Notes under the pieces: generated by a model
Seen by the model: only the letters and a program-made list of their open reading frames with translations
Told to the model about the DNA's origin: nothing
Database searches by the model: none
Program-made: the position numbers and the translations under genes
Shown: positions 1 through 64,000 of the stretch, one piece after another
Layout: each line of letters starts with the position of its first letter
Position numbering within the stretch: the first letter of the stretch is position 1
Assembly: GCA_963664405.1 (NCBI GenBank)
Contig: OY761158.1
Location: forward strand, 3,168,001-3,232,000
Source: Thermoanaerobaculia bacterium
Lineage (GTDB): Bacteria > Acidobacteriota > Thermoanaerobaculia > Multivoradales > Multivoraceae
Length of the DNA: 64,000 nt
Reading direction: 5' to 3'

Positions 1-2259
1 CTCGAGCCCTATGGGGTCTCCTTCGGCACCGGCGGCGCGGAGCTCGTCGATGGGGAGATCGGGCGGGGTTTTCGTCTCCCACCCGTCAATCTCGTTCTCT
101 TCTCCGAAGAACAGCTCTTTCCGCGGCGACCCCCGTCGAAGCGGAAAAAGGACCGCCTGGGTCCCTTCTTCTCTGGTCTTCGCGACCTCAAGGTGGGGGA
201 CTTCGTGGTCCACATCGATCACGGCATCGGTCAACTAGTGGGTCTGCGCTCGCTTGCCGGGCTCGCGCCCGAGGCCGAGGAGCTGGCGAGGGTGGAGGAG
301 GGCACCGGTGCGATCGCCGGACGCCTCGAGGCTACGCCCGGTGAGGTCGAAGTGATGGAGATCGCTTATTCCGAAGGCCGGGCTCTCCTGCTACCGCTGA
401 ACCGCCTGGAGGAGATCCAGAAGTACAGCGGCATGGAGGGTGTGGACCCACGGCTCGATCGCCTCGGCGGCTCGAGCTGGCAGCGGACCAAGAGCCGCGT
501 GCGCAAGAGCGTCAGAGACATGGCGCGAGAGCTGTTGAAGCTCTACGCCCAGCGCGAGCTCGCCAAGGCTCCGGCAATGTTTGATGACAGCGACATGCAG
601 GCGCTCTTCGAAGGCTCCTTCGAGTTCGAGGAGACCGAGGACCAGTTGAGTGCCACAGCGGCGATCAAGCAGGATCTGGAGAGTCAGCGACCGATGGATC
701 GATTGCTCTGCGGCGACGTGGGCTTCGGCAAAACCGAGGTGGCGACCAGAGCAGCCTTCAAGGTCGTGGACTCGGGCTTTCAGGTCGCGCTACTGGCGCC
801 GACGACGATCCTTGCCGACCAGCACTTCGAGACGCTGAAGCGGCGGTTCAAGGACTTTCCTGTGACGGTCGAGATGGTCTCTCGCTTCCGCACCGCAAAA
901 GAGGTGCGGCGAATCTCTGAGGACGTGGCTGAGCAACGAGTCGACATTCTCGTCGGCACTCATCGGCTGCTCTCGAAAGACGTGCAGTTCAAGAAACTGG
1001 GTCTGGTCATCATCGATGAAGAGCAGCGCTTCGGTGTTGCTCAGAAAGAGCGACTCAAGCAGCTGCGCCAGAACGTACACGTGTTGGCAATGTCGGCGAC
1101 TCCGGTGCCTCGAACCCTGCAGCTCTCGATTGCCGGGGTTCGCGACCTTTCGCTGATCGAGACTCCGCCCAAGGACCGGATGGCAGTCGAGACTCAGATC
1201 ATGCCCTACTCGAAGGAGCTGGTGCGGGAAGCCATTGAGTTCGAGCTGGAGCGGGGCGGGCAGGTCTATTACGTCTACAACCAGGTCGCCACGATCGAGC
1301 GCATGACATCGACTCTTCGAGAGTTGATACCCGGGCTTCGCGTCACGATCGGCCACGGTCAGATGGACGTAAAAGAGCTCGCCCGGCGCATGCACGCCTT
1401 CACCAATCACGAGTACGACGTTTTGGTGGCCTCGACCATCATCGAGAACGGTATCGACATCCCCAACGTCAACACCATGCTGGTGCACCGGGCCGAAAAA
1501 TTCGGCCTCGCCCAGCTCTACCAGCTGCGCGGTCGGGTCGGGCGTAGCCACCAGCTCGCCTACTGCTACCTGCTGGTGCCGAGCGATCGCGTGCTGTCGA
1601 TGGACGCCCAGAAACGCCTGTCGGCGATCCGAGAGTTCTCCGAGCTCGGCGCCGGATTTCGCGTCGCGGCGCGGGATCTCGAGATTCGCGGCGCCGGCAA
1701 CTTGTTGGGGGCCGAGCAAAGTGGCCACATCGCGGACGTGGGGATCGAGACCTATCTTCGTTTGCTCGAAGAGACCATCCGTGAGCTCAAAGGCGAGGCG
1801 GCTGAGGAGGCGCCGTCGGTGACGATCGACCTTCCTCTGGACACCAGTATCCCCGAGCACTATGTGCAGGACACGAATCTGCGAATGGGTATCTACCGGC
1901 GCCTCGGCTCAGGAAGCGAGTCCGGCGCCGCGATCCTCGACGAGCTCAGCGATCGTTTTGGCCCGCCGCCTTCGAGCGTAAAGACGCTGGCGGCGCTCGC
2001 GGACCTCAAGCGTCTGGCTGAGGAGCTGCGAGTGCAGTCGATCTCCGCCAAGCGGAAGGAGCTGGTCATTCGTCTACGCCGTGATGCCCGCGTCGACGTC
2101 GACGAGCTCTTCCGTTTCGTGGCGAACAATCCGCAGTCGAGCTTTAGTCCCGATGGCGTCTGGAAGCTGCGAGCGGAGGATCGTGGGCAGTGGCTGCGGA
2201 TTGCCCAAGAAGCTCTGCGCTCGGTCGCGCCGCAGCTCGAGGCGGCAAGTGAAGAGTAG
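1..2259 (+). CDS. mfd: Transcription-repair coupling factor (5' truncated by window edge)
   Basis: Frame open from base 1; RID motif GDFVVHIDHGIG, SF2 helicase motifs GDVGFGKT, DEEQRFG, SATPVPRT, QLRGRVGR; TRG motif RDLEIRGAGNLLG. Confidence 0.97.
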   Translation, partial: LEPYGVSFGTGGAELVDGEIGRGFRLPPVNLVLFSEEQLFPRRPPSKRKKDRLGPFFSGLRDLKVGDFVVHIDHGIGQLVGLRSLAGLAPEAEELARVEEGTGAIAGRLEATPGEVEVMEIAYSEGRALLLPLNRLEEIQKYSGMEGVDPRLDRLGGSSWQRTKSRVRKSVRDMARELLKLYAQRELAKAPAMFDDSDMQALFEGSFEFEETEDQLSATAAIKQDLESQRPMDRLLCGDVGFGKTEVATRAAFKVVDSGFQVALLAPTTILADQHFETLKRRFKDFPVTVEMVSRFRTAKEVRRISEDVAEQRVDILVGTHRLLSKDVQFKKLGLVIIDEEQRFGVAQKERLKQLRQNVHVLAMSATPVPRTLQLSIAGVRDLSLIETPPKDRMAVETQIMPYSKELVREAIEFELERGGQVYYVYNQVATIERMTSTLRELIPGLRVTIGHGQMDVKELARRMHAFTNHEYDVLVASTIIENGIDIPNVNTMLVHRAEKFGLAQLYQLRGRVGRSHQLAYCYLLVPSDRVLSMDAQKRLSAIREFSELGAGFRVAARDLEIRGAGNLLGAEQSGHIADVGIETYLRLLEETIRELKGEAAEEAPSVTIDLPLDTSIPEHYVQDTNLRMGIYRRLGSGSESGAAILDELSDRFGPPPSSVKTLAALADLKRLAEELRVQSISAKRKELVIRLRRDARVDVDELFRFVANNPQSSFSPDGVWKLRAEDRGQWLRIAQEALRSVAPQLEAASEE

Positions 2260-3088
2260 TTGCTGCCGAGCCCTAGAGTGCGGGCTCGTCGCTGTGTTCT
2301 GTGCTTTCTTGGGCGGTTGCTTCGGCGCCTGGGAGAGTGCCGATGTGGTCGCGAGGGTGGGTGAGGATGCGGTGGAGTTTGCCGATTTCGCGGCCTTCAC
2401 GTTGGCCGGTGCTGGGGAATCCTGGGAGGTTCTCGAAGAAGAGGTTCTGGTGCGCCTCTTTCGTCAGTTTCTCGACGAACTCCTGTTCCTTCGTTTGGCG
2501 CGGGACCGGGGGCTCGTGGGGCGTACCGCGACGCGGCAGGATGCGCTTTTGGCTCTGCATTCGCAGATCGATGTCGATGGCGTTGGCGATGCGGAGGTCC
2601 GGGAGTTCCTGCGCACCCATCCCGCCGAGCTGCTGCGGCCAGAGCGTCTCGTTCTGGGGCAGTTACTGGTGCAGCAGAGGGCCGTTGCAGAGGACATCCT
2701 CGAACGCCTTCGCAGCGGTGAGGACTTCGCCGAGCTGGGCGCGCGCCTTGCCGACAGCTCTGATGTGGTGTTCGGTGGTTACACAAAGGATGTCTCGCCG
2801 CAGGATCTCGTGCCTCCCTTCCGCGATGTGCTTTTCTCTCTCAGCGCCGGCGAGGTGAGTGGCATTGTCGAGGCTGAGTACGGGTTTCACATCTTTCATG
2901 TGAGAGAACGCCGTCCCGAAGCGCCGCTGAGCTGGGAGGAGGCCGTCCCCCTTGTTTCTGAGCGATTACAGCGTGAGCTTGCGGACCGCGCCCTTGACGA
3001 TATGCTTCAGGAGGCCAGGAGCCTCTACGCGGTGGAAGTGCTGGCCGGAAATTTGCCCTTTCTCTGGGATGTTGAAGAAGACTCATGA
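2249..3088 (+). CDS. Parvulin-type peptidyl-prolyl isomerase, probable lipoprotein
   Basis: GTG overlapping the mfd end; lipobox-like LGGC; rotamase motifs GEDFAEL and GEVSGIVEAEYGFHIF; start uncertain. Confidence 0.8.
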   Translation: MKSSCCRALECGLVAVFCAFLGGCFGAWESADVVARVGEDAVEFADFAAFTLAGAGESWEVLEEEVLVRLFRQFLDELLFLRLARDRGLVGRTATRQDALLALHSQIDVDGVGDAEVREFLRTHPAELLRPERLVLGQLLVQQRAVAEDILERLRSGEDFAELGARLADSSDVVFGGYTKDVSPQDLVPPFRDVLFSLSAGEVSGIVEAEYGFHIFHVRERRPEAPLSWEEAVPLVSERLQRELADRALDDMLQEARSLYAVEVLAGNLPFLWDVEEDS

Positions 3089-4125
3089 AACGACTCGCTA
3101 GCTTTCTGATCGCTCTCGTGCTCACGACACCCTCCTTCGCGGAGGTGGCGAACAAGGTCATCGTGCGGGTCAACGATCGCATCGCTACCCTCTACGACTT
3201 CGAGGAGCGGTACCAGGTAGAGCTGCGGCGCCTCGAGGAGCAGCCTGAGGATGAGGTCGAGGGTCGCCAAGCCGCCGAGGAAACGGCGCGAAACGTGATG
3301 CGGACGCTCTTTGAAGAGTTGCTCATTCTGTCGCGAGCGGACCAGCTGGGGATCTTCATCACCGAGGGTGAGGTCGAAGAGCAGGTCCAAAGAATGCGAG
3401 AGCAAAACGGATTAGAGAGTGACGAGGACTTTGCCGCAGCTCTCGCGCAGGCGGGGATGAGTCGGGAGCAGATCAATAAGCAGTTCGAACAGAACATCAC
3501 CTCGCAGCGAGTGATGGGTCGCGAAGTGTATTCCCAGATAGAGGTCAAGGAAGAGGATCTCCGCCGTTACTACCGGGACCACATCGATGATTTTCGTACT
3601 CCCGAGCAAGTCTCCGTGCGCGAGATCGTGGTTCTGGATGACGGAAGCGCGAGCACTCAGGCTGAGGCCCTGGCAGCGCAGATCGTGGGCGATTTGCACT
3701 CAGGGAAGACGCTGGAAGAAGTGGCTGCGGCGGGTGAGGATGGTCAGCTGAGCGGCGTTATCGACCTCGGCTGGGTAGGTCGTGGCGATCTCGATGGCAC
3801 TCTAGAGACCGCCCTTTGGTCCTTGGAAAGCGGTGAGTACAGCGAGCCTACGAGGGCGCGGGGCGGCGTCCACATCGCTCTGGTCGCAGAACGAAAAGAG
3901 TCGGTGATCAAGCCCTTCAAAGAAGTGGAGGAGGTCATCGAGCGGCAGCAGCAAGGGGCGAGAAACGCTGAGAAGATCAAGGAGTATCTAGTCGAGCTCG
4001 AAGAGAAGTCCTATCTCTTTCTCGATCCGCCGCCAGAAGCCGCCGGCTTCCGCACCTCTTCCGGAGAAACACCCCTCAACGTCGATTTCGCCATCCTCGA
4101 CCCCGCCGCGGCCGAGGATCCGTAG
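3085..4125 (+). CDS. SurA-like periplasmic chaperone / PPIase
   Basis: Signal peptide, SurA N-terminal motif (NKVIVRVND), rotamase domain (DLGWV, GEYSEP..GGVHI); ATGA overlap with upstream gene. Confidence 0.85.
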   Translation: MKRLASFLIALVLTTPSFAEVANKVIVRVNDRIATLYDFEERYQVELRRLEEQPEDEVEGRQAAEETARNVMRTLFEELLILSRADQLGIFITEGEVEEQVQRMREQNGLESDEDFAAALAQAGMSREQINKQFEQNITSQRVMGREVYSQIEVKEEDLRRYYRDHIDDFRTPEQVSVREIVVLDDGSASTQAEALAAQIVGDLHSGKTLEEVAAAGEDGQLSGVIDLGWVGRGDLDGTLETALWSLESGEYSEPTRARGGVHIALVAERKESVIKPFKEVEEVIERQQQGARNAEKIKEYLVELEEKSYLFLDPPPEAAGFRTSSGETPLNVDFAILDPAAAEDP

Positions 4126-4329
4126 CCGACGGCCGCCTAGGGCGGGCGACAAGGCTGACCTGGCCGGCAGCCTTCGGGTCGCTGCCGAAGCCCCTGGTTC
4201 GTGGAGCTCGGCGTATTCGCGGCCGCGTTCCTAGCGTGCTGGCCACAGCTGGCCTGTCAAGGGCTGCTGCCGTCGCCTTCGCCTTCGCCGTCCGTTGGCG
4301 CTCGAGATCGGGGTGAGGAATCCCTAGAG

Positions 4330-4350
4330 GGACTCTTCGCGGGAGTTTTT
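4330..4350 (+). terminator. Possible intrinsic terminator
   Basis: ACTCTT-cgc-GGGAGT weak hairpin (two G-U pairs) followed by a T run. Confidence 0.3.
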
Positions 4351-4360
4351 GTGTATGTGG

Positions 4361-4395
4361 GTGGATAAATATGGACAATAATGGACAAAAATGGA
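4361..4395 (+). promoter_or_regulatory. MraZ operator (dcw box)
   Basis: Four RTGGA repeats with exact 10-bp period (4361, 4371, 4381, 4391) upstream of mraZ, matching the known GTGG-type 10-bp-phased MraZ boxes. Confidence 0.75.
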
Positions 4396-4463
4396 GCCAG
4401 ATGCTAAGTTTCGACGCTAAGCCCTTGCCTTGTTAGGGGTTGGATATCTCGAGGAGACCCGTT

Positions 4464-4922
4464 TTGGGAGATTTCCGCGGCAGCGCGCCGGCCAAAATTG
4501 ATGACAGAGGACGGCTGAAGGTGCCCACCGACTTTCGGCGGAGCCTCGAGGAGAGTTATGGCCTGGACGTCTTCGTTACGTCCGTTCGGGGGGACTGTGC
4601 GCATCTCTATCCACTCGCAGTATGGCACGAAGTGGAGCAGATGCTGTCGGAGCTGCCGCGTACCTCGAGTGCGAAAAGGCGTTTTCTCGAGCGAGTTAGC
4701 TACTTCGGGCAAGAGGGCAAGCTCGACGCTCAGGGCAGGATCGTCATCCCGCAGATTCTGCGCGAGAGCGCTGAGATGGTCGGAGAGGTCGTCGTCTTGG
4801 GGCATCAAGACCATTTCCAGATCTGGAATCGCGGTTTGATCAAGAAGCGGCTGGTCGACGAACCCTTTACAGACAGCGATCTCGACTCTTTGAGCGGGAT
4901 AAGGGGTCTGGATTCGCCATGA
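4464..4922 (+). CDS. mraZ: Division/cell wall cluster transcriptional repressor MraZ
   Basis: FRGSAPAKIDDRGRLKVP and LDAQGRIVIP (two DxxGR motifs); GAGGAG RBS before TTG 4464. Confidence 0.95.
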   Translation: MGDFRGSAPAKIDDRGRLKVPTDFRRSLEESYGLDVFVTSVRGDCAHLYPLAVWHEVEQMLSELPRTSSAKRRFLERVSYFGQEGKLDAQGRIVIPQILRESAEMVGEVVVLGHQDHFQIWNRGLIKKRLVDEPFTDSDLDSLSGIRGLDSP

Positions 4923-5879
4923 CCGACGAAGGGGGGATCGATTCGATTTGAGCACAAGCCGGTGCTATTGGACACAGCGACGGCCCTGCTCGACGCAGGC
5001 CGCGGTGGCGTCTTTGTCGACTGCACCCTCGGCCTCGGCGGCCATGCGCTCGAGCTCCTTTCGCGGTTCCCCGATGTCAGCCTCGTCGGTATCGATAGGG
5101 ATGTCGATGCCCTCGAGCTGGCTCGCTCTCGCCTCGCTCCCTTCAGCGATCGAATCGAGATCGTCGAGGGGCGGGCGAGCGAGCTCGACTCACTCCTCGA
5201 TTCGGCAGGTGTCGGCGCCGTCGCCGGGATCTTCGCCGATCTGGGCGTGTCATCGATGCAGATCGATCAGGACTCGAGGGGTTTCAGCCTACGGCGTGAT
5301 GGACCCCTCGACATGCGTATGGGCCGCGGTGACCTGACAGCGGAAGAGATCGTAAATACCTATCCGGAGGTGGATTTGGCAAGGATCATCAAAGACTACG
5401 GCGAGGAGAAGGCAGCTTCGAGGATCGCTCGTGAGCTGATCCGGGTGCGTTCGCAGGCGGCGATTTCGACCACTTTCCAGCTACGAGACGTGGTTCACCG
5501 TGCCAAACGGGGAGGCGTTCGGGATCGCGGCCGGAAGCGCTCGCGCCTCGATCCCGCAACCCTTGTGTTTCAGGCCCTACGCATCGAAGTCAACGCCGAG
5601 CTCGCCGAGCTCGAAGCGCTACTGAAACAGAGTTTGCGGCGGCTTCAAAGTAGCGGAAGGCTGGTCGTGATTTCGTATCACAGTCTCGAGGATCGGCTGG
5701 TCAAGAACATCCTGCGGGATGCCGAACGCGGGGACGTGGACTTGGTCACAGGCCGATCGCGCTCGGAGACACAGATCCTCGAGGTGCTTACCCGAAGACC
5801 GCTGCGGCCCGGAGCCGAAGAGGTTTCCGAGAATCCCCGCGCACGCTCTGCGCGCTTGCGCGCAGCGCGGAGACTCTGA
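4919..5879 (+). CDS. rsmH: 16S rRNA m4C1402 methyltransferase (start region anomalous)
   Basis: HKPVLL, DCTLGLGGH, DLGVSSMQ, GPLDMRM, ISYHSLEDRLVK, NPRARSARLR; ATG 4919 is out of frame by one base in a G6 run. Confidence 0.95.
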
Positions 5880-5881
5880 CC

Positions 5882-6223
5882 TTGCATAGCCCCTATCTCC
5901 GCCGCCGCCCGGTCGAGAACCTGGTGCTGGTGCGTGAACGGGACCGGCGCCGCGCGCGCGAGCTTGCTCGTCTCCTCTTCGGCCTCCTGCCGCTCGCGGC
6001 TGCTCTTCTCAGCTACACCTGGGTGCACACCGAGATCCTTCAGGCTGGTTACTCGGTTCGCTCTCTCGAAGATCGGCTCGAGGTCCTCGATCGCAGCGAG
6101 CGCCGGCTGCGCCTAGAGATAGCTTTTCTCTCCAGCCCGCAGAGAGTGGAGGCCGCGGCGGCGAGCGATCTGGGCATGGTATTCCCGACTCTGGAACAAA
6201 TGGTCTTCGTGGATCAGCGGTGA
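5882..6223 (+). CDS. ftsL: Cell division protein FtsL
   Basis: Single TM segment plus coiled coil, LSSPQRVE..A..DLGM motif, position between rsmH and ftsI. Confidence 0.85.
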   Translation: MHSPYLRRRPVENLVLVRERDRRRARELARLLFGLLPLAAALLSYTWVHTEILQAGYSVRSLEDRLEVLDRSERRLRLEIAFLSSPQRVEAAAASDLGMVFPTLEQMVFVDQR

Positions 6224-7947
6224 AGCGGCGACTCGTCTTCTTCGTGGTTCTGGTGCTGCTGTGGTCGGGTGCGCTGGGCGCCCGCCTTTACGAACTCCAG
6301 GTCAAGCGCCACCAGGAGTTTGCCGAGAGGGCGATGGGGCAGCAGCAGCGAGTGGTCGAGCTCTCTGCCCCCCGTGGAACCATCTACGACGCTCGCGGTC
6401 GTGAGCTCGCTGTTTCGGTCGAAGTGGAGTCCGTATACGCGGTGCCTCGCGACATTGTCGACCCACAGGCGGTGGCCCGCTCTCTCGCCGACATTCTGCA
6501 ACTACCTCCTGCAGATCTGGCAACTCGACTCGATTCCGATCGCGAGTTCGCTTGGCTGGCACGCAAGGTGGAGCCCGATGTCTCCCGCCGTGTGCGGGAT
6601 CTCGATCTCGATGGGATCTACTTCTTGCACGAGAGCCGTCGCTATTACCCGAAGCGTGAGGTCGCGGCTCAGGTTCTCGGCTACGTAGGCATGGACAACG
6701 AAGGGCTTTCGGGTCTGGAAGTCCGCTACGAGGACGTCTTGCGGGGCGGTTCGGCGACGCGGGTGCTGCTGCGGGACGCGCGCCGAGCCAGCGTCGCAAT
6801 GCCGGAGCATCCATTTGCCGAGGCGGAGCCCGGCCGCGATCTCTACCTGACCCTCGACTCCGCACTTCAATACATCGCGGAGAAAGAGCTGGCTCGAGCC
6901 GTGGAGGAGGCGCAGGCAAAGGCGGGAGTCGTCGTTGTTCTCGACCCCTCCGACTCGGCTGTGTTGGTGATGGCTTCTTATCCTTCCTTCGATCCCAACG
7001 AGTTCTCTCGTTATCCACAGGAGGCTTGGCGCAACAGAGCCGTGATGGATGCCTTCGAGCCGGGCTCGACCTTCAAGATGGTGACCGCGGCGGCTGCCTT
7101 CGACAGTCTCTTGATTACCCCGGATGACGAGTTCTTCTGTGAGAACGGTGGCATCCGACTGGGGCGCACCTACATCCGCGATCACAAGCCTTTCGGACTC
7201 CTCACTTATCGGGAGGTGATCGCCAAGTCTTCGAACGTGGGGGTCATCAAGTCGGCTCTCATTCTCGGTGACGATCGACTCCACTCGGCGATCCGTGCCT
7301 TCGGATTCGGCGAGCGCACAGGTATCGATTTGCCGGGAGAGAGCGGTGGCATCGTGGTCCCGGTCGAAAGTTGGCGCGAGGCATCCAAGGCCTATATCTC
7401 CTTCGGACAGGGGATCTCGGCGACCGCGCTGCAGATGGCCAACGCCTTTGCGACGCTCGCCAACGGCGGAGTTGTCCATCGCCCCTATGTTGGTCGCGCG
7501 ACCGGCCGCGATGGAGAGCTGAGCGAGCTTCCTGTGGTGCGGGCCCTGGGAAGGGCCATCTCGCCGCAGACGGCTGTAACCCTGCGAAGGGTCCTGGAGG
7601 GCGTGGTCAACGACGGCGGTACCGCTCGGCGCGCTCGGATCCCCGGGTATCGAGTGGCCGGTAAGACCGGAACGGCTCAGAAGGTGCTACCCGGAGGAGG
7701 GTACTCACCGACCGGTCGCATCGCGAGCTTCGTCGGCATGGTGCCCGCCCGAGATCCGAAGCTCGTGTGTTTCGTCATGCTCGACGAGCCGCGGGTCTTC
7801 ACCCACGGGGGCGTGGTCGCCGCGCCTGTATTCGCTGCCACGATGAGCCAGGCACTGCTCTATCTCGGAGTGGCCCCGGACTCCGATCTGTGGCCGGTCG
7901 ATCGCACCAAGGACGATGGCCCTCGTCCCCCCCGAGGGGAGACGTAG
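6220..7947 (+). CDS. ftsI: Class B penicillin-binding protein (PBP3)
   Basis: RGTIYD, RYYP, GLE, EPGSTFK (SxxK), SSN, KTGTAQK motifs. Confidence 0.95.
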   Translation: MKRRLVFFVVLVLLWSGALGARLYELQVKRHQEFAERAMGQQQRVVELSAPRGTIYDARGRELAVSVEVESVYAVPRDIVDPQAVARSLADILQLPPADLATRLDSDREFAWLARKVEPDVSRRVRDLDLDGIYFLHESRRYYPKREVAAQVLGYVGMDNEGLSGLEVRYEDVLRGGSATRVLLRDARRASVAMPEHPFAEAEPGRDLYLTLDSALQYIAEKELARAVEEAQAKAGVVVVLDPSDSAVLVMASYPSFDPNEFSRYPQEAWRNRAVMDAFEPGSTFKMVTAAAAFDSLLITPDDEFFCENGGIRLGRTYIRDHKPFGLLTYREVIAKSSNVGVIKSALILGDDRLHSAIRAFGFGERTGIDLPGESGGIVVPVESWREASKAYISFGQGISATALQMANAFATLANGGVVHRPYVGRATGRDGELSELPVVRALGRAISPQTAVTLRRVLEGVVNDGGTARRARIPGYRVAGKTGTAQKVLPGGGYSPTGRIASFVGMVPARDPKLVCFVMLDEPRVFTHGGVVAAPVFAATMSQALLYLGVAPDSDLWPVDRTKDDGPRPPRGET

Positions 7948-7953
7948 TTGATC

Positions 7954-9441
7954 ATGGAGGACGACGTGATCTTGCGCGATGTCGTTGCGGATCTGCCGCT
8001 GGTCTGGCAAGCGGCGGCAAAGCGAGGAGCCGAGCTCGAAATCCAAGGTATTTGTCACGACTCTCGCCGGGTCGAGAGCGGAGATCTCTTCGTTACCTGG
8101 AAGGGCGAGAAGTGGGAAGGTGACGCCTTCATCGAGGAAGCCGAGCGTAGGGGTGCGGTAGCCGTGGTCGCCGACTCCTTTTCGGGAGAATCCGAGCTCC
8201 CCTGCCTGTTGGCCGAAGATCCGCGTTCTCTTCTCGGCGCCGTCGCAAGCCGGGTCTACGAACATCCCGATCGTGAGCTCTGCCTGGTAGGCGTTACAGG
8301 GACCAACGGTAAGAGCACGACCGTAGCCCTGGTGGCAGAGATGCTCACCGAGTCCGGGAAGCCGGCAGCCTGCCTTGGCACGCTCGGTTATCGCTTCGGC
8401 TCGCTCGAGCTCGGCGGCGAGCGCACGACTCCCGAGGCCTCCGATCTCTTTCGGATCCTGCGTCGCGTGCGGGATCACGGTGCCGAGGCGGCGGTGATGG
8501 AAGTGTCCTCCCACGCCCTGGTTCAAGGGCGGGTTTCGTGCGCCGGTTTCGACATCGGCGTGTTTCTCAATCTCAGTCGCGATCACCTCGACTTCCATAA
8601 AGATATGGAGCGCTATTACGAGGCCAAGTCACGTCTCTTCGAACTTCTCAATAGCGGAGGCAGGGCCGTTGTCGGAGTCGACGACTCATGGGGAGTCCGC
8701 CTCGCCGAGGCCGTCCCTGGAGCGTTGACCTTCGGTGAGAATGGGGCTGTCCGCTTCGCTTCTCATGATCTGACTCGGAACGGGGTGTCCGGCGTGATCC
8801 AGACCCCGAGAGGCCGTTTTCGTTTCCGCTCCCCGCTCCTCGGCGGCTACAACGCCTCGAACATTCTCGCCGCGGCGGCGGTCGCCGAAGCCCTAGCCCT
8901 ACCTCATCGAAGCGTGGCCAAGGCACTCGAGAGCGTGCGTCCGCTGCCGGGTCGAATGGAGGTCGTCGACGGCGGCCAGCCCTTCGCCGTGATCGTCGAC
9001 TTCGCCCACACCGACGGTGCTCTACGCGCAGCCCTAGGCTCGATGCGCAGCCTGGGCGAGGACCGCCTGGTGGTGGTTTTTGGTTGCGGCGGCGAACGCG
9101 ATCGAGGCAAGCGTGAGCTGATGGGCCACGCCGCCGCGGAGCTGGCGGACTTCGCGATCGCGACCTCGGACAATCCCCGCGGTGAGGAGCCCGAGGCGAT
9201 TCTCGAGGCAGTCGAGAGAGGTATGAGTCAGGTCGCCGATGCGCGATACGAAATAATCCCCGATCGCGCGCGGGCCATCGAGAGAGCGATTGCGATCGCT
9301 CGGCCTGGCTGGAGTGTCCTGATTGCCGGCAAGGGGCACGAGGAGACGCAGATCGTCGGTACTCGACGGATTCCATTTGTTGACCGTGAAGTGGCGATGA
9401 GAGCCCTCGGAGAAGGTTTTGGCTCGGCGTCGATTGAGTGA
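7954..9441 (+). CDS. murE: UDP-MurNAc-tripeptide synthetase (mDAP-adding)
   Basis: GVTGTNGKST, MEVSSH, DHLDFH, DFAHT, DNPR, AGKGHE; start could be GTG 7966. Confidence 0.95.
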   Translation: MEDDVILRDVVADLPLVWQAAAKRGAELEIQGICHDSRRVESGDLFVTWKGEKWEGDAFIEEAERRGAVAVVADSFSGESELPCLLAEDPRSLLGAVASRVYEHPDRELCLVGVTGTNGKSTTVALVAEMLTESGKPAACLGTLGYRFGSLELGGERTTPEASDLFRILRRVRDHGAEAAVMEVSSHALVQGRVSCAGFDIGVFLNLSRDHLDFHKDMERYYEAKSRLFELLNSGGRAVVGVDDSWGVRLAEAVPGALTFGENGAVRFASHDLTRNGVSGVIQTPRGRFRFRSPLLGGYNASNILAAAAVAEALALPHRSVAKALESVRPLPGRMEVVDGGQPFAVIVDFAHTDGALRAALGSMRSLGEDRLVVVFGCGGERDRGKRELMGHAAAELADFAIATSDNPRGEEPEAILEAVERGMSQVADARYEIIPDRARAIERAIAIARPGWSVLIAGKGHEETQIVGTRRIPFVDREVAMRALGEGFGSASIE

Positions 9442-10831
9442 GGCAGCAGCTGCGATGAAAGGCCAACTCATTTCGGGCAGCCCGGATCGCGTTTTCAGCG
9501 GGGCGGCGCTCGACTCTCGGGTGGTTTCCGGAGGCGAGCTCTTCTTTGCTCTCGAGGGAGAGCAGAGTGACGGGCATCGCTTCGTCGCAGACGCGGCCTC
9601 TCGGGGTGCGGTGGGCGCCGTCGTTGAGCGCTTATCGGAGGCTGCGCTTCCCGACGACTTTGGCCTGATTCGAGTTCCCTCGACCTTGGAGGCGCTGTAC
9701 GCTCTCACCCGCCATGTGCGTCAAGCGGTTCCGCGCCAGCTCGTCGGCGTCACCGGATCCGCCGGCAAGACTACGACCAAGACTCTCCTCGCGGCGATGC
9801 TGGCCGAAGAGTTCTCCACCGCTTCGAGCCAGGGCAATTTGAACAATCTCTTCGGCTTCCCGCTGTCTCTCCTCTCCATCCCCGACGACTCGCAGTGGAT
9901 GGTGGCTGAGATGGGCATGTCAGAGCCCGGGGAGCTGGCGGGCGTGAGTCGCCTCGGGCGGCCGGACGTGGTGGTTCTCACCAATGTTGCTCCCGCCCAC
10001 CTCGCCGCTTTTGGAGAGGTTCGGGCGATTGCCGAGGCGAAGGCGGAGATTTTCGAGGGACTAGCTGAGCAGGGGACGGTGGTGGCGAACGCCGATGACC
10101 CGGAGATCGTGCGCATCACACTCCGTCATCGCTCCCGCAGTGGCTGTCGGGTGGCGTGGTGGAGCGCCAAGGGTCAGGCACCGGGTGAAGAACAGCCACA
10201 ACTCCTCGTGCGGAGCCTCGAATGCCCGGTGGCTGGGGAGCCCGGCAGCCGATTCGAGCTCTGGGCCGGAGCCGAGAGCGCCGAGCTGCGGCTTGATCTT
10301 CTCGGCCTTCACAATGTCGAGAACTGCCTTGCGGCGGCGACTGCAGCTCACCTGTGCGGAGTGAGTCTGGAGGCGATCGCAAGAGCGGTGGAGCAGGTGC
10401 AAGCAGCTCCGATGCGAGGCGTGATGGTCGATCTGGGTGTGGGTGCCAGAGTCTACGATGACTCCTACAATTCCAACCCCGAGGCGGTGGCCAGGGCTCT
10501 CACGGCGGCGGCCGACATTCCGGCCGGACGCCACTGGGCGATTCTTGGCGAGATGCTCGAGCTCGGCGAGGGTGCGGAGACCTTCCACCTCGAAGTGGGA
10601 CGTCGGGCTGCGAGCCTCGGTTTCGATCCGGTGGTGGGCGTCGGCGAGCTCGCCCGTGCGCTGGTCGTCGGCGCCGGCGAGAAGGGCGTACGGACCCACT
10701 GGTTCGCGACTGCCGCGGAGGCGGCGGACGCCGCCGAGGACGAGGTTCGCGCCGAAGACCTGCTACTGGTCAAGGGGTCCCGCGGTGTTGGGCTCGAGGT
10801 TGTCGTCGAGCGGCTCAGGAAAGACGGCTAG
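9419..10831 (+). CDS. murF: UDP-MurNAc-pentapeptide ligase
   Basis: GVTGSAGKTTTK, NLNN..G.P, EMGMS, DDSYNSNP, LGEMLELG, KGSRG. Confidence 0.95.
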   Translation: MARRRLSEAAAAMKGQLISGSPDRVFSGAALDSRVVSGGELFFALEGEQSDGHRFVADAASRGAVGAVVERLSEAALPDDFGLIRVPSTLEALYALTRHVRQAVPRQLVGVTGSAGKTTTKTLLAAMLAEEFSTASSQGNLNNLFGFPLSLLSIPDDSQWMVAEMGMSEPGELAGVSRLGRPDVVVLTNVAPAHLAAFGEVRAIAEAKAEIFEGLAEQGTVVANADDPEIVRITLRHRSRSGCRVAWWSAKGQAPGEEQPQLLVRSLECPVAGEPGSRFELWAGAESAELRLDLLGLHNVENCLAAATAAHLCGVSLEAIARAVEQVQAAPMRGVMVDLGVGARVYDDSYNSNPEAVARALTAAADIPAGRHWAILGEMLELGEGAETFHLEVGRRAASLGFDPVVGVGELARALVVGAGEKGVRTHWFATAAEAADAAEDEVRAEDLLLVKGSRGVGLEVVVERLRKDG

Positions 10832-10836
10832 GCAAG

Positions 10837-11910
10837 ATGCTGTATCACCTTCTCTTTCCGCTTCACGAGAGCTACGCGGCTTTCAACGTTTTCCGCTACA
10901 TCACTTTTCGCGCGGCGGGCGCAGCGCTCACAGCCTTGGTTCTCTCGCTGCTGCTCGGGCCGTGGGCCATCCGCACCTTGCGCCGGTTATCAGTAGGGCA
11001 GGAGATACGCGAGGAAGGCCCGAGGGCTCATCAGAGCAAGGCGGGAACGCCGACCATGGGTGGACTGCTCATCCTCTTCTCGCTAACCGTGCCAACTCTA
11101 CTCTGGGCCCAACTGAACAACAGCTACGTGTGGTTGGCAATGACCTCGACCCTGGCGTTTGGCGCCATCGGCTTCACCGACGATTTCCTCAAGGTCAAGC
11201 GGCGCAACAACAAAGGCCTCAGCGCGCGGGTGAAGCTCGCTCTCCAACTTCTCGTCGCCGTAGGCTTGGCCGCAGCCCTATTGGCGATCTCCTTCGACCA
11301 GACATTGGCTTTTCCCTTCCTCAAGAGGCTGGTCGTCGATCTCGGAGTCTTTTACATCGGTGTCGTGGTTTTGGTGTTGGTTTCCAGCACGAACGCGGTG
11401 AACCTGACCGACGGTCTCGACGGCCTGGCCATCGGTGCCACTCTCATCGTCGCCGCCACCTATGCGATCTTCACCTACATCGCCGGACATCGGGTCGTTG
11501 CTGAGTATCTGCAGGTGGTCCATGTGGCCGACGTTGGCGAGGTGGCTGTCTTCTGCAGTGCGCTCGTCGGCGCCAGCCTCGGCTTCCTGTGGTTCAACTG
11601 CCACCCGGCTGAGATGTTCATGGGCGATGTCGGCTCTCTGGCTATCGGTGGCGCGATCGGCACCGTCGCCATTCTTTCCAAGCAGGAGATCCTTCTGCTC
11701 GTTGCCGGGGGCCTGTTCGTACTCGAGGCTCTGTCGGTGATTCTCCAGGTGGGCTCTTTCAAGTCGCGTGGCCAGCGCGTTTTTCGCATGGCTCCGCTCC
11801 ATCATCACTTCGAGCTAAAAGGTTGGGAGGAGCCGAAGGTCATTGTTCGCTTCTGGATTCTGGCCATCCTCTTCGCCCTGCTCAGTCTGTCGACCCTGAA
11901 GCTGCGATGA
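10837..11910 (+). CDS. mraY: Phospho-MurNAc-pentapeptide transferase
   Basis: KAGTPTMGG, DDFLK, NAVNLTDGLDGLA, FMGDVGS, MAPLHHHFE. Confidence 0.97.
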   Translation: MLYHLLFPLHESYAAFNVFRYITFRAAGAALTALVLSLLLGPWAIRTLRRLSVGQEIREEGPRAHQSKAGTPTMGGLLILFSLTVPTLLWAQLNNSYVWLAMTSTLAFGAIGFTDDFLKVKRRNNKGLSARVKLALQLLVAVGLAAALLAISFDQTLAFPFLKRLVVDLGVFYIGVVVLVLVSSTNAVNLTDGLDGLAIGATLIVAATYAIFTYIAGHRVVAEYLQVVHVADVGEVAVFCSALVGASLGFLWFNCHPAEMFMGDVGSLAIGGAIGTVAILSKQEILLLVAGGLFVLEALSVILQVGSFKSRGQRVFRMAPLHHHFELKGWEEPKVIVRFWILAILFALLSLSTLKLR

Positions 11911-13280
11911 GGGTGCCATGGAGCGAGAAGGAGTGGGAGCGGGTGATGGTGTACGGATTGGGTCGCTCGGGGCTGGCCGCTGCCGCCTTCCTTCGCTCGC
12001 GAGGAGTGACTGTGGTCGGAGTTGATCGCCGCGAAGAGCTGGATCTGGGCTCCCTGGCCGGAGACCCGGGCTTGGAGCTGAGGCTGGGAGCGGCGTCGAC
12101 TCTGCCCGACGCGATCGACGCGGTGGTGCTGAGCCCCGGCGTTCCCCGTCAGCGGCCGATGGCCCGAGAGGCAGATGCCCGCGGCATTCCGGTGATCGCC
12201 GAAGTCGAGCTCGCCTTTCCCTTTCTCGACGGGCCGGTACTGGCGATCACGGGAAGTAACGGCAAGAGCACGACAGCGGCTCTGACATCCCAGATTCTTC
12301 GCTGCGCCGGTCTACCGGAAGTTCTCTGTGGCAATTTCGGCGAGCCTCTCTGCTCCAAGATTGACGGAGCGGTGGGGCGGATCTTCATCGTCGAGCTGTC
12401 CAGCTTCCAGCTGGAAAGTGTGCATCTATTCTCTGCTCAGGCCGCGGCTCTGCTGAACATCTCACCCGATCACCTCGATCGCTATCCAGACGTCGCCGCC
12501 TACGCCGCAGCCAAAGCGAGGGTCTTCGAGCGCCAGGGCACCGGTTCTACGGCTGTTCTCAACGCTGAGGATCAGCGGGTCATGGACACCCTGGGCGGAA
12601 TTGAGCATGCCCGTAAGCGCTTCTTCTCGCGCCGCCGCCGGGTGACGGACGGCTGTTATGCGGCGGATGGAGTGGTCGTCGAAGCTGCCCCTGGGAGCGA
12701 TGACGATGAGCTCTTTGCGATCGACGAGATTATTCTCGAGGGGACCCACAATCTCGAGAACGCGATGGCTGCCGCGCTTCTCGCCCGGGCCGTGGGTGCA
12801 CAGCGCCAGAGCGTACGTCGAGGAGTCGGCTCTTTTGCGGGTCTACCCCATCGGATGCAGAAGGTTTCGCAAAGTGGCGGGTTCAGCTGGTACGACGACT
12901 CGAAGGGAACCAATGTCGGTGCTACCCGCGAGTCGCTGGAGGGATTCCCCGGCCATAGCGTTCACCTCATTCTTGGCGGGCAGAGCAAAGGAGCGGACTT
13001 CCTCGAGCTGCGTGGAATCGTGGCGAGTAAGGCCCGAGCTGTGTACCTGATCGGAGAGGCGGCCGACGACATCGCCACCGCTCTCGAAGGTGCCGCACCC
13101 ATCGTTCGTGCCGGCACCTTGGACGAGGCGGTGCGCCAGGCCGCCGCCCGGGCCGAGGGGTCCGAGTCGGTCGTTCTGTCCCCGGCCTGCGCGAGCTTCG
13201 ATCAGTTTGACAGCTTCGAGCACAGAGGACGGCGCTTCCAACAGTTGGTTGCCGAGCTCGACGGAGCCTCAGATGCCTAA
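11907..13280 (+). CDS. murD: UDP-MurNAc-L-Ala--D-Glu ligase
   Basis: GLGRSG, SPGV, ITGSNGKSTT, ELSSFQLE, DHLDRY, DDSKGTN, SPACASFDQF; ATGA overlap with mraY. Confidence 0.96.
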   Translation: MRVPWSEKEWERVMVYGLGRSGLAAAAFLRSRGVTVVGVDRREELDLGSLAGDPGLELRLGAASTLPDAIDAVVLSPGVPRQRPMAREADARGIPVIAEVELAFPFLDGPVLAITGSNGKSTTAALTSQILRCAGLPEVLCGNFGEPLCSKIDGAVGRIFIVELSSFQLESVHLFSAQAAALLNISPDHLDRYPDVAAYAAAKARVFERQGTGSTAVLNAEDQRVMDTLGGIEHARKRFFSRRRRVTDGCYAADGVVVEAAPGSDDDELFAIDEIILEGTHNLENAMAAALLARAVGAQRQSVRRGVGSFAGLPHRMQKVSQSGGFSWYDDSKGTNVGATRESLEGFPGHSVHLILGGQSKGADFLELRGIVASKARAVYLIGEAADDIATALEGAAPIVRAGTLDEAVRQAAARAEGSESVVLSPACASFDQFDSFEHRGRRFQQLVAELDGASDA

Positions 13281-14352
13281 GAAGAGGGCTTTTGACAGGC
13301 CGCTCTTTGCGGTTGTCGTCATCCTTCTGGGACTCGGCGTGGTGATGGTCTATTCGGCCAGTGCCCCGGACGAGGTGAGTGGTGGTGGTCTGGCCCCCTT
13401 CGCCAAGCAGGGATTGGCGTCTGCACTCGGTCTTCTGGCGATGGCGGTAGCGATGCACGTCGACTATCTCCAGCTCAAGCGCCCCGCTGTTCTCTACGGC
13501 ATCGTGCTCGGGGTCCTCGCCCTTCTCGTTGCCGTCCTTTTCGCCTCGCCTTTGAACAACACCAAACGGTGGTTCTTCATAGGCGGCATCTCGGTACAGC
13601 CCTCGGAGCTGGCGAAGATCGCCGTGGTCTTGTTTGTCGCCTATCACCTCGACAGGAAGGCGGAGAGCGTGAATCAGCCGGCGGTGCTGGTTCCCTGTGT
13701 CTCCTTCGGCCTCTTCTGCGTGGTGCTGATCTTGCTTCAACCCGACTTCGGCACTGCTGGGCTGATCCTGGGAATCGCGGGGCTGATGCTCTTTTATGGC
13801 GGCCTGGCCTGGCGCTATGCCCTCTTCGCCTCGCTGATCTCACTTCCCGCACTTTGGTTTCTGATCGTTCGCGTTCCCTACCGGCTAAAGCGCGTTCTCG
13901 CCCACTTGAACCCTGAAAGCGATCCCCTGGGAGCGGGCTTTCAGCCGCTCCAGTCGATGATCGCCGTCGGCTCGGGAGGAGTGCCGGGGCTCGGCCTGGG
14001 GCAGAGTGTGCAGAAGCTCTACTTTCTTCCTTTCGCTGAGTCGGACTTCATCTACTCGATTCTCGCGGAAGAGCTCGGGCTGTTCGGCTCGGTTGGTGTG
14101 CTTCTTCTCTTTTTGACGCTGTTCTGGCGTGGAATCCGTGCCGGCAACCGCGCGCCTGATGAGTTTGGCCGTTTTCTGGCCTGGGGCCTGTCGTCGTTGA
14201 TCCTGGTCCAGGCGCTCATCAATATCAGCGTTTCGGTGGCTCTATTGCCGACCACCGGCATGCCGCTGCCGTTGATCTCCTACGGCGGCTCGTCTCTCGT
14301 AACTACGCTCCTCGCCTGTGGCTTGGTGCTCAATGTTTCCCAGCACGGATGA
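13273..14352 (+). CDS. ftsW: SEDS peptidoglycan polymerase FtsW
   Basis: MVYSAS, RW...QPSELAK, QPDFGT, SDFIYSILAEELG, PLISYGGSS. Confidence 0.95.
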   Translation: MPKKRAFDRPLFAVVVILLGLGVVMVYSASAPDEVSGGGLAPFAKQGLASALGLLAMAVAMHVDYLQLKRPAVLYGIVLGVLALLVAVLFASPLNNTKRWFFIGGISVQPSELAKIAVVLFVAYHLDRKAESVNQPAVLVPCVSFGLFCVVLILLQPDFGTAGLILGIAGLMLFYGGLAWRYALFASLISLPALWFLIVRVPYRLKRVLAHLNPESDPLGAGFQPLQSMIAVGSGGVPGLGLGQSVQKLYFLPFAESDFIYSILAEELGLFGSVGVLLLFLTLFWRGIRAGNRAPDEFGRFLAWGLSSLILVQALINISVSVALLPTTGMPLPLISYGGSSLVTTLLACGLVLNVSQHG

Positions 14353-14356
14353 TGAT

Positions 14357-15430
14357 GTGGGCAAGAGGGCACTCTTGGCGGGCGGCGGCAGCGGGGGTCA
14401 TGTATTCCCAGCTCTGGCAGTCGCCGACGAGCTCGTGGAGCGAGGATGGCAAGTGAGCTTCGCCGGCACGGCAGAGGGTATGGAGGCGAGACTCGCGGCC
14501 TCGCGGGGCTTCGACTTTCACCCTCTCGCCGCATTGGCGGTACGTGGCCGCGGCCTGGGCCAGCGCTGGCGCGCCGCGAGAGTTGTGATGCGCTCGACCC
14601 TTCAGGCCCGCAACTTGGTACGGCGATTGGGGGCGGTTGCAGTGGTCGCTACCGGTGGCTATGCCTGTGTACCGGCGGCCCTGGGTGGCTTCCTGGCCCG
14701 GCGTCCGCTGTTGTTGGTAGAGCCGAACGCGATGCCGGGTCTGGCGAATCGATTTCTGTCGTTCTTCGCCAAACAGGCGGCAGTGGCTTGGGACGAGACC
14801 GGAAACCATCTGCACTGTCCTACCGAGCGCACCGGGGTGCCTGTGCGCCGCGAATTCTTTGCTATCGAGGCGCCGACGACTTTGAGCGGAGAGATTCGTC
14901 TCTTGGTGCTGGGAGGCAGCCAGGGCGCACAGGCGCTCAACCGAGTCATCCCCGGAGTGCTCGAGACGCTGTCGCAGACTCTGGACCTTCGCATGCGCGT
15001 CGTTCACCAAGCCGGGCGAGGGAAAGTCGAGGAAACGAGGGCGGGCTACCAAGCCGGCCGAGTCGACGCCGAGGTCGTGGCCTTTCTCGAAGACGTTCCG
15101 ACCGCAATGTCGGAATCGGATCTCGTTCTCTCTCGCGCCGGTGCGATCACACTGGCGGAGATCTGTGCTGCCGGACGACCCGCGCTGCTCTTTCCGCTCG
15201 CACTCGCGGGCGCCCATCAGCTCCAGAACGCCCGTGCCCTCGAGCGGGTCGGTGCGGCCGAAGTAGTGGAGCCGGAGGGCCTGGAGCCGGAGCGTCTAGT
15301 TCAGGTGCTCACTGGACTCCTCGAGGACTCGCGCCTTCTGGAGATGGCTCACGCCTCCCGCGCATTGGCAGCGCCGGATGCCGCGAGCCGAATCGCCGAC
15401 CAGTTGGAAGGAATGGTGGGGGGGCGATGA
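14357..15430 (+). CDS. murG: Lipid II GlcNAc transferase
   Basis: GGGSGGHVFP, TGGY, EPNAMPGLANR, GGSQGA, SRAGA. Confidence 0.95.
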   Translation: MGKRALLAGGGSGGHVFPALAVADELVERGWQVSFAGTAEGMEARLAASRGFDFHPLAALAVRGRGLGQRWRAARVVMRSTLQARNLVRRLGAVAVVATGGYACVPAALGGFLARRPLLLVEPNAMPGLANRFLSFFAKQAAVAWDETGNHLHCPTERTGVPVRREFFAIEAPTTLSGEIRLLVLGGSQGAQALNRVIPGVLETLSQTLDLRMRVVHQAGRGKVEETRAGYQAGRVDAEVVAFLEDVPTAMSESDLVLSRAGAITLAEICAAGRPALLFPLALAGAHQLQNARALERVGAAEVVEPEGLEPERLVQVLTGLLEDSRLLEMAHASRALAAPDAASRIADQLEGMVGGR

Positions 15431-16815
15431 TGTTTCGGCACTTTGCCGGTCTGTCCCATGTCCACTTCGTGGGGGTAGGTGGAGCGGGCATGTGCGGCAT
15501 CGCCGAGGTGCTCCTGGACTATGACCTCGAGGTGAGCGGCTCGGACCTCGCCTCGAATGACACCACGTCGCGCTTGGCCGACCTAGGAGTAACGGTTTTC
15601 GAGGGCCACGACGCAGCCCATGTCGATACCGCGGACCTGGTCGTGATCTCCTCGGCGGTTCCGGCGGAGAACCCCGAAGTCAGAGCCGCGGTGGAACGGG
15701 GGATCCCGGTCGTACGCCGCGCCGAGATGCTGGCCGAGCTGATGCGCTTGAAGTACGGCATCGCGGTGGCCGGCTCCCACGGCAAGACCACGACCACATC
15801 GTTGGTTGGTCTTCTGCTCACTGAGGGAGGGCTCGACCCGACGGTGATCGTCGGCGGGCGATTGCGGGTCACTGGCACCGGTGCCCGGCTTGGTAAGAGT
15901 GATTACCTGGTAGCCGAGGCAGATGAGTTCGACCGTAGCTTCCTTAGTCTGGCGCCCATCATCGCGGTGCTGACCTCGATTGACAGGGAGCATTTGGACA
16001 CCTACCGCGATATGGAAGATATTCGGAGCGCGTTCGTCACCTTCGCGCAGAAGGTGCCCTTCTTCGGTCAGGTCATCGTGTGTCTCGACGACGCAGAGAT
16101 TCAGGAGATCCTGCCCCGATTGAAGGATCGCCGCGTAGTCACTTACGGCCTCTCGCCCCAGGCGGAGCTGGCGGCGGTCGATCTCGAGCTCGATGCCGAC
16201 GGTAGCTCATTCACCGTCAGGTCCCTCAAAGAGGGAGTGCTGGGTCGCATTCGACTGCCGATGCCGGGCTTGCACAACGTCAGGAACGCCCTCGCTGCGA
16301 TCGCTGTCGGCCTCGGTCTCGGTCTCGACTTCGACTCCTTCGCCACTTCCCTCGCGGGCTTCGGCGGCGTGCATCGACGCTTCGAGCGGCTCGGAGAGTG
16401 GTTGGGCGCTACCGTTATCGACGACTACGCGCACCACCCCACCGAAGTAGCGGCCACTCTCGAGGCAGCTCGGCAAGTCTTCCCCGAATCTCGCATACAC
16501 GTGGTTTTCCAGCCCCATCTCTTCAGCCGCACGCGTGACTTCGCGGACGACTTCGGCAGGGCCCTGATGGCGGCCGACGCGGCGGTGGTTACCGAGATCT
16601 ATGCATCTCGTGAGTCGCCGCTCACGGGTGTAGACGGTGAGCTCGTGGTGGCTGCCGCGCGCAGTTGTGGGCACAGGAACGTTCGCTTCTGTGGCGAGTG
16701 GCGTAATGCGGTTGAGATTCTCCGCTCGAGTGTCAAGCCCGGTGACGCGGTACTCACGCTCGGAGCCGGTGACGTCTATTTGCTTGCGCGCGAACTGGTG
16801 GAGGAGTCGTCGTGA
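15427..16815 (+). CDS. murC: UDP-MurNAc--L-Ala ligase
   Basis: HFVGVGGAGM, GSHGKTTTTS, EADE, DDYAHHPTE, FQPH; ATGA overlap with murG. Confidence 0.96.
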   Translation: MMFRHFAGLSHVHFVGVGGAGMCGIAEVLLDYDLEVSGSDLASNDTTSRLADLGVTVFEGHDAAHVDTADLVVISSAVPAENPEVRAAVERGIPVVRRAEMLAELMRLKYGIAVAGSHGKTTTTSLVGLLLTEGGLDPTVIVGGRLRVTGTGARLGKSDYLVAEADEFDRSFLSLAPIIAVLTSIDREHLDTYRDMEDIRSAFVTFAQKVPFFGQVIVCLDDAEIQEILPRLKDRRVVTYGLSPQAELAAVDLELDADGSSFTVRSLKEGVLGRIRLPMPGLHNVRNALAAIAVGLGLGLDFDSFATSLAGFGGVHRRFERLGEWLGATVIDDYAHHPTEVAATLEAARQVFPESRIHVVFQPHLFSRTRDFADDFGRALMAADAAVVTEIYASRESPLTGVDGELVVAAARSCGHRNVRFCGEWRNAVEILRSSVKPGDAVLTLGAGDVYLLARELVEESS

Positions 16816-17648
16816 GGATCGCTTCGGGCGAGTTCCTTCGTTTCAGCCATCCGCGTCGACGGCGGCGCTTGCATCCGGTAGCTCGCGACTTCGGGCGGGC
16901 TCTTCGCGTTGTGGCGGTGCTGGTCCCGCTGATGATCTTTGTCTACTGGTTGATTGCCGCCGAGACCTTTGCCCTCGCGGAGATCGAGATCAAGGAGAAC
17001 CCGCGAGTTCCCGCTTCGTGGATGCGGCGGGCGATCGAAGCCGAGCTTGGCGGCAATCTGGTGATCCTGCCGCTCAGCCGCGTGCGTGAGCGCCTTTCCG
17101 GCCACCCCTGGCTGGCGAATGTCGAGGTTCACAAGGAGCTTCCGGATCGCCTTTTCGTCGAGGTCGATGAGCGGCTGGCAGTGGCCGTTCTCGAAGCTGA
17201 AGACGGTGCCTACTTCATCGATGGCTCGGGTCGGCGTATCGCGTCGGTTCGACCCGGAGAGAGTGCGGTGGGGCTGTTGCGACTTGCGAGCGGCGGAAGC
17301 GGATCAGAAGTTCCTGCGCCGCTGGCGCTTCAGGAGAGGTTGTGTCTCGAGAAGGCGATTCAGCTGAGTCGCGCACTCGCCGACGCGGATCTCGAGAATT
17401 GGAGATCGAAGCTTCTCCGTATCGAAGTGGTGGGAGACGACGACTTTCGGCTCTTTGCCGAGAATCTTCCCTTTCCGGTGCTGGTGCGCTCGGCCAGTGT
17501 GGTGGCGGGGGCACGAGTGCTTGACGCTCTCCTGCCCGAGATTCTTGCTCGAACGAGCTCGGTGTACGAGGTGGATCTTCGCTTTCAGGGGCGAGTAGTG
17601 GTCAGACCTGAGATGAATGGCGATCGGCGACAACAGAAGGAGACGTGA
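16812..17648 (+). CDS. ftsQ: Cell division protein FtsQ/DivIB
   Basis: N-terminal TM, POTRA-like region (HPWLANVEVHKELPDRL), C-terminal VDLRF; directly before ftsA. Confidence 0.88.
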   Translation: MRIASGEFLRFSHPRRRRRLHPVARDFGRALRVVAVLVPLMIFVYWLIAAETFALAEIEIKENPRVPASWMRRAIEAELGGNLVILPLSRVRERLSGHPWLANVEVHKELPDRLFVEVDERLAVAVLEAEDGAYFIDGSGRRIASVRPGESAVGLLRLASGGSGSEVPAPLALQERLCLEKAIQLSRALADADLENWRSKLLRIEVVGDDDFRLFAENLPFPVLVRSASVVAGARVLDALLPEILARTSSVYEVDLRFQGRVVVRPEMNGDRRQQKET

Positions 17649-17653
17649 GGGAT

Positions 17654-18888
17654 ATGCCCAAGCCTGAAAAATTTATTGTCGGAATCGATATCGGTTCTTC
17701 GAAAGTAGCCGTCTTGATCGCTATGCCGGGGGAGAACGGCGAGTTGGAGGTCGTAGGCAAGGGGCTCTCTCCCAATCGGGGGACCCGTCGCGGCAATATC
17801 GTCAACGTCGAGACGACGGTCGAGGCCTTGAAGCAGGCCTGCGAGGAGGCGGAGGTGATGGCCGGAGTCGAGATCTCCGAGGCCTTCGTCGGCGCGGCAG
17901 GGCCCGACGTACGCAGCGTGAACTCGAGAGGAATGGTCTCGGTTGCCCGCAAGGACCGCGAAATTACGCGTCAGGACATCGAGAGGGTGTTGGAGGCGGC
18001 CCAATCCGCGGCGTTGCCCTCGGATCGCGACATTCTCCACGCCATTCCCCAGGAGTTCGTGGTCGACGACCAGGGCGGGATAACGGATCCGCTGGGGATG
18101 CTCGGGAGTCGGCTCGAGGTCATGGTCCACTTGGTGACAGGTCACTCGACTCAATCGAAGACCCTGCTGACCTGCGTGAACCGAGCCGGGATCGAGGTGG
18201 TGGAGATCGTTTTCGAGCCGCTGGTGACCGCCCTTGCGGTGATGAGTCCCGACGAGCGCGAGCTTGGGGCCCTGCTGGTGGACATCGGGTCAGGCACCAC
18301 GGGCTATGCCTACTACTGCAACTCCGAGGTTCTCCACAGTGCAGTTCTTCCCATCGCGGCCGGCCACTTCACCAATGACTTGGCGATGGTCCTACGCACA
18401 CCCTTCGCCGAGGCAGAGGCCATCAAGGCGAAGAACGGCTGTTGTCTGGCGAGCCTTGTCGACTACGACGAAGGGATCTCGGTGCCGAGTGTCGGTGGCG
18501 GGGGCGCCAGGGTGGTGGCCCGACGCGAGTTGACCGAGATTCTGCAGCCGAGGGCGGAGGAGATTTTTCATCTGATTCGCGAAGACATCGCGAAGAGTTT
18601 GGGCGAGCCGAGCCTACGGGGTGGGATTGTGCTCACCGGCGGAGGGGCTCAGCTGGATGGGCTGATAGAGGTGGCGGAGCAGGTTTTCGATGCTACCGCC
18701 CGAGCGGGACTGCCCGGCGGTCTTGGAGGGCTGGTGGATGTCATTCATAGCCCGATCTGGTCGGCGGCTGCAGGTCTCCTTATTCACGGACAGGGAGTGT
18801 TGGCGAGTCGGCCGCAGCAGGGGAATCGAGGTTTCGGCGTACGGGCCATGGTGGGCAGTTTGCGAGGAATGTTCTCGGACCTGCATAC
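17654..18888 (+). CDS. ftsA: Cell division protein FtsA (no stop codon; reads through into agmatinase)
   Basis: GIDIGSSKV, PLGMLGSRLE, VDIGSGTT, VLTGGGAQL, C-terminal amphipathic helix (VRAMVGSLRGMFSDL). Confidence 0.95.
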
Positions 18889-18889
18889 G

Positions 18890-19768
18890 TTGACCGTCAA
18901 TGACGCCAAGGGGTCTCAGCCGTTCTTCTCTCTCGATCCAGAGCACAGCGACCTCGAGACCGCCGCCGCGGTACTTCTACCGATCCCCTACGAGCGCACG
19001 GCGAGCTGGCGGAAAGGTACTGCAGCAGGACCCGAGGCCATCCGCGAGGCCTCGGCGCACGTCGAGCTATGGGATCTCGACACCAACAGCGAGCCCTATC
19101 GCCATGGCATCGCTCAGGAGCAGGCGCTTAACTTTCAGGGTCCGGCCGACGAGCTCGCCAAGAGCGTCGAAGAACGAGTCGGGGGGGTCCTCGACCGCCG
19201 CCAGATCCCGATCGTGCTCGGCGGCGATCACTCGGTCTCCATCGGAGCGATCGCGGCAACTGCTAGGCGCTTCCCCAAGCTATCGGTGCTACAGATCGAC
19301 GCCCACGCCGACACTCGAGAGACTTATCAAGGATCGACCCACAGCCACGCCTGCGTCATGGCTCGGGCGCGGGAGCTCTGTCCCATCGTGCAAGTGGGTT
19401 TGCGCAGCGCCGACAAGGAGGAGCTGCCCGCGCTCGAAGCTGGCCGCGTGTTCTGGGCGAATGACATCGCTCGCGATCGCCGGGCGACCTGGATTCACAA
19501 GGCGGTCGAGCAGCTCAGCGAGGAGGTCTACGTCACCATCGACATCGACGCCTTCGACCCTGCCATAGTGCCAGCCACTGGAACCCCCGAGCCCGGCGGC
19601 CTCGACTGGTATCAGGTGAACGACCTCCTGGCCGCGACGGCTCGCCAAAGTCGCGTCGTGGCCTTCGACGTCGTCGAGCTGATGGGGGGACATGCGCCTT
19701 CGGCGTTCACCGCCGCCAAGCTCATCTACCGTTTCTTGGCGGAGATCCTGAGGGAGAAAGGGAAGTAA
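18890..19768 (+). CDS. speB: Agmatinase (ureohydrolase), in frame with ftsA
   Basis: GTAAGPEAIREAS, GGDHSVS, DAHAD, DIDAFDP, ATGTPEPGGL; candidate own start TTG 18890. Confidence 0.9.
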   Translation: MTVNDAKGSQPFFSLDPEHSDLETAAAVLLPIPYERTASWRKGTAAGPEAIREASAHVELWDLDTNSEPYRHGIAQEQALNFQGPADELAKSVEERVGGVLDRRQIPIVLGGDHSVSIGAIAATARRFPKLSVLQIDAHADTRETYQGSTHSHACVMARARELCPIVQVGLRSADKEELPALEAGRVFWANDIARDRRATWIHKAVEQLSEEVYVTIDIDAFDPAIVPATGTPEPGGLDWYQVNDLLAATARQSRVVAFDVVELMGGHAPSAFTAAKLIYRFLAEILREKGK

Positions 19769-19892
19769 GCAGTAAGCAGTAAGAAGTAAAGGCAGGGAGC
19801 GGAGAGAAGGCAGTATTACTTCTTACTGACTACTGTTTACTTCTTTACTCCGGCTCCCCTTCCCTGTCTTCACTGCTTACTGCTTACTCCTC
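19760..19892. repeat. Imperfect inverted repeat of AGTAAGC/GCTTACT heptamers between convergent genes; possible bidirectional terminator
   Basis: AGTAAGC-AGTAAGC-AGTAAG on the left arm and CTGCTTACTGCTTACT on the right; both TAA stop codons lie in the heptamers. Confidence 0.65.
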
Positions 19893-20935
19893 CCCTCAAG
19901 CACAGCGGCGAAGATCAAGGGCGCGACGATCGTCGCATCTGACTCGATCAAAAACATCGGAGTCTCCGCATCGAGCTTTCCCCAGGTGATCTTCTCGCTC
20001 GGGTAGGCACCCGAGTACGAACCGTAGCTGGTGGTCGAATCGGAGATCTGACAGAAGTAGCCCCAGTAAGGACAATCGCGGCGTAGATCCTGCCGGATCA
20101 TCGGCACTACACAGATCGGAAAATCGCCCGCTATGCCCCCCCCGATCTGGAAGAAGCCCATAGTTCGCACTGTCTGTTCCCGGGAGACGTCGAGATCGTC
20201 ACCGAGATCGTTTGAAGGAGTGGCCGCGAGTCTCTCGAGATCGGCAAGCGGTTTCTCCATCGTACGAGCCGCGTACCACTCGGCGAGAGCCGCCATCGTC
20301 TCTACGCCGGTCCGCATCGCTTCGTGGCTTTCGAGCGAGCCATCGATCACTCTGGCCGCAAAGACATTTCCGAGCGTCGAGTCCTCCCAGCCTGGAACAA
20401 AGAGAGGCAGATCGCGCTCTTGAGCAGCCACCAGCCAGCTGTCGCGAGGGTCGATCTGATAGCTGCTCTCGAGCGCGCCACTCGCGAGCAATTGGTAGAG
20501 GTGCTCGTGGGGGAAGCACCTCCGGCCTGCACTCTCTGCTGCTTTCCACAGCTCGAGGAGCGGTCCCTCCACTGCCCTAAAAGCCTCCTCCTCAGGAATG
20601 CAGGTGTCGGTGACCCGATTCAGCCCCTTCCGCGCCAGCTCCTTCTCGTCTCCAGCCGTCAGGTTGCGCCACGCTGGTACCCGAACATAGTGATCGTGGG
20701 CAACGAGGTTGAACAGATCTTCTTCCAGGTTCGCTCCGGTGCACGAGATCGCGTGAACTTTCTCGCGGCGGATCATCTCCGCCAAGGACACTCCAAGCTC
20801 AGCCGTAGACATCGCACCGGCGACCGCCATCAACATCTCTCCGCCCGAGGCAAGATGTTCGATGTAGCCCTCGGCCGCCTCCCTCAAAGTGGCCGCGTTG
20901 AAGTGGAGATAGTTACGCCGTAGGAATTCCCTCAT
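19877..20935 (-). CDS. Deoxyhypusine synthase-like protein (probable homospermidine synthase)
   Basis: GAMSTAELG, TGANLEED, GWEDSTLGN, QIGGGIAGDFPICVVP, GSYSGA..EKITWGK (catalytic Lys position). Confidence 0.9.
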   Translation of the reverse strand: MREFLRRNYLHFNAATLREAAEGYIEHLASGGEMLMAVAGAMSTAELGVSLAEMIRREKVHAISCTGANLEEDLFNLVAHDHYVRVPAWRNLTAGDEKELARKGLNRVTDTCIPEEEAFRAVEGPLLELWKAAESAGRRCFPHEHLYQLLASGALESSYQIDPRDSWLVAAQERDLPLFVPGWEDSTLGNVFAARVIDGSLESHEAMRTGVETMAALAEWYAARTMEKPLADLERLAATPSNDLGDDLDVSREQTVRTMGFFQIGGGIAGDFPICVVPMIRQDLRRDCPYWGYFCQISDSTTSYGSYSGAYPSEKITWGKLDAETPMFLIESDATIVAPLIFAAVLEGRSKQ

Positions 20936-21060
20936 CTAGGCCCTTTACTCTCAGCGCCCAGCCCAACGTTCCACTCGGTAAGCTCACCCAGCCGTCTCCG
21001 AAGCCAGGCGTTCGTCCGTTCCTCGGACGGACGCCACGCGCCGTCCTCGGCGCCAGACAA

Positions 21061-21099
21061 CAACAAAGGTCGGGGAATGGTACACACCATTCCCCGGCC
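21061..21099 (-). terminator. Intrinsic terminator after ftsZ
   Basis: 14-bp stem GGCCGGGGAATGGT-gtgt-ACCATTCCCCGACC followed by TTTGTTG on the minus strand, right after the ftsZ stop. Confidence 0.7.
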
Positions 21100-22422
21100 T
21101 CAGTCCATCTGCTTGCGCAGCACGGTAGGGATGTCGAAATCATCGACACCTGACCAATTCGGACCGAAGCCCCCCTTGTCCTTGTCGTGGTTGTGCGCCA
21201 GTACTTTGCGGTAGAACGGAAGCTCCTCCTCAGCCTCGGCTTCGGCCTCCAGCTCTTCAGGCGGCCGCACCTCTGGAGCGCCGGCCAACTCCATCTGATC
21301 GAGCGGTTCAGCTTCCTTGACCGGAGCCTCCTCCTGTGACCGTGGCCACATCGAGGCCGGTTCGTCATCCTCCTCGGAGCGAAGAACACTGGCAGAGGGC
21401 GAGATCTCCGGCTCGAACGCCTGGTCTCCGTCCTTGAAGCCGGTGGCGATCACCGTGACTTTGATCTCGTCGGCCATTTCATCGTCGATGACCAAACCGG
21501 AGATGATGTTCGCGTCGGGATCGACCATGTCGGAAATGGTCCGCGCCGCCTCCGCCACTTCGTGCAAAGTGATGTCGCCGCCGCCGGTAATGTTGATGAG
21601 CACACCGCGGGCGCCCTGGATGCTGGTCTCTTCCAGCAGAGGAGACGAGACTGCAGCCTGCGCGGCCTCGATCGCTCGACTCTCTCCCTTGGCCAGGCCA
21701 GTGCCCATGAGCGCGATACCCATGCCGCTCATGATCGTGCGCACATCTGCGAAGTCCGCATTGACCTCACCAGGGATGGTAATCAGGTCACTGATACCCT
21801 GAACGCCCTGACGCAAGACATCGTCGGCGATGAGGAAGGCCTCGGCGAGGGGAGTCCCGCGGTCGACGAAGTTCAGAAGACGTTCGTTGGGAATAGCGAT
21901 CACCGTATCGACCGACTCGCGAAGCTCGTCGAGCCCCTTCGCCGCCAGGTGCATGCGCCTACGTCCTTCGAACGAGAAGGGTTTGGTGACCACGGCAACG
22001 GTGAGAGCACCGACTTCCGCAGCCAACGAGGCGATGACCGTGATCGCGCCGGTGCCGGTTCCGCCGCCCAGGCCGGCGGCGAGAAAGATCATGTCGGAGC
22101 CATCGAGAAGCTCGAGTATGCGCTCCGAGTCCTCCAGTGCAGCCTTGCGACCGATCTCGGGATCAGAGCCCGCGCCCAGGCCGCGAGTGATCAGCTTCCC
22201 CAATTGAAGCCGCGTCGGCGCGCGGCACTTACTGAGAGCCTGGGTGTCTGTATTAGCTGCAATGAACTCGACGCCGTTGAGCTTGGAGTCGATCATTCGA
22301 TTCACCGCGTTGCCGCCACCACCACCCACACCAATGACCTTGATGTCGGCAGGAAGAACCTCCCGGTTCTCCATGCTGATGGCCAATCCTGCGTCACTCT
22401 TCTGCTCGTCGAATAGGATCAT
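21100..22422 (-). CDS. ftsZ: Cell division protein FtsZ
   Basis: [31 protein letters not shown]-terminal [11 protein letters not shown]; AAAGGGG RBS before ATG 22422. Confidence 0.98.
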
Positions 22423-22485
22423 CCGCCAACCCCTTTCTCGGGCTTTATTCTCATGTCTACGATTCACTGAGCTCTATTTGCCGGC

Positions 22486-24444
22486 CTAGAGTATCTCTTC
22501 CGCCTCTAAATAGGTGTAGCCCTTCAGCTCAGCTTCGTAGTGGTCGACAATGGCTTGAGCTTCTTCTTCGCTGAGCCGGCCGCTGGCGACCGCCCGCTGT
22601 GTCGTAGCCCGAAGCCGCGATCGGAGAGCGTTTACGTCGTACTGGAGATAAGAGAGGACTTCGGCCGCAGTGTCCCCGGCGACGGCCTCGTCGATCACCA
22701 CTTGTCCCTCATCGCCGAGACTCAGGTGTACGACGTGGGTGTCGCCGAAGAGGTTGTGAAGATCGCCGAGGGTCTCCTGGTAGGCGCCGGTGAGGAAAAC
22801 TCCGAGGTAGTATTCCTCGCCCGGGCGGAGCTCGTGGAGGGGTAGTGTGCGCTCGATGTCGCGTAGGGCGACGAAGCGATCGATCTTGCCGTCGGAGTCG
22901 CAGGTCATATCGGCAAGGACCCCGCGCCGCGTCGGCTTCTCGTCGAGTCGATGGATCGGAGCGATGGGGAAGAGCTGATTGATTGCCCAGGAGTCCGGAA
23001 GAGATTGGAAAACGGAAAAGTTGCAGAAGTAGATGTCGGCCAAGATGCGCTCCAGCTCTTCGAGCTCTTCCGGCATCGAGGGCATGCTCTGGGCGAGTCG
23101 ATAGATCGCGGCGCAGGTGGTCCAGAAGAGGCGCTCACAAAAGCCTCGCCACGTGAGTGACAGATAGCCGAGGTTGAAGAGATTCAGCGCTTGCTCATAA
23201 GCCTGGAGCGCTCCGTGGTAGCACTCGACGGCGCGGCGCTCCTCGAGTTGGCGGTGAGACTCGATGAGGTCCAAAACGGGTTGGGCGATCTCCGCTTGGC
23301 CGATCTCCTCGAGATCCTCAGGTACGGCGAAGTCGTCGAGCCCCGATCTACCCACGACATTGACGATGAGCAGGCTCTGGTAGGCCGCGATGGCGCGACC
23401 CGACTCGGTGACGATCGTCGGATGGGGGATCCTCTTCTCGTTGCACACTGACGTGACTCGATAGACGACCTCACTGGCGTACTCGCTCAGGCTGTAATTC
23501 CTCGATGAAGGGAAGTTGGTCTTGGACCCGTCGTAGTCCACGGCGAGGCCGCCACCGACGTCGAGATAGCGCAGTCCCTCGGCCCCCATCCGTACCAGCT
23601 CGGCGTAGATGTGCGTGAGCTCACCGATCGCATCCTTGACCCGTCGGATGTCGTGCAATTGGCTGCCGACGTGACAGTGCAGCAGCTCGAGGCAGTCCTC
23701 CAGCCCGCGCGAGCGGAGCCGCTCCGCGAGCTCGATGACCTCGCTGACAAAGAGACCGAATTTGGACTTGACCCCCGACGAACCCCGCCACCGGCCGGCG
23801 CCTTCGCTCGATAGCTTGACCCTGACGCCGAGACGAGGGCGAAGGCCCTGCTCCTCGGCGTTACGCAGGATGAGCTCGAGCTCGTCGAGCTTTTCTACCA
23901 CCGGGACGATGTCGCGCCCGAGCTTTTGCGCCAGCGTTACCGTCTTTATGTAGTCGTTGTCTTTGAACCCGTTGCAGAGAATCAGCCTGGGCCCTGGATC
24001 ATCGGCCATGGCCATGACCGCCAGCAGCTCCGGCTTCGAGCCCACTTCCAGGCCGAAGCCGTAGGCCCGGCCGTAGCGGTAGACCTCCTCGACCACGGCG
24101 CGCTGTTGGTTGACCTTGATCGGATAGACCGCCAGGTAGCCGCCCTGATACGCATTTGCTTCGATCGCGGTATCGAAGGCGTCGCGAAGCGCGCCGAGTC
24201 GATGGCTCAGCAGATTGGAGAAGCGCAACAAGATCGGTGCAGTGGTGCCTTGCTGGGCGAGACTTTCGATGATTTCGAGTACGTCGATCTCACGTTGGTC
24301 GTCTTTCTCCGGCCGAACGACGAGATGACCGTCGCTCCTGATGGCGAAATAGCCCTGACTCCACCCGTCGATCTGATAGAGCTCGGCGGCGTCCTCGGGT
24401 GTCCAGGACCGCTCTAGTGGCGAGCCTCTCGCGATAGTGCCCAC
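22486..24444 (-). CDS. speA: Biosynthetic arginine decarboxylase
   Basis: YPIKVNQ (PLP lysine), GLEVGSKPEL, HCHVGSQ, DVGGGL, ESGRA, TCDSDG, GAYQETLGDLHNLFG, GYTYLE. Confidence 0.96.
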   Translation of the reverse strand: MGTIARGSPLERSWTPEDAAELYQIDGWSQGYFAIRSDGHLVVRPEKDDQREIDVLEIIESLAQQGTTAPILLRFSNLLSHRLGALRDAFDTAIEANAYQGGYLAVYPIKVNQQRAVVEEVYRYGRAYGFGLEVGSKPELLAVMAMADDPGPRLILCNGFKDNDYIKTVTLAQKLGRDIVPVVEKLDELELILRNAEEQGLRPRLGVRVKLSSEGAGRWRGSSGVKSKFGLFVSEVIELAERLRSRGLEDCLELLHCHVGSQLHDIRRVKDAIGELTHIYAELVRMGAEGLRYLDVGGGLAVDYDGSKTNFPSSRNYSLSEYASEVVYRVTSVCNEKRIPHPTIVTESGRAIAAYQSLLIVNVVGRSGLDDFAVPEDLEEIGQAEIAQPVLDLIESHRQLEERRAVECYHGALQAYEQALNLFNLGYLSLTWRGFCERLFWTTCAAIYRLAQSMPSMPEELEELERILADIYFCNFSVFQSLPDSWAINQLFPIAPIHRLDEKPTRRGVLADMTCDSDGKIDRFVALRDIERTLPLHELRPGEEYYLGVFLTGAYQETLGDLHNLFGDTHVVHLSLGDEGQVVIDEAVAGDTAAEVLSYLQYDVNALRSRLRATTQRAVASGRLSEEEAQAIVDHYEAELKGYTYLEAEEIL

Positions 24445-24532
24445 CGGGCGATTCTACGCGCTCCAATCACTTCCGGAGGACGCACCGTCCCGGCGCCAGA
24501 AATTGATTCCCAAGATGAGGCGGAACTCCCGA

Positions 24533-24700
24533 CTTGTGGACCGTAACACCCAAACGTTTAGCGCCTGAGCGGCCCTCGCGGCCGATCTCTGCGTTACGCT
24601 TCCTCGACATAGTCCCCGCTATGCCTGCGTCAGCGCGCCTTGATCTCGACCACGAATGACTCACTCAGCCACTAAACGTTCGAGTGTTACGGTCCACTAG
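24533..24700. mobile_element. 168-bp palindromic MITE-like element
   Basis: Arms CTTGTGGACCGTAACACCCAAACGTTTAG / CTAAACGTTCGAGTGTTACGGTCCACTAG; central GACATAG-CTATGCC hairpin; right 68 bp recur at 48213-48280. Confidence 0.75.
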
Positions 24701-25850
24701 CGCTTGAGGCCCAGCAGGTCCCGCGCGACCACCCAGCGGTGGACCTCGGAGGGACCGTCATAGATGCGCATGGTGCGCACCTGCGACGACAGCAGGTGAA
24801 GGGGTAGCTCTTTCGTCATGCCCATCGCGCCAAATACCTGCATCGCCTTGTCGAGCACGTCATAGGCCATCTCGGTGGCGAAGAACTTTGCCATCGAGAG
24901 GTCGGTGCGCACGTTCATGCCTTGATCCAGCTTCCAAGCGGTCTCGTAGGCCATGAGCCTTGCCGAGCGGATCTTTACGGCTGAATCGGCCACCCACCAC
25001 TGGATCGTCTGGCGCTCCGAGAGCGGCGCTCCGAAGGTCTCGCGCTGCGGGGCGAATTCGCAGACCATCCTCAAGGCGCGCTCGGCAATTCCAACGCACC
25101 ACGAGACCATCTCCAGCCGTCGGGTCGACAATCGAATCTGCATCGGTGCGAAACCCTTACCCTCCGGTCCGAGCATGTTGGCGTCGGGGACTCGGCAGTC
25201 TTCCAGGGCGACCTCGTAGGTGAAGGAGCCGCCGATCATGGGGATGCGGCGCAGGACGTTGAACCCTGGGGTGCCCTTGTCGATGAGAAACCCCGAGATA
25301 CCACCGCGTGATCGGTCACCGCCATCAAGATGGTGAAGTCGGCCTCAGCTGCCCGGCTGATCCAGATCTTGCGACCGTTGATGACCCAGTCGTCGCCGTC
25401 GCGCACCGCTCGAGTGGTCATTCCAGCCGGGTCCGAGCCGGCGCCGGGCTCGGAGATGCCGATGGCCGAGACCGTTCCTCCCCGGACGTAGGGCTCGAGG
25501 TAGCGCTCGCGCTGGTCCTCGTTCGCCGCCGCCATGAGCATGCGTAGATTCGGTGAGTCAGGGGGCAGGGTATAGGGCGTCACGGTGCGCCCCATTTCGA
25601 TGTTGATGCCGATCATCGCGACGGTCGGGAGGTCCAGGCCTCCGACGTCCTCCGGCGCGTCGAGGCCCCAGAGCTCGAGCTCCCGGGTCTTCTCATCGAT
25701 CGGCGCCTTCTCTTCGGGCGTGAGGTAAGCGCCTTCTCCCTTGGCGTCGCGCTCGAGGACCCGGGACTCGAGCGGCATCAGCTCTTCGTTTACGAAGCGC
25801 CGCACGACGTCTTGGAGCATCTTGTGCTCGCCGGCCAGTTCGAAGTTCAT
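24697..25850 (-). pseudogene. Acyl-CoA dehydrogenase with a frameshift near 25308
   Basis: N-part (SEPGAGSD, WVINGRKIWIS, MAVTD) continues in another frame as RGGISGFLIDKGTPGF...RIYDGPSEVH; apparent short deletion. Confidence 0.85.
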
Positions 25851-25864
25851 AGTGCAGTACTCCT

Positions 25865-27793
25865 CTACATGCGTTCGGGAACCGGGATCCCCAGGATCTC
25901 CATGAGGTTTCCCAGGCCCTGGCGAAAGATCTTCATGGTTGCGAGACGAGTGTGGCGGAGGGTCTCGTCACTCTCGTGGAGGATCGGATGGCGATGATAG
26001 ATGCCGTGGAACTTCCTCGCCAGATCGATGGCATGGCGCGCCACCAGAGAGAGCTCGAGCGAGGCGCCGGCCTTCTCCAGCGTCTCCGAGATCCTCGACA
26101 CCGAGAGGTTCAGATCCCAGAGGTCATCGGCCCAGATCTCGCCAGCCTGGTCTCGCAGACGGGCCGCGTCTACCTCGAAGGAGTGTCCCGCCGCTTCGAG
26201 CTTGCGACGGATGTTTGCTTCTCGCACCATCGAGTACTGGAGGTAGGGGCCGGTCTCACCTTCGAAGTTGAGTGCCTCCTCGAAGTCGAAGGCGATCACC
26301 CGAGTCGTCGTTGCCTTGACCATCAGGAAGCGCAGCGCACCGACAGCGATCTTGCGGCTCAGGGCGTCGAGCTCCTCTTCGGAGAGCTCACGGTTGCGCT
26401 CAGCGATGCCGTCGCGTGCCTTGTTTTCGAGCTGGTCGAGAAGATCGTCCGCCTTGACTCCGATCCCCTTTCGGCCGGACATCACCGTGACCGTCTCGCT
26501 CTCTTCTCCACCTCCCCCCGCGACACCGAGTTGGCGGGTCGCGGCGGGAGAGAGGGCCACCATCTCGTAGGCGAAGTGAATGCTATTCGCGGCCTCTTCG
26601 GCGTAGCCGAGCGCTTCGAGTCCCGCCTGAACGATTTTCTGGAGATAGCTCTGCCTGGCGTCGATGACGTTGACGACTCGCGCGCCGTTGCCGAAAGAGG
26701 GAGCCTCCTCCGGAGCGTCGGTCGCCGCCGTCTCCCACACCCCTTCCTCGCGCCAGCGGTGGTAAGTGAAATCGCTGCCGAGCACCCCGAACTTCCACAT
26801 CTGGTAGGCGATGTCCTTGCCGACATAGGTAACAGTGCCATCGGAGCGGACGATGACCTTGTCCGGATCCTCGAGACCGGCGAAGGCCTCACTCTCCGAG
26901 AGCGGCATGATCCAGCATCCGGCATTCTTGCCGCTCGTCTCGAGGCGCACCGCTCCCGTCGCCTTGAGCTTCTCGAAGGCTTGGTCGAAGAAGCCGAGGC
27001 GAATGATCTCGCTCTCGCGGGTGAGCAGGTCATAGCCGACCCCGAGGCGTGCCATGGTGGCAAGGTGTCGGTGAACAATGCGCTTGGCGACCAGGTTCCC
27101 CACCTGCGCTCGCTCGCCTTCCCCACTCTCCAGAGCATGAAGGGTCCGGCTTCGTAGCTCCGAGCGCGAAGGGTCTTCCTCGAGCCAGAGGCCGACCTCG
27201 GCGTAGAGATCCCAGCAGTAGAAATCGAAGGGCTCGGCGAGAGCCTGCACATCTTCGAGGCTCATGCCGCGGAGGTCGACGAAGCCCACGATCACATCGG
27301 CAAGCTGGACCCCGGTGTCGTCGATGTAGTTTTGGACCTCGACGGGAAAGCTCAGCGCTTTCAGAGTCGAGGTCAGGACGTCTCCTAGAACGGCGTTGCG
27401 CAGGTGACCGATGTGGGCTGCCTTGTTGGGGTTGATGTTGGTGTGCTCGACGACGACCTTGAGAGGTTTCTCAGTCGGCGGGGGAATCAGGGTGGTCTCG
27501 AGTAGCTCCGCGGTGAAGTGGCTGCGCTGTAGGAAGAAGCCGAGATAGCCCGGACCCTCGACAGAGACCCGCTCCACCGCCGGAGGCAGGGTCAGCCCCT
27601 CTGCGATCTCTTCGGCGATGGCTCTGGGGTTGCGCTTGAGACTGCGAGCGAGGTGGAGGGCCGAGGGCACGGCGAGGTCGCCAAGCTCGCGGCGGGGTGG
27701 AATCTCCACGACGGGCTCGTGCTCGATCTGGAATCGCTCTTGGACAACCCGGGAGAGCTCTTTCGCCAGCTCGCTCTTGATTCGCAGCAGCAT
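25865..27793 (-). CDS. argS: Arginyl-tRNA synthetase
   Basis: NPNKAAHIGHLRN (HIGH), MSGRKG, FEGETGPYLQY, C-terminal GIPVPERM. Confidence 0.95.
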   Translation of the reverse strand: MLLRIKSELAKELSRVVQERFQIEHEPVVEIPPRRELGDLAVPSALHLARSLKRNPRAIAEEIAEGLTLPPAVERVSVEGPGYLGFFLQRSHFTAELLETTLIPPPTEKPLKVVVEHTNINPNKAAHIGHLRNAVLGDVLTSTLKALSFPVEVQNYIDDTGVQLADVIVGFVDLRGMSLEDVQALAEPFDFYCWDLYAEVGLWLEEDPSRSELRSRTLHALESGEGERAQVGNLVAKRIVHRHLATMARLGVGYDLLTRESEIIRLGFFDQAFEKLKATGAVRLETSGKNAGCWIMPLSESEAFAGLEDPDKVIVRSDGTVTYVGKDIAYQMWKFGVLGSDFTYHRWREEGVWETAATDAPEEAPSFGNGARVVNVIDARQSYLQKIVQAGLEALGYAEEAANSIHFAYEMVALSPAATRQLGVAGGGGEESETVTVMSGRKGIGVKADDLLDQLENKARDGIAERNRELSEEELDALSRKIAVGALRFLMVKATTTRVIAFDFEEALNFEGETGPYLQYSMVREANIRRKLEAAGHSFEVDAARLRDQAGEIWADDLWDLNLSVSRISETLEKAGASLELSLVARHAIDLARKFHGIYHRHPILHESDETLRHTRLATMKIFRQGLGNLMEILGIPVPERM

Positions 27794-27912
27794 GGTGCGG
27801 CGCAGTTTAGCCTGCCTCTTCCAGCGCCGCCAGAGCCCCCCATCGACCCTGTTGGTGGTCTTCGAGAGGCGGGGAGGCGTTTTTGGACCAGAATGCGATA
27901 AAATAAGTGCTT

Positions 27913-28476
27913 ATGGCGGAAAAGACGGCTGTCAAAGCAGTAAACCGGGTTGCGTTCAAGATGAACGACACACTTCTCGAGCTTCTCGAGGGGGACATCA
28001 CAGATCTCGACGTTGACGCGATTGTCAACGCGGCCAATAAAGATCTGATCATGGGAAGCGGGGTCGCGGGTGCGATCCTCAGTCGCGGGGGTGAGTCGAT
28101 CCAGATGGAGTGCTCACGCATCGGCGGCACCGACGTTGGAACTTCGGTCATGACCACAGCTGGAACGCTGTTGGCGAAACGAGTGATTCACTCGGTCGGA
28201 CCGATCATGGGCGAGGGCGATGAAGACCGCAAGTTGGCCTCGGCGGTGCGATCAGCTCTTGCCCTGGCCGATCGGCACCGTCTTCGTTCCATCGGCATTC
28301 CGGCCATCTCGACCGGTACCTTCGGTTTCCCCACCGATCGTTGTGCGCGCATTCTGCTCACCGAGATCCACCGCTATCTCCAGGGTGGGACCAAGATCGA
28401 ACAGGTTGTCGTCTCTCTCTACAACAGCTCGATCTTCACCGTCTTCCAGCGCGAGCTACGCCGCGGCTTCAGGTAG
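27913..28476 (+). CDS. Macro domain protein (O-acetyl-ADP-ribose deacetylase-like)
   Basis: GDIT, DAIVNAAN, GSGVAGAI, VIHSVGP, PAISTGTFGFP. Confidence 0.92.
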   Translation: MAEKTAVKAVNRVAFKMNDTLLELLEGDITDLDVDAIVNAANKDLIMGSGVAGAILSRGGESIQMECSRIGGTDVGTSVMTTAGTLLAKRVIHSVGPIMGEGDEDRKLASAVRSALALADRHRLRSIGIPAISTGTFGFPTDRCARILLTEIHRYLQGGTKIEQVVVSLYNSSIFTVFQRELRRGFR

Positions 28477-29163
28477 CCCTAAGTAGACGACGCGACCCAC
28501 CTCGGGTGGAACCGCGCTTCTTCTCGAAGGAGAAGGGAGAAGAAGGCTCGTTCCGGACTCGCAGGCGTGTCTGGCGTCCGCGTATCTCCGAGCTAACGCA
28601 TGCCGGCCGTTCAGGGTGCCCCAGATCGCCGCAGCGCAGGAGCGAGGCGACGCAGCCGTTTGTTGTCTCTCTCTACAACAGCTCGATCTTCACGGTCTTC
28701 CAGCGCGAGCTACGCCGCGGCTTCAGGTAGCCCTAAGTAGACGACGCGACCCACCTCGGGTGGAACCGCGCTTCTTCTCGAAGGAGAAGGGAGAAGAAGG
28801 CTCGTTCCGGACTCGCAGGCGTGTCTGGCGTCCGCGTATCTCCGAGCTAACGCATGCCGGCCGTTCAGGGTGCCCCAGATCGCCGCAGCGCAGGAGCGAG
28901 GCGACGCAGCCGTTTGTTGTCTCTCTCTACAACAGCTCGATCTTCACGGTCTTCCAGCGCGAGCTACGCCGCGGCTTCAGGTAGCCCTAAGTAGACGACG
29001 CGACCCACCTCGGGTGGAACCGCGCTTCTTCTCGAAGGAGAAGGGAGAAGAAGGCTCGTTCCGGACTCGCAGGCGTGTCTGGCGTCCGCGTATCTCCGAG
29101 CTAACGCATGCCGGCCGTTCAGGGTGCCCCAGATCGCCGCAGCGCAGGAGCGAGGCGACGCAG
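28411..29163 (+). repeat. Tandem triplication of a 254-bp unit
   Basis: Units start at 28411, 28665 and 28919; each contains the 3' end of the macro gene plus the left half of a palindromic element. Confidence 0.95.
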
Positions 29164-29236
29164 GCGTACTCTGCGTACGCCGAGGAGCCGAGCGACGAGC
29201 ACGCGGTGAGGTGGGGTGCCCTGGACGGCCGGCTAG
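29110..29236. mobile_element. About 127-bp palindromic MITE-like element
   Basis: Arms GCCGGCCGTTCAGGGTGCCCCA / TGGGGTGCCCTGGACGGCCGGC-TAG; central GGCGTAC-tctgc-GTACGCC hairpin. Confidence 0.7.
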
Positions 29237-29652
29237 GACACGAAGTAGGCGCTGGCACGGATCTGGAGGCGGGAGCGGGCTTGGAAGCCGCCGCCGGCGA
29301 TGCAGAACGAGCTGACCGAGGCGAGGATCGGCAGCACGATCCAGCCGTCGAAGCGGTCGCCACCGTCGTAGGCCGGAACCACCGGCTCGACCTCTGCGAT
29401 TTTGGTCCAGTGCTCGTCTTCGGGGTCCAGAGATGCGCGGAGCTCGACGTAGGTTCGGTCGAGGTCGATGACGCTCTGGCTCGAAGGACACCAGAGCGAG
29501 AAGACGAATCGCACCTCGTCATAGGTGGCGGTGTCGAGCTGCGGGTCGGCGCTGTTGAGGAGCGGGAAGACAAAGGCGCCGTTGTTGTCGGTGGCGAAGA
29601 TCTCGGGCGCGGGATCGAAGAGGATCTGAAGGGATTTCGCGCCGGCGCTCAT
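29233..29652 (-). CDS. Hypothetical protein
   Basis: 139-aa ORF with ATGA overlap to maf, plausible composition; no family recognised. Confidence 0.65.
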   Translation of the reverse strand: MSAGAKSLQILFDPAPEIFATDNNGAFVFPLLNSADPQLDTATYDEVRFVFSLWCPSSQSVIDLDRTYVELRASLDPEDEHWTKIAEVEPVVPAYDGGDRFDGWIVLPILASVSSFCIAGGGFQARSRLQIRASAYFVS

Positions 29653-30290
29653 GGGGCGGCCAGTGTATCAAGTGGCAGCTGGCTATTTTGGGTGCTGCAG
29701 AGCTCTCTTAGGTCACTCCCAATTCTCTCGAAGAGCCCATAGACGAGAGGCAGCGGTAAGCCGATCACGTTGGAGCTCTGGCCGGAGATCGCCTCGACGA
29801 AGAGGCCGCCGATGCCTTGGAGAGCGTAGGCCCCAGCCTTGTCGGAGGGCTCGCCGGTAGCCACGTACCACTCGATCTCTTCTGCGCTGAGCTGCCGTAG
29901 CCGTACGCCGCTCGCGGCGATGTCGCTGACGCTCGTTCCCGCGTCCGTATCTCGCAAAGTTACTCCAGTGAGCACCGTGTGCTCGCGACCGGCGAGCCGA
30001 GCAAGCATCCGCCGAGCGTCGTCGTCGCTATCGGGCTTGCCGAGAACATCGCCTTCGAGAACGACGATGGTGTCCGCCGCCAGGACCAGACTCCTCGCCG
30101 CTTCGATTGCGGCTGCCTTCGCGGCGGAGAGCCGTCGCACATAAGCTTCGGCGGCCTCCCCTGTCAGCCTTGCTTCATCGACGTCCGGGACGCGGATGGT
30201 GAAGTCCACCCCGATCGACAGCAGAAGCTGCCGTCGTCGTGGAGAGCTGGACGCCAGAACCAGACTTTGGCCTGCGGAGGTCCGTCTCAT
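29649..30290 (-). CDS. maf: Maf family nucleoside triphosphate pyrophosphatase (YhdE-like)
   Basis: LVLASSSPRRRQLL, AADTIV, LGKP, DKAGAYALQG, NVIGLP. Confidence 0.93.
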   Translation of the reverse strand: MRRTSAGQSLVLASSSPRRRQLLLSIGVDFTIRVPDVDEARLTGEAAEAYVRRLSAAKAAAIEAARSLVLAADTIVVLEGDVLGKPDSDDDARRMLARLAGREHTVLTGVTLRDTDAGTSVSDIAASGVRLRQLSAEEIEWYVATGEPSDKAGAYALQGIGGLFVEAISGQSSNVIGLPLPLVYGLFERIGSDLRELCSTQNSQLPLDTLAAP

Positions 30291-32800
30291 GGGTAGTAGC
30301 CGCGCATGGTCTTGGCCTGGAGGCCAGGTGGGCGAACCTCGAGCTCGATCTTGCGGAACTTTTCGATCGCCTGACCTTGAGAGGATTGGTAGGCGATGAG
30401 GTACTGAGCGCGCAGCTCGTTCTCGATTTTTTGATAGACAGAGCCGAGCCCGCCGGCGCCGCTGATGAAGAAATGCCGGCCTCCGGTCTCCCGGGCAAGC
30501 CGGCTCAGCTTGCTGCGAGCGACGATCTCGCGTTGATCCATCTCCAGACCGATGCTGTAGACGGCCACACCGGTGTGGCGGGCGAACTCGAGAACATCGT
30601 CGAAACTGTACTTACTTCCGGTGTCTTCTCCATCCGACAGTAGGATCAGTGCCCGCTTGCCGCGTAGGCCGCTGAAGTAGTGGAGGGCGAAGATCAAGCT
30701 GTCATGCAAGGCGGTCTCACCCTCGGTCACCAGCCCGGCGAGCCCGCCCGCGAGGATCTCCAGATTGTTGGTAAAGGGCACGACCAGGTCGGGGACATCG
30801 TTGAAGGTCATCAGCGAGGCCCGATCTCTTGGGCGGAGCACCGACTCGAAGAATTTGAGCGCGGCCTTCTCCGCCTCCTCCAGCGCGTCGGTCATCGAGG
30901 TCGAGGTGTCGAGCAGGATGCCGGCATGGATAGGGCGCTCATTGACGGCCTCGAAGCGCCGGATGGTCTGCTCTTCGCCATCTTCCTTGACCACGAAGTC
31001 CTCCTTGGACAACTCCTCGACCGGGCGTCCCTTGGAGTCGAAGACCGAGGCGTAGAGCTCGACAAAATCGATCTGGACCTGGTCGACGGGGTAGGGCGAG
31101 TTGACGAGCACCAGATCTTCAGTGCTACTACCGTCAACCAGGTAGGCCACCGCGCGAACGTAGCCGAGCTCCTGGCTGCTTGGGATGAGGATGGGCTGGA
31201 TGAAGGGAGCCTGATAAAGGGAAGCGACCAGGTCTTCGTTGAGGTAGATCTCCAGGCGATCGAGCTCCTCGCCTTCCGGAATCTCGACCTCGGCATGGGC
31301 ACGCACACTCTGGGTGTAGCGCCGGCCCCTCTGGGGCTCGATGAGCCTCACGCCGAAGCGATGGGGGCCGGCGTTGATCAGTACCTGGTCGCGGGCCAGG
31401 GTTCGACCCTCGGCGTCGACCGCGCGTGCCTGGAGCGTGTGGACCCGCGGCGCCTGTCCGAGGTTTATCTCGATACTGTAGGGCGCTTTCGACTTCGACA
31501 TCACCTGCTTGCCGTTGAGGTCGAAGGCAACCTTGGAGATACCCTCTCCGCCGACTTCGGCGCTGACCCGAACGGTACCCGTGATCAAACGGTCGCTCGG
31601 TGCCCACAGTTTCAATACGTGGTCGCCATCGACGGCCTCTACCAGCGAGGCGTTGGCTTCGGTGAGAAGCTCGAGGAAGCCGTCCGGTTCCGGCGCCGGC
31701 GGCAACGATGCGGCGTCGATACGCGGGTTGGGCACCTCGATCTCGTCGTGCAGGCGGAAATATCGCTCGGAGTTGAGGTCTTGGAGGCGAACGATCCAGG
31801 TGTAGGTGGCGGGACGCAGATATCTCTCGAGCGCGAGCGCGATGGTTTGGTCCCCCTCCGCGCTTGGCGGCACATCGAACTTGTAGCGGAAGGTGTCGAA
31901 GAGCTCTCCCCGAAGAAGGATCTCGCCGTCGACGAGAAAATTGTAGGAGCGATGCTCCCCGGTCTGCGCGATCTGGGCTTGTTCGCCGGCCACCGAAAAG
32001 ATCAGCTGTGCGACGGTGCGGCTGCCGTGGATGCCGGGAAAGTTGGTGGAGAAAGAGGCCTCCATGAGCTCGGCCCCTTCCGGAATATCGGTCGAAGACG
32101 CGACGAAGCTTGCCACCCACTCCTTCGCTTTCCGTGGTCGCAGTGGGAGGCTGTCGAGGATCGCTTCCCAGTCGGCACTGGCGAGGACCGCGGTGACGAT
32201 GTCGTCGCCGCGGGAGCATGTCTGGGCGATTAGGGCGAGCAGCTCTTCGTCGGAGGTCGTGGTCAGGTGGGCCGTCTTCAGACCCAGAAGACCGTCTCGG
32301 TAGCTCCAGGCTCGCACCCGCTGGCCGCCGATACGAAGAAAGATCAGGTAAAACTCCGGGCGCACGCTCTTGATGGAGTCGAAATACCAGATCTCGAGCG
32401 GCCGGAGAGTCTCGCTGCAGGTGGTGCGGAAGGAGCGCTTCTCTTCACCGAAGAAGAGAATCATCTGGGCGCGAGGGTCGGAGAGATCGTCGAATCGAAG
32501 CTTCGCGAGCTCGCGGTTCTCTTCCCAATTGTCCCGAAATTCGTTGCGAGCGGTCTGCGGAAAGGGGTCGCGGACCTGCCAGAAGCGCTTGATGAAGCGA
32601 TCCCTCTGGTGTTCCTGGCCGAGCTCGAGGAAGGCCTCTCTTTCCTCGTCGGCGATAAGGAGGGCAACCGCTTCGAGGAATTCCTCGTGCCTCTCGGCAA
32701 GCCGCGTAGCGGAGTCACTCTGACCGAGCCCGACGCCTGCCGCAGCGAGACTCAGCGCGACGGCAGCGATCAGGGCGGCTGTTAGGAGCCTGGAAGGCAT
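30287..32800 (-). CDS. Secreted VWA domain protein with N-terminal GWxTD-like and Ig-like domains
   Basis: Signal peptide; EREAFL...RFWQVRDP..T.RNEF; MIDAS DTSTSM, TALHD, LSDGED; LRAQYLIAY. Confidence 0.85.
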   Translation of the reverse strand: MPSRLLTAALIAAVALSLAAAGVGLGQSDSATRLAERHEEFLEAVALLIADEEREAFLELGQEHQRDRFIKRFWQVRDPFPQTARNEFRDNWEENRELAKLRFDDLSDPRAQMILFFGEEKRSFRTTCSETLRPLEIWYFDSIKSVRPEFYLIFLRIGGQRVRAWSYRDGLLGLKTAHLTTTSDEELLALIAQTCSRGDDIVTAVLASADWEAILDSLPLRPRKAKEWVASFVASSTDIPEGAELMEASFSTNFPGIHGSRTVAQLIFSVAGEQAQIAQTGEHRSYNFLVDGEILLRGELFDTFRYKFDVPPSAEGDQTIALALERYLRPATYTWIVRLQDLNSERYFRLHDEIEVPNPRIDAASLPPAPEPDGFLELLTEANASLVEAVDGDHVLKLWAPSDRLITGTVRVSAEVGGEGISKVAFDLNGKQVMSKSKAPYSIEINLGQAPRVHTLQARAVDAEGRTLARDQVLINAGPHRFGVRLIEPQRGRRYTQSVRAHAEVEIPEGEELDRLEIYLNEDLVASLYQAPFIQPILIPSSQELGYVRAVAYLVDGSSTEDLVLVNSPYPVDQVQIDFVELYASVFDSKGRPVEELSKEDFVVKEDGEEQTIRRFEAVNERPIHAGILLDTSTSMTDALEEAEKAALKFFESVLRPRDRASLMTFNDVPDLVVPFTNNLEILAGGLAGLVTEGETALHDSLIFALHYFSGLRGKRALILLSDGEDTGSKYSFDDVLEFARHTGVAVYSIGLEMDQREIVARSKLSRLARETGGRHFFISGAGGLGSVYQKIENELRAQYLIAYQSSQGQAIEKFRKIELEVRPPGLQAKTMRGYYP

Positions 32801-32913
32801 GCCGACCCAGTCTACCCGCTGACGATCGGCGAGGGTCTAATCAGTACAATGGATCCGGGCGTGGCGCAGGGTCGCCCGCCACGGGCGAAGATCAGCACAA
32901 GGAGAGTTCCCCG

Positions 32914-34173
32914 GTGCAGCTGACCGACGACGAGAAACGAATGCACGAGGGTGCTCGCGGCGAGCCACGCCGTCTGGCCATCGAGCAGCAGATTGCGGTG
33001 GGTCGGTTCTTTGACGCCGTCGATTTCGTGCCGGTTACTCAGGCCCACCTGATGGCCGATGGAGAAGCTGTAGGCGAAGCGGGAGTGGCGGTCCTCGAGA
33101 AGATCGCGGCAGCGCCGCCGGCGGATCGCCAGGTGCTCATACCCACGGTCACGGATCCGCGCGGCGTCGACGTTGCGGCCTGCGCTCGACTCCGCCAACC
33201 GGATTTCGCCGAGGGGCGGGAGCGGCGCATCGTCGACGCTCTCGAGGCGATCGGCTGCCTGATGACGAATACCTGCATCAACTACCAGACCGTGGCGCCG
33301 CCGGTACTCGGCGAGCACTTGGCGTTCGGCGATACCGGCTCTTCGATCTACGCGAACTCGGTGTGCGGTGCGCGCACCAACTTCGAGGGGGGTGTAGCCG
33401 CGCTGTGGGCGGCGCTGACCGGTCGGGTGCCTCGCTACGGGATGCATCTGGCGGAGCATCGGCGGGGCACGGATCTGTTTCATATCGATCATGTCCCCGC
33501 CACGCCCGCGGACTGGGGGGCTCTCGGTGGGGTTATCGGACGCAGAATGGGCTCCTATTGGCAGGTCCCCGTGCTGGCCGGCATCGAGGCCACGCCCGGA
33601 CCGACGGCGCTCAAGTTCTTCGGCGCCGCGCTAGCCAGTTACGGCTCGACTCCGATGTTCCATATGGTCGGGGTGACTCCGGAGGCACCGAGCCTGGCGG
33701 CGGTGTTCGACGGCGATGAAGGCTCTGCCCACGAGATCAGCGCCGCGGATATCGACGCCTTCTACGAAGGCTTCGTTGCCGATGACGACCATGTCGACAT
33801 CGTCGTGCTCTCCGCACCACAGCTGAATCTCTACGAGCTGCAAGAGGTGGCCGCTGCCATCGACGGTAAAGAGCTCTGCGCGGGAACAAGCATGATGGTG
33901 ACGACACCGCCCGAGGTCGCGCGGGCGGCCGAGCGAATGGGGCTGACAGCGCGCATCGAAGCGAGCGGCGCGCAGGTCCTCGAAGGGGTTTGCTTCTACC
34001 AGATGTACGCGCGCGAGATGGGCGAGGCCAACGGCTGGCGCCAGATCGTCACCTCCTCGGCCAAGCTAGCCAACATTCTCGGCGGCTATGGCTATCAGCC
34101 ACGGCTGGCGAGCCTGGAGCAATGCGTGGACGCCGCGGTCACCGGAAGGTTGGCAGCGAGGCAGGCGTCATGA
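32914..34173 (+). CDS. Aconitase X catalytic (large) subunit
   Basis: QLTDDEKRM..G..G, NTCINY, YANSVCGARTNFEGG, ALTGRVPRYGMH, MFHMVGVTPEA, TSSAK. Confidence 0.88.
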   Translation: MQLTDDEKRMHEGARGEPRRLAIEQQIAVGRFFDAVDFVPVTQAHLMADGEAVGEAGVAVLEKIAAAPPADRQVLIPTVTDPRGVDVAACARLRQPDFAEGRERRIVDALEAIGCLMTNTCINYQTVAPPVLGEHLAFGDTGSSIYANSVCGARTNFEGGVAALWAALTGRVPRYGMHLAEHRRGTDLFHIDHVPATPADWGALGGVIGRRMGSYWQVPVLAGIEATPGPTALKFFGAALASYGSTPMFHMVGVTPEAPSLAAVFDGDEGSAHEISAADIDAFYEGFVADDDHVDIVVLSAPQLNLYELQEVAAAIDGKELCAGTSMMVTTPPEVARAAERMGLTARIEASGAQVLEGVCFYQMYAREMGEANGWRQIVTSSAKLANILGGYGYQPRLASLEQCVDAAVTGRLAARQAS

Positions 34174-34595
34174 GTGGCATGCGAATCATCAAAGCTCATC
34201 GCGGCATCGGTAGCATCGTTCGCGGGCAGGCGCTGGTTGCCGATGACGGCTTTTCCGCGCGCTACGACCTCGACCGCGTCCGCGGCGTCTTTTCACGACC
34301 GCAGCACGCGCTCTACGGTCAGAGCTACGTCGACCGTGTATTGGTGCTCGATATCGCTAAAGGCGGCGTGGCAACCGCCTGGATGTTGCGAGACATGCGC
34401 GCCGGCGGCAAAGCTCCCGCGGCTTTGCTACTCAACTACGCCAACCCGGTGATGGCGCAAGGGGCGGCCTTCGCGGAGCTGACGCTGATGGATCGTTTCG
34501 AGACCGACATCACCGGCGCGCTGGTGACCGGTGAAGAGGTCGAGGTCGATCCGATGAAGGGCGAGGTACGGATGCTTGCGGCTTCTTCGGACTGA
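34170..34595 (+). CDS. Aconitase X swivel (small) subunit, DUF126-like
   Basis: GQALVA.DGFS, GVFSRPQHALYGQS, KAPAALL; ATGA overlap with large subunit. Confidence 0.85.
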   Translation: MSGMRIIKAHRGIGSIVRGQALVADDGFSARYDLDRVRGVFSRPQHALYGQSYVDRVLVLDIAKGGVATAWMLRDMRAGGKAPAALLLNYANPVMAQGAAFAELTLMDRFETDITGALVTGEEVEVDPMKGEVRMLAASSD

Positions 34596-34759
34596 GGCCA
34601 TCGCGCACGGCGACAACGTTACGCTACTCCCTAATGGTCGTTCCTGAAAGCGAGTAGGTCTACCCGGCTTGCTCTCGCGATATGTGGCGAGAGGCGACAC
34701 GCAGGCCCAGGGCTTCGGGTCACTCCTGGCGGGTCGCTAGTAGTATGCCTGCCACCGTC

Positions 34760-35599
34760 ATGAGTAAAGAAATCAGCGGAAGCGTCGAGAAACACTGGCA
34801 TTCGGACGAAGCGGGAGCGCTGCTCGAGCGCATCGACGAGGCGCTGCGGCGATCGGGTCGCGATCCACAGGATCTCGCCGTTGATGATCTCCTCACGGTC
34901 GACGAGTTCCACATCCGCGGCCGTGAGGCCACAGACGAGTTGGCGAAGCTTGCTCGGCTCGACGAGGGCATGAAGATCATCGACGTCGGCTCGGGCCTGG
35001 GCGGCCCTTCGCGGTTCATCGCGAGTCGCTATGGCTGTCACGTCACCGGAGTGGATCTCACCGCCGAGTACTGCGCGACGGCGACCGTGCTGGCCGACCG
35101 GACCGGACTCGCATCGAAGGTCGAGTACCGCCGCGCCAACGCCCTCGACCTTCCCTTCGAAGACGAGAGCTTCGACCTAGCCTGGACGCAGCACATCTCG
35201 ATGAACATCCCGGACAAACGAGGCATGTTCGCGGAGATGGCTCGAGTCACCAAGTCGGGCGGACGGGTGGTGATCTACGACCCCATCCGCGGTGCCGACG
35301 AGCCGTTGACCTATCCGGTGCCCTGGTCGCGTGACGGAGAGATCAGCTTCCTCGTCGACGCTGAAGAGACGCGATCTCTCCTCGAGTCGGCAGGTCTTCG
35401 TGTCGAGACCTGGAATGACGTCAGTGAGAAGTCCCTCCAGTGGTTTCGTAAGAACGCGGCCAACACTTCGGCCGCGCCTCCCGTACTCGGCCTCCACCTG
35501 CTGCTCGGCCCGGAGTGGCCGACGATGGCTTCGAACATGGTCGAAAACATCGCGGCGGGACGGTTGGCGGTCGTGCAGGTGATCGCGCGCCGGGCCTAA
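34760..35599 (+). CDS. Class I SAM-dependent methyltransferase
   Basis: DEFHIRGREAT, IDVGSGLGGPSR, GVDLT, ALDLPFEDESFD. Confidence 0.9.
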   Translation: MSKEISGSVEKHWHSDEAGALLERIDEALRRSGRDPQDLAVDDLLTVDEFHIRGREATDELAKLARLDEGMKIIDVGSGLGGPSRFIASRYGCHVTGVDLTAEYCATATVLADRTGLASKVEYRRANALDLPFEDESFDLAWTQHISMNIPDKRGMFAEMARVTKSGGRVVIYDPIRGADEPLTYPVPWSRDGEISFLVDAEETRSLLESAGLRVETWNDVSEKSLQWFRKNAANTSAAPPVLGLHLLLGPEWPTMASNMVENIAAGRLAVVQVIARRA

Positions 35600-35681
35600 A
35601 GCCTGGACTATTCATGAGGTCCGTAGCGAGGTGCCGCAGCCGCGGCACCGCAGTAGGAGCTTCATGAATAATCCAGGCTAG
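35600..35681. repeat. 82-bp palindromic element between convergent genes
   Basis: AGCCTGGACTATTCATGAGG / CTTCATGAATAATCCAGGCT-AG arms; central GGTGCCGC-agcc-GCGGCACC hairpin. Confidence 0.75.
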
Positions 35682-36889
35682 AAGAGGTCACGGATCGTCC
35701 GGCGCGCCAGCTGGGTCATGTGAACCTCATCCGGACCGTCGGCGATTCGGCAGTATCGGCTCATCATGAAGATGTGTGCGATCGGCGTATCCTGGATCAC
35801 ACCCATGCCGCCATGCGCCTGCATCGCCCGGTCGGCCACGTTCTGACACATCTGCGGGGCGACGACCTTGACCATGGAGATGTAATCTCGAGCATCTTTA
35901 GGACCGAATTTGTCCATCTTGTCCGCCGCGGCGAGAACCAGAAGTCTGCACTGCTCGATCTCACAGCGCGATCTCGCGATGTCGTGCTGGATGCTGGTTT
36001 TCTGCGACAGTGGCTCACCGAAGGCGACGCGGTTCTCGACCCGCTTACACATCAGCTCGAGGCAGCGATGGGCCATGCCGACAAACATCATCGCGTATTG
36101 GAAGCGACCGGGCCCGAGGCGACCTTGTGCGATCTCGAAGCCGCGCCCTTCGCCGAGGAGGAGGTTCTCCGCCGGCACTCGGACGTTCTGATAGAGCACC
36201 TGGGCGTGACCGCCGGGAGAGCCGGTCAAGCCAAAGGCCCGCAATGGGCGCTCGAGGATCACACCCGGCGTGTCCTTCGGCACCAGGATCATCGAGAACT
36301 GCTCGTGTCGCGGTGCGGACGGATCCGTCTTTCCCATGACTACGAAGACTTCGCAGAGCGGATTGAAGGCGTTCGAAGTAAACCACTTCCGCCCGTTGAT
36401 CACGTACTCATCGCCGTCTCGAACGATCGTGGTCTCCAGGTTCGAGGCATCCGAGGAGGCGACCGCGGGCTCGGTCATCGAAAACGCCGAGCGGATCTCG
36501 CCGGCCAACAGGGGTTTGAGCCATCTCTCCTGCTGGGCCTCGTTGCCGAAGCGTGCCAGCACCTCCATATTGCCGCGGTCTGGGGCGCTACAGTTGAAAA
36601 CTTCCTGCGCCCAGGGTACTCGCGCCATCCTCTCCATGAGCGGCGCGAACTCCAGATTGCTCAATCCGGGGCTGAACTTCTCGTAATCCTTGGGCAGGAA
36701 CCAGTTCCAGATCCCAGCCTTTCTCGCTTTCTCTTTGAGTCCTTCGAACCACGGTGGGTATTGCCACTGGTTGTTGGCGTCTTCGACCCACTCCCAGTGC
36801 TCGAGCTCCAGCGGGAATATGTGCTCGTCCATGAATGCGTCTACCTGGGCGATCAACCCACGTACCTTTTCGCTCGGCTCGAAATCCAT
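35678..36889 (-). CDS. Acyl-CoA dehydrogenase (FadE2/ACAD11-like)
   Basis: FNCSAPDRGNMEVL, SAFSMTEPAVASSDA, GFEIAQGRLGPGR, RIADGPDEVH. Confidence 0.92.
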   Translation of the reverse strand: MDFEPSEKVRGLIAQVDAFMDEHIFPLELEHWEWVEDANNQWQYPPWFEGLKEKARKAGIWNWFLPKDYEKFSPGLSNLEFAPLMERMARVPWAQEVFNCSAPDRGNMEVLARFGNEAQQERWLKPLLAGEIRSAFSMTEPAVASSDASNLETTIVRDGDEYVINGRKWFTSNAFNPLCEVFVVMGKTDPSAPRHEQFSMILVPKDTPGVILERPLRAFGLTGSPGGHAQVLYQNVRVPAENLLLGEGRGFEIAQGRLGPGRFQYAMMFVGMAHRCLELMCKRVENRVAFGEPLSQKTSIQHDIARSRCEIEQCRLLVLAAADKMDKFGPKDARDYISMVKVVAPQMCQNVADRAMQAHGGMGVIQDTPIAHIFMMSRYCRIADGPDEVHMTQLARRTIRDLF

Positions 36890-36960
36890 GCTCTCCCCCT
36901 CGAAGGTAACGCGCAGCCCCCAGCGATATCCGGACGGGCGGCTTGGGCGGTCCCTTGAGT

Positions 36961-37638
36961 CTACCTCGCTCCGCCGGCGGCCTCATCAGGTTCGGCGATG
37001 GCGCGAAATGCCGGATGTGTCCTTAGAAGCCCGAGGGCTTGGGCGAGCAATGATCGCCCCGGCTCAATACGATGCCAGGTGGAGGCTCCCGATGGATGGG
37101 GGAGTGGGATTGCCTCGAGCTCGTGGTCGAAGATCTCGACCCGGTGCACTTTGCCGACGACGTCGACCAGCTTATTGACTTGCATCACCTGCGAGATCGC
37201 GAGCTTGCCCACCGGAAGGAGGAGACGGGGCTGAAGAAGGTCTACCTCGGTCTCCAACCACGACGAACAATTCTCGATCTCGACTCTGGATGGCACTCGA
37301 TCCCCTCCGGCCGTCGCCTTGCCCGGAAAACAGCGACAGACCGCGGCCATGTAGGCGCGCTGGCGAAAACGGTCCTCTTCGATCCCGATGCTCTCGAGCC
37401 AGCGGAAGAGCGTTTTTCCTGCGGTCCATCCGAAGGGCCGGCCGACCTTACCCTCGTGGGGGCCGGGTGCCTGGCCGAGGAGCAGCACTGGTGAATGGAC
37501 AGCCGGGCCGGCGATCACGGGACCGATCATCGAGGGGCATCGACGACAAGCCAACAGATTGTCGCGGTGGGCGCCGAGCTCGACGAGAGCTCGCTGTGTT
37601 GCGGCCTCCGAGGCTCGGGGTCCAGGCGTGCCGTCCAT
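36961..37638 (-). CDS. Uracil-DNA glycosylase family protein (Fe-S type)
   Basis: CRRC, GQAPG.HE...GRPF, CRCFP, PLPHPSG. Confidence 0.85.
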   Translation of the reverse strand: MDGTPGPRASEAATQRALVELGAHRDNLLACRRCPSMIGPVIAGPAVHSPVLLLGQAPGPHEGKVGRPFGWTAGKTLFRWLESIGIEEDRFRQRAYMAAVCRCFPGKATAGGDRVPSRVEIENCSSWLETEVDLLQPRLLLPVGKLAISQVMQVNKLVDVVGKVHRVEIFDHELEAIPLPHPSGASTWHRIEPGRSLLAQALGLLRTHPAFRAIAEPDEAAGGAR

Positions 37639-37642
37639 CGGG

Positions 37643-39772
37643 CTAATTCGCGAGGTCGAGGGGCAGCGCTGTCTTGACTTTGAGGCCTTTGCGTCTGACC
37701 TTCACTACAGGTGCTGCGCCTTCTTCAGGCGCCCGGTCTGTGTAGTAGGTCAGGATGTATTGCATGCGAAGCTCGTCACGGATCTGGGAGAAGGCGCGGA
37801 CGACCTGTTCGCCGGTTCCGGCCCGGAACAGGCGTCCCCCTGTGGGCTCGGTGATCACCGAAAGCGTGCTCGTCGCCAAGGCCTGATTCGAGAAGCCCCC
37901 CGTCGATCCCCCTCTGCCGGCGGCTGCAAATCCCCCGCCCTGGCCCTGCGCCATCGAGATGATGTAGACCGGAACACCGAGCCGTTGGCCGAAGTCGACA
38001 GCGCGACTCGGGTCGGCACGGCTCGCCGAGTCGAAGCCATCGGTGATTACGATCAGCGCCCTCCGTCCGGGCTCGCCATCGAATTGGAGCATCGAGAAAA
38101 GGATGGAGTCGTAGAGGGCGGTGTTGCCCTGGGGTCTGAGCTGACCGAGGGCGCTATAGAGCTCACGGGTGTTTCCGGTGAGAGGCTGGAGAAGGCGAAG
38201 CTGCGAATCGAAATCGACCAGAAATGCGCGATCTCTGGCACCGAGGGTGCCATCCAGAAAGGCCTCTGCCGCGCCCCGAGTCTGTTGCCATAGGTGAATC
38301 ATGCTCCCCGAGGAGTCGATCGCAAGGCCGAGCACCAGAGCCACGTCTCGAGACATGTAGAGGCGCTGTACTTCGCGCGTCTTGCCCCCCTCGACGATCT
38401 CGAAATCCTCTTGGGTCAGCCCGGCCACCGGCGCTCCCGAGCGGTCAGTAACGAGGACCTGAAGCTGGACGAGATGCACATCCACCTCGGCGGAGAAGTC
38501 GGCTCCTACGAGCAGCTCGACATCTTCGAGCTCGCGGCCGTCGCGCAGTTTGGCGGTTACGCGAACGTACTCGTCTCTGCTAACCCCTTCGGTTGGAATG
38601 TCGGCGACGAAAGGCGCGTCGTTCAAGCGAGTCACCAACGACTCGCCGCGATAAAAGGCAACCTCTTCGAGCACCGCCCGCCGGGGTACGGAGACCTCGG
38701 CGCTCGCGCGCACCGAGCCGCTGGCGGTGTCACCCTCTATGCTGACCAGATTCAATCGGAACGGTGGGTCGACCCGATTGATGGTGATCTGGTCGGAGCC
38801 CATGGAACGGCCCGTGACGCCGAGGGCGGAGACTCGGACCCTTTGTTCTCGCGGCGGACTGGCGAGCTCCACCTTGGCGTCGAAGGGCGGTAGCTTCTTG
38901 TGCGCCACTTTTTCGCCGTCGAGATAGAACTCGACCGTCGTTACCCCCGGATCGATCGTGAGAGTCTGCAGCAGGACCTTGCCTGAGAGCAGTTTGCCTG
39001 GAGAAGGTGGGATTGGCAGCAGCCGGATTACCGAGCTCTTTCTCGGCTCGGGCGTCTCGGTCTCGGCGGCAGGGGGCTCTGGCCGTGCCCGAACCTGTGG
39101 TGGATCCGCCGCTACAAGAGTGGCGACCTCCGCCGTCCGCGCTCTCTCTGGCGTCCCAGAGTTGGCTTGAAGCTCCGGGTCATCGATGCGCTCGTACACA
39201 GTGCGGAAGCGGAGGTCCGGAGTCCGATCGCCCTGGATGTCGGTTGTGAGCACCAGCTGAGTACCGCTCGGCGCCAACTCATAGGTCTCGACCAACTGGC
39301 CGCGGTCGGCCTGGGTCTCGACCACCAAAGTGCCGTTCCCGAGACGGATCACGGTGCGGCTGCCCAAACCGTCAGTGATGACGCTCCCGTCGAGGGGCAG
39401 GAGCCGATTTTCCCGGTTGGCGTTGCGAATCGAGATCAGCCGTTCCTGGTGGTCGATCCTCAGCACGCGTAGACCCCTGGCGAGCTGGTCATAGGGACCC
39501 TCCCGACGGCCAGGGTTGGCTGAACCGCGGCCGCTGCGCCCGCTAGAGGGGCGCTGACGGCTACCCCCCCCCGGCCAGCTTCCGCCCCAGCCGACGCCAT
39601 TGGTGCGGGTACTCGATATCTCTTCGAGCTTCTCTTCGAGATCGTCGCTCTCGCGCTCGTCCAGCAGCCATACGCCGGTGAAGCTGAGTTTTGCCTGCGA
39701 TTCCTGGCCGGAGGCCGTGCCTTGTATCAGGGCGAGAGACGAGATCAGGAGCGCAGAGCTGGTTTTTCTCAT
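37643..39772 (-). CDS. Secreted VWA domain protein with Ig-like domains
   Basis: Signal peptide, FTGVWLLD...SD, MIDAS DSSGSM, TALYD, ITDGFD, LRMQYILTY. Confidence 0.85.
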   Translation of the reverse strand: MRKTSSALLISSLALIQGTASGQESQAKLSFTGVWLLDERESDDLEEKLEEISSTRTNGVGWGGSWPGGGSRQRPSSGRSGRGSANPGRREGPYDQLARGLRVLRIDHQERLISIRNANRENRLLPLDGSVITDGLGSRTVIRLGNGTLVVETQADRGQLVETYELAPSGTQLVLTTDIQGDRTPDLRFRTVYERIDDPELQANSGTPERARTAEVATLVAADPPQVRARPEPPAAETETPEPRKSSVIRLLPIPPSPGKLLSGKVLLQTLTIDPGVTTVEFYLDGEKVAHKKLPPFDAKVELASPPREQRVRVSALGVTGRSMGSDQITINRVDPPFRLNLVSIEGDTASGSVRASAEVSVPRRAVLEEVAFYRGESLVTRLNDAPFVADIPTEGVSRDEYVRVTAKLRDGRELEDVELLVGADFSAEVDVHLVQLQVLVTDRSGAPVAGLTQEDFEIVEGGKTREVQRLYMSRDVALVLGLAIDSSGSMIHLWQQTRGAAEAFLDGTLGARDRAFLVDFDSQLRLLQPLTGNTRELYSALGQLRPQGNTALYDSILFSMLQFDGEPGRRALIVITDGFDSASRADPSRAVDFGQRLGVPVYIISMAQGQGGGFAAAGRGGSTGGFSNQALATSTLSVITEPTGGRLFRAGTGEQVVRAFSQIRDELRMQYILTYYTDRAPEEGAAPVVKVRRKGLKVKTALPLDLAN

Positions 39773-39928
39773 GCTGGGTAAGGTCTCAAGGCTGCAATCC
39801 TCATGCCTGGTGCCGTTCTAGGCCGCAGCGCTGGCGGTTGGCGTCACCCGAACGCCTGCTCTTTCGACCGCGCTCTAGCCCCCATCCTCCCACGGAGACG
39901 CTATGTCCTCGACACCAGACAAAGAGTC

Positions 39929-41122
39929 TCAAGGGGCGGATCCTATTCCCGAAGAGCTCTCGACGCCGTCGCCAAGCGGCAAGTCTCGGAGGAGCTCGGC
40001 CATTCGACTCTGTCGGTCCGCCAGGGAGAACTCCTCGACGACGCGCTGCCGGGCCGCCTGCGCTCGTTGTTTTGAGGCTCCCGGATCCTGCAGTATCTGG
40101 GCGATCGCTTCCTCGAGTGCCTGTGGATCGCCAGGCGGGACCAATAGACCGTGGGATGGGTCACCAATGAGATCTGCTGTACCGCCGACAGCGGTTACGG
40201 CAACCGGGACCTCGAGGGCCATCGCATCGAGTACGGCAAAGGGAAAACCTTCGTAGTCGGAGGCCTGAATGAAGATGTCGAATCCTTGATAAGGCGCGTC
40301 CAGGTCGGTCCGATGACCCAAGAAGCGACACCGGTTCATGACCCCGAGGTGGCGCGCTTCCTCCTCCAGGCCGGCGCTCATCGGACCGGCGCCTGCCATC
40401 ATCAGTATCAGGCTGGGGAAGCGTTTGCACAGCGAGGCGAAGACTCGGAGGATCAGATCCGGGCGTTTTTCTGCCTCGAGCCGCCCGACGGTCCCAAGCA
40501 CCAGCTCCTCGTCGCCAATCCCACAATCTTTGCGAATTCGGGCCCGCACCCCGGCTTCTACTTCAAGAGCCCCGGTATCGACAGCGTTGGGGAGGTAGCG
40601 CACCCTCTTGGTGCTGGCTCCTTGATTCAGCAGCTTCGTGCGGATCGATTTCGAGACCGCGATCACTAAGGCGAAGGAAGTGAGAATCCGCTGGTCCACC
40701 GGATAGTAGAGGAAGCGCTCACGGCGGGTGCGAACGGGCCAGCCATGAGCGGTAGCTACGAGCAGAATGGGCTCGACTCGAGCGAGGAGAAATGCCAGGA
40801 GGTCGGCCTTGTAGTCATGAGAATGGACGATCTGAATGCGACGCTCGCGGATCAATCCGCGCAGACCTTTCAAGGTACGGAGGTCGAGCGCTCGCCGCTC
40901 TTCGAACACGAAGCTCGACAGTCCTTGCTCCTGGGCTCTCGAGTGGGCCCAGAAAGGAGGCGCTCCCTCTCTTCGTAGGAAGCACAGAGTCTCCTCGACG
41001 TGGTGAGTCTCACCTAGCGCAGCGGCGTCCAGAATGGAGCGCTCCGGCCCGCCCCCTTGATCCGAGGCCGACCGCAACTCCAGGACCCTCAGCCTCGCCG
41101 GCTCTGGCGTCCTGATAGACAT
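39929..41122 (-). CDS. Glycosyltransferase family 4
   Basis: GGGPERS, IVHSHDYK, VGRLEAEK, SDYEGFPFAVLDAMA; start uncertain. Confidence 0.88.
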   Translation of the reverse strand: MSIRTPEPARLRVLELRSASDQGGGPERSILDAAALGETHHVEETLCFLRREGAPPFWAHSRAQEQGLSSFVFEERRALDLRTLKGLRGLIRERRIQIVHSHDYKADLLAFLLARVEPILLVATAHGWPVRTRRERFLYYPVDQRILTSFALVIAVSKSIRTKLLNQGASTKRVRYLPNAVDTGALEVEAGVRARIRKDCGIGDEELVLGTVGRLEAEKRPDLILRVFASLCKRFPSLILMMAGAGPMSAGLEEEARHLGVMNRCRFLGHRTDLDAPYQGFDIFIQASDYEGFPFAVLDAMALEVPVAVTAVGGTADLIGDPSHGLLVPPGDPQALEEAIAQILQDPGASKQRAQAARQRVVEEFSLADRQSRMAELLRDLPLGDGVESSSGIGSAP

Positions 41123-41205
41123 CAATTCGGTGATGTTATCTCTACGGCTTGTCGGCGCGTGTAGGATGAGTACAGTTCCGCGTGGATCCGGCTCGCCGGG
41201 ACACC

Positions 41206-42687
41206 ATGGCCGACTCTTCAAATCAAGACCCGGACCTGCGGGGAGCCGCTGTCAGAGGCGTGCTTTGGACGTATGCGGCGGTTGCGACGAGCAAGCTGCT
41301 CGCCCTCGGATCGACCGTCGCTCTCGCCCGCATTCTGATGCGGGAGGAGTTCGGCATCGCCACTTATGCCTTGACTGTGTGCGCCCTCTTCGAGTTCGTT
41401 CGTGGTCTCGGAGTTGGTCAGGCGCTGATCTATCTCCGGCGATCGGAGGAGCGGACCCAGACTGCCTTTTGGCTAACCGCGATCGCGGGCTTCGCGTTTG
41501 GCGGGCTGATGTGGGGGCTGGGACCGGTCGCTGCGGATTTCTTTCGCGACCCCAGAGCCGAGGGTGTGACGCGGGCTCTCGCTCCCTATTTCCCGATTGT
41601 CGGGCTCGGGCTGGTCCTCGACTCTCTACTCCGCAAGGAGCTGCGATTCGGCCGCCGATTCCTGCCGGAGCTCGCTCGCGCCCTGTCCAAGACGGTGGTC
41701 TCGATCGCTCTCGCCCTTTTGGGCTGGGGGTATTGGAGCCTGATAGTGGGCCATCTCGCCGGGGCAGCCGCATTGACTCTCACTTTGTGGGCTGTCGTTC
41801 CCTGGCGCCCTCGTCTTGTCTTCGACAGGGGAGAAGCTCTCGCACTGCTCGGCTACGGAAAAGATATGGTCGTGATCGCGATTCTTGCGACGGTCGCCTA
41901 CCGAGCCGATCACCTGATCGTCGGCCGTTACCTGGGGCCGGCGGCCCTAGGAACCTATGCGGTCGCTGTCCGCTTTCCGGAGTTGCTCGTCGCTCATACC
42001 AGCTCGATGATCTCTTCAGTTCTCTTCCCGGCCTACGCGAAGGTGGAGAGTGCCAGGCAGCGGCTCGGCGAGCTGGCGATCGAGAGCCTACGGATCATCG
42101 CGGCAGCCTTCGTTCCTGTTGCCGTGGGGTTGGCTCTGGTGGCTGAGCCGCTGGTCCTAGGCACCTTCGGAGAAGAGTGGAGTGAGGCGATTCCGCTGTT
42201 GCCCTGGATCGCTCTCTATTGCCTGCTCCCCGCGCTGACTCGACATCTTGGAGACGCCCTGAAGGCCCTGGGGCATACGAAGGTTCTGGTCGGTCTGTCT
42301 GCCCTGTCCGCGACGATCGTGCTCTTGGGGATGCTGGTGGTTGCGAAGTCTGGGGGTGGCTTGGTGGAGATTGCTGCCGTCCTGGCGGGCGGCGCCCTGT
42401 TGCGGAGCGCCCTCGATCTCTGGGTCGCCCGCCATCTCCTCGGAGTTCGCTTCCGGGCAGCCATCGGGGCGATGGCTCCAGTGGCTCTGAGTGCCGCGTC
42501 GATGGCCGCTGTAGTTCTGTTTGTGGGACGTTGGACCGGTGGGCTTGGCGACCTTGGCGAGCTGGTCGCACTCTCGGTAGTGGGGAGCCTGGCCTACATC
42601 GCCTCCTCTCTTCTCTTCCAGCGGCGAGTAGTCGACGACGTGCTTGGCCTCATGCGGCTGGCAATTTCGCGAGACGGCCGAGGGTGA
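41206..42687 (+). CDS. Polysaccharide flippase (WzxC-like, PST family)
   Basis: LARIL..EEFG, ADHLIVGRYLGPAALGTY, about 12 TM segments. Confidence 0.88.
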   Translation: MADSSNQDPDLRGAAVRGVLWTYAAVATSKLLALGSTVALARILMREEFGIATYALTVCALFEFVRGLGVGQALIYLRRSEERTQTAFWLTAIAGFAFGGLMWGLGPVAADFFRDPRAEGVTRALAPYFPIVGLGLVLDSLLRKELRFGRRFLPELARALSKTVVSIALALLGWGYWSLIVGHLAGAAALTLTLWAVVPWRPRLVFDRGEALALLGYGKDMVVIAILATVAYRADHLIVGRYLGPAALGTYAVAVRFPELLVAHTSSMISSVLFPAYAKVESARQRLGELAIESLRIIAAAFVPVAVGLALVAEPLVLGTFGEEWSEAIPLLPWIALYCLLPALTRHLGDALKALGHTKVLVGLSALSATIVLLGMLVVAKSGGGLVEIAAVLAGGALLRSALDLWVARHLLGVRFRAAIGAMAPVALSAASMAAVVLFVGRWTGGLGDLGELVALSVVGSLAYIASSLLFQRRVVDDVLGLMRLAISRDGRG

Positions 42688-42784
42688 GGATCGCCATCTG
42701 GATAACATTGCGCGGAGGACGGTGTAGCCGAAGTACCTGAGGCACCGGCGATGCGAACCCGCTGCCGACAAAGGGGGAGTGGTC

Positions 42785-44173
42785 ATGGGCATTCCGACGA
42801 GGACGGAAATAGATAGCTTGGGAGAGATCGAGGTTCCCGCCGATCGACTCTGGGGTGCCCAGACCGAGCGTTCGCTTCGTAGCTTCAAGATCTCCGATGA
42901 GCGGGTTCCGGCGGCCCTGATCGTCGCCCTTGCTCTAGTGAAGAAGGTGGCGGCCCGGGTCAATCACGATCTCGGTCTTCTCGAGTCGGAAAAGGCCGAT
43001 GCGATCTGTGTCGCCGCCGACGAAGTGCTGGCCGGCGGTCTGGAGGATGAGTTCCCACTCCTCGTTTGGCAGACGGGAAGTGGCACCCAGACCCATATGA
43101 ACATGAATGAGGTGCTGGCGAATCGCGCCAGTGAGATCCTCGGCGGCGAACGGGGTCGCGACCGGCTCGTCCACCCCAACGATGACGTCAACAAGGGTCA
43201 ATCAACCAACGACATTTTCCCCACTGCCATGCATGTGGCTGCGGTGGACGCCGTTTCGAATCGGGTCCTGCCAGCCGTCGAGCGTCTCCGCGACACACTT
43301 GAAGAGAAGTCGCGCGACTTTGCTGACCTGGTCAAGATCGGCCGCACTCATCTCCAGGACGCCATCCCGCTCACTCTCGGTCAAGAGATCTCGGGCTATG
43401 CCGCCCAGCTTGGTGATGGCGCGAAACATGTGGTGAGCTCCCTCGATCATCTGCGAGAGCTCGCCGTGGGTGGCACCGCGGTCGGTACTGGCCTCAACAC
43501 CCACCCTGCCTTCGGAGAGCGCGTCGCGCGCGGCCTGACGGAGATCACCGGCTTCGCTTTCGTGACCTCGCCGAACAAGTTCGCGGCGCTAGGCGGCCGC
43601 GACGCGATCGTCCACACTCATGGCTCGCTCAAGGGTGTGGCGGTTTCTCTGATGAAGATCGCTAACGACATCCGTTGGCTCGCCTCCGGCCCCCGCAGTG
43701 GACTTGGCGAGATCACCATCCCGGCGAATGAGCCGGGAAGCTCCATCATGCCAGGCAAGGTCAACCCAACGCAGGCAGAGGCGGTGACGATGCTGTGTTG
43801 TCAGGTCTTCGGCAACGACGTAGCGATCACGGTCGGAGGGGCCTCCGGCAATCTCGAGCTCAACGTGTTCAAGCCTCTCTTGATCCACGGCTTCCTGCAG
43901 AGCTGTCGTCTTCTCAGCGACGGCTGCGACAGCTTCGAGAGCAAGTGCGTCAGGGGCATGGAGCCACGCCGGGAGCGTATTCGAGCCAACCTCGAGCGCT
44001 CTCTGATGCTGGTGACGGCACTCAATCCTCACATTGGCTACGACAACGCCGCGAAGATTGCGAAGAAGGCCTATGCCGACGACATCACCTTGCGGGAGGC
44101 GGCGATCGAGCTCGGGCTGGTCACCGCGGAACAATTCGACCAGTGGGTCCAGGCGGAGAAGATGGTCCGCTGA
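42785..44173 (+). CDS. fumC: Class II fumarate hydratase
   Basis: [37 protein letters not shown]. Confidence 0.96.
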
Positions 44174-44202
44174 CGCGTCGCCGGAGCGAAGCGACCCCGG
44201 CC

Positions 44203-44369
44203 CTAGTACATGCGGCCATAAGTACGGGTACGTTTCGAGCGACGAAGCGCCTCGCCAGCAAGGCGCGTGACTGAGGCGTACCTGGCAGTACGCCGCAGGG
44301 AGCGCAACGCTGCTGGAGAGGATGCAGCGTCGCTCCAAACGTGTCCGTATTTATGGCCGCGTGTACTAG
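44203..44369. mobile_element. 167-bp palindromic MITE-like element bounded by CTAG on both ends
   Basis: Arms CTAGTACATGCGGCCATAAGTACGG / CCGTATTTATGGCCGCGTGTACTAG; central GGCGTAC-GTACGCC hairpin. Confidence 0.8.
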
Positions 44370-46720
44370 TTGGCCAGGCCGGTTTGGGGAGGTGTGTCCA
44401 AGGGGAAGGGGGCAATGCTGTCCTTTCGCTGTTCCAGCTCGAAGTCCTCCCATCGTTTCGGCTTGCCTAGGAAGAACCCCTGGGCGAGGTCGCAGCCCTG
44501 CTCGCGCAGCCAAGTCAGTTGCTCGTAGGTCTCGACCCCCTCTGCCACGACTTTCAGCCCCATGCTGTTTGCGATCATGATGACGGCTCGGATGATCGCC
44601 GCATCTTCCACTCGCCGGTCGATGCCGGCAATGAGGTACCGGTCGAGTTTGAGCATGCTGAGCGGGAAGTGACGGAGATAGGCGAGGGCGGAGTACCCGG
44701 TTCCGAAGTCGTCGGCCGCGATGCGCACGCCGAGTTGCCGGAGCTTTACCAGGATGGGCCTCGCTCTCTCGGGCACGGCGAGAGCACGCTCTGTGATCTC
44801 GATGATGAGCTTGGAGGGATCGACGCCGCTGTGCAACAGAGCCCGTTGTACCTGATCCGGCAGCTCGGGGTCGAGAACGCTGGCGGGGGACAGGTTGATC
44901 GAGAGCGAGAAAGGCCCGGACGAGGCCTCTATGAGCACATGCTCCAGGACGTAGCGGTCCAAATCTCTGGCGAGGTCGCTCTCCTCGGCCATGGCTAGAA
45001 ATGCAGACGGGTGGGTGAGCCCACGGATTGGGTGCTCCCAGCGGATCAAAGCCTCCACCGCCACGGTTTCGCCGGTGGCCAGGTCGACGAATGGCTGATA
45101 TTTGAACATCAGCTCTTCGTTACGCAGCGCTTCGCGGAGCTCGCCCTCGAGACGTATCTGGCCCTGGGCGTGGTTGTCCTGATCGGCATCGTAGAAGCTG
45201 ATGCGTCTCGAACGGTGTTTGGCTTGGTACATCGCGACGTCGGCGCGTGCCAGCAGATCCTCGACGCTGTCACTCACCTGACGCGTCATCGCAATGCCGA
45301 GGCTGGCATCGAGGTCGAGGCTGACATCACGAACTTCGAAGGCCTGCTGCCGCAAGACTTCTAGAAGCCGGTCCGCGGCCTCACGCGCCGTTGTTCGGTT
45401 GCAGTCCTGGATCAACAGGGCGAACTCGTCGCCGCCGACACGGGCGAGGGTGTCCTCTTTTCGCACGCCCCCGGCGAGGCGGGTTGCCACGAGCTGCAGT
45501 ACCAGATCACCAGCTGCGTGTCCGTGAGCGTCGTTCACGGTCTTGAAACCGTCGAGGTCGAGGAAGATCACGGCGACGCGCCAATGTCTCCGACGGGCGA
45601 GCGCCAAGGCTCTTTCGGCGTCGTCGTGGAGGGCCCGACGGTTGGGGAGACCGGTCAGGAAGTCTCGATAGGCCATCTCCTCGACCCGACGTTGGTAGGC
45701 GTTGCGTTCGGTTACGTCTCGCCCGATGACGACACCGCCGCATGTCTTTCCTCGGCTGTCTCGAAGGTTCAGGCCCTGGAACTCGAGGTCTCGGTTCTCG
45801 CCGTTTCGCTCGACAGTGAAGAGGCTCAGGTCCTCATTGCCGTGTTGGACCGACTCGAAGGTCCTATGCCAAGGGAAGTAGACCTCCGCGGCCGGTCTAC
45901 CGAGAACCTCGCTTTCCGTCTTTTCGATGCCGGCGAGGGCTGTGCGATTGATCATTGTGACCTGTCCGTCGGCATCGAGGACCACGACACTGTCCGCCAT
46001 GGCCTGAAAGACGGCTTCGTAGGCAACCGGAGTGAAGTCCAGCAGGCGATGGGAGAAAAGACCCCATGCGATCAGGACGTTGGCGATGCCCAAGCCGAGG
46101 GGCATGGCATCAACCCCGTAGATGGGGCCTCCGGCCAAGATCTGGACGATACTCACGCTCAGCGGGATAATCGCGGCCGCGATGAGCGCCCTACCTTGTC
46201 GTCTCTGCAGAGACTCGGTACGAAAGCAGTGACGAAGGAGAAGCACAAAGCCGGTGAGAGTCAGAATCCAACTGTAGGGCAGGACGACGTTGCTGGACCA
46301 GAAGCTGCGCGCAGCGGCATGGTCGACGAGGTCAGCAACCTCCAGATCCCACAGTAGTCCGTGTAGCCGATTCGTTGCCGCCATGCCTAGTGAGACGGCC
46401 GGAACGATCGAGAGCGCGACGGCCCAGCGCCTGAGGCGAGCCTTGCCGGTGAAAGCGAGGGCGAAGAGCAGCCAAAGAGGCGGAAGCGGAAGAGCTACGA
46501 GAAGGCTGGCTTGAGACCAGAGCACCTTGGCCGCGTAGCCCGACGTGAGGGCATCGAACGAGGCGACAGTGAGCCAGAGACAGAGACCGAACTGCAGCGG
46601 TTGGAAGTAGGCGGCGCCGGGGGTTTCGATATGCAGCCGCGCGTATACGGCTAACGCGAGCGCAGCTGTCGCTGCGAGAAGCAGAGGAAAGACTATTAGT
46701 TCCATCGGCTCAGTACCCAT
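44366..46720 (-). CDS. Membrane (7TM)-PAS-GGDEF-EAL diguanylate cyclase/phosphodiesterase
   Basis: Hydrophobic N-terminal region, PAS, DFLTGLPNR, GGDEF, EAL, DDFGTGYS, AEGVE all intact. Confidence 0.92.
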   Translation of the reverse strand: MGTEPMELIVFPLLLAATAALALAVYARLHIETPGAAYFQPLQFGLCLWLTVASFDALTSGYAAKVLWSQASLLVALPLPPLWLLFALAFTGKARLRRWAVALSIVPAVSLGMAATNRLHGLLWDLEVADLVDHAAARSFWSSNVVLPYSWILTLTGFVLLLRHCFRTESLQRRQGRALIAAAIIPLSVSIVQILAGGPIYGVDAMPLGLGIANVLIAWGLFSHRLLDFTPVAYEAVFQAMADSVVVLDADGQVTMINRTALAGIEKTESEVLGRPAAEVYFPWHRTFESVQHGNEDLSLFTVERNGENRDLEFQGLNLRDSRGKTCGGVVIGRDVTERNAYQRRVEEMAYRDFLTGLPNRRALHDDAERALALARRRHWRVAVIFLDLDGFKTVNDAHGHAAGDLVLQLVATRLAGGVRKEDTLARVGGDEFALLIQDCNRTTAREAADRLLEVLRQQAFEVRDVSLDLDASLGIAMTRQVSDSVEDLLARADVAMYQAKHRSRRISFYDADQDNHAQGQIRLEGELREALRNEELMFKYQPFVDLATGETVAVEALIRWEHPIRGLTHPSAFLAMAEESDLARDLDRYVLEHVLIEASSGPFSLSINLSPASVLDPELPDQVQRALLHSGVDPSKLIIEITERALAVPERARPILVKLRQLGVRIAADDFGTGYSALAYLRHFPLSMLKLDRYLIAGIDRRVEDAAIIRAVIMIANSMGLKVVAEGVETYEQLTWLREQGCDLAQGFFLGKPKRWEDFELEQRKDSIAPFPLDTPPQTGLAN

Positions 46721-46876
46721 CCCCGAGCGAGCCGCGCAGTCAAAACCAACTGAACGTTGAGCTTAACCCAAACCTGGCGCTTGCGGAAGGCAGGGGCTCA
46801 TCGTCGCCGGTCTCAGTCTTGCCGTGGCTCGGGAGACCGGCTAGGGTCGAGGGCCTCAGAGGAGGGAGCGTCGGCG

Positions 46877-47971
46877 ATGGCCATCAGCTACAGCGAGTCC
46901 GCATGGAAGATTCGCAGCGACCTTGCGGAGTGCCACGAGAGCTACTGGGCTCGCCTTGCGTCTCCGGGCTCATGGTGGACGGGTGCACAACGCGTTGCGC
47001 TCGCCGCAGAGGTGAGAGCGGCGGGCGAGTGCAGCCTCTGCGGGAGACGCAAACAGGCCCTTTCACCGTATGGCATCGAGGGCGAGCACGATCGAGCTTC
47101 GAAAGAGCTTCCGGCGCTCGCGGTCGACGTTGCCCATCGCATCACCACCGACGCGAGTCGCTTGACTCGAGAGTGGTTTGACAGGGTTCTCGAGCAGGGT
47201 CTCAGCGCCGAGCGCTATGTCGAGATCGTGGGCACGGTCGTAGCGGTGGTCAGTATCGACAGCTTCTGCAGGGCGATAGGAGTCCCCCTCCATGCCCTGC
47301 CCGAGCCCCGTGGTGGCGAGCCGAACCGATATCGCCCTGCGAGCGCGAGCCAGGAAGAGGCGTGGGTACCGGTAGTCCCGGCGGACAACACCGGCACGCC
47401 GGAGGCCGACCTCTGGCCCGCCAAGCGAACCGGATGGGTCGTTCGTGCGATGAGTCTCGTGCCTGACGAGGTTCGTACGCTTGCCGATCTCAGCGCGGCG
47501 CACTATCTTCCTCACAGCGCTGTCATCGATCCTCGAGCCTCCCGAGGAGCTCTGAGTCGTGCCCAGATCGAGCTCATCGCCGGCCGGGTATCGGCCCTCA
47601 ACGAGTGCTTCTACTGAACGAGCGCTCATGCAGCTCTGCTCCGTGCGAGCAGCCAGGACACCGAAGATGCAGTCGATCTACTTTCCGTCACCGAGCAGGG
47701 GCGGTCGAGTGGCGTCTCTCATGGTGACGCCTTGGTGACTTTTGCCGAGGAAGTCGTGCTAGGGAGTGACGAGGCCCTTGCGAGCTCACGTCGGCGGCTG
47801 GTGGAAGAGATGAGTGCCGAGGCGATGGTGGATGCGGCGGCGGTGGCGTCGAACTTTCAGCGCATGGTGCGGATCGCCGACTCCACCGGCATTCCTCTCG
47901 GCGGAGGGCTGGATACCTTCTCCAAAGAGGTGCAGAAAGAGCTCGGGCTCGAGCGCTTTCAGAGCCACTGA
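46877..47971 (+). CDS. AhpD-related alkylhydroperoxidase-like selenoprotein (Sec at TGA 47615-47617), 364 aa
   Basis: LSRAQIELIAGRVSALNECFY-TGA-TSAHAALLRAS reads through in frame into the 47732 ORF; CxxU aligns to the AhpD CxYCxxxH motif; hairpin downstream of TGA. Confidence 0.85.
47636..47652 (+). promoter_or_regulatory. Bacterial SECIS-like hairpin
   Basis: CTGCTC-cgtgc-GAGCAG perfect 6-bp stem; loop starts 24 nt after UGA with G at position 2 followed by U. Confidence 0.7.
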
Positions 47972-48212
47972 GGCCGCTCTCAGCGGGCGTCGTCCTCGCT
48001 CAGGCCGGCTGCCGATAGGGCCTTGCGGGGTTCTCGAGGTCGGCGATGGAGGGAGCGGTGAGCACCGAGCCGCCACCGATATCGTGGAGGTGGCGCACCA
48101 CCATGTTGTAGTTGGCGGCGCCGTGATACTTGCCGGCGTTGATGTAGAGCTCGTCAGGGAAGGGAGGTGGGGTGGGCGGCTGCGATCGCCCTTGGCGTCG
48201 GTGATGCACTGG

Positions 48213-48280
48213 GCGCGCCTTGATCTCGACCCCGAATGACTCACTCAGCCACTAAACGTTCGAGTGTTACGGTCCACTAG
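48213..48280. mobile_element. Half copy of the 24533-24700 element
   Basis: 68 bp matching 24633-24700 with one mismatch, ending in CTAG. Confidence 0.8.
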
Positions 48281-48312
48281 GACTAGTACTAGTGCTAGTC
48301 GACATTGAATTC

Positions 48313-49665
48313 CTAACGCATCACAGCCATGGGTGCCTCGATCTCGTCGAGATAGGCGGCCAATTGTGCCTGCAAGCGCATGGCGACTTCGGGATTCTCT
48401 TTGCTGAGGTCCGTGGTTTCACCGATGTCGCTCGACAGATCGAAGAGCTTGGCCTCCTGGGACTCGTAGAGGACGACGAGCTTCCAGTCTCCCGACCGAA
48501 TCGCCGATGAAGGTTTACTCCCTTTGTCGACCTGGTAGTGCGGGAAGTGCCAGGACAACTCTTCATGCCAACGCTGCACCTGGCCGCGGCCGCCGTTCGC
48601 CAGTAGACCGCTCAGGCTTCCTCCTTCGATCCGTGCGGGCAACTCCGCCTGGATCCCAAGCAACTCGGCAATCGTCGGAAAGAAGTCCATTCCCGTGACC
48701 GGGACACGGCTGACCGATCCTGGCTCGATTCCGGGACCTCGCACCAGTAGAGGCACGCGTATGCCGCCTTCCCACAGCGAAGCCTTCTGGCCGCGGAGCG
48801 GCGCGTTGCTCATGACCGGAGTGGGCCCGGCGTCGTGATAGGAGCCGTTGTCGGAGGTGGAGATGACGGTTGTCGTGTCCGTCAGCCCGAGGTCGTCGAG
48901 CGCTTTGAGTAGTCGGCCGATGCCGTCGTCGGTCTCGTGAGTCATCGCCGCGTGGGCGGCATGGTTGTGGCGCGTCCCTTTCGGCTTCCCCTCGAACTCT
49001 TCGATCGTTTCTTCGAAGGCGAAAATACCCAAATGCACCGCGTAGTAGGAAACCTGCAAGAAGAAGGGCTCGTTCGCCCTCTTGCGGTGGGATAGGAAGT
49101 CGATCGCTCGGGTGGTGATGCTGACGGTACGTTTCGGGTCCGGGTCAGGCGAGTTGCCCTCGATGTTTCCGGTCGTGCCACCGTGCTCGTCGTAGCCGTG
49201 CTTTCCAGGGCCGCCGCCGCCGAGGTGCCACTTACCGAAGTGCCCGGTCACGGTGCCGGGCCGATGCTCCTTGATCAGTTCCGCGATCGTCACTTCGGCA
49301 TGCGGAATGTGGTCGATGTGCTGCGGCGGGATCATCGGCAGACCTTCGTAATAGCGCCCGCTGCCGCGATTGATGATGTCGGTCATGTTCAGATGCGCCG
49401 GCGACTTGCTGGTCTGGATCGCCAATCGTGTCGGCGAGCAGTTCGGGTGCGGTGCATAGGCATCGGTGAAACGCATGCCCTGGCTGGCGAGCCGCTCCAA
49501 ATTGGGGGTTTCGTAATAATCCGACCGCGAGTCACCCATCTCTGGATTCAGTTGAACCGAGGTGCCGACCCAGCTCATGTCGTCGGCGAGAATGAGCACC
49601 ACATTCGGCGCGGCGAGTGCTCGAAGCGAGAAAAGGAGGAGAAGCGGAAGGATTCGGAATGACAT
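48313..49665 (-). CDS. Secreted sulfatase (formylglycine-dependent)
   Basis: Signal peptide, PNVVLILADD, CSPTR (CxPxR), GKWHLG, SDNG, WEGGIRVP. Confidence 0.92.
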   Translation of the reverse strand: MSFRILPLLLLFSLRALAAPNVVLILADDMSWVGTSVQLNPEMGDSRSDYYETPNLERLASQGMRFTDAYAPHPNCSPTRLAIQTSKSPAHLNMTDIINRGSGRYYEGLPMIPPQHIDHIPHAEVTIAELIKEHRPGTVTGHFGKWHLGGGGPGKHGYDEHGGTTGNIEGNSPDPDPKRTVSITTRAIDFLSHRKRANEPFFLQVSYYAVHLGIFAFEETIEEFEGKPKGTRHNHAAHAAMTHETDDGIGRLLKALDDLGLTDTTTVISTSDNGSYHDAGPTPVMSNAPLRGQKASLWEGGIRVPLLVRGPGIEPGSVSRVPVTGMDFFPTIAELLGIQAELPARIEGGSLSGLLANGGRGQVQRWHEELSWHFPHYQVDKGSKPSSAIRSGDWKLVVLYESQEAKLFDLSSDIGETTDLSKENPEVAMRLQAQLAAYLDEIEAPMAVMR

Positions 49666-49826
49666 GTTCGAGATTGTCTCGTGGTCGGCCGCTAGACGGC
49701 AACAGCTTGCGCTGGAGGCTCAGGGTCTCGGTGCAACCGTCTCACCCACTGGTGGCAGCACTCTTTTTGAACCCAATCTTCATCGACCTGTTCGTCTCTG
49801 GTTCACTGAGCCTATAAGCTCGACTC

Positions 49827-50726
49827 ATGACTGACACGGACGAGCGCGTCGCCTACCACAATGGAGCCATCGTTCCCGAGAGCAAGGTGCTGGTTCCCTT
49901 TCGCGATAGCGGCTTCCTTTATGGCTATGCCGCTTTCGATACCGAGCGTACCTTCCGCCACCGTCTGTTCAAGCTCGAGGAGCATCTGGAGCGCTTTTAT
50001 CGCTCGTTGAGCTACCTGCGGCTCGAGTCGGGGATGAGTCCGGATGAGATGGCGAGTCTTACCGAGGAGGTGGTGGAGCGCAACCTAGCTCTCCTCGACG
50101 AGGGTGACGACTACTGGGTCACCCAGCGCGTTTCCGCGGGACTACGCGGGGCGGAGCGGCCGACGGTCATCATTGAGTGTGTCCCGCTCCCCTTCGCCGA
50201 GCGCGCGCCGCTGTTTCGAGACGGAGCGCAGGTGGTCGTCCCCTCGGTGCGGCGGACGGCGCCGGAGGCGCAGAGTCCGAGGGCCAAGACCCACAACTAC
50301 CTCAATCTGATTCTCGCCGAGCTCGAGGTCAAAGCCGCGAGCCCCGACGCTTGGGCGATCCTGCTCGATGCGAACGGCAATCTCTGCGAGGGTCTGGGGT
50401 CCAACCTGTTCCTCGTTTCGGGCGACACGCTGCTGACGCCGCAAGAGCGCTACGTGCTCCCCGGCGTGAGCCGCGATACGGTGATCGAGCTAGCGCGAGA
50501 CAAGGGGCTGACCGTGGAAGAGAAGGACATCGACCTCTTCGACGCCTACGCGGCCGATGAGGCATTTCTCACCTCGACCAGTCTTTGCATCTGCCCAGTG
50601 CAGAGTGTGAATGGCAGGTCGCTTCGAAGCGGAGCTGTGCCGGGCCCAGTGACCCGTCTGCTATCGGAGGCCTACGCCGAGCTTCTCGACTTCGATTTCG
50701 TCTCGCAGTATCTCGCACACCTCTGA
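49827..50726 (+). CDS. Class IV PLP aminotransferase (BCAT/D-amino acid aminotransferase-like)
   Basis: DSGFLYG, HLERFYRS, RAKTHNYL, EGLGSNLF, LPGVSR, ADEAFLTST. Confidence 0.9.
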   Translation: MTDTDERVAYHNGAIVPESKVLVPFRDSGFLYGYAAFDTERTFRHRLFKLEEHLERFYRSLSYLRLESGMSPDEMASLTEEVVERNLALLDEGDDYWVTQRVSAGLRGAERPTVIIECVPLPFAERAPLFRDGAQVVVPSVRRTAPEAQSPRAKTHNYLNLILAELEVKAASPDAWAILLDANGNLCEGLGSNLFLVSGDTLLTPQERYVLPGVSRDTVIELARDKGLTVEEKDIDLFDAYAADEAFLTSTSLCICPVQSVNGRSLRSGAVPGPVTRLLSEAYAELLDFDFVSQYLAHL

Positions 50727-50769
50727 GAAGCCCTTGGGCCTGCGGGGCCCATCCGAATCTGCGCTTCCG

Positions 50770-51114
50770 TCAGAGCTCCTGCAGCGAAGTGACGACGCGC
50801 ACGTACTCCTGCGCTAGAGAGTCGAGATCCTCCTGACCGGGCTCATCGCCTCGAGCACAACGCTCCTCGATTCTCTGGCACAAGCTCGAGAGACGGAGCG
50901 CCCCAATGGCCGAGGAGCTACCTTTCAGCCGGTGAGCGAGGTCGCCGAGCTGTGCCGGGCCCTCGGCCGCCCACGCCGCTCGCATCTTCTCGAGGAGATC
51001 ACTTTCGATGAACAGTTGTGCAAGCTCGTGGAGAAGGTCGCTGCCGGTGCTCTCAGCGAGAGATTCGAGAGTCGCCAAAGTCTCGGCGTCCAACGGATCA
51101 AGGTGTCGCTCCAT
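50770..51114 (-). CDS. Hpt domain phosphotransfer protein
   Basis: LAHRLKGSSSAIGA..LS.LC..IE. Confidence 0.88.
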   Translation of the reverse strand: MERHLDPLDAETLATLESLAESTGSDLLHELAQLFIESDLLEKMRAAWAAEGPAQLGDLAHRLKGSSSAIGALRLSSLCQRIEERCARGDEPGQEDLDSLAQEYVRVVTSLQEL

Positions 51115-51156
51115 GCAGCCTCTCGATTTGGGTGGCCTCTAGCCTGAGATTAGGGC

Positions 51157-51888
51157 TCAGGCGTTGCTGCTCTGCCTGAATGCGTAGCCGATGCCGTGCT
51201 CGGTATGGAGATAGACGGGTCTCGAAGGCTCACTCTCGGTCTTCTTGCGGAGCCGGTGGATGTTGACGCGCAGCGTATCCTCCAGGACATCGCCGTCCGG
51301 CCAGACACGTCGAAGAAGGTGGCCTGTCGTGACGATTCGCCCTCGGTTGGCGACCAGAATCTCGAGGATCTTGGCCTCGGTCGGTGTCAGGTGAACCGAC
51401 TCTCCGTCGACGATCGCTGCTGGTGATGAGAAGTCGACGGCGAGGCGCTCGTCGATCTTTGTCACCCTCGGAAAGGTGTAGGAGAAATCGCTCCTGCGAC
51501 TGATCACTCGCCCTACTCGCGCCGCTAGTTCCGGAGGATCGAAGGGTTTGGTCACGTAGTCGTCGGCGAATTCCTGAATAGTCTTGACGACGGTGCGTCG
51601 GTCATCGACCGAAGTGAGCATGATCAGGGGGACATCCGAGGAGCGACGTAGCTCGCGGCATAGCTCGAGGCCGGATACCCCGGGCATTCTGATGTCGACG
51701 ATGGCGAGGTGGGGAAGTCCGTTCTTTTCGATGAAGCTCTTCGCCTCCTTGGCGGAGGCTGCTCCAACGACGTCGTAGCCGGCCTCCTCGAGCGTGGAGG
51801 CGACGATACGAAGGACGATCGGATCGTCATCGACGACCAAGATCTTGCAGATAGCGTCGGGCTTGTCCGACTGTAGACTGCGAGTCAC
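51157..51888 (-). CDS. OmpR/PhoB-family response regulator
   Basis: ILVVDDD, DIRMPG, DDYVTKPF, LTPTEAKIL, VNIHRLRKK, GIGY. Confidence 0.92.
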   Translation of the reverse strand: MTRSLQSDKPDAICKILVVDDDPIVLRIVASTLEEAGYDVVGAASAKEAKSFIEKNGLPHLAIVDIRMPGVSGLELCRELRRSSDVPLIMLTSVDDRRTVVKTIQEFADDYVTKPFDPPELAARVGRVISRRSDFSYTFPRVTKIDERLAVDFSSPAAIVDGESVHLTPTEAKILEILVANRGRIVTTGHLLRRVWPDGDVLEDTLRVNIHRLRKKTESEPSRPVYLHTEHGIGYAFRQSSNA

Positions 51889-52153
51889 TTGCTATTTGCG
51901 GATTCGTTTGTGACGAGAAAATGATTCCGTACACCCTCTTGCGCTCCGTCGAAGATGTCCCTTCACCGTCAGCGGCCCACAAGATGCGGATCGAAGCATG
52001 CAGAGCCCTAGATTTCGCAGCGTTGACTCTCGTCAAGAGGCTATGAATACCGCGTATCCCGAAACGATTGTAGCAGGTGCTTTCTTTCTCTGAAAGCGCC
52101 TCCGTCACACCCGAGCGGTATGATCAAGATGTCGGTGAACCCGGCGGACGCCC

Positions 52154-53146
52154 TTGACTGGTAGAGCCCAATCCCCATCGAGCCCTAGCGCGGCGCCGGA
52201 GTTGGTACCGGGTGCCGAGTTGCTCACTGGGGGCTTTCGGCGCATCGTTGTGCTGCTGTTGAGCCTCGTTACAGCACCGACGGTGCTTCTGCTGGCGATC
52301 GGCATCCTGATGCTGGTCTTCTATGACGCCCAGCTCAACCTCGTATTCGGAATCATGGTCGTCACCATGGTCCTGTGTCTGGCGACCGGAACTGTGATCG
52401 CTCTCGTCTTTCTCAGGCGTGAGGCGCAGATGTCTCAGCTCCAGTCGGACTTCGTGTCGAAGGTAAGTCACGAGCTGCGCACACCCCTCACCTCGATCCG
52501 TCTCTTCGCCGAGACCTTACAGCGCGACGATGTTCCTTCGGCGGAGCTCGCGGCCTGCGTGAATGCTCTGGCGAGCGAGACAGGGAGGCTCAGCGAACGT
52601 ATCGAGCGCTTGCTGGATTGGGGCCGGATGGAAGCTGGAAAGAGGGAGTACCGTCTCGTTCTCTCGGAGGTCCCGGCCATCACCACCGCAGCCCTTGCTG
52701 CTTTCGATTCGGTGATGATGGGGCGCTCAGCCATTGTCGAGGTCGAGATCGCCGAGGACCTTCCGCTCATCCAGGCCGACAGAGACGCTGTGGTCGATGC
52801 GCTGCTCAACCTTCTGACCAATGCCGAGAAGTACTCGGGGGCGAAGAAACAGATCTTTCTCGAGGCCAGAGCGGACCCCAAGTGGGTTTCCATTACGGTC
52901 GGTGACAAAGGCCTAGGCATCCCTCATTCGGAGCACAAGAGAATCTTCCAGAAGTTCTATCGAGTCGACGAGCGTCTCTCCCGAGCGGTAGAAGGATCGG
53001 GGCTCGGCCTCGCGATCGTCAAGCACATCGCCGACGCGCACGGCGGCAAGGTGGAGCTCGATAGCCATCCTGGTCATGGCAGCCGATTCACGCTTCTCTT
53101 CCCGGTGCCGAAAGCAAGTCCCGGCACGACCGCATCTGTGCCATGA
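52154..53146 (+). CDS. Sensor histidine kinase
   Basis: Two adjacent TM segments, SHELRTPL, NLLTNAEKY, DKGLGI, GSGLGLAIV. Confidence 0.92.
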   Translation: MTGRAQSPSSPSAAPELVPGAELLTGGFRRIVVLLLSLVTAPTVLLLAIGILMLVFYDAQLNLVFGIMVVTMVLCLATGTVIALVFLRREAQMSQLQSDFVSKVSHELRTPLTSIRLFAETLQRDDVPSAELAACVNALASETGRLSERIERLLDWGRMEAGKREYRLVLSEVPAITTAALAAFDSVMMGRSAIVEVEIAEDLPLIQADRDAVVDALLNLLTNAEKYSGAKKQIFLEARADPKWVSITVGDKGLGIPHSEHKRIFQKFYRVDERLSRAVEGSGLGLAIVKHIADAHGGKVELDSHPGHGSRFTLLFPVPKASPGTTASVP

Positions 53147-53844
53147 GCTCGGTGAGCCTAGAGAGTCCGAAGCCGCGGATCTTGTTGGTCGAGGATGATC
53201 CGTCCATCGTCCTGGGCCTACGAATCAATCTTGCGGCGGAAGGCTACGAGTTGGCGGTTGCAGGTGACGGGGTGACCGGCCTGCGCCTAGCGGAGGAAGA
53301 GCAGTACGATCTGGTGATTCTCGACGTGATGATGCCAATGATGAACGGCTTCGAAGTGCTCATGCGTCTCAGAGCGAATGGGAACGAGGTACCCGTGCTC
53401 GTCCTCTCCGCCCGGGGAACCGAGTTGGACAAGGTAACAGGTCTCGACCTCGGAGCCGAAGACTACGTGACCAAACCCTTTAGCCTGGCAGAGCTCTTGG
53501 CCAGGGTACGTACGCTGCTGCGACGTCGCCGGCCCGGGGCGGGCAGCTCCTGGGGGTTCGACGACGTTGTCGTCTACCCGGATCGGCACGAAGTGGTTCG
53601 GAGGGGAGAGTCGGTCACGCTGACAGCTACCGAGCTCAAGATCCTCGCCCTGCTCCACAGTGCCAGGCAGCGAGCCCTTCACCGGGACGAGATCCTCACT
53701 GCGATCTGGGGGCCCGAGCACCACGGGACGGCGAGAACGATCGACAACTTCATCGCGCAGCTCCGTTCTAAGCTCGAGGCGGATCCGTCTGCACCAAAGC
53801 ATCTGGTGACAGTGCGGGGCGTTGGTTATCGTTTCATTGAATAG
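53143..53844 (+). CDS. OmpR/PhoB-family response regulator
   Basis: ILLVEDD, DVMMP, DYVTKPFS, RTIDNFIAQLRSKLE, TVRGVGY. Confidence 0.93.
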   Translation: MSSVSLESPKPRILLVEDDPSIVLGLRINLAAEGYELAVAGDGVTGLRLAEEEQYDLVILDVMMPMMNGFEVLMRLRANGNEVPVLVLSARGTELDKVTGLDLGAEDYVTKPFSLAELLARVRTLLRRRRPGAGSSWGFDDVVVYPDRHEVVRRGESVTLTATELKILALLHSARQRALHRDEILTAIWGPEHHGTARTIDNFIAQLRSKLEADPSAPKHLVTVRGVGYRFIE

Positions 53845-53854
53845 CGAGGTCGCA

Positions 53855-55759
53855 TTGTCAAAGCGGTGGTTTCTGTCGGCGGCTCTATCGTTAGCGGCTC
53901 CAGGGGTGGTGATCTCGGGACCGGCGACTCCCGCGACCGCGGCGATCGCGGAAGTGGAGCTGGATGCCTTCATCAGGGCCAGCTACACGAAGTACGAGCA
54001 CCGGATCGAGATGCGTGATGGAGAGAGGCTCTTTACCGCCGTCTACGTGCCGAAGGATCAGTCTCGTCTCTACGGGATCATGCTGATGCGCACGCCCTAC
54101 GGCGTCGCCCCTTACGGCGTCGACCGCCTTCGGGAGGGCCTCGGCCCCTCCGAGCGCTTCGCTCGCGAAGGCTTCATCTTTGCTTACCAAGATGTCCGCG
54201 GGCGCTTCCTCTCCGAGGGAGAGTTCGAGGACGCATCACCGCATCGGGTGACAAAGAGCGACCGCGGTGTCGACGAGAGTACCGATACATGGGACACCAT
54301 CGAATGGCTGACCGCGAACGTGGAGGGGAACAACGGGAAGGTGGGTATGTGGGGTATCTCCTACCCAGGCTTCTTCGTTGCCGCCGGCATGATCGATGCC
54401 CACCCCGGGCTGGTGGCGGCGTCTCCTCAGGCGCCGGTCACCGATCTCTACATGGGGGACGACGCCTATCACGGTGGAGCCTTCTTCCTCGCCTCCAACT
54501 TCCGCTTCACCTCTACCTTCACCAGACATGAGAAGCCGACGACGCAGGGGCGCGGCAAGCCCTTCGACTACGGGACCGTAGACGGCTACGAGTTCTTTCT
54601 GGGCCTGGGCTCCTTGTCGCAGGTGGATGCTCTCCACTTCCATGGCGAGAGCCCTTTCTGGACGGCGATGCTCGAGCACACGACCTATGACGAGTACTGG
54701 CAGGCTCGAGACATCTCGAGACATCTGCGGCGTGCACCGCCGGCGGTGATGACGGTTGGCGGTTGGTTCGATGCGCAAGATCCGGCCGGAATCTTCAAGA
54801 TCTTTCGGGCCATCGAGAAGCAGGCTCCTGGTACTTCGAACCATCTCGTTGTCGGCCCTTGGTCGCATGGCGGCTGGTCACGAGGGGACGGTGACCGCCT
54901 CGGCGACGTGCGCTTTCTTGCCGAGACGTCGGAGTTCTATCGGGAAGAGATCGAGTTTCCCTTCTTCGACCGCGAGCTCAACGGCGCAGAGCACGAAGAC
55001 CTGCCCAAGGTGCTGGTCTTCGAGACCGGGACTCACCGATGGCGGCGCTTCGAGTCCTGGCCTCCGCCCTCGGCGGTTGCGCGCAAGCTTCACTTTCGAG
55101 CCCGCGGTGGGCTCGGCTTCATGCCGAGCCAAGAGGTGGATGCCGCGGACGAATACACCAGCGACCCGGCCCGGCCGGTTCCTTTCGTCAACCGCCCGGT
55201 AGTGGGGGTGCCAAAGGAGTACATGGTCAGCGATCAGCGCTTCGCGTCGAAGCGCCCCGATGTGCTTGTCTACGAGACGGACACGCTGGAGGAGGACCTG
55301 ACCGTCGTCGGCCCGATCTCACCCGAGCTCTACGTCACCACCACCGGAACCGACGCCGACTTCGTGGTCAAGCTGATCGACGTCTATCCCGAGGACTTTC
55401 CCGACAACGAGCCCAACCCCTCCGGGGTGCGGATGGGCGGTTACCAGCAGCTGGTCCGAGGCGAGCCCTTTCGCGCCAAGTTCCGCTCCAGCTTCGAGGT
55501 GCCCGAGCCCATGGCGCCGGGCGAGCGGACTCGCATTACCTGGAGCACTCCTGACATCTTCCATACCTTCCGAAGAGGTCACAAGATCATGGTGCAAGTG
55601 CAGAGCTCCTGGTTCCCACTGGTGGACCGCAACCCTCAGACCTTTGTCGACATTCCGAACGCTCGGCCCGAGGACTTCCAACCGGCCAGGCACCTGGTGA
55701 GCCGTTCCAAAGGCGCGAGCTCCAGTGTCGGCATTCTTGTTCTCGATCGCTCCCAATGA
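53855..55759 (+). CDS. CocE/NonD family hydrolase (alpha-amino acid ester hydrolase-like)
   Basis: Signal peptide, RTPY, QDVRGRFLSEG, GISYPG nucleophile motif, GPWSHG, SSWFPLVDRNPQ. Confidence 0.9.
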   Translation: MSKRWFLSAALSLAAPGVVISGPATPATAAIAEVELDAFIRASYTKYEHRIEMRDGERLFTAVYVPKDQSRLYGIMLMRTPYGVAPYGVDRLREGLGPSERFAREGFIFAYQDVRGRFLSEGEFEDASPHRVTKSDRGVDESTDTWDTIEWLTANVEGNNGKVGMWGISYPGFFVAAGMIDAHPGLVAASPQAPVTDLYMGDDAYHGGAFFLASNFRFTSTFTRHEKPTTQGRGKPFDYGTVDGYEFFLGLGSLSQVDALHFHGESPFWTAMLEHTTYDEYWQARDISRHLRRAPPAVMTVGGWFDAQDPAGIFKIFRAIEKQAPGTSNHLVVGPWSHGGWSRGDGDRLGDVRFLAETSEFYREEIEFPFFDRELNGAEHEDLPKVLVFETGTHRWRRFESWPPPSAVARKLHFRARGGLGFMPSQEVDAADEYTSDPARPVPFVNRPVVGVPKEYMVSDQRFASKRPDVLVYETDTLEEDLTVVGPISPELYVTTTGTDADFVVKLIDVYPEDFPDNEPNPSGVRMGGYQQLVRGEPFRAKFRSSFEVPEPMAPGERTRITWSTPDIFHTFRRGHKIMVQVQSSWFPLVDRNPQTFVDIPNARPEDFQPARHLVSRSKGASSSVGILVLDRSQ

Positions 55760-56694
55760 GCCCGCTTCCGCCTCGCCGGGTTCGACGCCTGCTGATGCTT
55801 GTAGCGTTGCTGGCAGCCCTCGTGGCTGTGATCCGCCTCGCCCGAGTCGACGAGGACGAGACCCCAGAGCAGGGAGAGGATTTCGTGGTGGACTTCTATG
55901 GCTTGCGCTATCGCGGCAACACCAGCAGTTTTCTCGATTCCAGGGTCCTCGAGTACGGCGCTTACGAGAAACCGATTCTCTATTTCATGCGCGATGCGAG
56001 TAGCGATAGCGGCACTTTCGTCGATGTCGGAGCCAATACCGGTCAACACTCGATGTTCATGTCACTTCATGTACGGGAAGTGCACGCATTCGAGCCTTAT
56101 CCCCCGGTGCTCGAAAGCTTCGAGGCGATGATCGAAGAGAACGGCATCGAAAATATCGTTCTACACCGGGTGGGGCTGGGCAGCGAGCGAGCGAGGCTAC
56201 CCTTCTTCGAGGGGTCCTCCGAAAACCAGGGAACAGGCTCCTTCGTGGAAGGCTTCAGCAGCAAGAACGAGTTCGTCAGCGAGTTCGAGATCGTTCCCGG
56301 TGACGAAGTGCTTGGCGCGGCGGGCATCGCCGATATCGAAATCATCAAGATCGACGTCGAGGCATACGAGAAGCCCGTTCTCGAAGGGCTTGCCGACACT
56401 CTGCTCGAACATCGGCCGCTGGTTGTACTCGAGCTCACCATCAACCCCGACCAGCAGCTGCTCTTCACCAGCGCGGCGGAGCTGGAGGGTGCATTCCCTG
56501 AGAACTATCGGATTCTCGCCTTCGATCGCGTCCGCAGCGACCCGCGCACCGGGGCTTACGCTTTTGTCGCCCCTTCCTTCGATTTCTCGCGCTTCTCCCA
56601 GAGAAACCTCTTGGCTTTCCCGGCCGAGAAGGGAGATGAGCTGCCTCTTGGCGATGTTCGATCGGCCTCTGCAAGAGCTCGCCGAAACCAATAG
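55756..56694 (+). CDS. FkbM family methyltransferase
   Basis: DVGANTG, HAFEP, KIDVEAYE; N-terminal TM segment. Confidence 0.88.
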   Translation: MSPLPPRRVRRLLMLVALLAALVAVIRLARVDEDETPEQGEDFVVDFYGLRYRGNTSSFLDSRVLEYGAYEKPILYFMRDASSDSGTFVDVGANTGQHSMFMSLHVREVHAFEPYPPVLESFEAMIEENGIENIVLHRVGLGSERARLPFFEGSSENQGTGSFVEGFSSKNEFVSEFEIVPGDEVLGAAGIADIEIIKIDVEAYEKPVLEGLADTLLEHRPLVVLELTINPDQQLLFTSAAELEGAFPENYRILAFDRVRSDPRTGAYAFVAPSFDFSRFSQRNLLAFPAEKGDELPLGDVRSASARARRNQ

Positions 56695-56703
56695 TGGCCC
56701 CGT

Positions 56704-58974
56704 TCAGGGAGAGGCCGGCAAAGGCATTTCGGCGCTGTCGGTAGCGCGAGCGCGCTCGAAGGCGGGCAGGGGCTTCTCGCTACGTACCTGCTCCAGCCAA
56801 ATGACCCCATCGTAGGGATGACTGTTGCCCCGGGTGGTGACGAAGTCGATGTCTCCGTCACGATCCAGGTCGTGGCCCTCGAACTTGTCGTACATGCCTC
56901 TCTTGCGCCGAGAGATGTCGTGTCGGGTCCATTCGCCTGCGGGGTCCGTCGGCTGCTCGAACCAGCCGATTCTGCCCAGTGGGTCGTCGGGGCTCACGTT
57001 CCCGTCGCGGTCCCGAACCCCCCGACTGTAGCTACCGCCGATGATGTCGAGATCACCATCACCGTCGATGTCGGCGAGGGTAAAGCCGGTCATCGAGTCT
57101 GGAACGAAAGTACCGATCCAGTGGGCCTTCCACGAGCCTGAGATCTGCTCAGGCTGCTCGATCCATCCCAGCCCGCCGGTGATCCCGAGAACGATATCGA
57201 GTCTGCCGTCGTGGTTGAGATCGGCGTAGGCAAGGTTGAAACCCGCTCCGGAAGAGCCATCGATCTCGATTGCGTGCTCTTCGAACGAGAAGTCAGGACC
57301 ACCGAGATTCTCGAACCACAAGATTCTGTTCTCGCCGCGAGAGCCCACAACGATGTCCAGATCGCCGTCGCCGTCGAGATCCACCGGCTCGGAATTCTGG
57401 GGAATGATGTATTGGCCGAGGACGTGCTCGGTCCAGTTGTCCCCATCCAGGGGATCTCCGTCGACGCTGAAGATCGAGACCGGGTTCTTGTCCGTAGTCG
57501 TTCGCGGGGGGTTCTGCTCTCCCTTGTTCGGTGCTACTGCCTCGGGTCTGCCGTCGCCGTTGAAATCGGCGAAGAAGACGCGGATGAAGGAGCCCCTGTT
57601 GCGGGTGATCTCCGGGATCGTGCGCTTCCACGTCTGGGTACGGGCCTCCTTGCCTGGATTCTGATGGTAGATGAGATGGGAGAGCTCACAGGCGCCGATC
57701 ACATCGAGCCAGCCGTCTCCGTTGACGTCCGCGATCGCCACGTCTTCCGCTGCTGCGGCGTCGGGGCCGTCGCTGAGGGTGACCAGCTCCCAGCGGTCGG
57801 GATCCGCCGAGCCGAAGGCGATACGGATGTGGCCTTCCGCCGCGCCGTCGTAGCTGGTATCGGACTCGTGCACCGACACGATGTCCAGATGGCCGTCACG
57901 GTCGAGGTCCGCCATCGTAAGCCCGTCACTGCCGCTGATCTCGAAGCCGGCGAGCTCGCTGTCGTCGATGATGTGCTCCCGCCACGAGATATAGCGGCCG
58001 TCGCTGCTGCGAGCCTTGGTCGGAGAGTCGCCGACCAGGGGCCCGTTGTTCGAACTCAGATCCTTCGCTGTCGAGTGCTTCTTGAGAAATGCGAGCACCG
58101 GATCGTTGAGTGAGTCTCCCGGGCGGCCGAGATCACGATTGATCGCGCCATGATCCTTGCCCGCTGCGGCGACGAGGCTGGCATCGACGCGGGCGGCTTG
58201 CAGGGCTTTGACGAAGGGCGCCGCTTGCCGAGACACGTCGGCCCTGCCTTCGGCATGGACGACGAGAAACGGCGGCAGGGTGCCGTCGGGACCCATGTGA
58301 AGGATCGGTGACACCGCCCTCCACTTGGCCGGGTCATTGCCGAAGACCTGTCGCATCACTTTGCCGTATCCGGTTGCGGGATCGGTGCTCTCGATCTGGA
58401 GCTCGACATTGTAGGGGCCGGTGTCGAGAGGAATGATGCCCGCGATCGTTTCTGGCCGGACCCCTTGCTCTTCGAGGAAGGCAGGGTTGGCGCCGACCAC
58501 CGAGACCAGATGTGCGCCCGAGGACCAGCCCATGAGAAAGATCCGTGAAGGGTCTCCGCCGTAGGTCTTCGCGTTCTCTTTAAGCCAGCGGGTGGCGCTT
58601 GCGATGTCGCGGGCGATCGTTGCTACCGGAACATCGGGAATGAAGCGATAGTTGGCGGAGGCGACGAGGAACCCCTCTTCGAGCAGCCAGGAGTCCTTGA
58701 AGTAGATCTGCTCTTTGTCGCCTCCAGTCCAGCCGCCGCCGTGAATGAATAGGACCACCGGTGCGGAGTCGAGATCGGCGGAGGAGTAGAGGTCGAGAGA
58801 CAGGCGTGCCGGATCGATCCCATCGATCTTGTCGTAGGCGATGTCGCTGTGGACCTTGACCCCGGCTTGCGAGCGAGCCTTCGCGGACTCGGCGAGAGGG
58901 TCGTCATTCGACTGTGCGTTTACGCTCGAGCTGGCGAGAGCGCAGCCGGCGATGAGAGCTGTCAAGAAACGCAT
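56704..58974 (-). CDS. Secreted alpha/beta hydrolase fused to FG-GAP/VCBS repeat domain
   Basis: Signal peptide, HGGGW, GWSSG; repeated DxDxDGxxD motifs in the C-terminal half. Confidence 0.85.
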   Translation of the reverse strand: MRFLTALIAGCALASSSVNAQSNDDPLAESAKARSQAGVKVHSDIAYDKIDGIDPARLSLDLYSSADLDSAPVVLFIHGGGWTGGDKEQIYFKDSWLLEEGFLVASANYRFIPDVPVATIARDIASATRWLKENAKTYGGDPSRIFLMGWSSGAHLVSVVGANPAFLEEQGVRPETIAGIIPLDTGPYNVELQIESTDPATGYGKVMRQVFGNDPAKWRAVSPILHMGPDGTLPPFLVVHAEGRADVSRQAAPFVKALQAARVDASLVAAAGKDHGAINRDLGRPGDSLNDPVLAFLKKHSTAKDLSSNNGPLVGDSPTKARSSDGRYISWREHIIDDSELAGFEISGSDGLTMADLDRDGHLDIVSVHESDTSYDGAAEGHIRIAFGSADPDRWELVTLSDGPDAAAAEDVAIADVNGDGWLDVIGACELSHLIYHQNPGKEARTQTWKRTIPEITRNRGSFIRVFFADFNGDGRPEAVAPNKGEQNPPRTTTDKNPVSIFSVDGDPLDGDNWTEHVLGQYIIPQNSEPVDLDGDGDLDIVVGSRGENRILWFENLGGPDFSFEEHAIEIDGSSGAGFNLAYADLNHDGRLDIVLGITGGLGWIEQPEQISGSWKAHWIGTFVPDSMTGFTLADIDGDGDLDIIGGSYSRGVRDRDGNVSPDDPLGRIGWFEQPTDPAGEWTRHDISRRKRGMYDKFEGHDLDRDGDIDFVTTRGNSHPYDGVIWLEQVRSEKPLPAFERARATDSAEMPLPASP

Positions 58975-59019
58975 GGCTGAACCCCTTTAGGAAAGACCGA
59001 GTGAGAGAAGACCAAGATC

Positions 59020-59350
59020 CTAGCAGCCGGGGGAAGTGATCGGTATCACTTCCCCCGGCTGCCGAACATGGCGCCGCGGACGGCGCATCGGGAGGAAGTG
59101 ATCGATATCACTTCCCCCGGCTGCTGAACATGGCGCTGCGGACGGCGCATCGAGAGGAAGTGATCAGTATCACTTCCCCCGGCTGCTGAACATGGCGCTG
59201 CGGACGGCGCATCGAGGGGAAGTGATCAGTATCACTTCCCCCGGCTGCCGAACATGGCGCCGCGGACGGCGCATCGAGGGGAAGTGATCGGTATCACTTC
59301 CCCCGGCTGCCGAACATGGCGCTGCGGACGGCGCATCGGGAGGAAGTGAT
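59020..59350. repeat. 62-bp tandem repeat (5 units plus a partial), each unit with a hairpin
   Basis: GGAAGTGAT at 59032, 59094, 59156, 59218, 59280 and 59342; hairpin GGAAGTGAT-cRRt-ATCACTTCC. Confidence 0.95.
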
Positions 59351-59755
59351 GGCAAGGGTCCGATGAAGGGCAGGCGTCTCGACAAGCTTCCTTCAACGAT
59401 GACGACCTGGGGCAAGTGGCGTGCTCTGTATCCCCAAACGACCGTTTATGTGAAGACTTCCATTCCCTACAACGCTCGCTTCGATAGCGATCATTTCTCG
59501 CGGATCGCGAAGAAGGATCCCGACGGCCCGCTGGAGGCGACCGACTGGGTGGTCGGTCTCGAATGGCACGTCGAGGCTGCGGTCTATCCGGCCAAGAGGC
59601 TGGCGGGAATGCGTCTGCTCAACGAGCATTTCGAAGGACAGGCGACGCTCGTCTATCTGTCGGAAGACCTATCGACGCCTCTGGTTTCGACCTACTCTCT
59701 CTGGTTCGCCTGGCAGAAGTACCGCCCCGATTCGGAAGTCTGGGGAGGCGGCTAG
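59351..59755 (+). pseudogene. DUF3179-like gene remnant
   Basis: GPMKGRRL..LPS.MTTWGKWR..YPQT.V and WFAW..Y.P motifs; N-terminus absent and the interior appears shortened. Confidence 0.6.
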
Positions 59756-59759
59756 GCTG

Positions 59760-60060
59760 ACGATTCCTCTGGCTCGAGGTCGACGTCGCGCATTCTCGAC
59801 CACGCCTCATGCCAATGGGCCTGAGCCTCTCGTCCGGTTTCGGTGATGCGGTGCAGCGCCGGGGCGGCCCAGTGTCGGAAGGCTCGACGGCACTTTCGAG
59901 ACGACCTTCTCTTTCCAGCGAGCGTCGAACCGGGTAGAGAGTTCCACGCTTCATCGGCAGGTCGCCATCGGAGAGCGATTCGAGAATCTTCGAGATCTGG
60001 TATCCGTACATCGGCTCGCGGATCTGTTCCAAGAGTGTGAGGACTACAGGTGAGACGGTG
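59760..60060 (-). pseudogene. PadR-family regulator remnant
   Basis: PMYGYQI, GTLYP..RSLE..G, GPPRR followed by a frameshift where YYRIT is expected. Confidence 0.7.
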
Positions 60061-60143
60061 GCGGCAGTTAATAGACTTTCGTCTTTTAACGACGGTTCAA
60101 ATAAGATGGGCCCTCGGGTAGGATGCGGCGGAGATCGACTTCG

Positions 60144-60698
60144 ATGTCAGACCAAAACGTAACCTTCGTGGCCGAGCGCCTGACAGTCAACGGCGAGGAG
60201 CTCGCCGTGGCTTTTCCAGCCCATCACACCCTTCTCGAGGTGCTCCGCGAGGAGTGCGGCCTCACCGGCACCAAACACGGCTGTGAGCTCGGTGAGTGCG
60301 GTACCTGCGCGGTCCTCGTCGATGGGCGGGCAGTGCTTTCGTGTCTGGTGCTGGCGACAGAAACAGTGGGGCGCGAGGTCGAGACCATCGAGGGCCTTGC
60401 TCGAGGCAACGAGCTCCACCCGCTGCAGGCGGCTTTTGCCGACCTCGGGGCGGCCCAGTGCGGTTACTGCACGCCGGGGATTCTGATGACCGCGAAGGTG
60501 CTGCTCGAAGCCAACCCCGATCCTTCGCGACAGGAGGTCTGTGAGGCCCTGGCCGGCAATCTCTGCCGCTGTACGGGCTATCACAAGATCGTCGAGGCTG
60601 TGCTCTGGGCGGCAGCCGTAGAGCGTGGGGACTCCTCACCGCCGCCTCGCGAGTGGCTTTACGGCGACGAGCTTCCCGGAGAGATGTCGAATGGCTGA
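60144..60698 (+). CDS. hcrC: [2Fe-2S] subunit of xanthine-oxidase-family reductase (HcrC-like)
   Basis: GTKHGCELGECGTC, QCGYCTPG, NLCRCTGY. Confidence 0.75.
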   Translation: MSDQNVTFVAERLTVNGEELAVAFPAHHTLLEVLREECGLTGTKHGCELGECGTCAVLVDGRAVLSCLVLATETVGREVETIEGLARGNELHPLQAAFADLGAAQCGYCTPGILMTAKVLLEANPDPSRQEVCEALAGNLCRCTGYHKIVEAVLWAAAVERGDSSPPPREWLYGDELPGEMSNG

Positions 60699-63252
60699 GC
60701 CCTCTCGCAAGTCGCCGGAGGCCCCCAGCCCGGTTGCCCCTGAGCCTGGAAGGTGGATCGGCAAGTCGTTCAGGCGGGTGGACGGCCGTGCCAAGGTCAC
60801 CGGCAGGACGCTTTTCGCCGACGATCTCAGCTTTCCGCGGATGGTTTTCGTTCGGCTGGTGCGGGCAATAGTGCCTCACGCACGAATTGTGGAAATCGAC
60901 AGCGCGCAGGCTCGTGCGATGCCCGGAGTCCTTGCGGTTCTCACCGGCGAAGACTTCCCTGTGCCTTTCGGCATTCTGCCGGTCTCCCAGGACGAGCATG
61001 CCTTGTGCCCTGATCGGGTGCGATTCGTCGGCGATCCGGTGGCGGCGGTGGCGGCTGTCACCGAAGATCAAGCGTCAGAGGCGGCCTTGGCGGTCGAGGT
61101 GTCTTATGAGCCCCTGAAGACGATCTCGAGCATCGAAGAGGCGATTGAGAACCCGGAGCCTCGGATCCACGACTACGGCGACGGGGGCAACATCCACAAG
61201 CGGCTCTCGATGCATTTCGGCGATGTCGCTCCAGGACTCAGCGATGCGGATCTGGTGCTCGAGGACACCTTCTTCTACGAAGGCAGCACCCATCTGCCGA
61301 TGGAGCAGCATGCCGCGGTGGCGCTACCTGAGGACGACGACCGTCTCACCCTTTATTCGTCGACACAGACGCCCCACTATGTCCAGCGCGCGCTGGCCAA
61401 GGTGCTGGAGATCCCGGCGTCGCGGATCCGAGTTGTGGCTTGTTCCAACGGTGGTGGCTTTGGTGGCAAGAGCGACCCCTTCAATCATGAGATCGTCGCC
61501 GCCAAGCTTGCTCTGGTGCTCGGGCGGCCGGTGAAGGTGGCTCTGACTCGTGAGGAGGTCTTCTATTGCCATCGTGGTCGCCATCCGGTGCTCATGGAAC
61601 TGCGCACCGGTTTCTCGAGGGACGGCTCGATCCGCGCACAGCATCTCAGGACCGCTCTCGACGGCGGCGCTTACGGTAGCTATGGAGTCGCGAGCAGCTA
61701 CTACACCGGCGCGCTGCAGACCGTGACCTATAGATTGCCCGCCTACAAATTCGACACCATTCGTGTTTTCACCAACAAACCGCCCTGTGGGCCGAAGCGC
61801 GGCCACGGCACTCCCCAGCCCCGCTTCGCGCTCGAAGTTCAGCTCGACAAGGCCGCTGAGAAACTCCAGATCGATCCTGCCGACATACGCCTACAGAACC
61901 TTGCTCCCGCCGGTTCGGTGACGGCGAATTGGTTGAAGATCGGCTCGATGGGCCTCGGCAGCTGTATCGAGGCGGTGGTCCGAGGGAGTGGATGGCGGGA
62001 GCGTTACGGGCGACTGCCGTTGGGCAAGGGTCTGGGTCTGGCCTGTGGCTCCTACCTCTGTGGGGCTGGACTTCCTATCTATTGGAACCATATGCCTCAG
62101 TCGGCAGTGCAGCTGCAGCTCGACCGCAGTGGCCGCGTTGCTGTCTTCTGCGGCGAGGCTGAGATCGGGCAGGGCTCCGATAGCGTTCTTGCCGCCATGG
62201 TGGGGGAGGTCCTGGGTATCGACCTCGGCGATGTGCGCCTCTGTGTGGCCGACACCGATCTGACACCGGTCGACTTGGGGAGCTATTCGTCGCGAGTGAC
62301 TCTGATGGTCGGCAACGCCGCGCTCGAGGCCGCAGGCCGCGCGAAGGACATTTTGCTTGAAGCCGCCGCGGCCCACCTCGAGGTACCGGCCGACCGACTC
62401 GTTCTCGCTGACGGAAGGGTATACGACTCCTCGAGTCCAGACCGCGAGATGAGCTTCCAGGAGGCGGTGTGTACGGCGGAGGCCCGCCGAGGTACCATCG
62501 TGACCTCGGGCTCCTATACGCCACCGCGCTCCCCGGGGCGCTACCGGGGATCGGGAGTCGGTCCATCGCCGGCATATTCCTACACCGCCGCGGTAGTGGA
62601 GACCGAGGTGGACGTAGAGACCGGTACGGTTCGGGTCGAGCATGTGTGGATCGCCCACGACCTCGGCCGCGCGGTCAATCCGGTGCTCGCGATCGGCCAG
62701 GTCGAAGGCAGCGTTTACATGGGGCTCGGCGAGGCGCTGATGGAAGAGCAGGCCTTCCGCCGACTGCCCAGACATCGTTCGAACGCTCTGGTGCACAAGA
62801 TGCCTTCGATCCTCGAGTACAAGAGTCCGACTTTTCTCGATATGCCGGAGGTCACGACCTATCTGATCGAGGACCCGGACGACGCCGGGCCCTTCGGAGC
62901 CAAGGAGGTGGGGCAGGGGCCTCTCCTGCCGATACCGCCGGCGGTGGCCAACGCCGTCTTCGATGCGGTCGGGGTACGCATTGACGAGGTTCCGATTCAT
63001 CCGCACAAAGTGCTGCGAGCACTGGATGCGAAGGCACGAGGCGAAGAGGCGCGCTTTGGCCCCGGGGCCTTCCCCACGGTCGACTTCGGCGAGACGCTGC
63101 TCGTACCGACTCCCGAGGCGGGAGGCGATGGCAAGGCGATCAACGAGTTGAGGGTGAAGATGCGCTCAGGGATGCGCGGCGCGTCGGGGACCATGAGCGA
63201 ACACGACGAAGGCGTCGGGCGGAAGGACAGTGCTTCGCTTACCACCCTTTGA
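60691..63252 (+). CDS. hcrA: Molybdopterin subunit, 4-hydroxybenzoyl-CoA reductase alpha-like
   Basis: AKVTG, GGGFGGK, RGHGTPQ, EIGQGS, DLGSYSSRVT, GPFGAKEVG. Confidence 0.75.
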   Translation: MAEPSRKSPEAPSPVAPEPGRWIGKSFRRVDGRAKVTGRTLFADDLSFPRMVFVRLVRAIVPHARIVEIDSAQARAMPGVLAVLTGEDFPVPFGILPVSQDEHALCPDRVRFVGDPVAAVAAVTEDQASEAALAVEVSYEPLKTISSIEEAIENPEPRIHDYGDGGNIHKRLSMHFGDVAPGLSDADLVLEDTFFYEGSTHLPMEQHAAVALPEDDDRLTLYSSTQTPHYVQRALAKVLEIPASRIRVVACSNGGGFGGKSDPFNHEIVAAKLALVLGRPVKVALTREEVFYCHRGRHPVLMELRTGFSRDGSIRAQHLRTALDGGAYGSYGVASSYYTGALQTVTYRLPAYKFDTIRVFTNKPPCGPKRGHGTPQPRFALEVQLDKAAEKLQIDPADIRLQNLAPAGSVTANWLKIGSMGLGSCIEAVVRGSGWRERYGRLPLGKGLGLACGSYLCGAGLPIYWNHMPQSAVQLQLDRSGRVAVFCGEAEIGQGSDSVLAAMVGEVLGIDLGDVRLCVADTDLTPVDLGSYSSRVTLMVGNAALEAAGRAKDILLEAAAAHLEVPADRLVLADGRVYDSSSPDREMSFQEAVCTAEARRGTIVTSGSYTPPRSPGRYRGSGVGPSPAYSYTAAVVETEVDVETGTVRVEHVWIAHDLGRAVNPVLAIGQVEGSVYMGLGEALMEEQAFRRLPRHRSNALVHKMPSILEYKSPTFLDMPEVTTYLIEDPDDAGPFGAKEVGQGPLLPIPPAVANAVFDAVGVRIDEVPIHPHKVLRALDAKARGEEARFGPGAFPTVDFGETLLVPTPEAGGDGKAINELRVKMRSGMRGASGTMSEHDEGVGRKDSASLTTL

Positions 63253-64000
63253 TCTGCGCAGCCCGCGCTCGCTCGAAGACGCTTCGGCGATTCTCGCCGG
63301 CGAGCTGAGTGAGGACGGCGGCGGCGTTCGGGTGGTGGCTGGCGGGACCGACCTCTGGCCGAATATGAAGCGAAGGCACCAGAGCGCAAAGACGGTGGTG
63401 AGCCTGATGCGAGTTGCGGATCTCGAGGGTATTGCCAACGGTGGAGGAGACCTTCGCATCGGGGCGACGAGCCTTCTGGAAGATATCGCCAGGAATGAGC
63501 GAGTGCGATGCTCCTATCCGGCACTGGCCTCGGCGGTCGCGAGTATCTCCTCACCCCTGCTTCGCAACATGGGGACCCTGGGCGGCAACCTCTGCCTCGA
63601 CACTCGTTGCACCTACTACAACCAGAGCGAGGAGTGGCGGCGCTCCATCGACTACTGCATGAAGGAGGCGGGGTCGGTGTGCTGGGTGGCGCCGAGCTCG
63701 GCGAAGTGCCTCGCCGTTTCCTCCGGCGACACCGCACCGATCCTGTGTGCTCTCGGTGCCCGTGCCCGCCTGGCATCGGCTGCCGGCGAGCGCACTGTTG
63801 CGGTGTCCGATCTCTTTCGCGACGACGGTATCGACTATCTTCGCAAACGGCCCGACGAGATTCTGGTCGAGGTCCTTCTCCCGGCCCGCTCCGACGCCGA
63901 GCACTGCATCTCGTCTTTTCGCAAGTTGCGACGCCGCGGCTCGATCGACTTCGCCGTTCTGACCGTGGCGACGGCACTATGGGTCGACAGCGGCGGGGTT
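63230..64000 (+). CDS. hcrB: FAD/[4Fe-4S] subunit, 4-hydroxybenzoyl-CoA reductase beta-like (3' truncated; absent from ORF track)
   Basis: GTG 63230: MLRLPPF, AGGTDLWPNMKRR, LRNMGTLGGNLCLDTRC.YYNQ...C....G.VC....KC, KLRRRGSIDF. Confidence 0.8.
   Translation, partial: MLRLPPFDLRSPRSLEDASAILAGELSEDGGGVRVVAGGTDLWPNMKRRHQSAKTVVSLMRVADLEGIANGGGDLRIGATSLLEDIARNERVRCSYPALASAVASISSPLLRNMGTLGGNLCLDTRCTYYNQSEEWRRSIDYCMKEAGSVCWVAPSSAKCLAVSSGDTAPILCALGARARLASAAGERTVAVSDLFRDDGIDYLRKRPDEILVEVLLPARSDAEHCISSFRKLRRRGSIDFAVLTVATALWVDSGGV

Follow-up and report, generated by a model that had tools for sequence, protein, structure and literature searches.

A 3.6-kb inversion that probably parted ftsZ from ftsA and joined ftsA to speB in an uncultured Acidobacteriota chromosome

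The window, i.e., the whole stretch of 64,000 nucleotides that was analysed, carries on its + strand a dcw cluster (4440..17648) whose gene names were taken from Pfam families: mraZ (4440-4922), rsmH, ftsL, ftsI, murE, murF, mraY, murD, ftsW, murG, murC, and ftsQ (16812-17648). From there the gene order is ftsQ> ftsA> speB> <dhs <ftsZ <speA, with ATAC at 18885-18888 and its inverse GTAT at 22491-22494; an earlier note made from the letters alone had described this order and both tetranucleotides, and they were confirmed in the sequence. The ftsA part (17645..18884, + strand) has GTG at 17645 or ATG at 17654 as start candidates, and it keeps its SHS2 and FtsA domains, the C-terminal linker and the amphipathic segment ..GSLRGMFSDL. 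It runs directly into ATAC, and speB, which encodes a predicted agmatinase of the arginase family, follows from a TTG start (18890..19768, + strand), as judged by its Arginase domain and by comparing N-termini with two loci of similar layout, L055 and L122. Convergent with speB lies the deoxyhypusine-synthase-like gene dhs (19877..20935, - strand), and the spacer between the two (19762..19891), which contains a hairpin and a heptamer repeat, lies inside the inverted segment and was not altered by the flip. Next comes ftsZ (21100..22425, - strand), which encodes 441 aa from the ATG at 22425, a start set by the MILFD starts of relatives, and which has a terminator-like hairpin of 11 pairs immediately at its 3' side (21071..21096, - strand). 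The GTAT at 22491..22494 is contiguous with speA, the gene for a biosynthetic arginine decarboxylase (22486..24444, - strand), and 60 nt separate the speA stop from the ftsZ ATG. Hence, ftsZ is now found downstream of speA, 3.6 kb off and on the strand opposite to the dcw genes, and it retains its own ribosome-binding region and just 65 nt of native upstream DNA (22426..22490, - strand), a spacer that would once have separated ftsA from ftsZ.

The ftsA frame has no stop codon and continues into speB (..FSDL-HT-LTVNDAKG..), generating a fused ORF at 17645-19768 that has 707 aa if the GTG is the start and 704 aa if it is the ATG, and in which the Pfam domains FtsA, SHS2_FTSA and Arginase occur together. 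The FtsA portion matched PF02491 and PF14450 in the Pfam scan, it lacks only the final Leu and the stop codon, and its C-terminal ..GSLRGMFSDL aligned with the FtsA ends of relatives. Behind this helix stands an extension of 294 residues, i.e., His-Thr and the whole of SpeB, and the native TTG start of speB is now an internal Leu codon. The Arginase domain of the fusion spans residues 441-697; it matches PF00491 with E = 4e-64 over positions 2-277 of a 280-position profile, and this full-length arginase-fold domain places the speB part in the agmatinase/arginase family, with a predicted substrate specificity. It had been claimed that all genes are still open; the reading frames are indeed open, but this understated the loss of the ftsA stop and the joining of ftsA to speB. 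The fusion itself had not been spelled out in the earlier note. After the loss of its upstream Shine-Dalgarno-like stretch, speB would be made as the fusion only. This genome (G000; completeness of 97%) contains a single FtsA-length match and a single arginase-family gene, i.e., no spare copies, and neither a SepF nor an agmatine deiminase family match was found in it. Among the 8000 candidates of 388-1238 aa that were scored in the protein collection, the 120 best included no other FtsA-arginase fusion; the FtsA and SpeB of this genome are absent from that collection, and its SpeA is present. The fusion probably still provides FtsA function, since it holds the only FtsA of the genome and the lineage is present in several samples, having turned up in sequencing runs from two studies or more.

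Relatives and an in silico reconstruction were then used to establish which arrangement came earlier. The ftsZ neighbourhood was examined in 20 relatives, a subset of the 29 with a full-length match, and in all of them ftsQ-ftsA-ftsZ were collinear and the FtsA C-terminus was ..DLL-stop. When 18885-22490 was flipped back, the FtsA end became ..GMFSDLL-stop, matching that of the relatives, and neither of two alternative flip definitions restored it. Moreover, an FtsA of 411 aa from a 2.32-Mb contig, known as a protein only (P0001), is 99% identical (3 substitutions) and ends in ..GMFSDLL. Because the relatives were collinear in 20/20 cases and this 99%-identical FtsA has the normal FSDLL end, the present order appears to be derived and the inversion recent, as had been proposed; the synteny check suggested along with that proposal found the present order in 0/20 relatives, so for the genomes examined it is not an ancient arrangement. 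The match of ATAC and GTAT is by itself weak, as it has a chance of 1/256 even at sites fixed beforehand and these were picked post hoc, and it was raised above chance by the re-inversion reproducing the FtsA end of the relatives and of P0001. In addition, the idea that ATAC was duplicated by a staggered break and that ftsA once ended in GAC CTG CTC TAG agreed with the re-flip, which gave the family-wide FtsA end exactly.

The other boundary was compared with the order speA>speB> <dhs, found in the relative G022 (locus L122) and in the metagenome locus L055. In L055, the speA TGA overlaps the speB ATG, which resembles the TTGA overlap inferred here and is a direct parallel for the suggested overlap of speA stop and speB start. 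When the segment is turned back, both ancestral gene boundaries become intact again, i.e., the junctions are reciprocal, and a single ATAC would have stood at the former speA/speB boundary. The TAG at 22486-22488, once the ftsA stop codon, now terminates speA, whose product ends in ..EAEEIL-stop and would formerly have ended in ..EAEEIR-stop, a change of the last residue from R to L. A dhs-based search of metagenome contigs gave 79 loci, with a best identity of 69% and no same-species contig. No stand-alone SpeB more than 67% identical was found among proteins of 160-511 aa in the protein collection, and one would be expected from the genome that encodes P0001. This missing close homolog counts against the main reading, and it speaks neither for nor against a free SpeB in a close strain.

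The junctions were also searched for in sequencing runs. Among the Logan contigs, record 1 of X1 (study P1; 8848 nt, depth 7.8) and record 9 of X3 (study P2; 8851 nt, depth 5.81) both span 17000-24500 with 0 other letters and 0 gaps, traversing both junctions unbroken and in one orientation. These are two runs from two studies with two organism labels, one of which may be the source of the assembly, and such contigs drop rare variants, so that a minority of the opposite orientation could escape. A different result was obtained with X9, a seawater metagenome (study P4) containing a strain ~98-100% identical, where two contigs depart from the window exactly at 22491: record 31 fits 22050-22491 and has 112 more letters beyond, and record 32 shows 0 differences over 22491-22894 and carries 36 more letters beyond. 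Since both records stop fitting at 22491, the X9 strain is without the right-hand junction, i.e., the speA end does not adjoin the ftsZ spacer there, and the junction is polymorphic among close strains. The depth in the bin 18757-19007 was 3.23, and 3.28 was calculated for the case that the leftover pieces sit on the ftsA end and the speB start; this depth sum and the place where the two contigs stop fitting suggest that the X9 strain has the ancestral order. In X8 (study P3), the pieces bridge neither junction, with record 22 ending at 22486. The runs X2, X4 and X5 had a word share of 1.00, a value that alone is no evidence for the junctions, and the RNA runs X20 and X22-X24 contained little or none of the stretch.

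Collectively, we consider it likely that a real, recent and balanced inversion of 3606 bp (18885..22490), comprising speB, dhs, ftsZ and the 65-nt old ftsA-ftsZ spacer, arose when two breaks were sealed by end joining and a stagger of 4 nt was filled in. The earlier order would have been ftsQ> ftsA> ftsZ> dhs> <speB <speA. One break would have fallen 2 nt ahead of the ftsA TAG stop (..GAC CTG C|TC TAG), and the other in the overlap of speA stop and speB start (..GAG ATA CGT TGA), staggered by 4 nt (ATAC); both overhangs would then have been filled in and the segment religated in reverse, leaving ATAC at one junction and its second, inverted copy, GTAT, at the other. That the deposited single-contig assembly set the 3.6-kb piece in the wrong orientation, with ftsA-ftsZ as the true order, is very improbable. 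An only FtsA fused in frame to an enzyme does look unhealthy, a frameshift breaks up a neighbouring acyl-CoA dehydrogenase gene, possibly a hint of consensus errors, and the FtsA and SpeB of this genome are the ones missing from the protein collection. However, contigs that Logan assembled independently from one run in each of two studies pass through both junctions without a single difference, at the word depths given above, so that the assembly chimera considered in the earlier note is now unlikely; in addition, exactly reciprocal junctions with a 4-bp duplication are not the product of a mis-join, and no repeat able to confuse an assembler lies at them. A programmed reversible switch that toggles ftsZ between two operons is more improbable still. 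The short inverted ATAC/GTAT ends and the open state of every reading frame would suit such an inverton, but a 4-bp repeat is short for a recombinase site, ftsA is without a stop codon in the present state, and the opposite orientation was not detectably assembled from X1 and X3. Nor was any recombinase or transposase domain found in the Pfam-scanned ORFs between 193 and 41221 (script-chosen, at least 110 aa, three of them without a Pfam match: 4404-4955, 28870-29742 and 35720-36958), and the 25 longest of 367 inverted pairs included no inverted-repeat pair flanking the segment; the statement that a reversible switch is unsupported therefore stands. An old arrangement typical of a wider clade can hardly be entertained, with 20/20 relatives carrying ftsQ-ftsA-ftsZ, a normal FtsA end in P0001 and no second fusion among the 120 best candidates. 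An inversion mediated by an IS or transposon was rejected, as there are no inverted element copies and gene ends are joined directly at both junctions.

With respect to the route of such an inversion, the junctions have a short inverted duplication of breakpoint sequence and a microhomology of 0-1 bp; no long repeat or mobile element was found there, and no copy of the genome's mobile hairpin-repeat family, which was considered as a source of the breaks, was seen at either junction. Ku/LigD non-homologous end joining of two double-strand breaks would be the most likely route: a Ku gene (PF02735, 162.8 bits) adjoins LigD at about 4.253-4.256 Mb of the genome, and this LigD has three domains, namely phosphoesterase, ligase and Prim-Pol. 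It would be only one of several ways to such a junction signature. The same inversion might have come about through a cut at ATAC by a type IIA topoisomerase (gyrase or topo IV) with illegitimate joining, or through replication template switching at microhomology, and we regard these routes as unlikely, if less so than any of the alternatives weighed above. Type IIA topoisomerases cut with a 4-nt 5' stagger, exactly the length of the duplication, and the 0-1 bp of microhomology would fit too. On the other side, the stagger is seen at one of the two breaks only, template switching usually leaves duplications or triplications and not a balanced inversion, and the Ku and LigD that are present would be needed also for sealing topoisomerase-made breaks. 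The sequence does not discriminate among the end-joining, topoisomerase and template-switch routes.

As to expression, the geometry of the locus suggests that ftsZ may now be co-transcribed with speA and no longer with the dcw genes, which would place it behind the speA promoter and outside MraZ/dcw control. A promoter scan of 17500-25000 found 1 sigma-70-like site where chance alone would give 1.9, and 0 near the junctions. We think it unlikely that the flip is more than a neutral scar and represents a tolerated or even useful rewiring, in which the sole FtsA works although its membrane helix lies deep inside a 77-kDa FtsA-agmatinase chimera, and the dosage of ftsZ is set by an arginine-decarboxylase (polyamine) promoter; if it were true, this lineage would have its division tied to polyamine metabolism. 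The inversion that we favour splits ftsA and ftsZ, among the most conserved of bacterial gene neighbours, by an event readable to the base at both junctions, and it severs ftsZ from the promoters within the dcw operon. It also amounts to a natural experiment, with a sole FtsA that has two linker residues and an enzyme behind its membrane-targeting helix. Should the fusion be made and work, it would bear on the need for a terminal FtsA helix and on the weight of FtsZ:FtsA expression coupling. The reach of the case is limited by its being a single lineage-specific accident.

Several known systems invite comparison. In invertons of the Hin/Gin/Fim type, the flipping of a site-specific invertible segment puts genes under other promoters. 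They share with this locus a segment that has inverted sequence at its ends, whereas here no recombinase was found, the repeat has 4 bp, each sample shows one orientation and a stop codon was lost. According to the available text of PMC8871954, the conserved dcw cluster ends in ftsQ-ftsA-ftsZ; mraZ through ftsA follow the same order here, but ftsZ is inverted, 3.6 kb distant and read from the speA side, as in 0/20 relatives. A published inversion in the dcw cluster was not found: in the available text of that paper, the sole "inversion" is a setting of a reconstruction program, and the other papers, going by title and the start of the abstract, deal with different matters. FtsA carries a C-terminal amphipathic helix that targets it to the membrane, as described in the accessible part of PMC4252000; the linker and the amphipathic segment are shared by the protein studied here, with membrane binding predicted, but the helix is no longer C-terminal and is followed by the extension of 294 residues. 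For Drosophila, the accessible portion of Ranz et al. 2007 (PMC1885836) describes paired staggered nicks, fill-in and non-homologous end joining that leave inverted duplications at inversion breakpoints. Common to both cases are breakpoints free of repeats and transposons and an inverted duplication at the two junctions; the Drosophila duplications measure 46 bp to about 1.9 kb, whereas here it is 4 bp, in a bacterium and around a 3.6-kb piece, which would make this a rare bacterial counterpart of the staggered-break, end-joining signature seen in eukaryotic inversions. Inversions from two cuts and end joining, with small templated insertions, have also been obtained by Cas9 editing, as reported in the available text of PMC4524425 and PMC10709867. 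There, as proposed here, two double-strand breaks are followed by reversed re-ligation and stagger fill-in explains the junction letters, but those breaks were engineered in eukaryotic cells and these are natural and bacterial. What the locus offers is a clean natural case of a rearrangement whose kind is already known; the mechanism is not new.

The genome is a single contig of 6.78 Mb, of which the window covers positions 3168001-3232000, and the + strand of the window carries a canonical dcw cluster that opens with mraZ (4440-4922, +) and continues through rsmH, ftsL, ftsI, murE, murF, mraY, murD, ftsW, murG, murC, and ftsQ to ftsA. The 789-aa ORF at 14446-16815 (+) is MurC, with Mur ligase domains starting at residue 338; its long N-terminal extension, which overlaps murG (14318-15430) in another frame, is probably spurious. 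The order found 3' of ftsA was speB> <dhs <ftsZ <speA, where dhs is a deoxyhypusine-synthase-like gene; beyond speA are an acyl-CoA dehydrogenase gene, which is split, and argS. ATAC was present at the left junction (18885-18888) and GTAT at the right one (22491-22494), confirming the gene order and ends described in an earlier note. At the left junction, ftsA has no stop codon and its frame (..GSLRGMFSDL-HT-LTVNDAKG..) is open to the speB stop at 19766-19768, generating a single 707-aa ORF with SHS2_FTSA, FtsA, and Arginase domains. At the right junction, speA ends in ..EAEEIL-TAG (stop at 22486-22488), and the ftsZ ATG (22425) is 60 nt downstream of this stop on the same strand. Immediately 3' of the ftsZ stop, ahead of dhs, 21071-21096 (-) can form a strong terminator-like hairpin of 11 pairs, including 7 G-C pairs. 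The convergent speB/dhs spacer (19762-19891) contains 7-nt repeats, with 3.7 copies of AGTAAGC and 2.4 copies of its complement, and these form inverted repeats of 17-31 nt.

The comparison with other genomes was based on an FtsZ search in 30 relatives from the same family or order, none from the same genus, and the surroundings of ftsZ (up to 18 kb) were taken from 20 of the 29 with a full-length FtsZ match. In all 20, ftsQ-ftsA-ftsZ were collinear, which makes it very unlikely that the present arrangement is the old one, and FtsA ended in ..DLL-stop. In agreement, in silico re-inversion of 18885-22490 yielded a window FtsA ending in ..GMFSDLL-stop, the terminus that the earlier note had proposed, while flips of 18885-22494 or 18889-22494 failed to restore it. 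Moreover, the protein collection contains a 411-aa FtsA (P0001) on a 2.32-Mb contig that is 99% identical (three substitutions) and ends in ..GMFSDLL, and this supports the claim of the earlier note that the inversion is recent. The 120 top-scoring of 8000 candidates from the collection (388-1238 aa) included no FtsA-arginase fusion. FtsA relatives with about 70-82% identity carry source names from Acidobacteriota, in some cases from Thermoanaerobaculia. The order speA>speB> <dhs was found in one relative (G022) and in a metagenome locus, L055. In the latter, the speA TGA overlaps the speB ATG, and this parallels the speA/speB overlap postulated for the window (..ATA CGT TGA / TTG), which was obtained by turning the segment back and dropping one ATAC.

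The downstream genes also differ among relatives. In G008 and G001, a convergent argS directly follows ftsZ, and in G013 both genes are 2.9 kb apart, with no gene of the dhs-speB-speA-acyl-CoA dehydrogenase block matched between them; in the window, this block (19877-25850) separates ftsZ from argS. Searches for SpeB in these three genomes gave no match at E <= 1e-40. Together, these observations suggest an insertion of the block 3' of ftsZ that is specific to this lineage; one breakpoint of the inversion falls within the block. The acyl-CoA dehydrogenase gene (24697-25850, -) consists of two overlapping ORFs, one (25236-25850, -) with the N domain plus a portion of the middle domain, and the other (24697-25239, -) with the C-terminal domain. 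The downstream frame stays open 5' of its ATG (..SGFLIDKGTPGFNVLRRIPMIGG..), pointing to a frameshift near the G-run at about 25290; the gene is either a genuine pseudogene or affected by an error in the consensus.

The earlier note had also considered that the inversion could be an assembly chimera, existing in the assembly only. Among the 24 public sequencing runs listed for the 7.5-kb stretch 17000-24500, 20 contained at least part of it and five all the sampled words, and Logan contigs of four runs from four studies were aligned to it. One contig of X1 (study P1, record 1; 8848 nt, word depth 7.8) and one of X3 (study P2, record 9; 8851 nt, depth 5.81) covered the whole stretch with neither a differing letter nor a gap, indicating that both junctions are present in the reads and that an artefact is very unlikely. 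The assembly may derive from one of these runs, and the other would then be independent. A DNA switch is also very unlikely. Both contigs were unbroken at the junctions in one orientation, and mixed orientations at assembled depth should have broken them, though a rare variant could escape contigs.

Contigs of X8 bridged neither junction. A different result was obtained with the seawater metagenome X9, in which the pieces share ~98-100% identity with the window. Here, positions 113-554 of record 31 (554 nt) matched 22050-22491, leaving 112 further letters off the window, and positions 1-404 of record 32 (440 nt) matched 22491-22894 with 0 differences, leaving 36; the window sequence missing from each record was present, nearly identical, in the other. 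Both records leave the window at 22491, indicating that the end of speA does not adjoin the ftsZ spacer in the X9 strain, and this position is the exact expected end of the match for un-inverted ftsA-ftsZ and speA-speB joins, given one shared C. The depth of the bin 18757-19007 was 3.23, against 3.28 expected if the leftovers are placed on the last 112 nt of ftsA and the first 36 nt of speB. From match ends and depth, we infer that these leftovers are the end of ftsA and the start of speB. The 7-nt array of the speB/dhs spacer differs between strains, since one X9 contig had an additional GAAGTAA after position 19761.

With regard to the mechanism, the ftsA-side break separated C18884 from the T of TC TAG, and the speA/speB side gives ATAC to both junctions. 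The left junction has 0 bp of microhomology, and the right one has 1 bp (C). One flush break and one break staggered by 4 nt and filled in, with subsequent end joining, would leave this signature. As previously noted, no recombinase was found: ORFs scanned between 193 and 41221 contained no recombinase or transposase domain, and none of the 25 inverted-repeat pairs listed flanked the segment. Ku and three-domain LigD genes are side by side about 1.07 Mb from the window, on opposite strands (contig positions 4252839-4255931); LigD has phosphoesterase, ligase, and Prim-Pol domains and, with Ku, makes a complete bacterial NHEJ pair. This pathway is therefore available to the organism and could have made the inversion. 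Type IIA topoisomerases cut with a 4-nt stagger, the size of ATAC, and such a cut would be an equally good source of this break. The junctions, with a 4-nt stagger at one break, fit the staggered-break model for Drosophila inversions, which explicitly permits stagger at one break only (PMC1885836). The event is a well-resolved case of an already known kind, the end-joined micro-inversion, and its interest is in the effect on ftsA and ftsZ, not in its route of origin.

The speA stop is now the former TAG stop of ftsA. The ftsZ gene retains an AAGGGG-type ribosome-binding stretch, as in relatives, but its native upstream DNA is reduced to 65 nt; it would now be co-transcribed with speA, a reading on which the lack of a terminator-like site in the 60-nt speA-ftsZ spacer bears, and be separated from promoters inside the dcw genes. 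According to the cumulative GC skew, the putative origin and the window are about 0.45 Mb apart and + is the leading strand, suggesting that ftsZ and dhs are now oriented against replication.

The fusion is the sole FtsA-length match and the sole arginase-family gene in this genome (97% complete), where neither SepF nor agmatine-deiminase families gave a match. The GGAAGAG stretch formerly 5' of the speB TTG appears to be lost, and SpeB is probably made only as the FtsA fusion. SpeA of this genome was found in the protein collection, and neither fused FtsA-SpeB nor separate FtsA or SpeB was, suggesting that the source annotation called no protein at the fused ORF; omission by the depositor's annotation is one possible reason. 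No stand-alone SpeB >67% identical was found in the collection (160-511 aa), despite the presence there of the genome with unbroken FtsA. Since the lineage recurs across runs, the predicted chimera is suggested to be at least tolerated. Its Pfam-defined FtsA and arginase domains are separated by 63 residues (378-440), with an amphipathic segment in the middle. In E. coli FtsA, the membrane-targeting helix is C-terminal and described as essential (PMC4252000), whereas in the FtsA-SpeB chimera the helix is internal.
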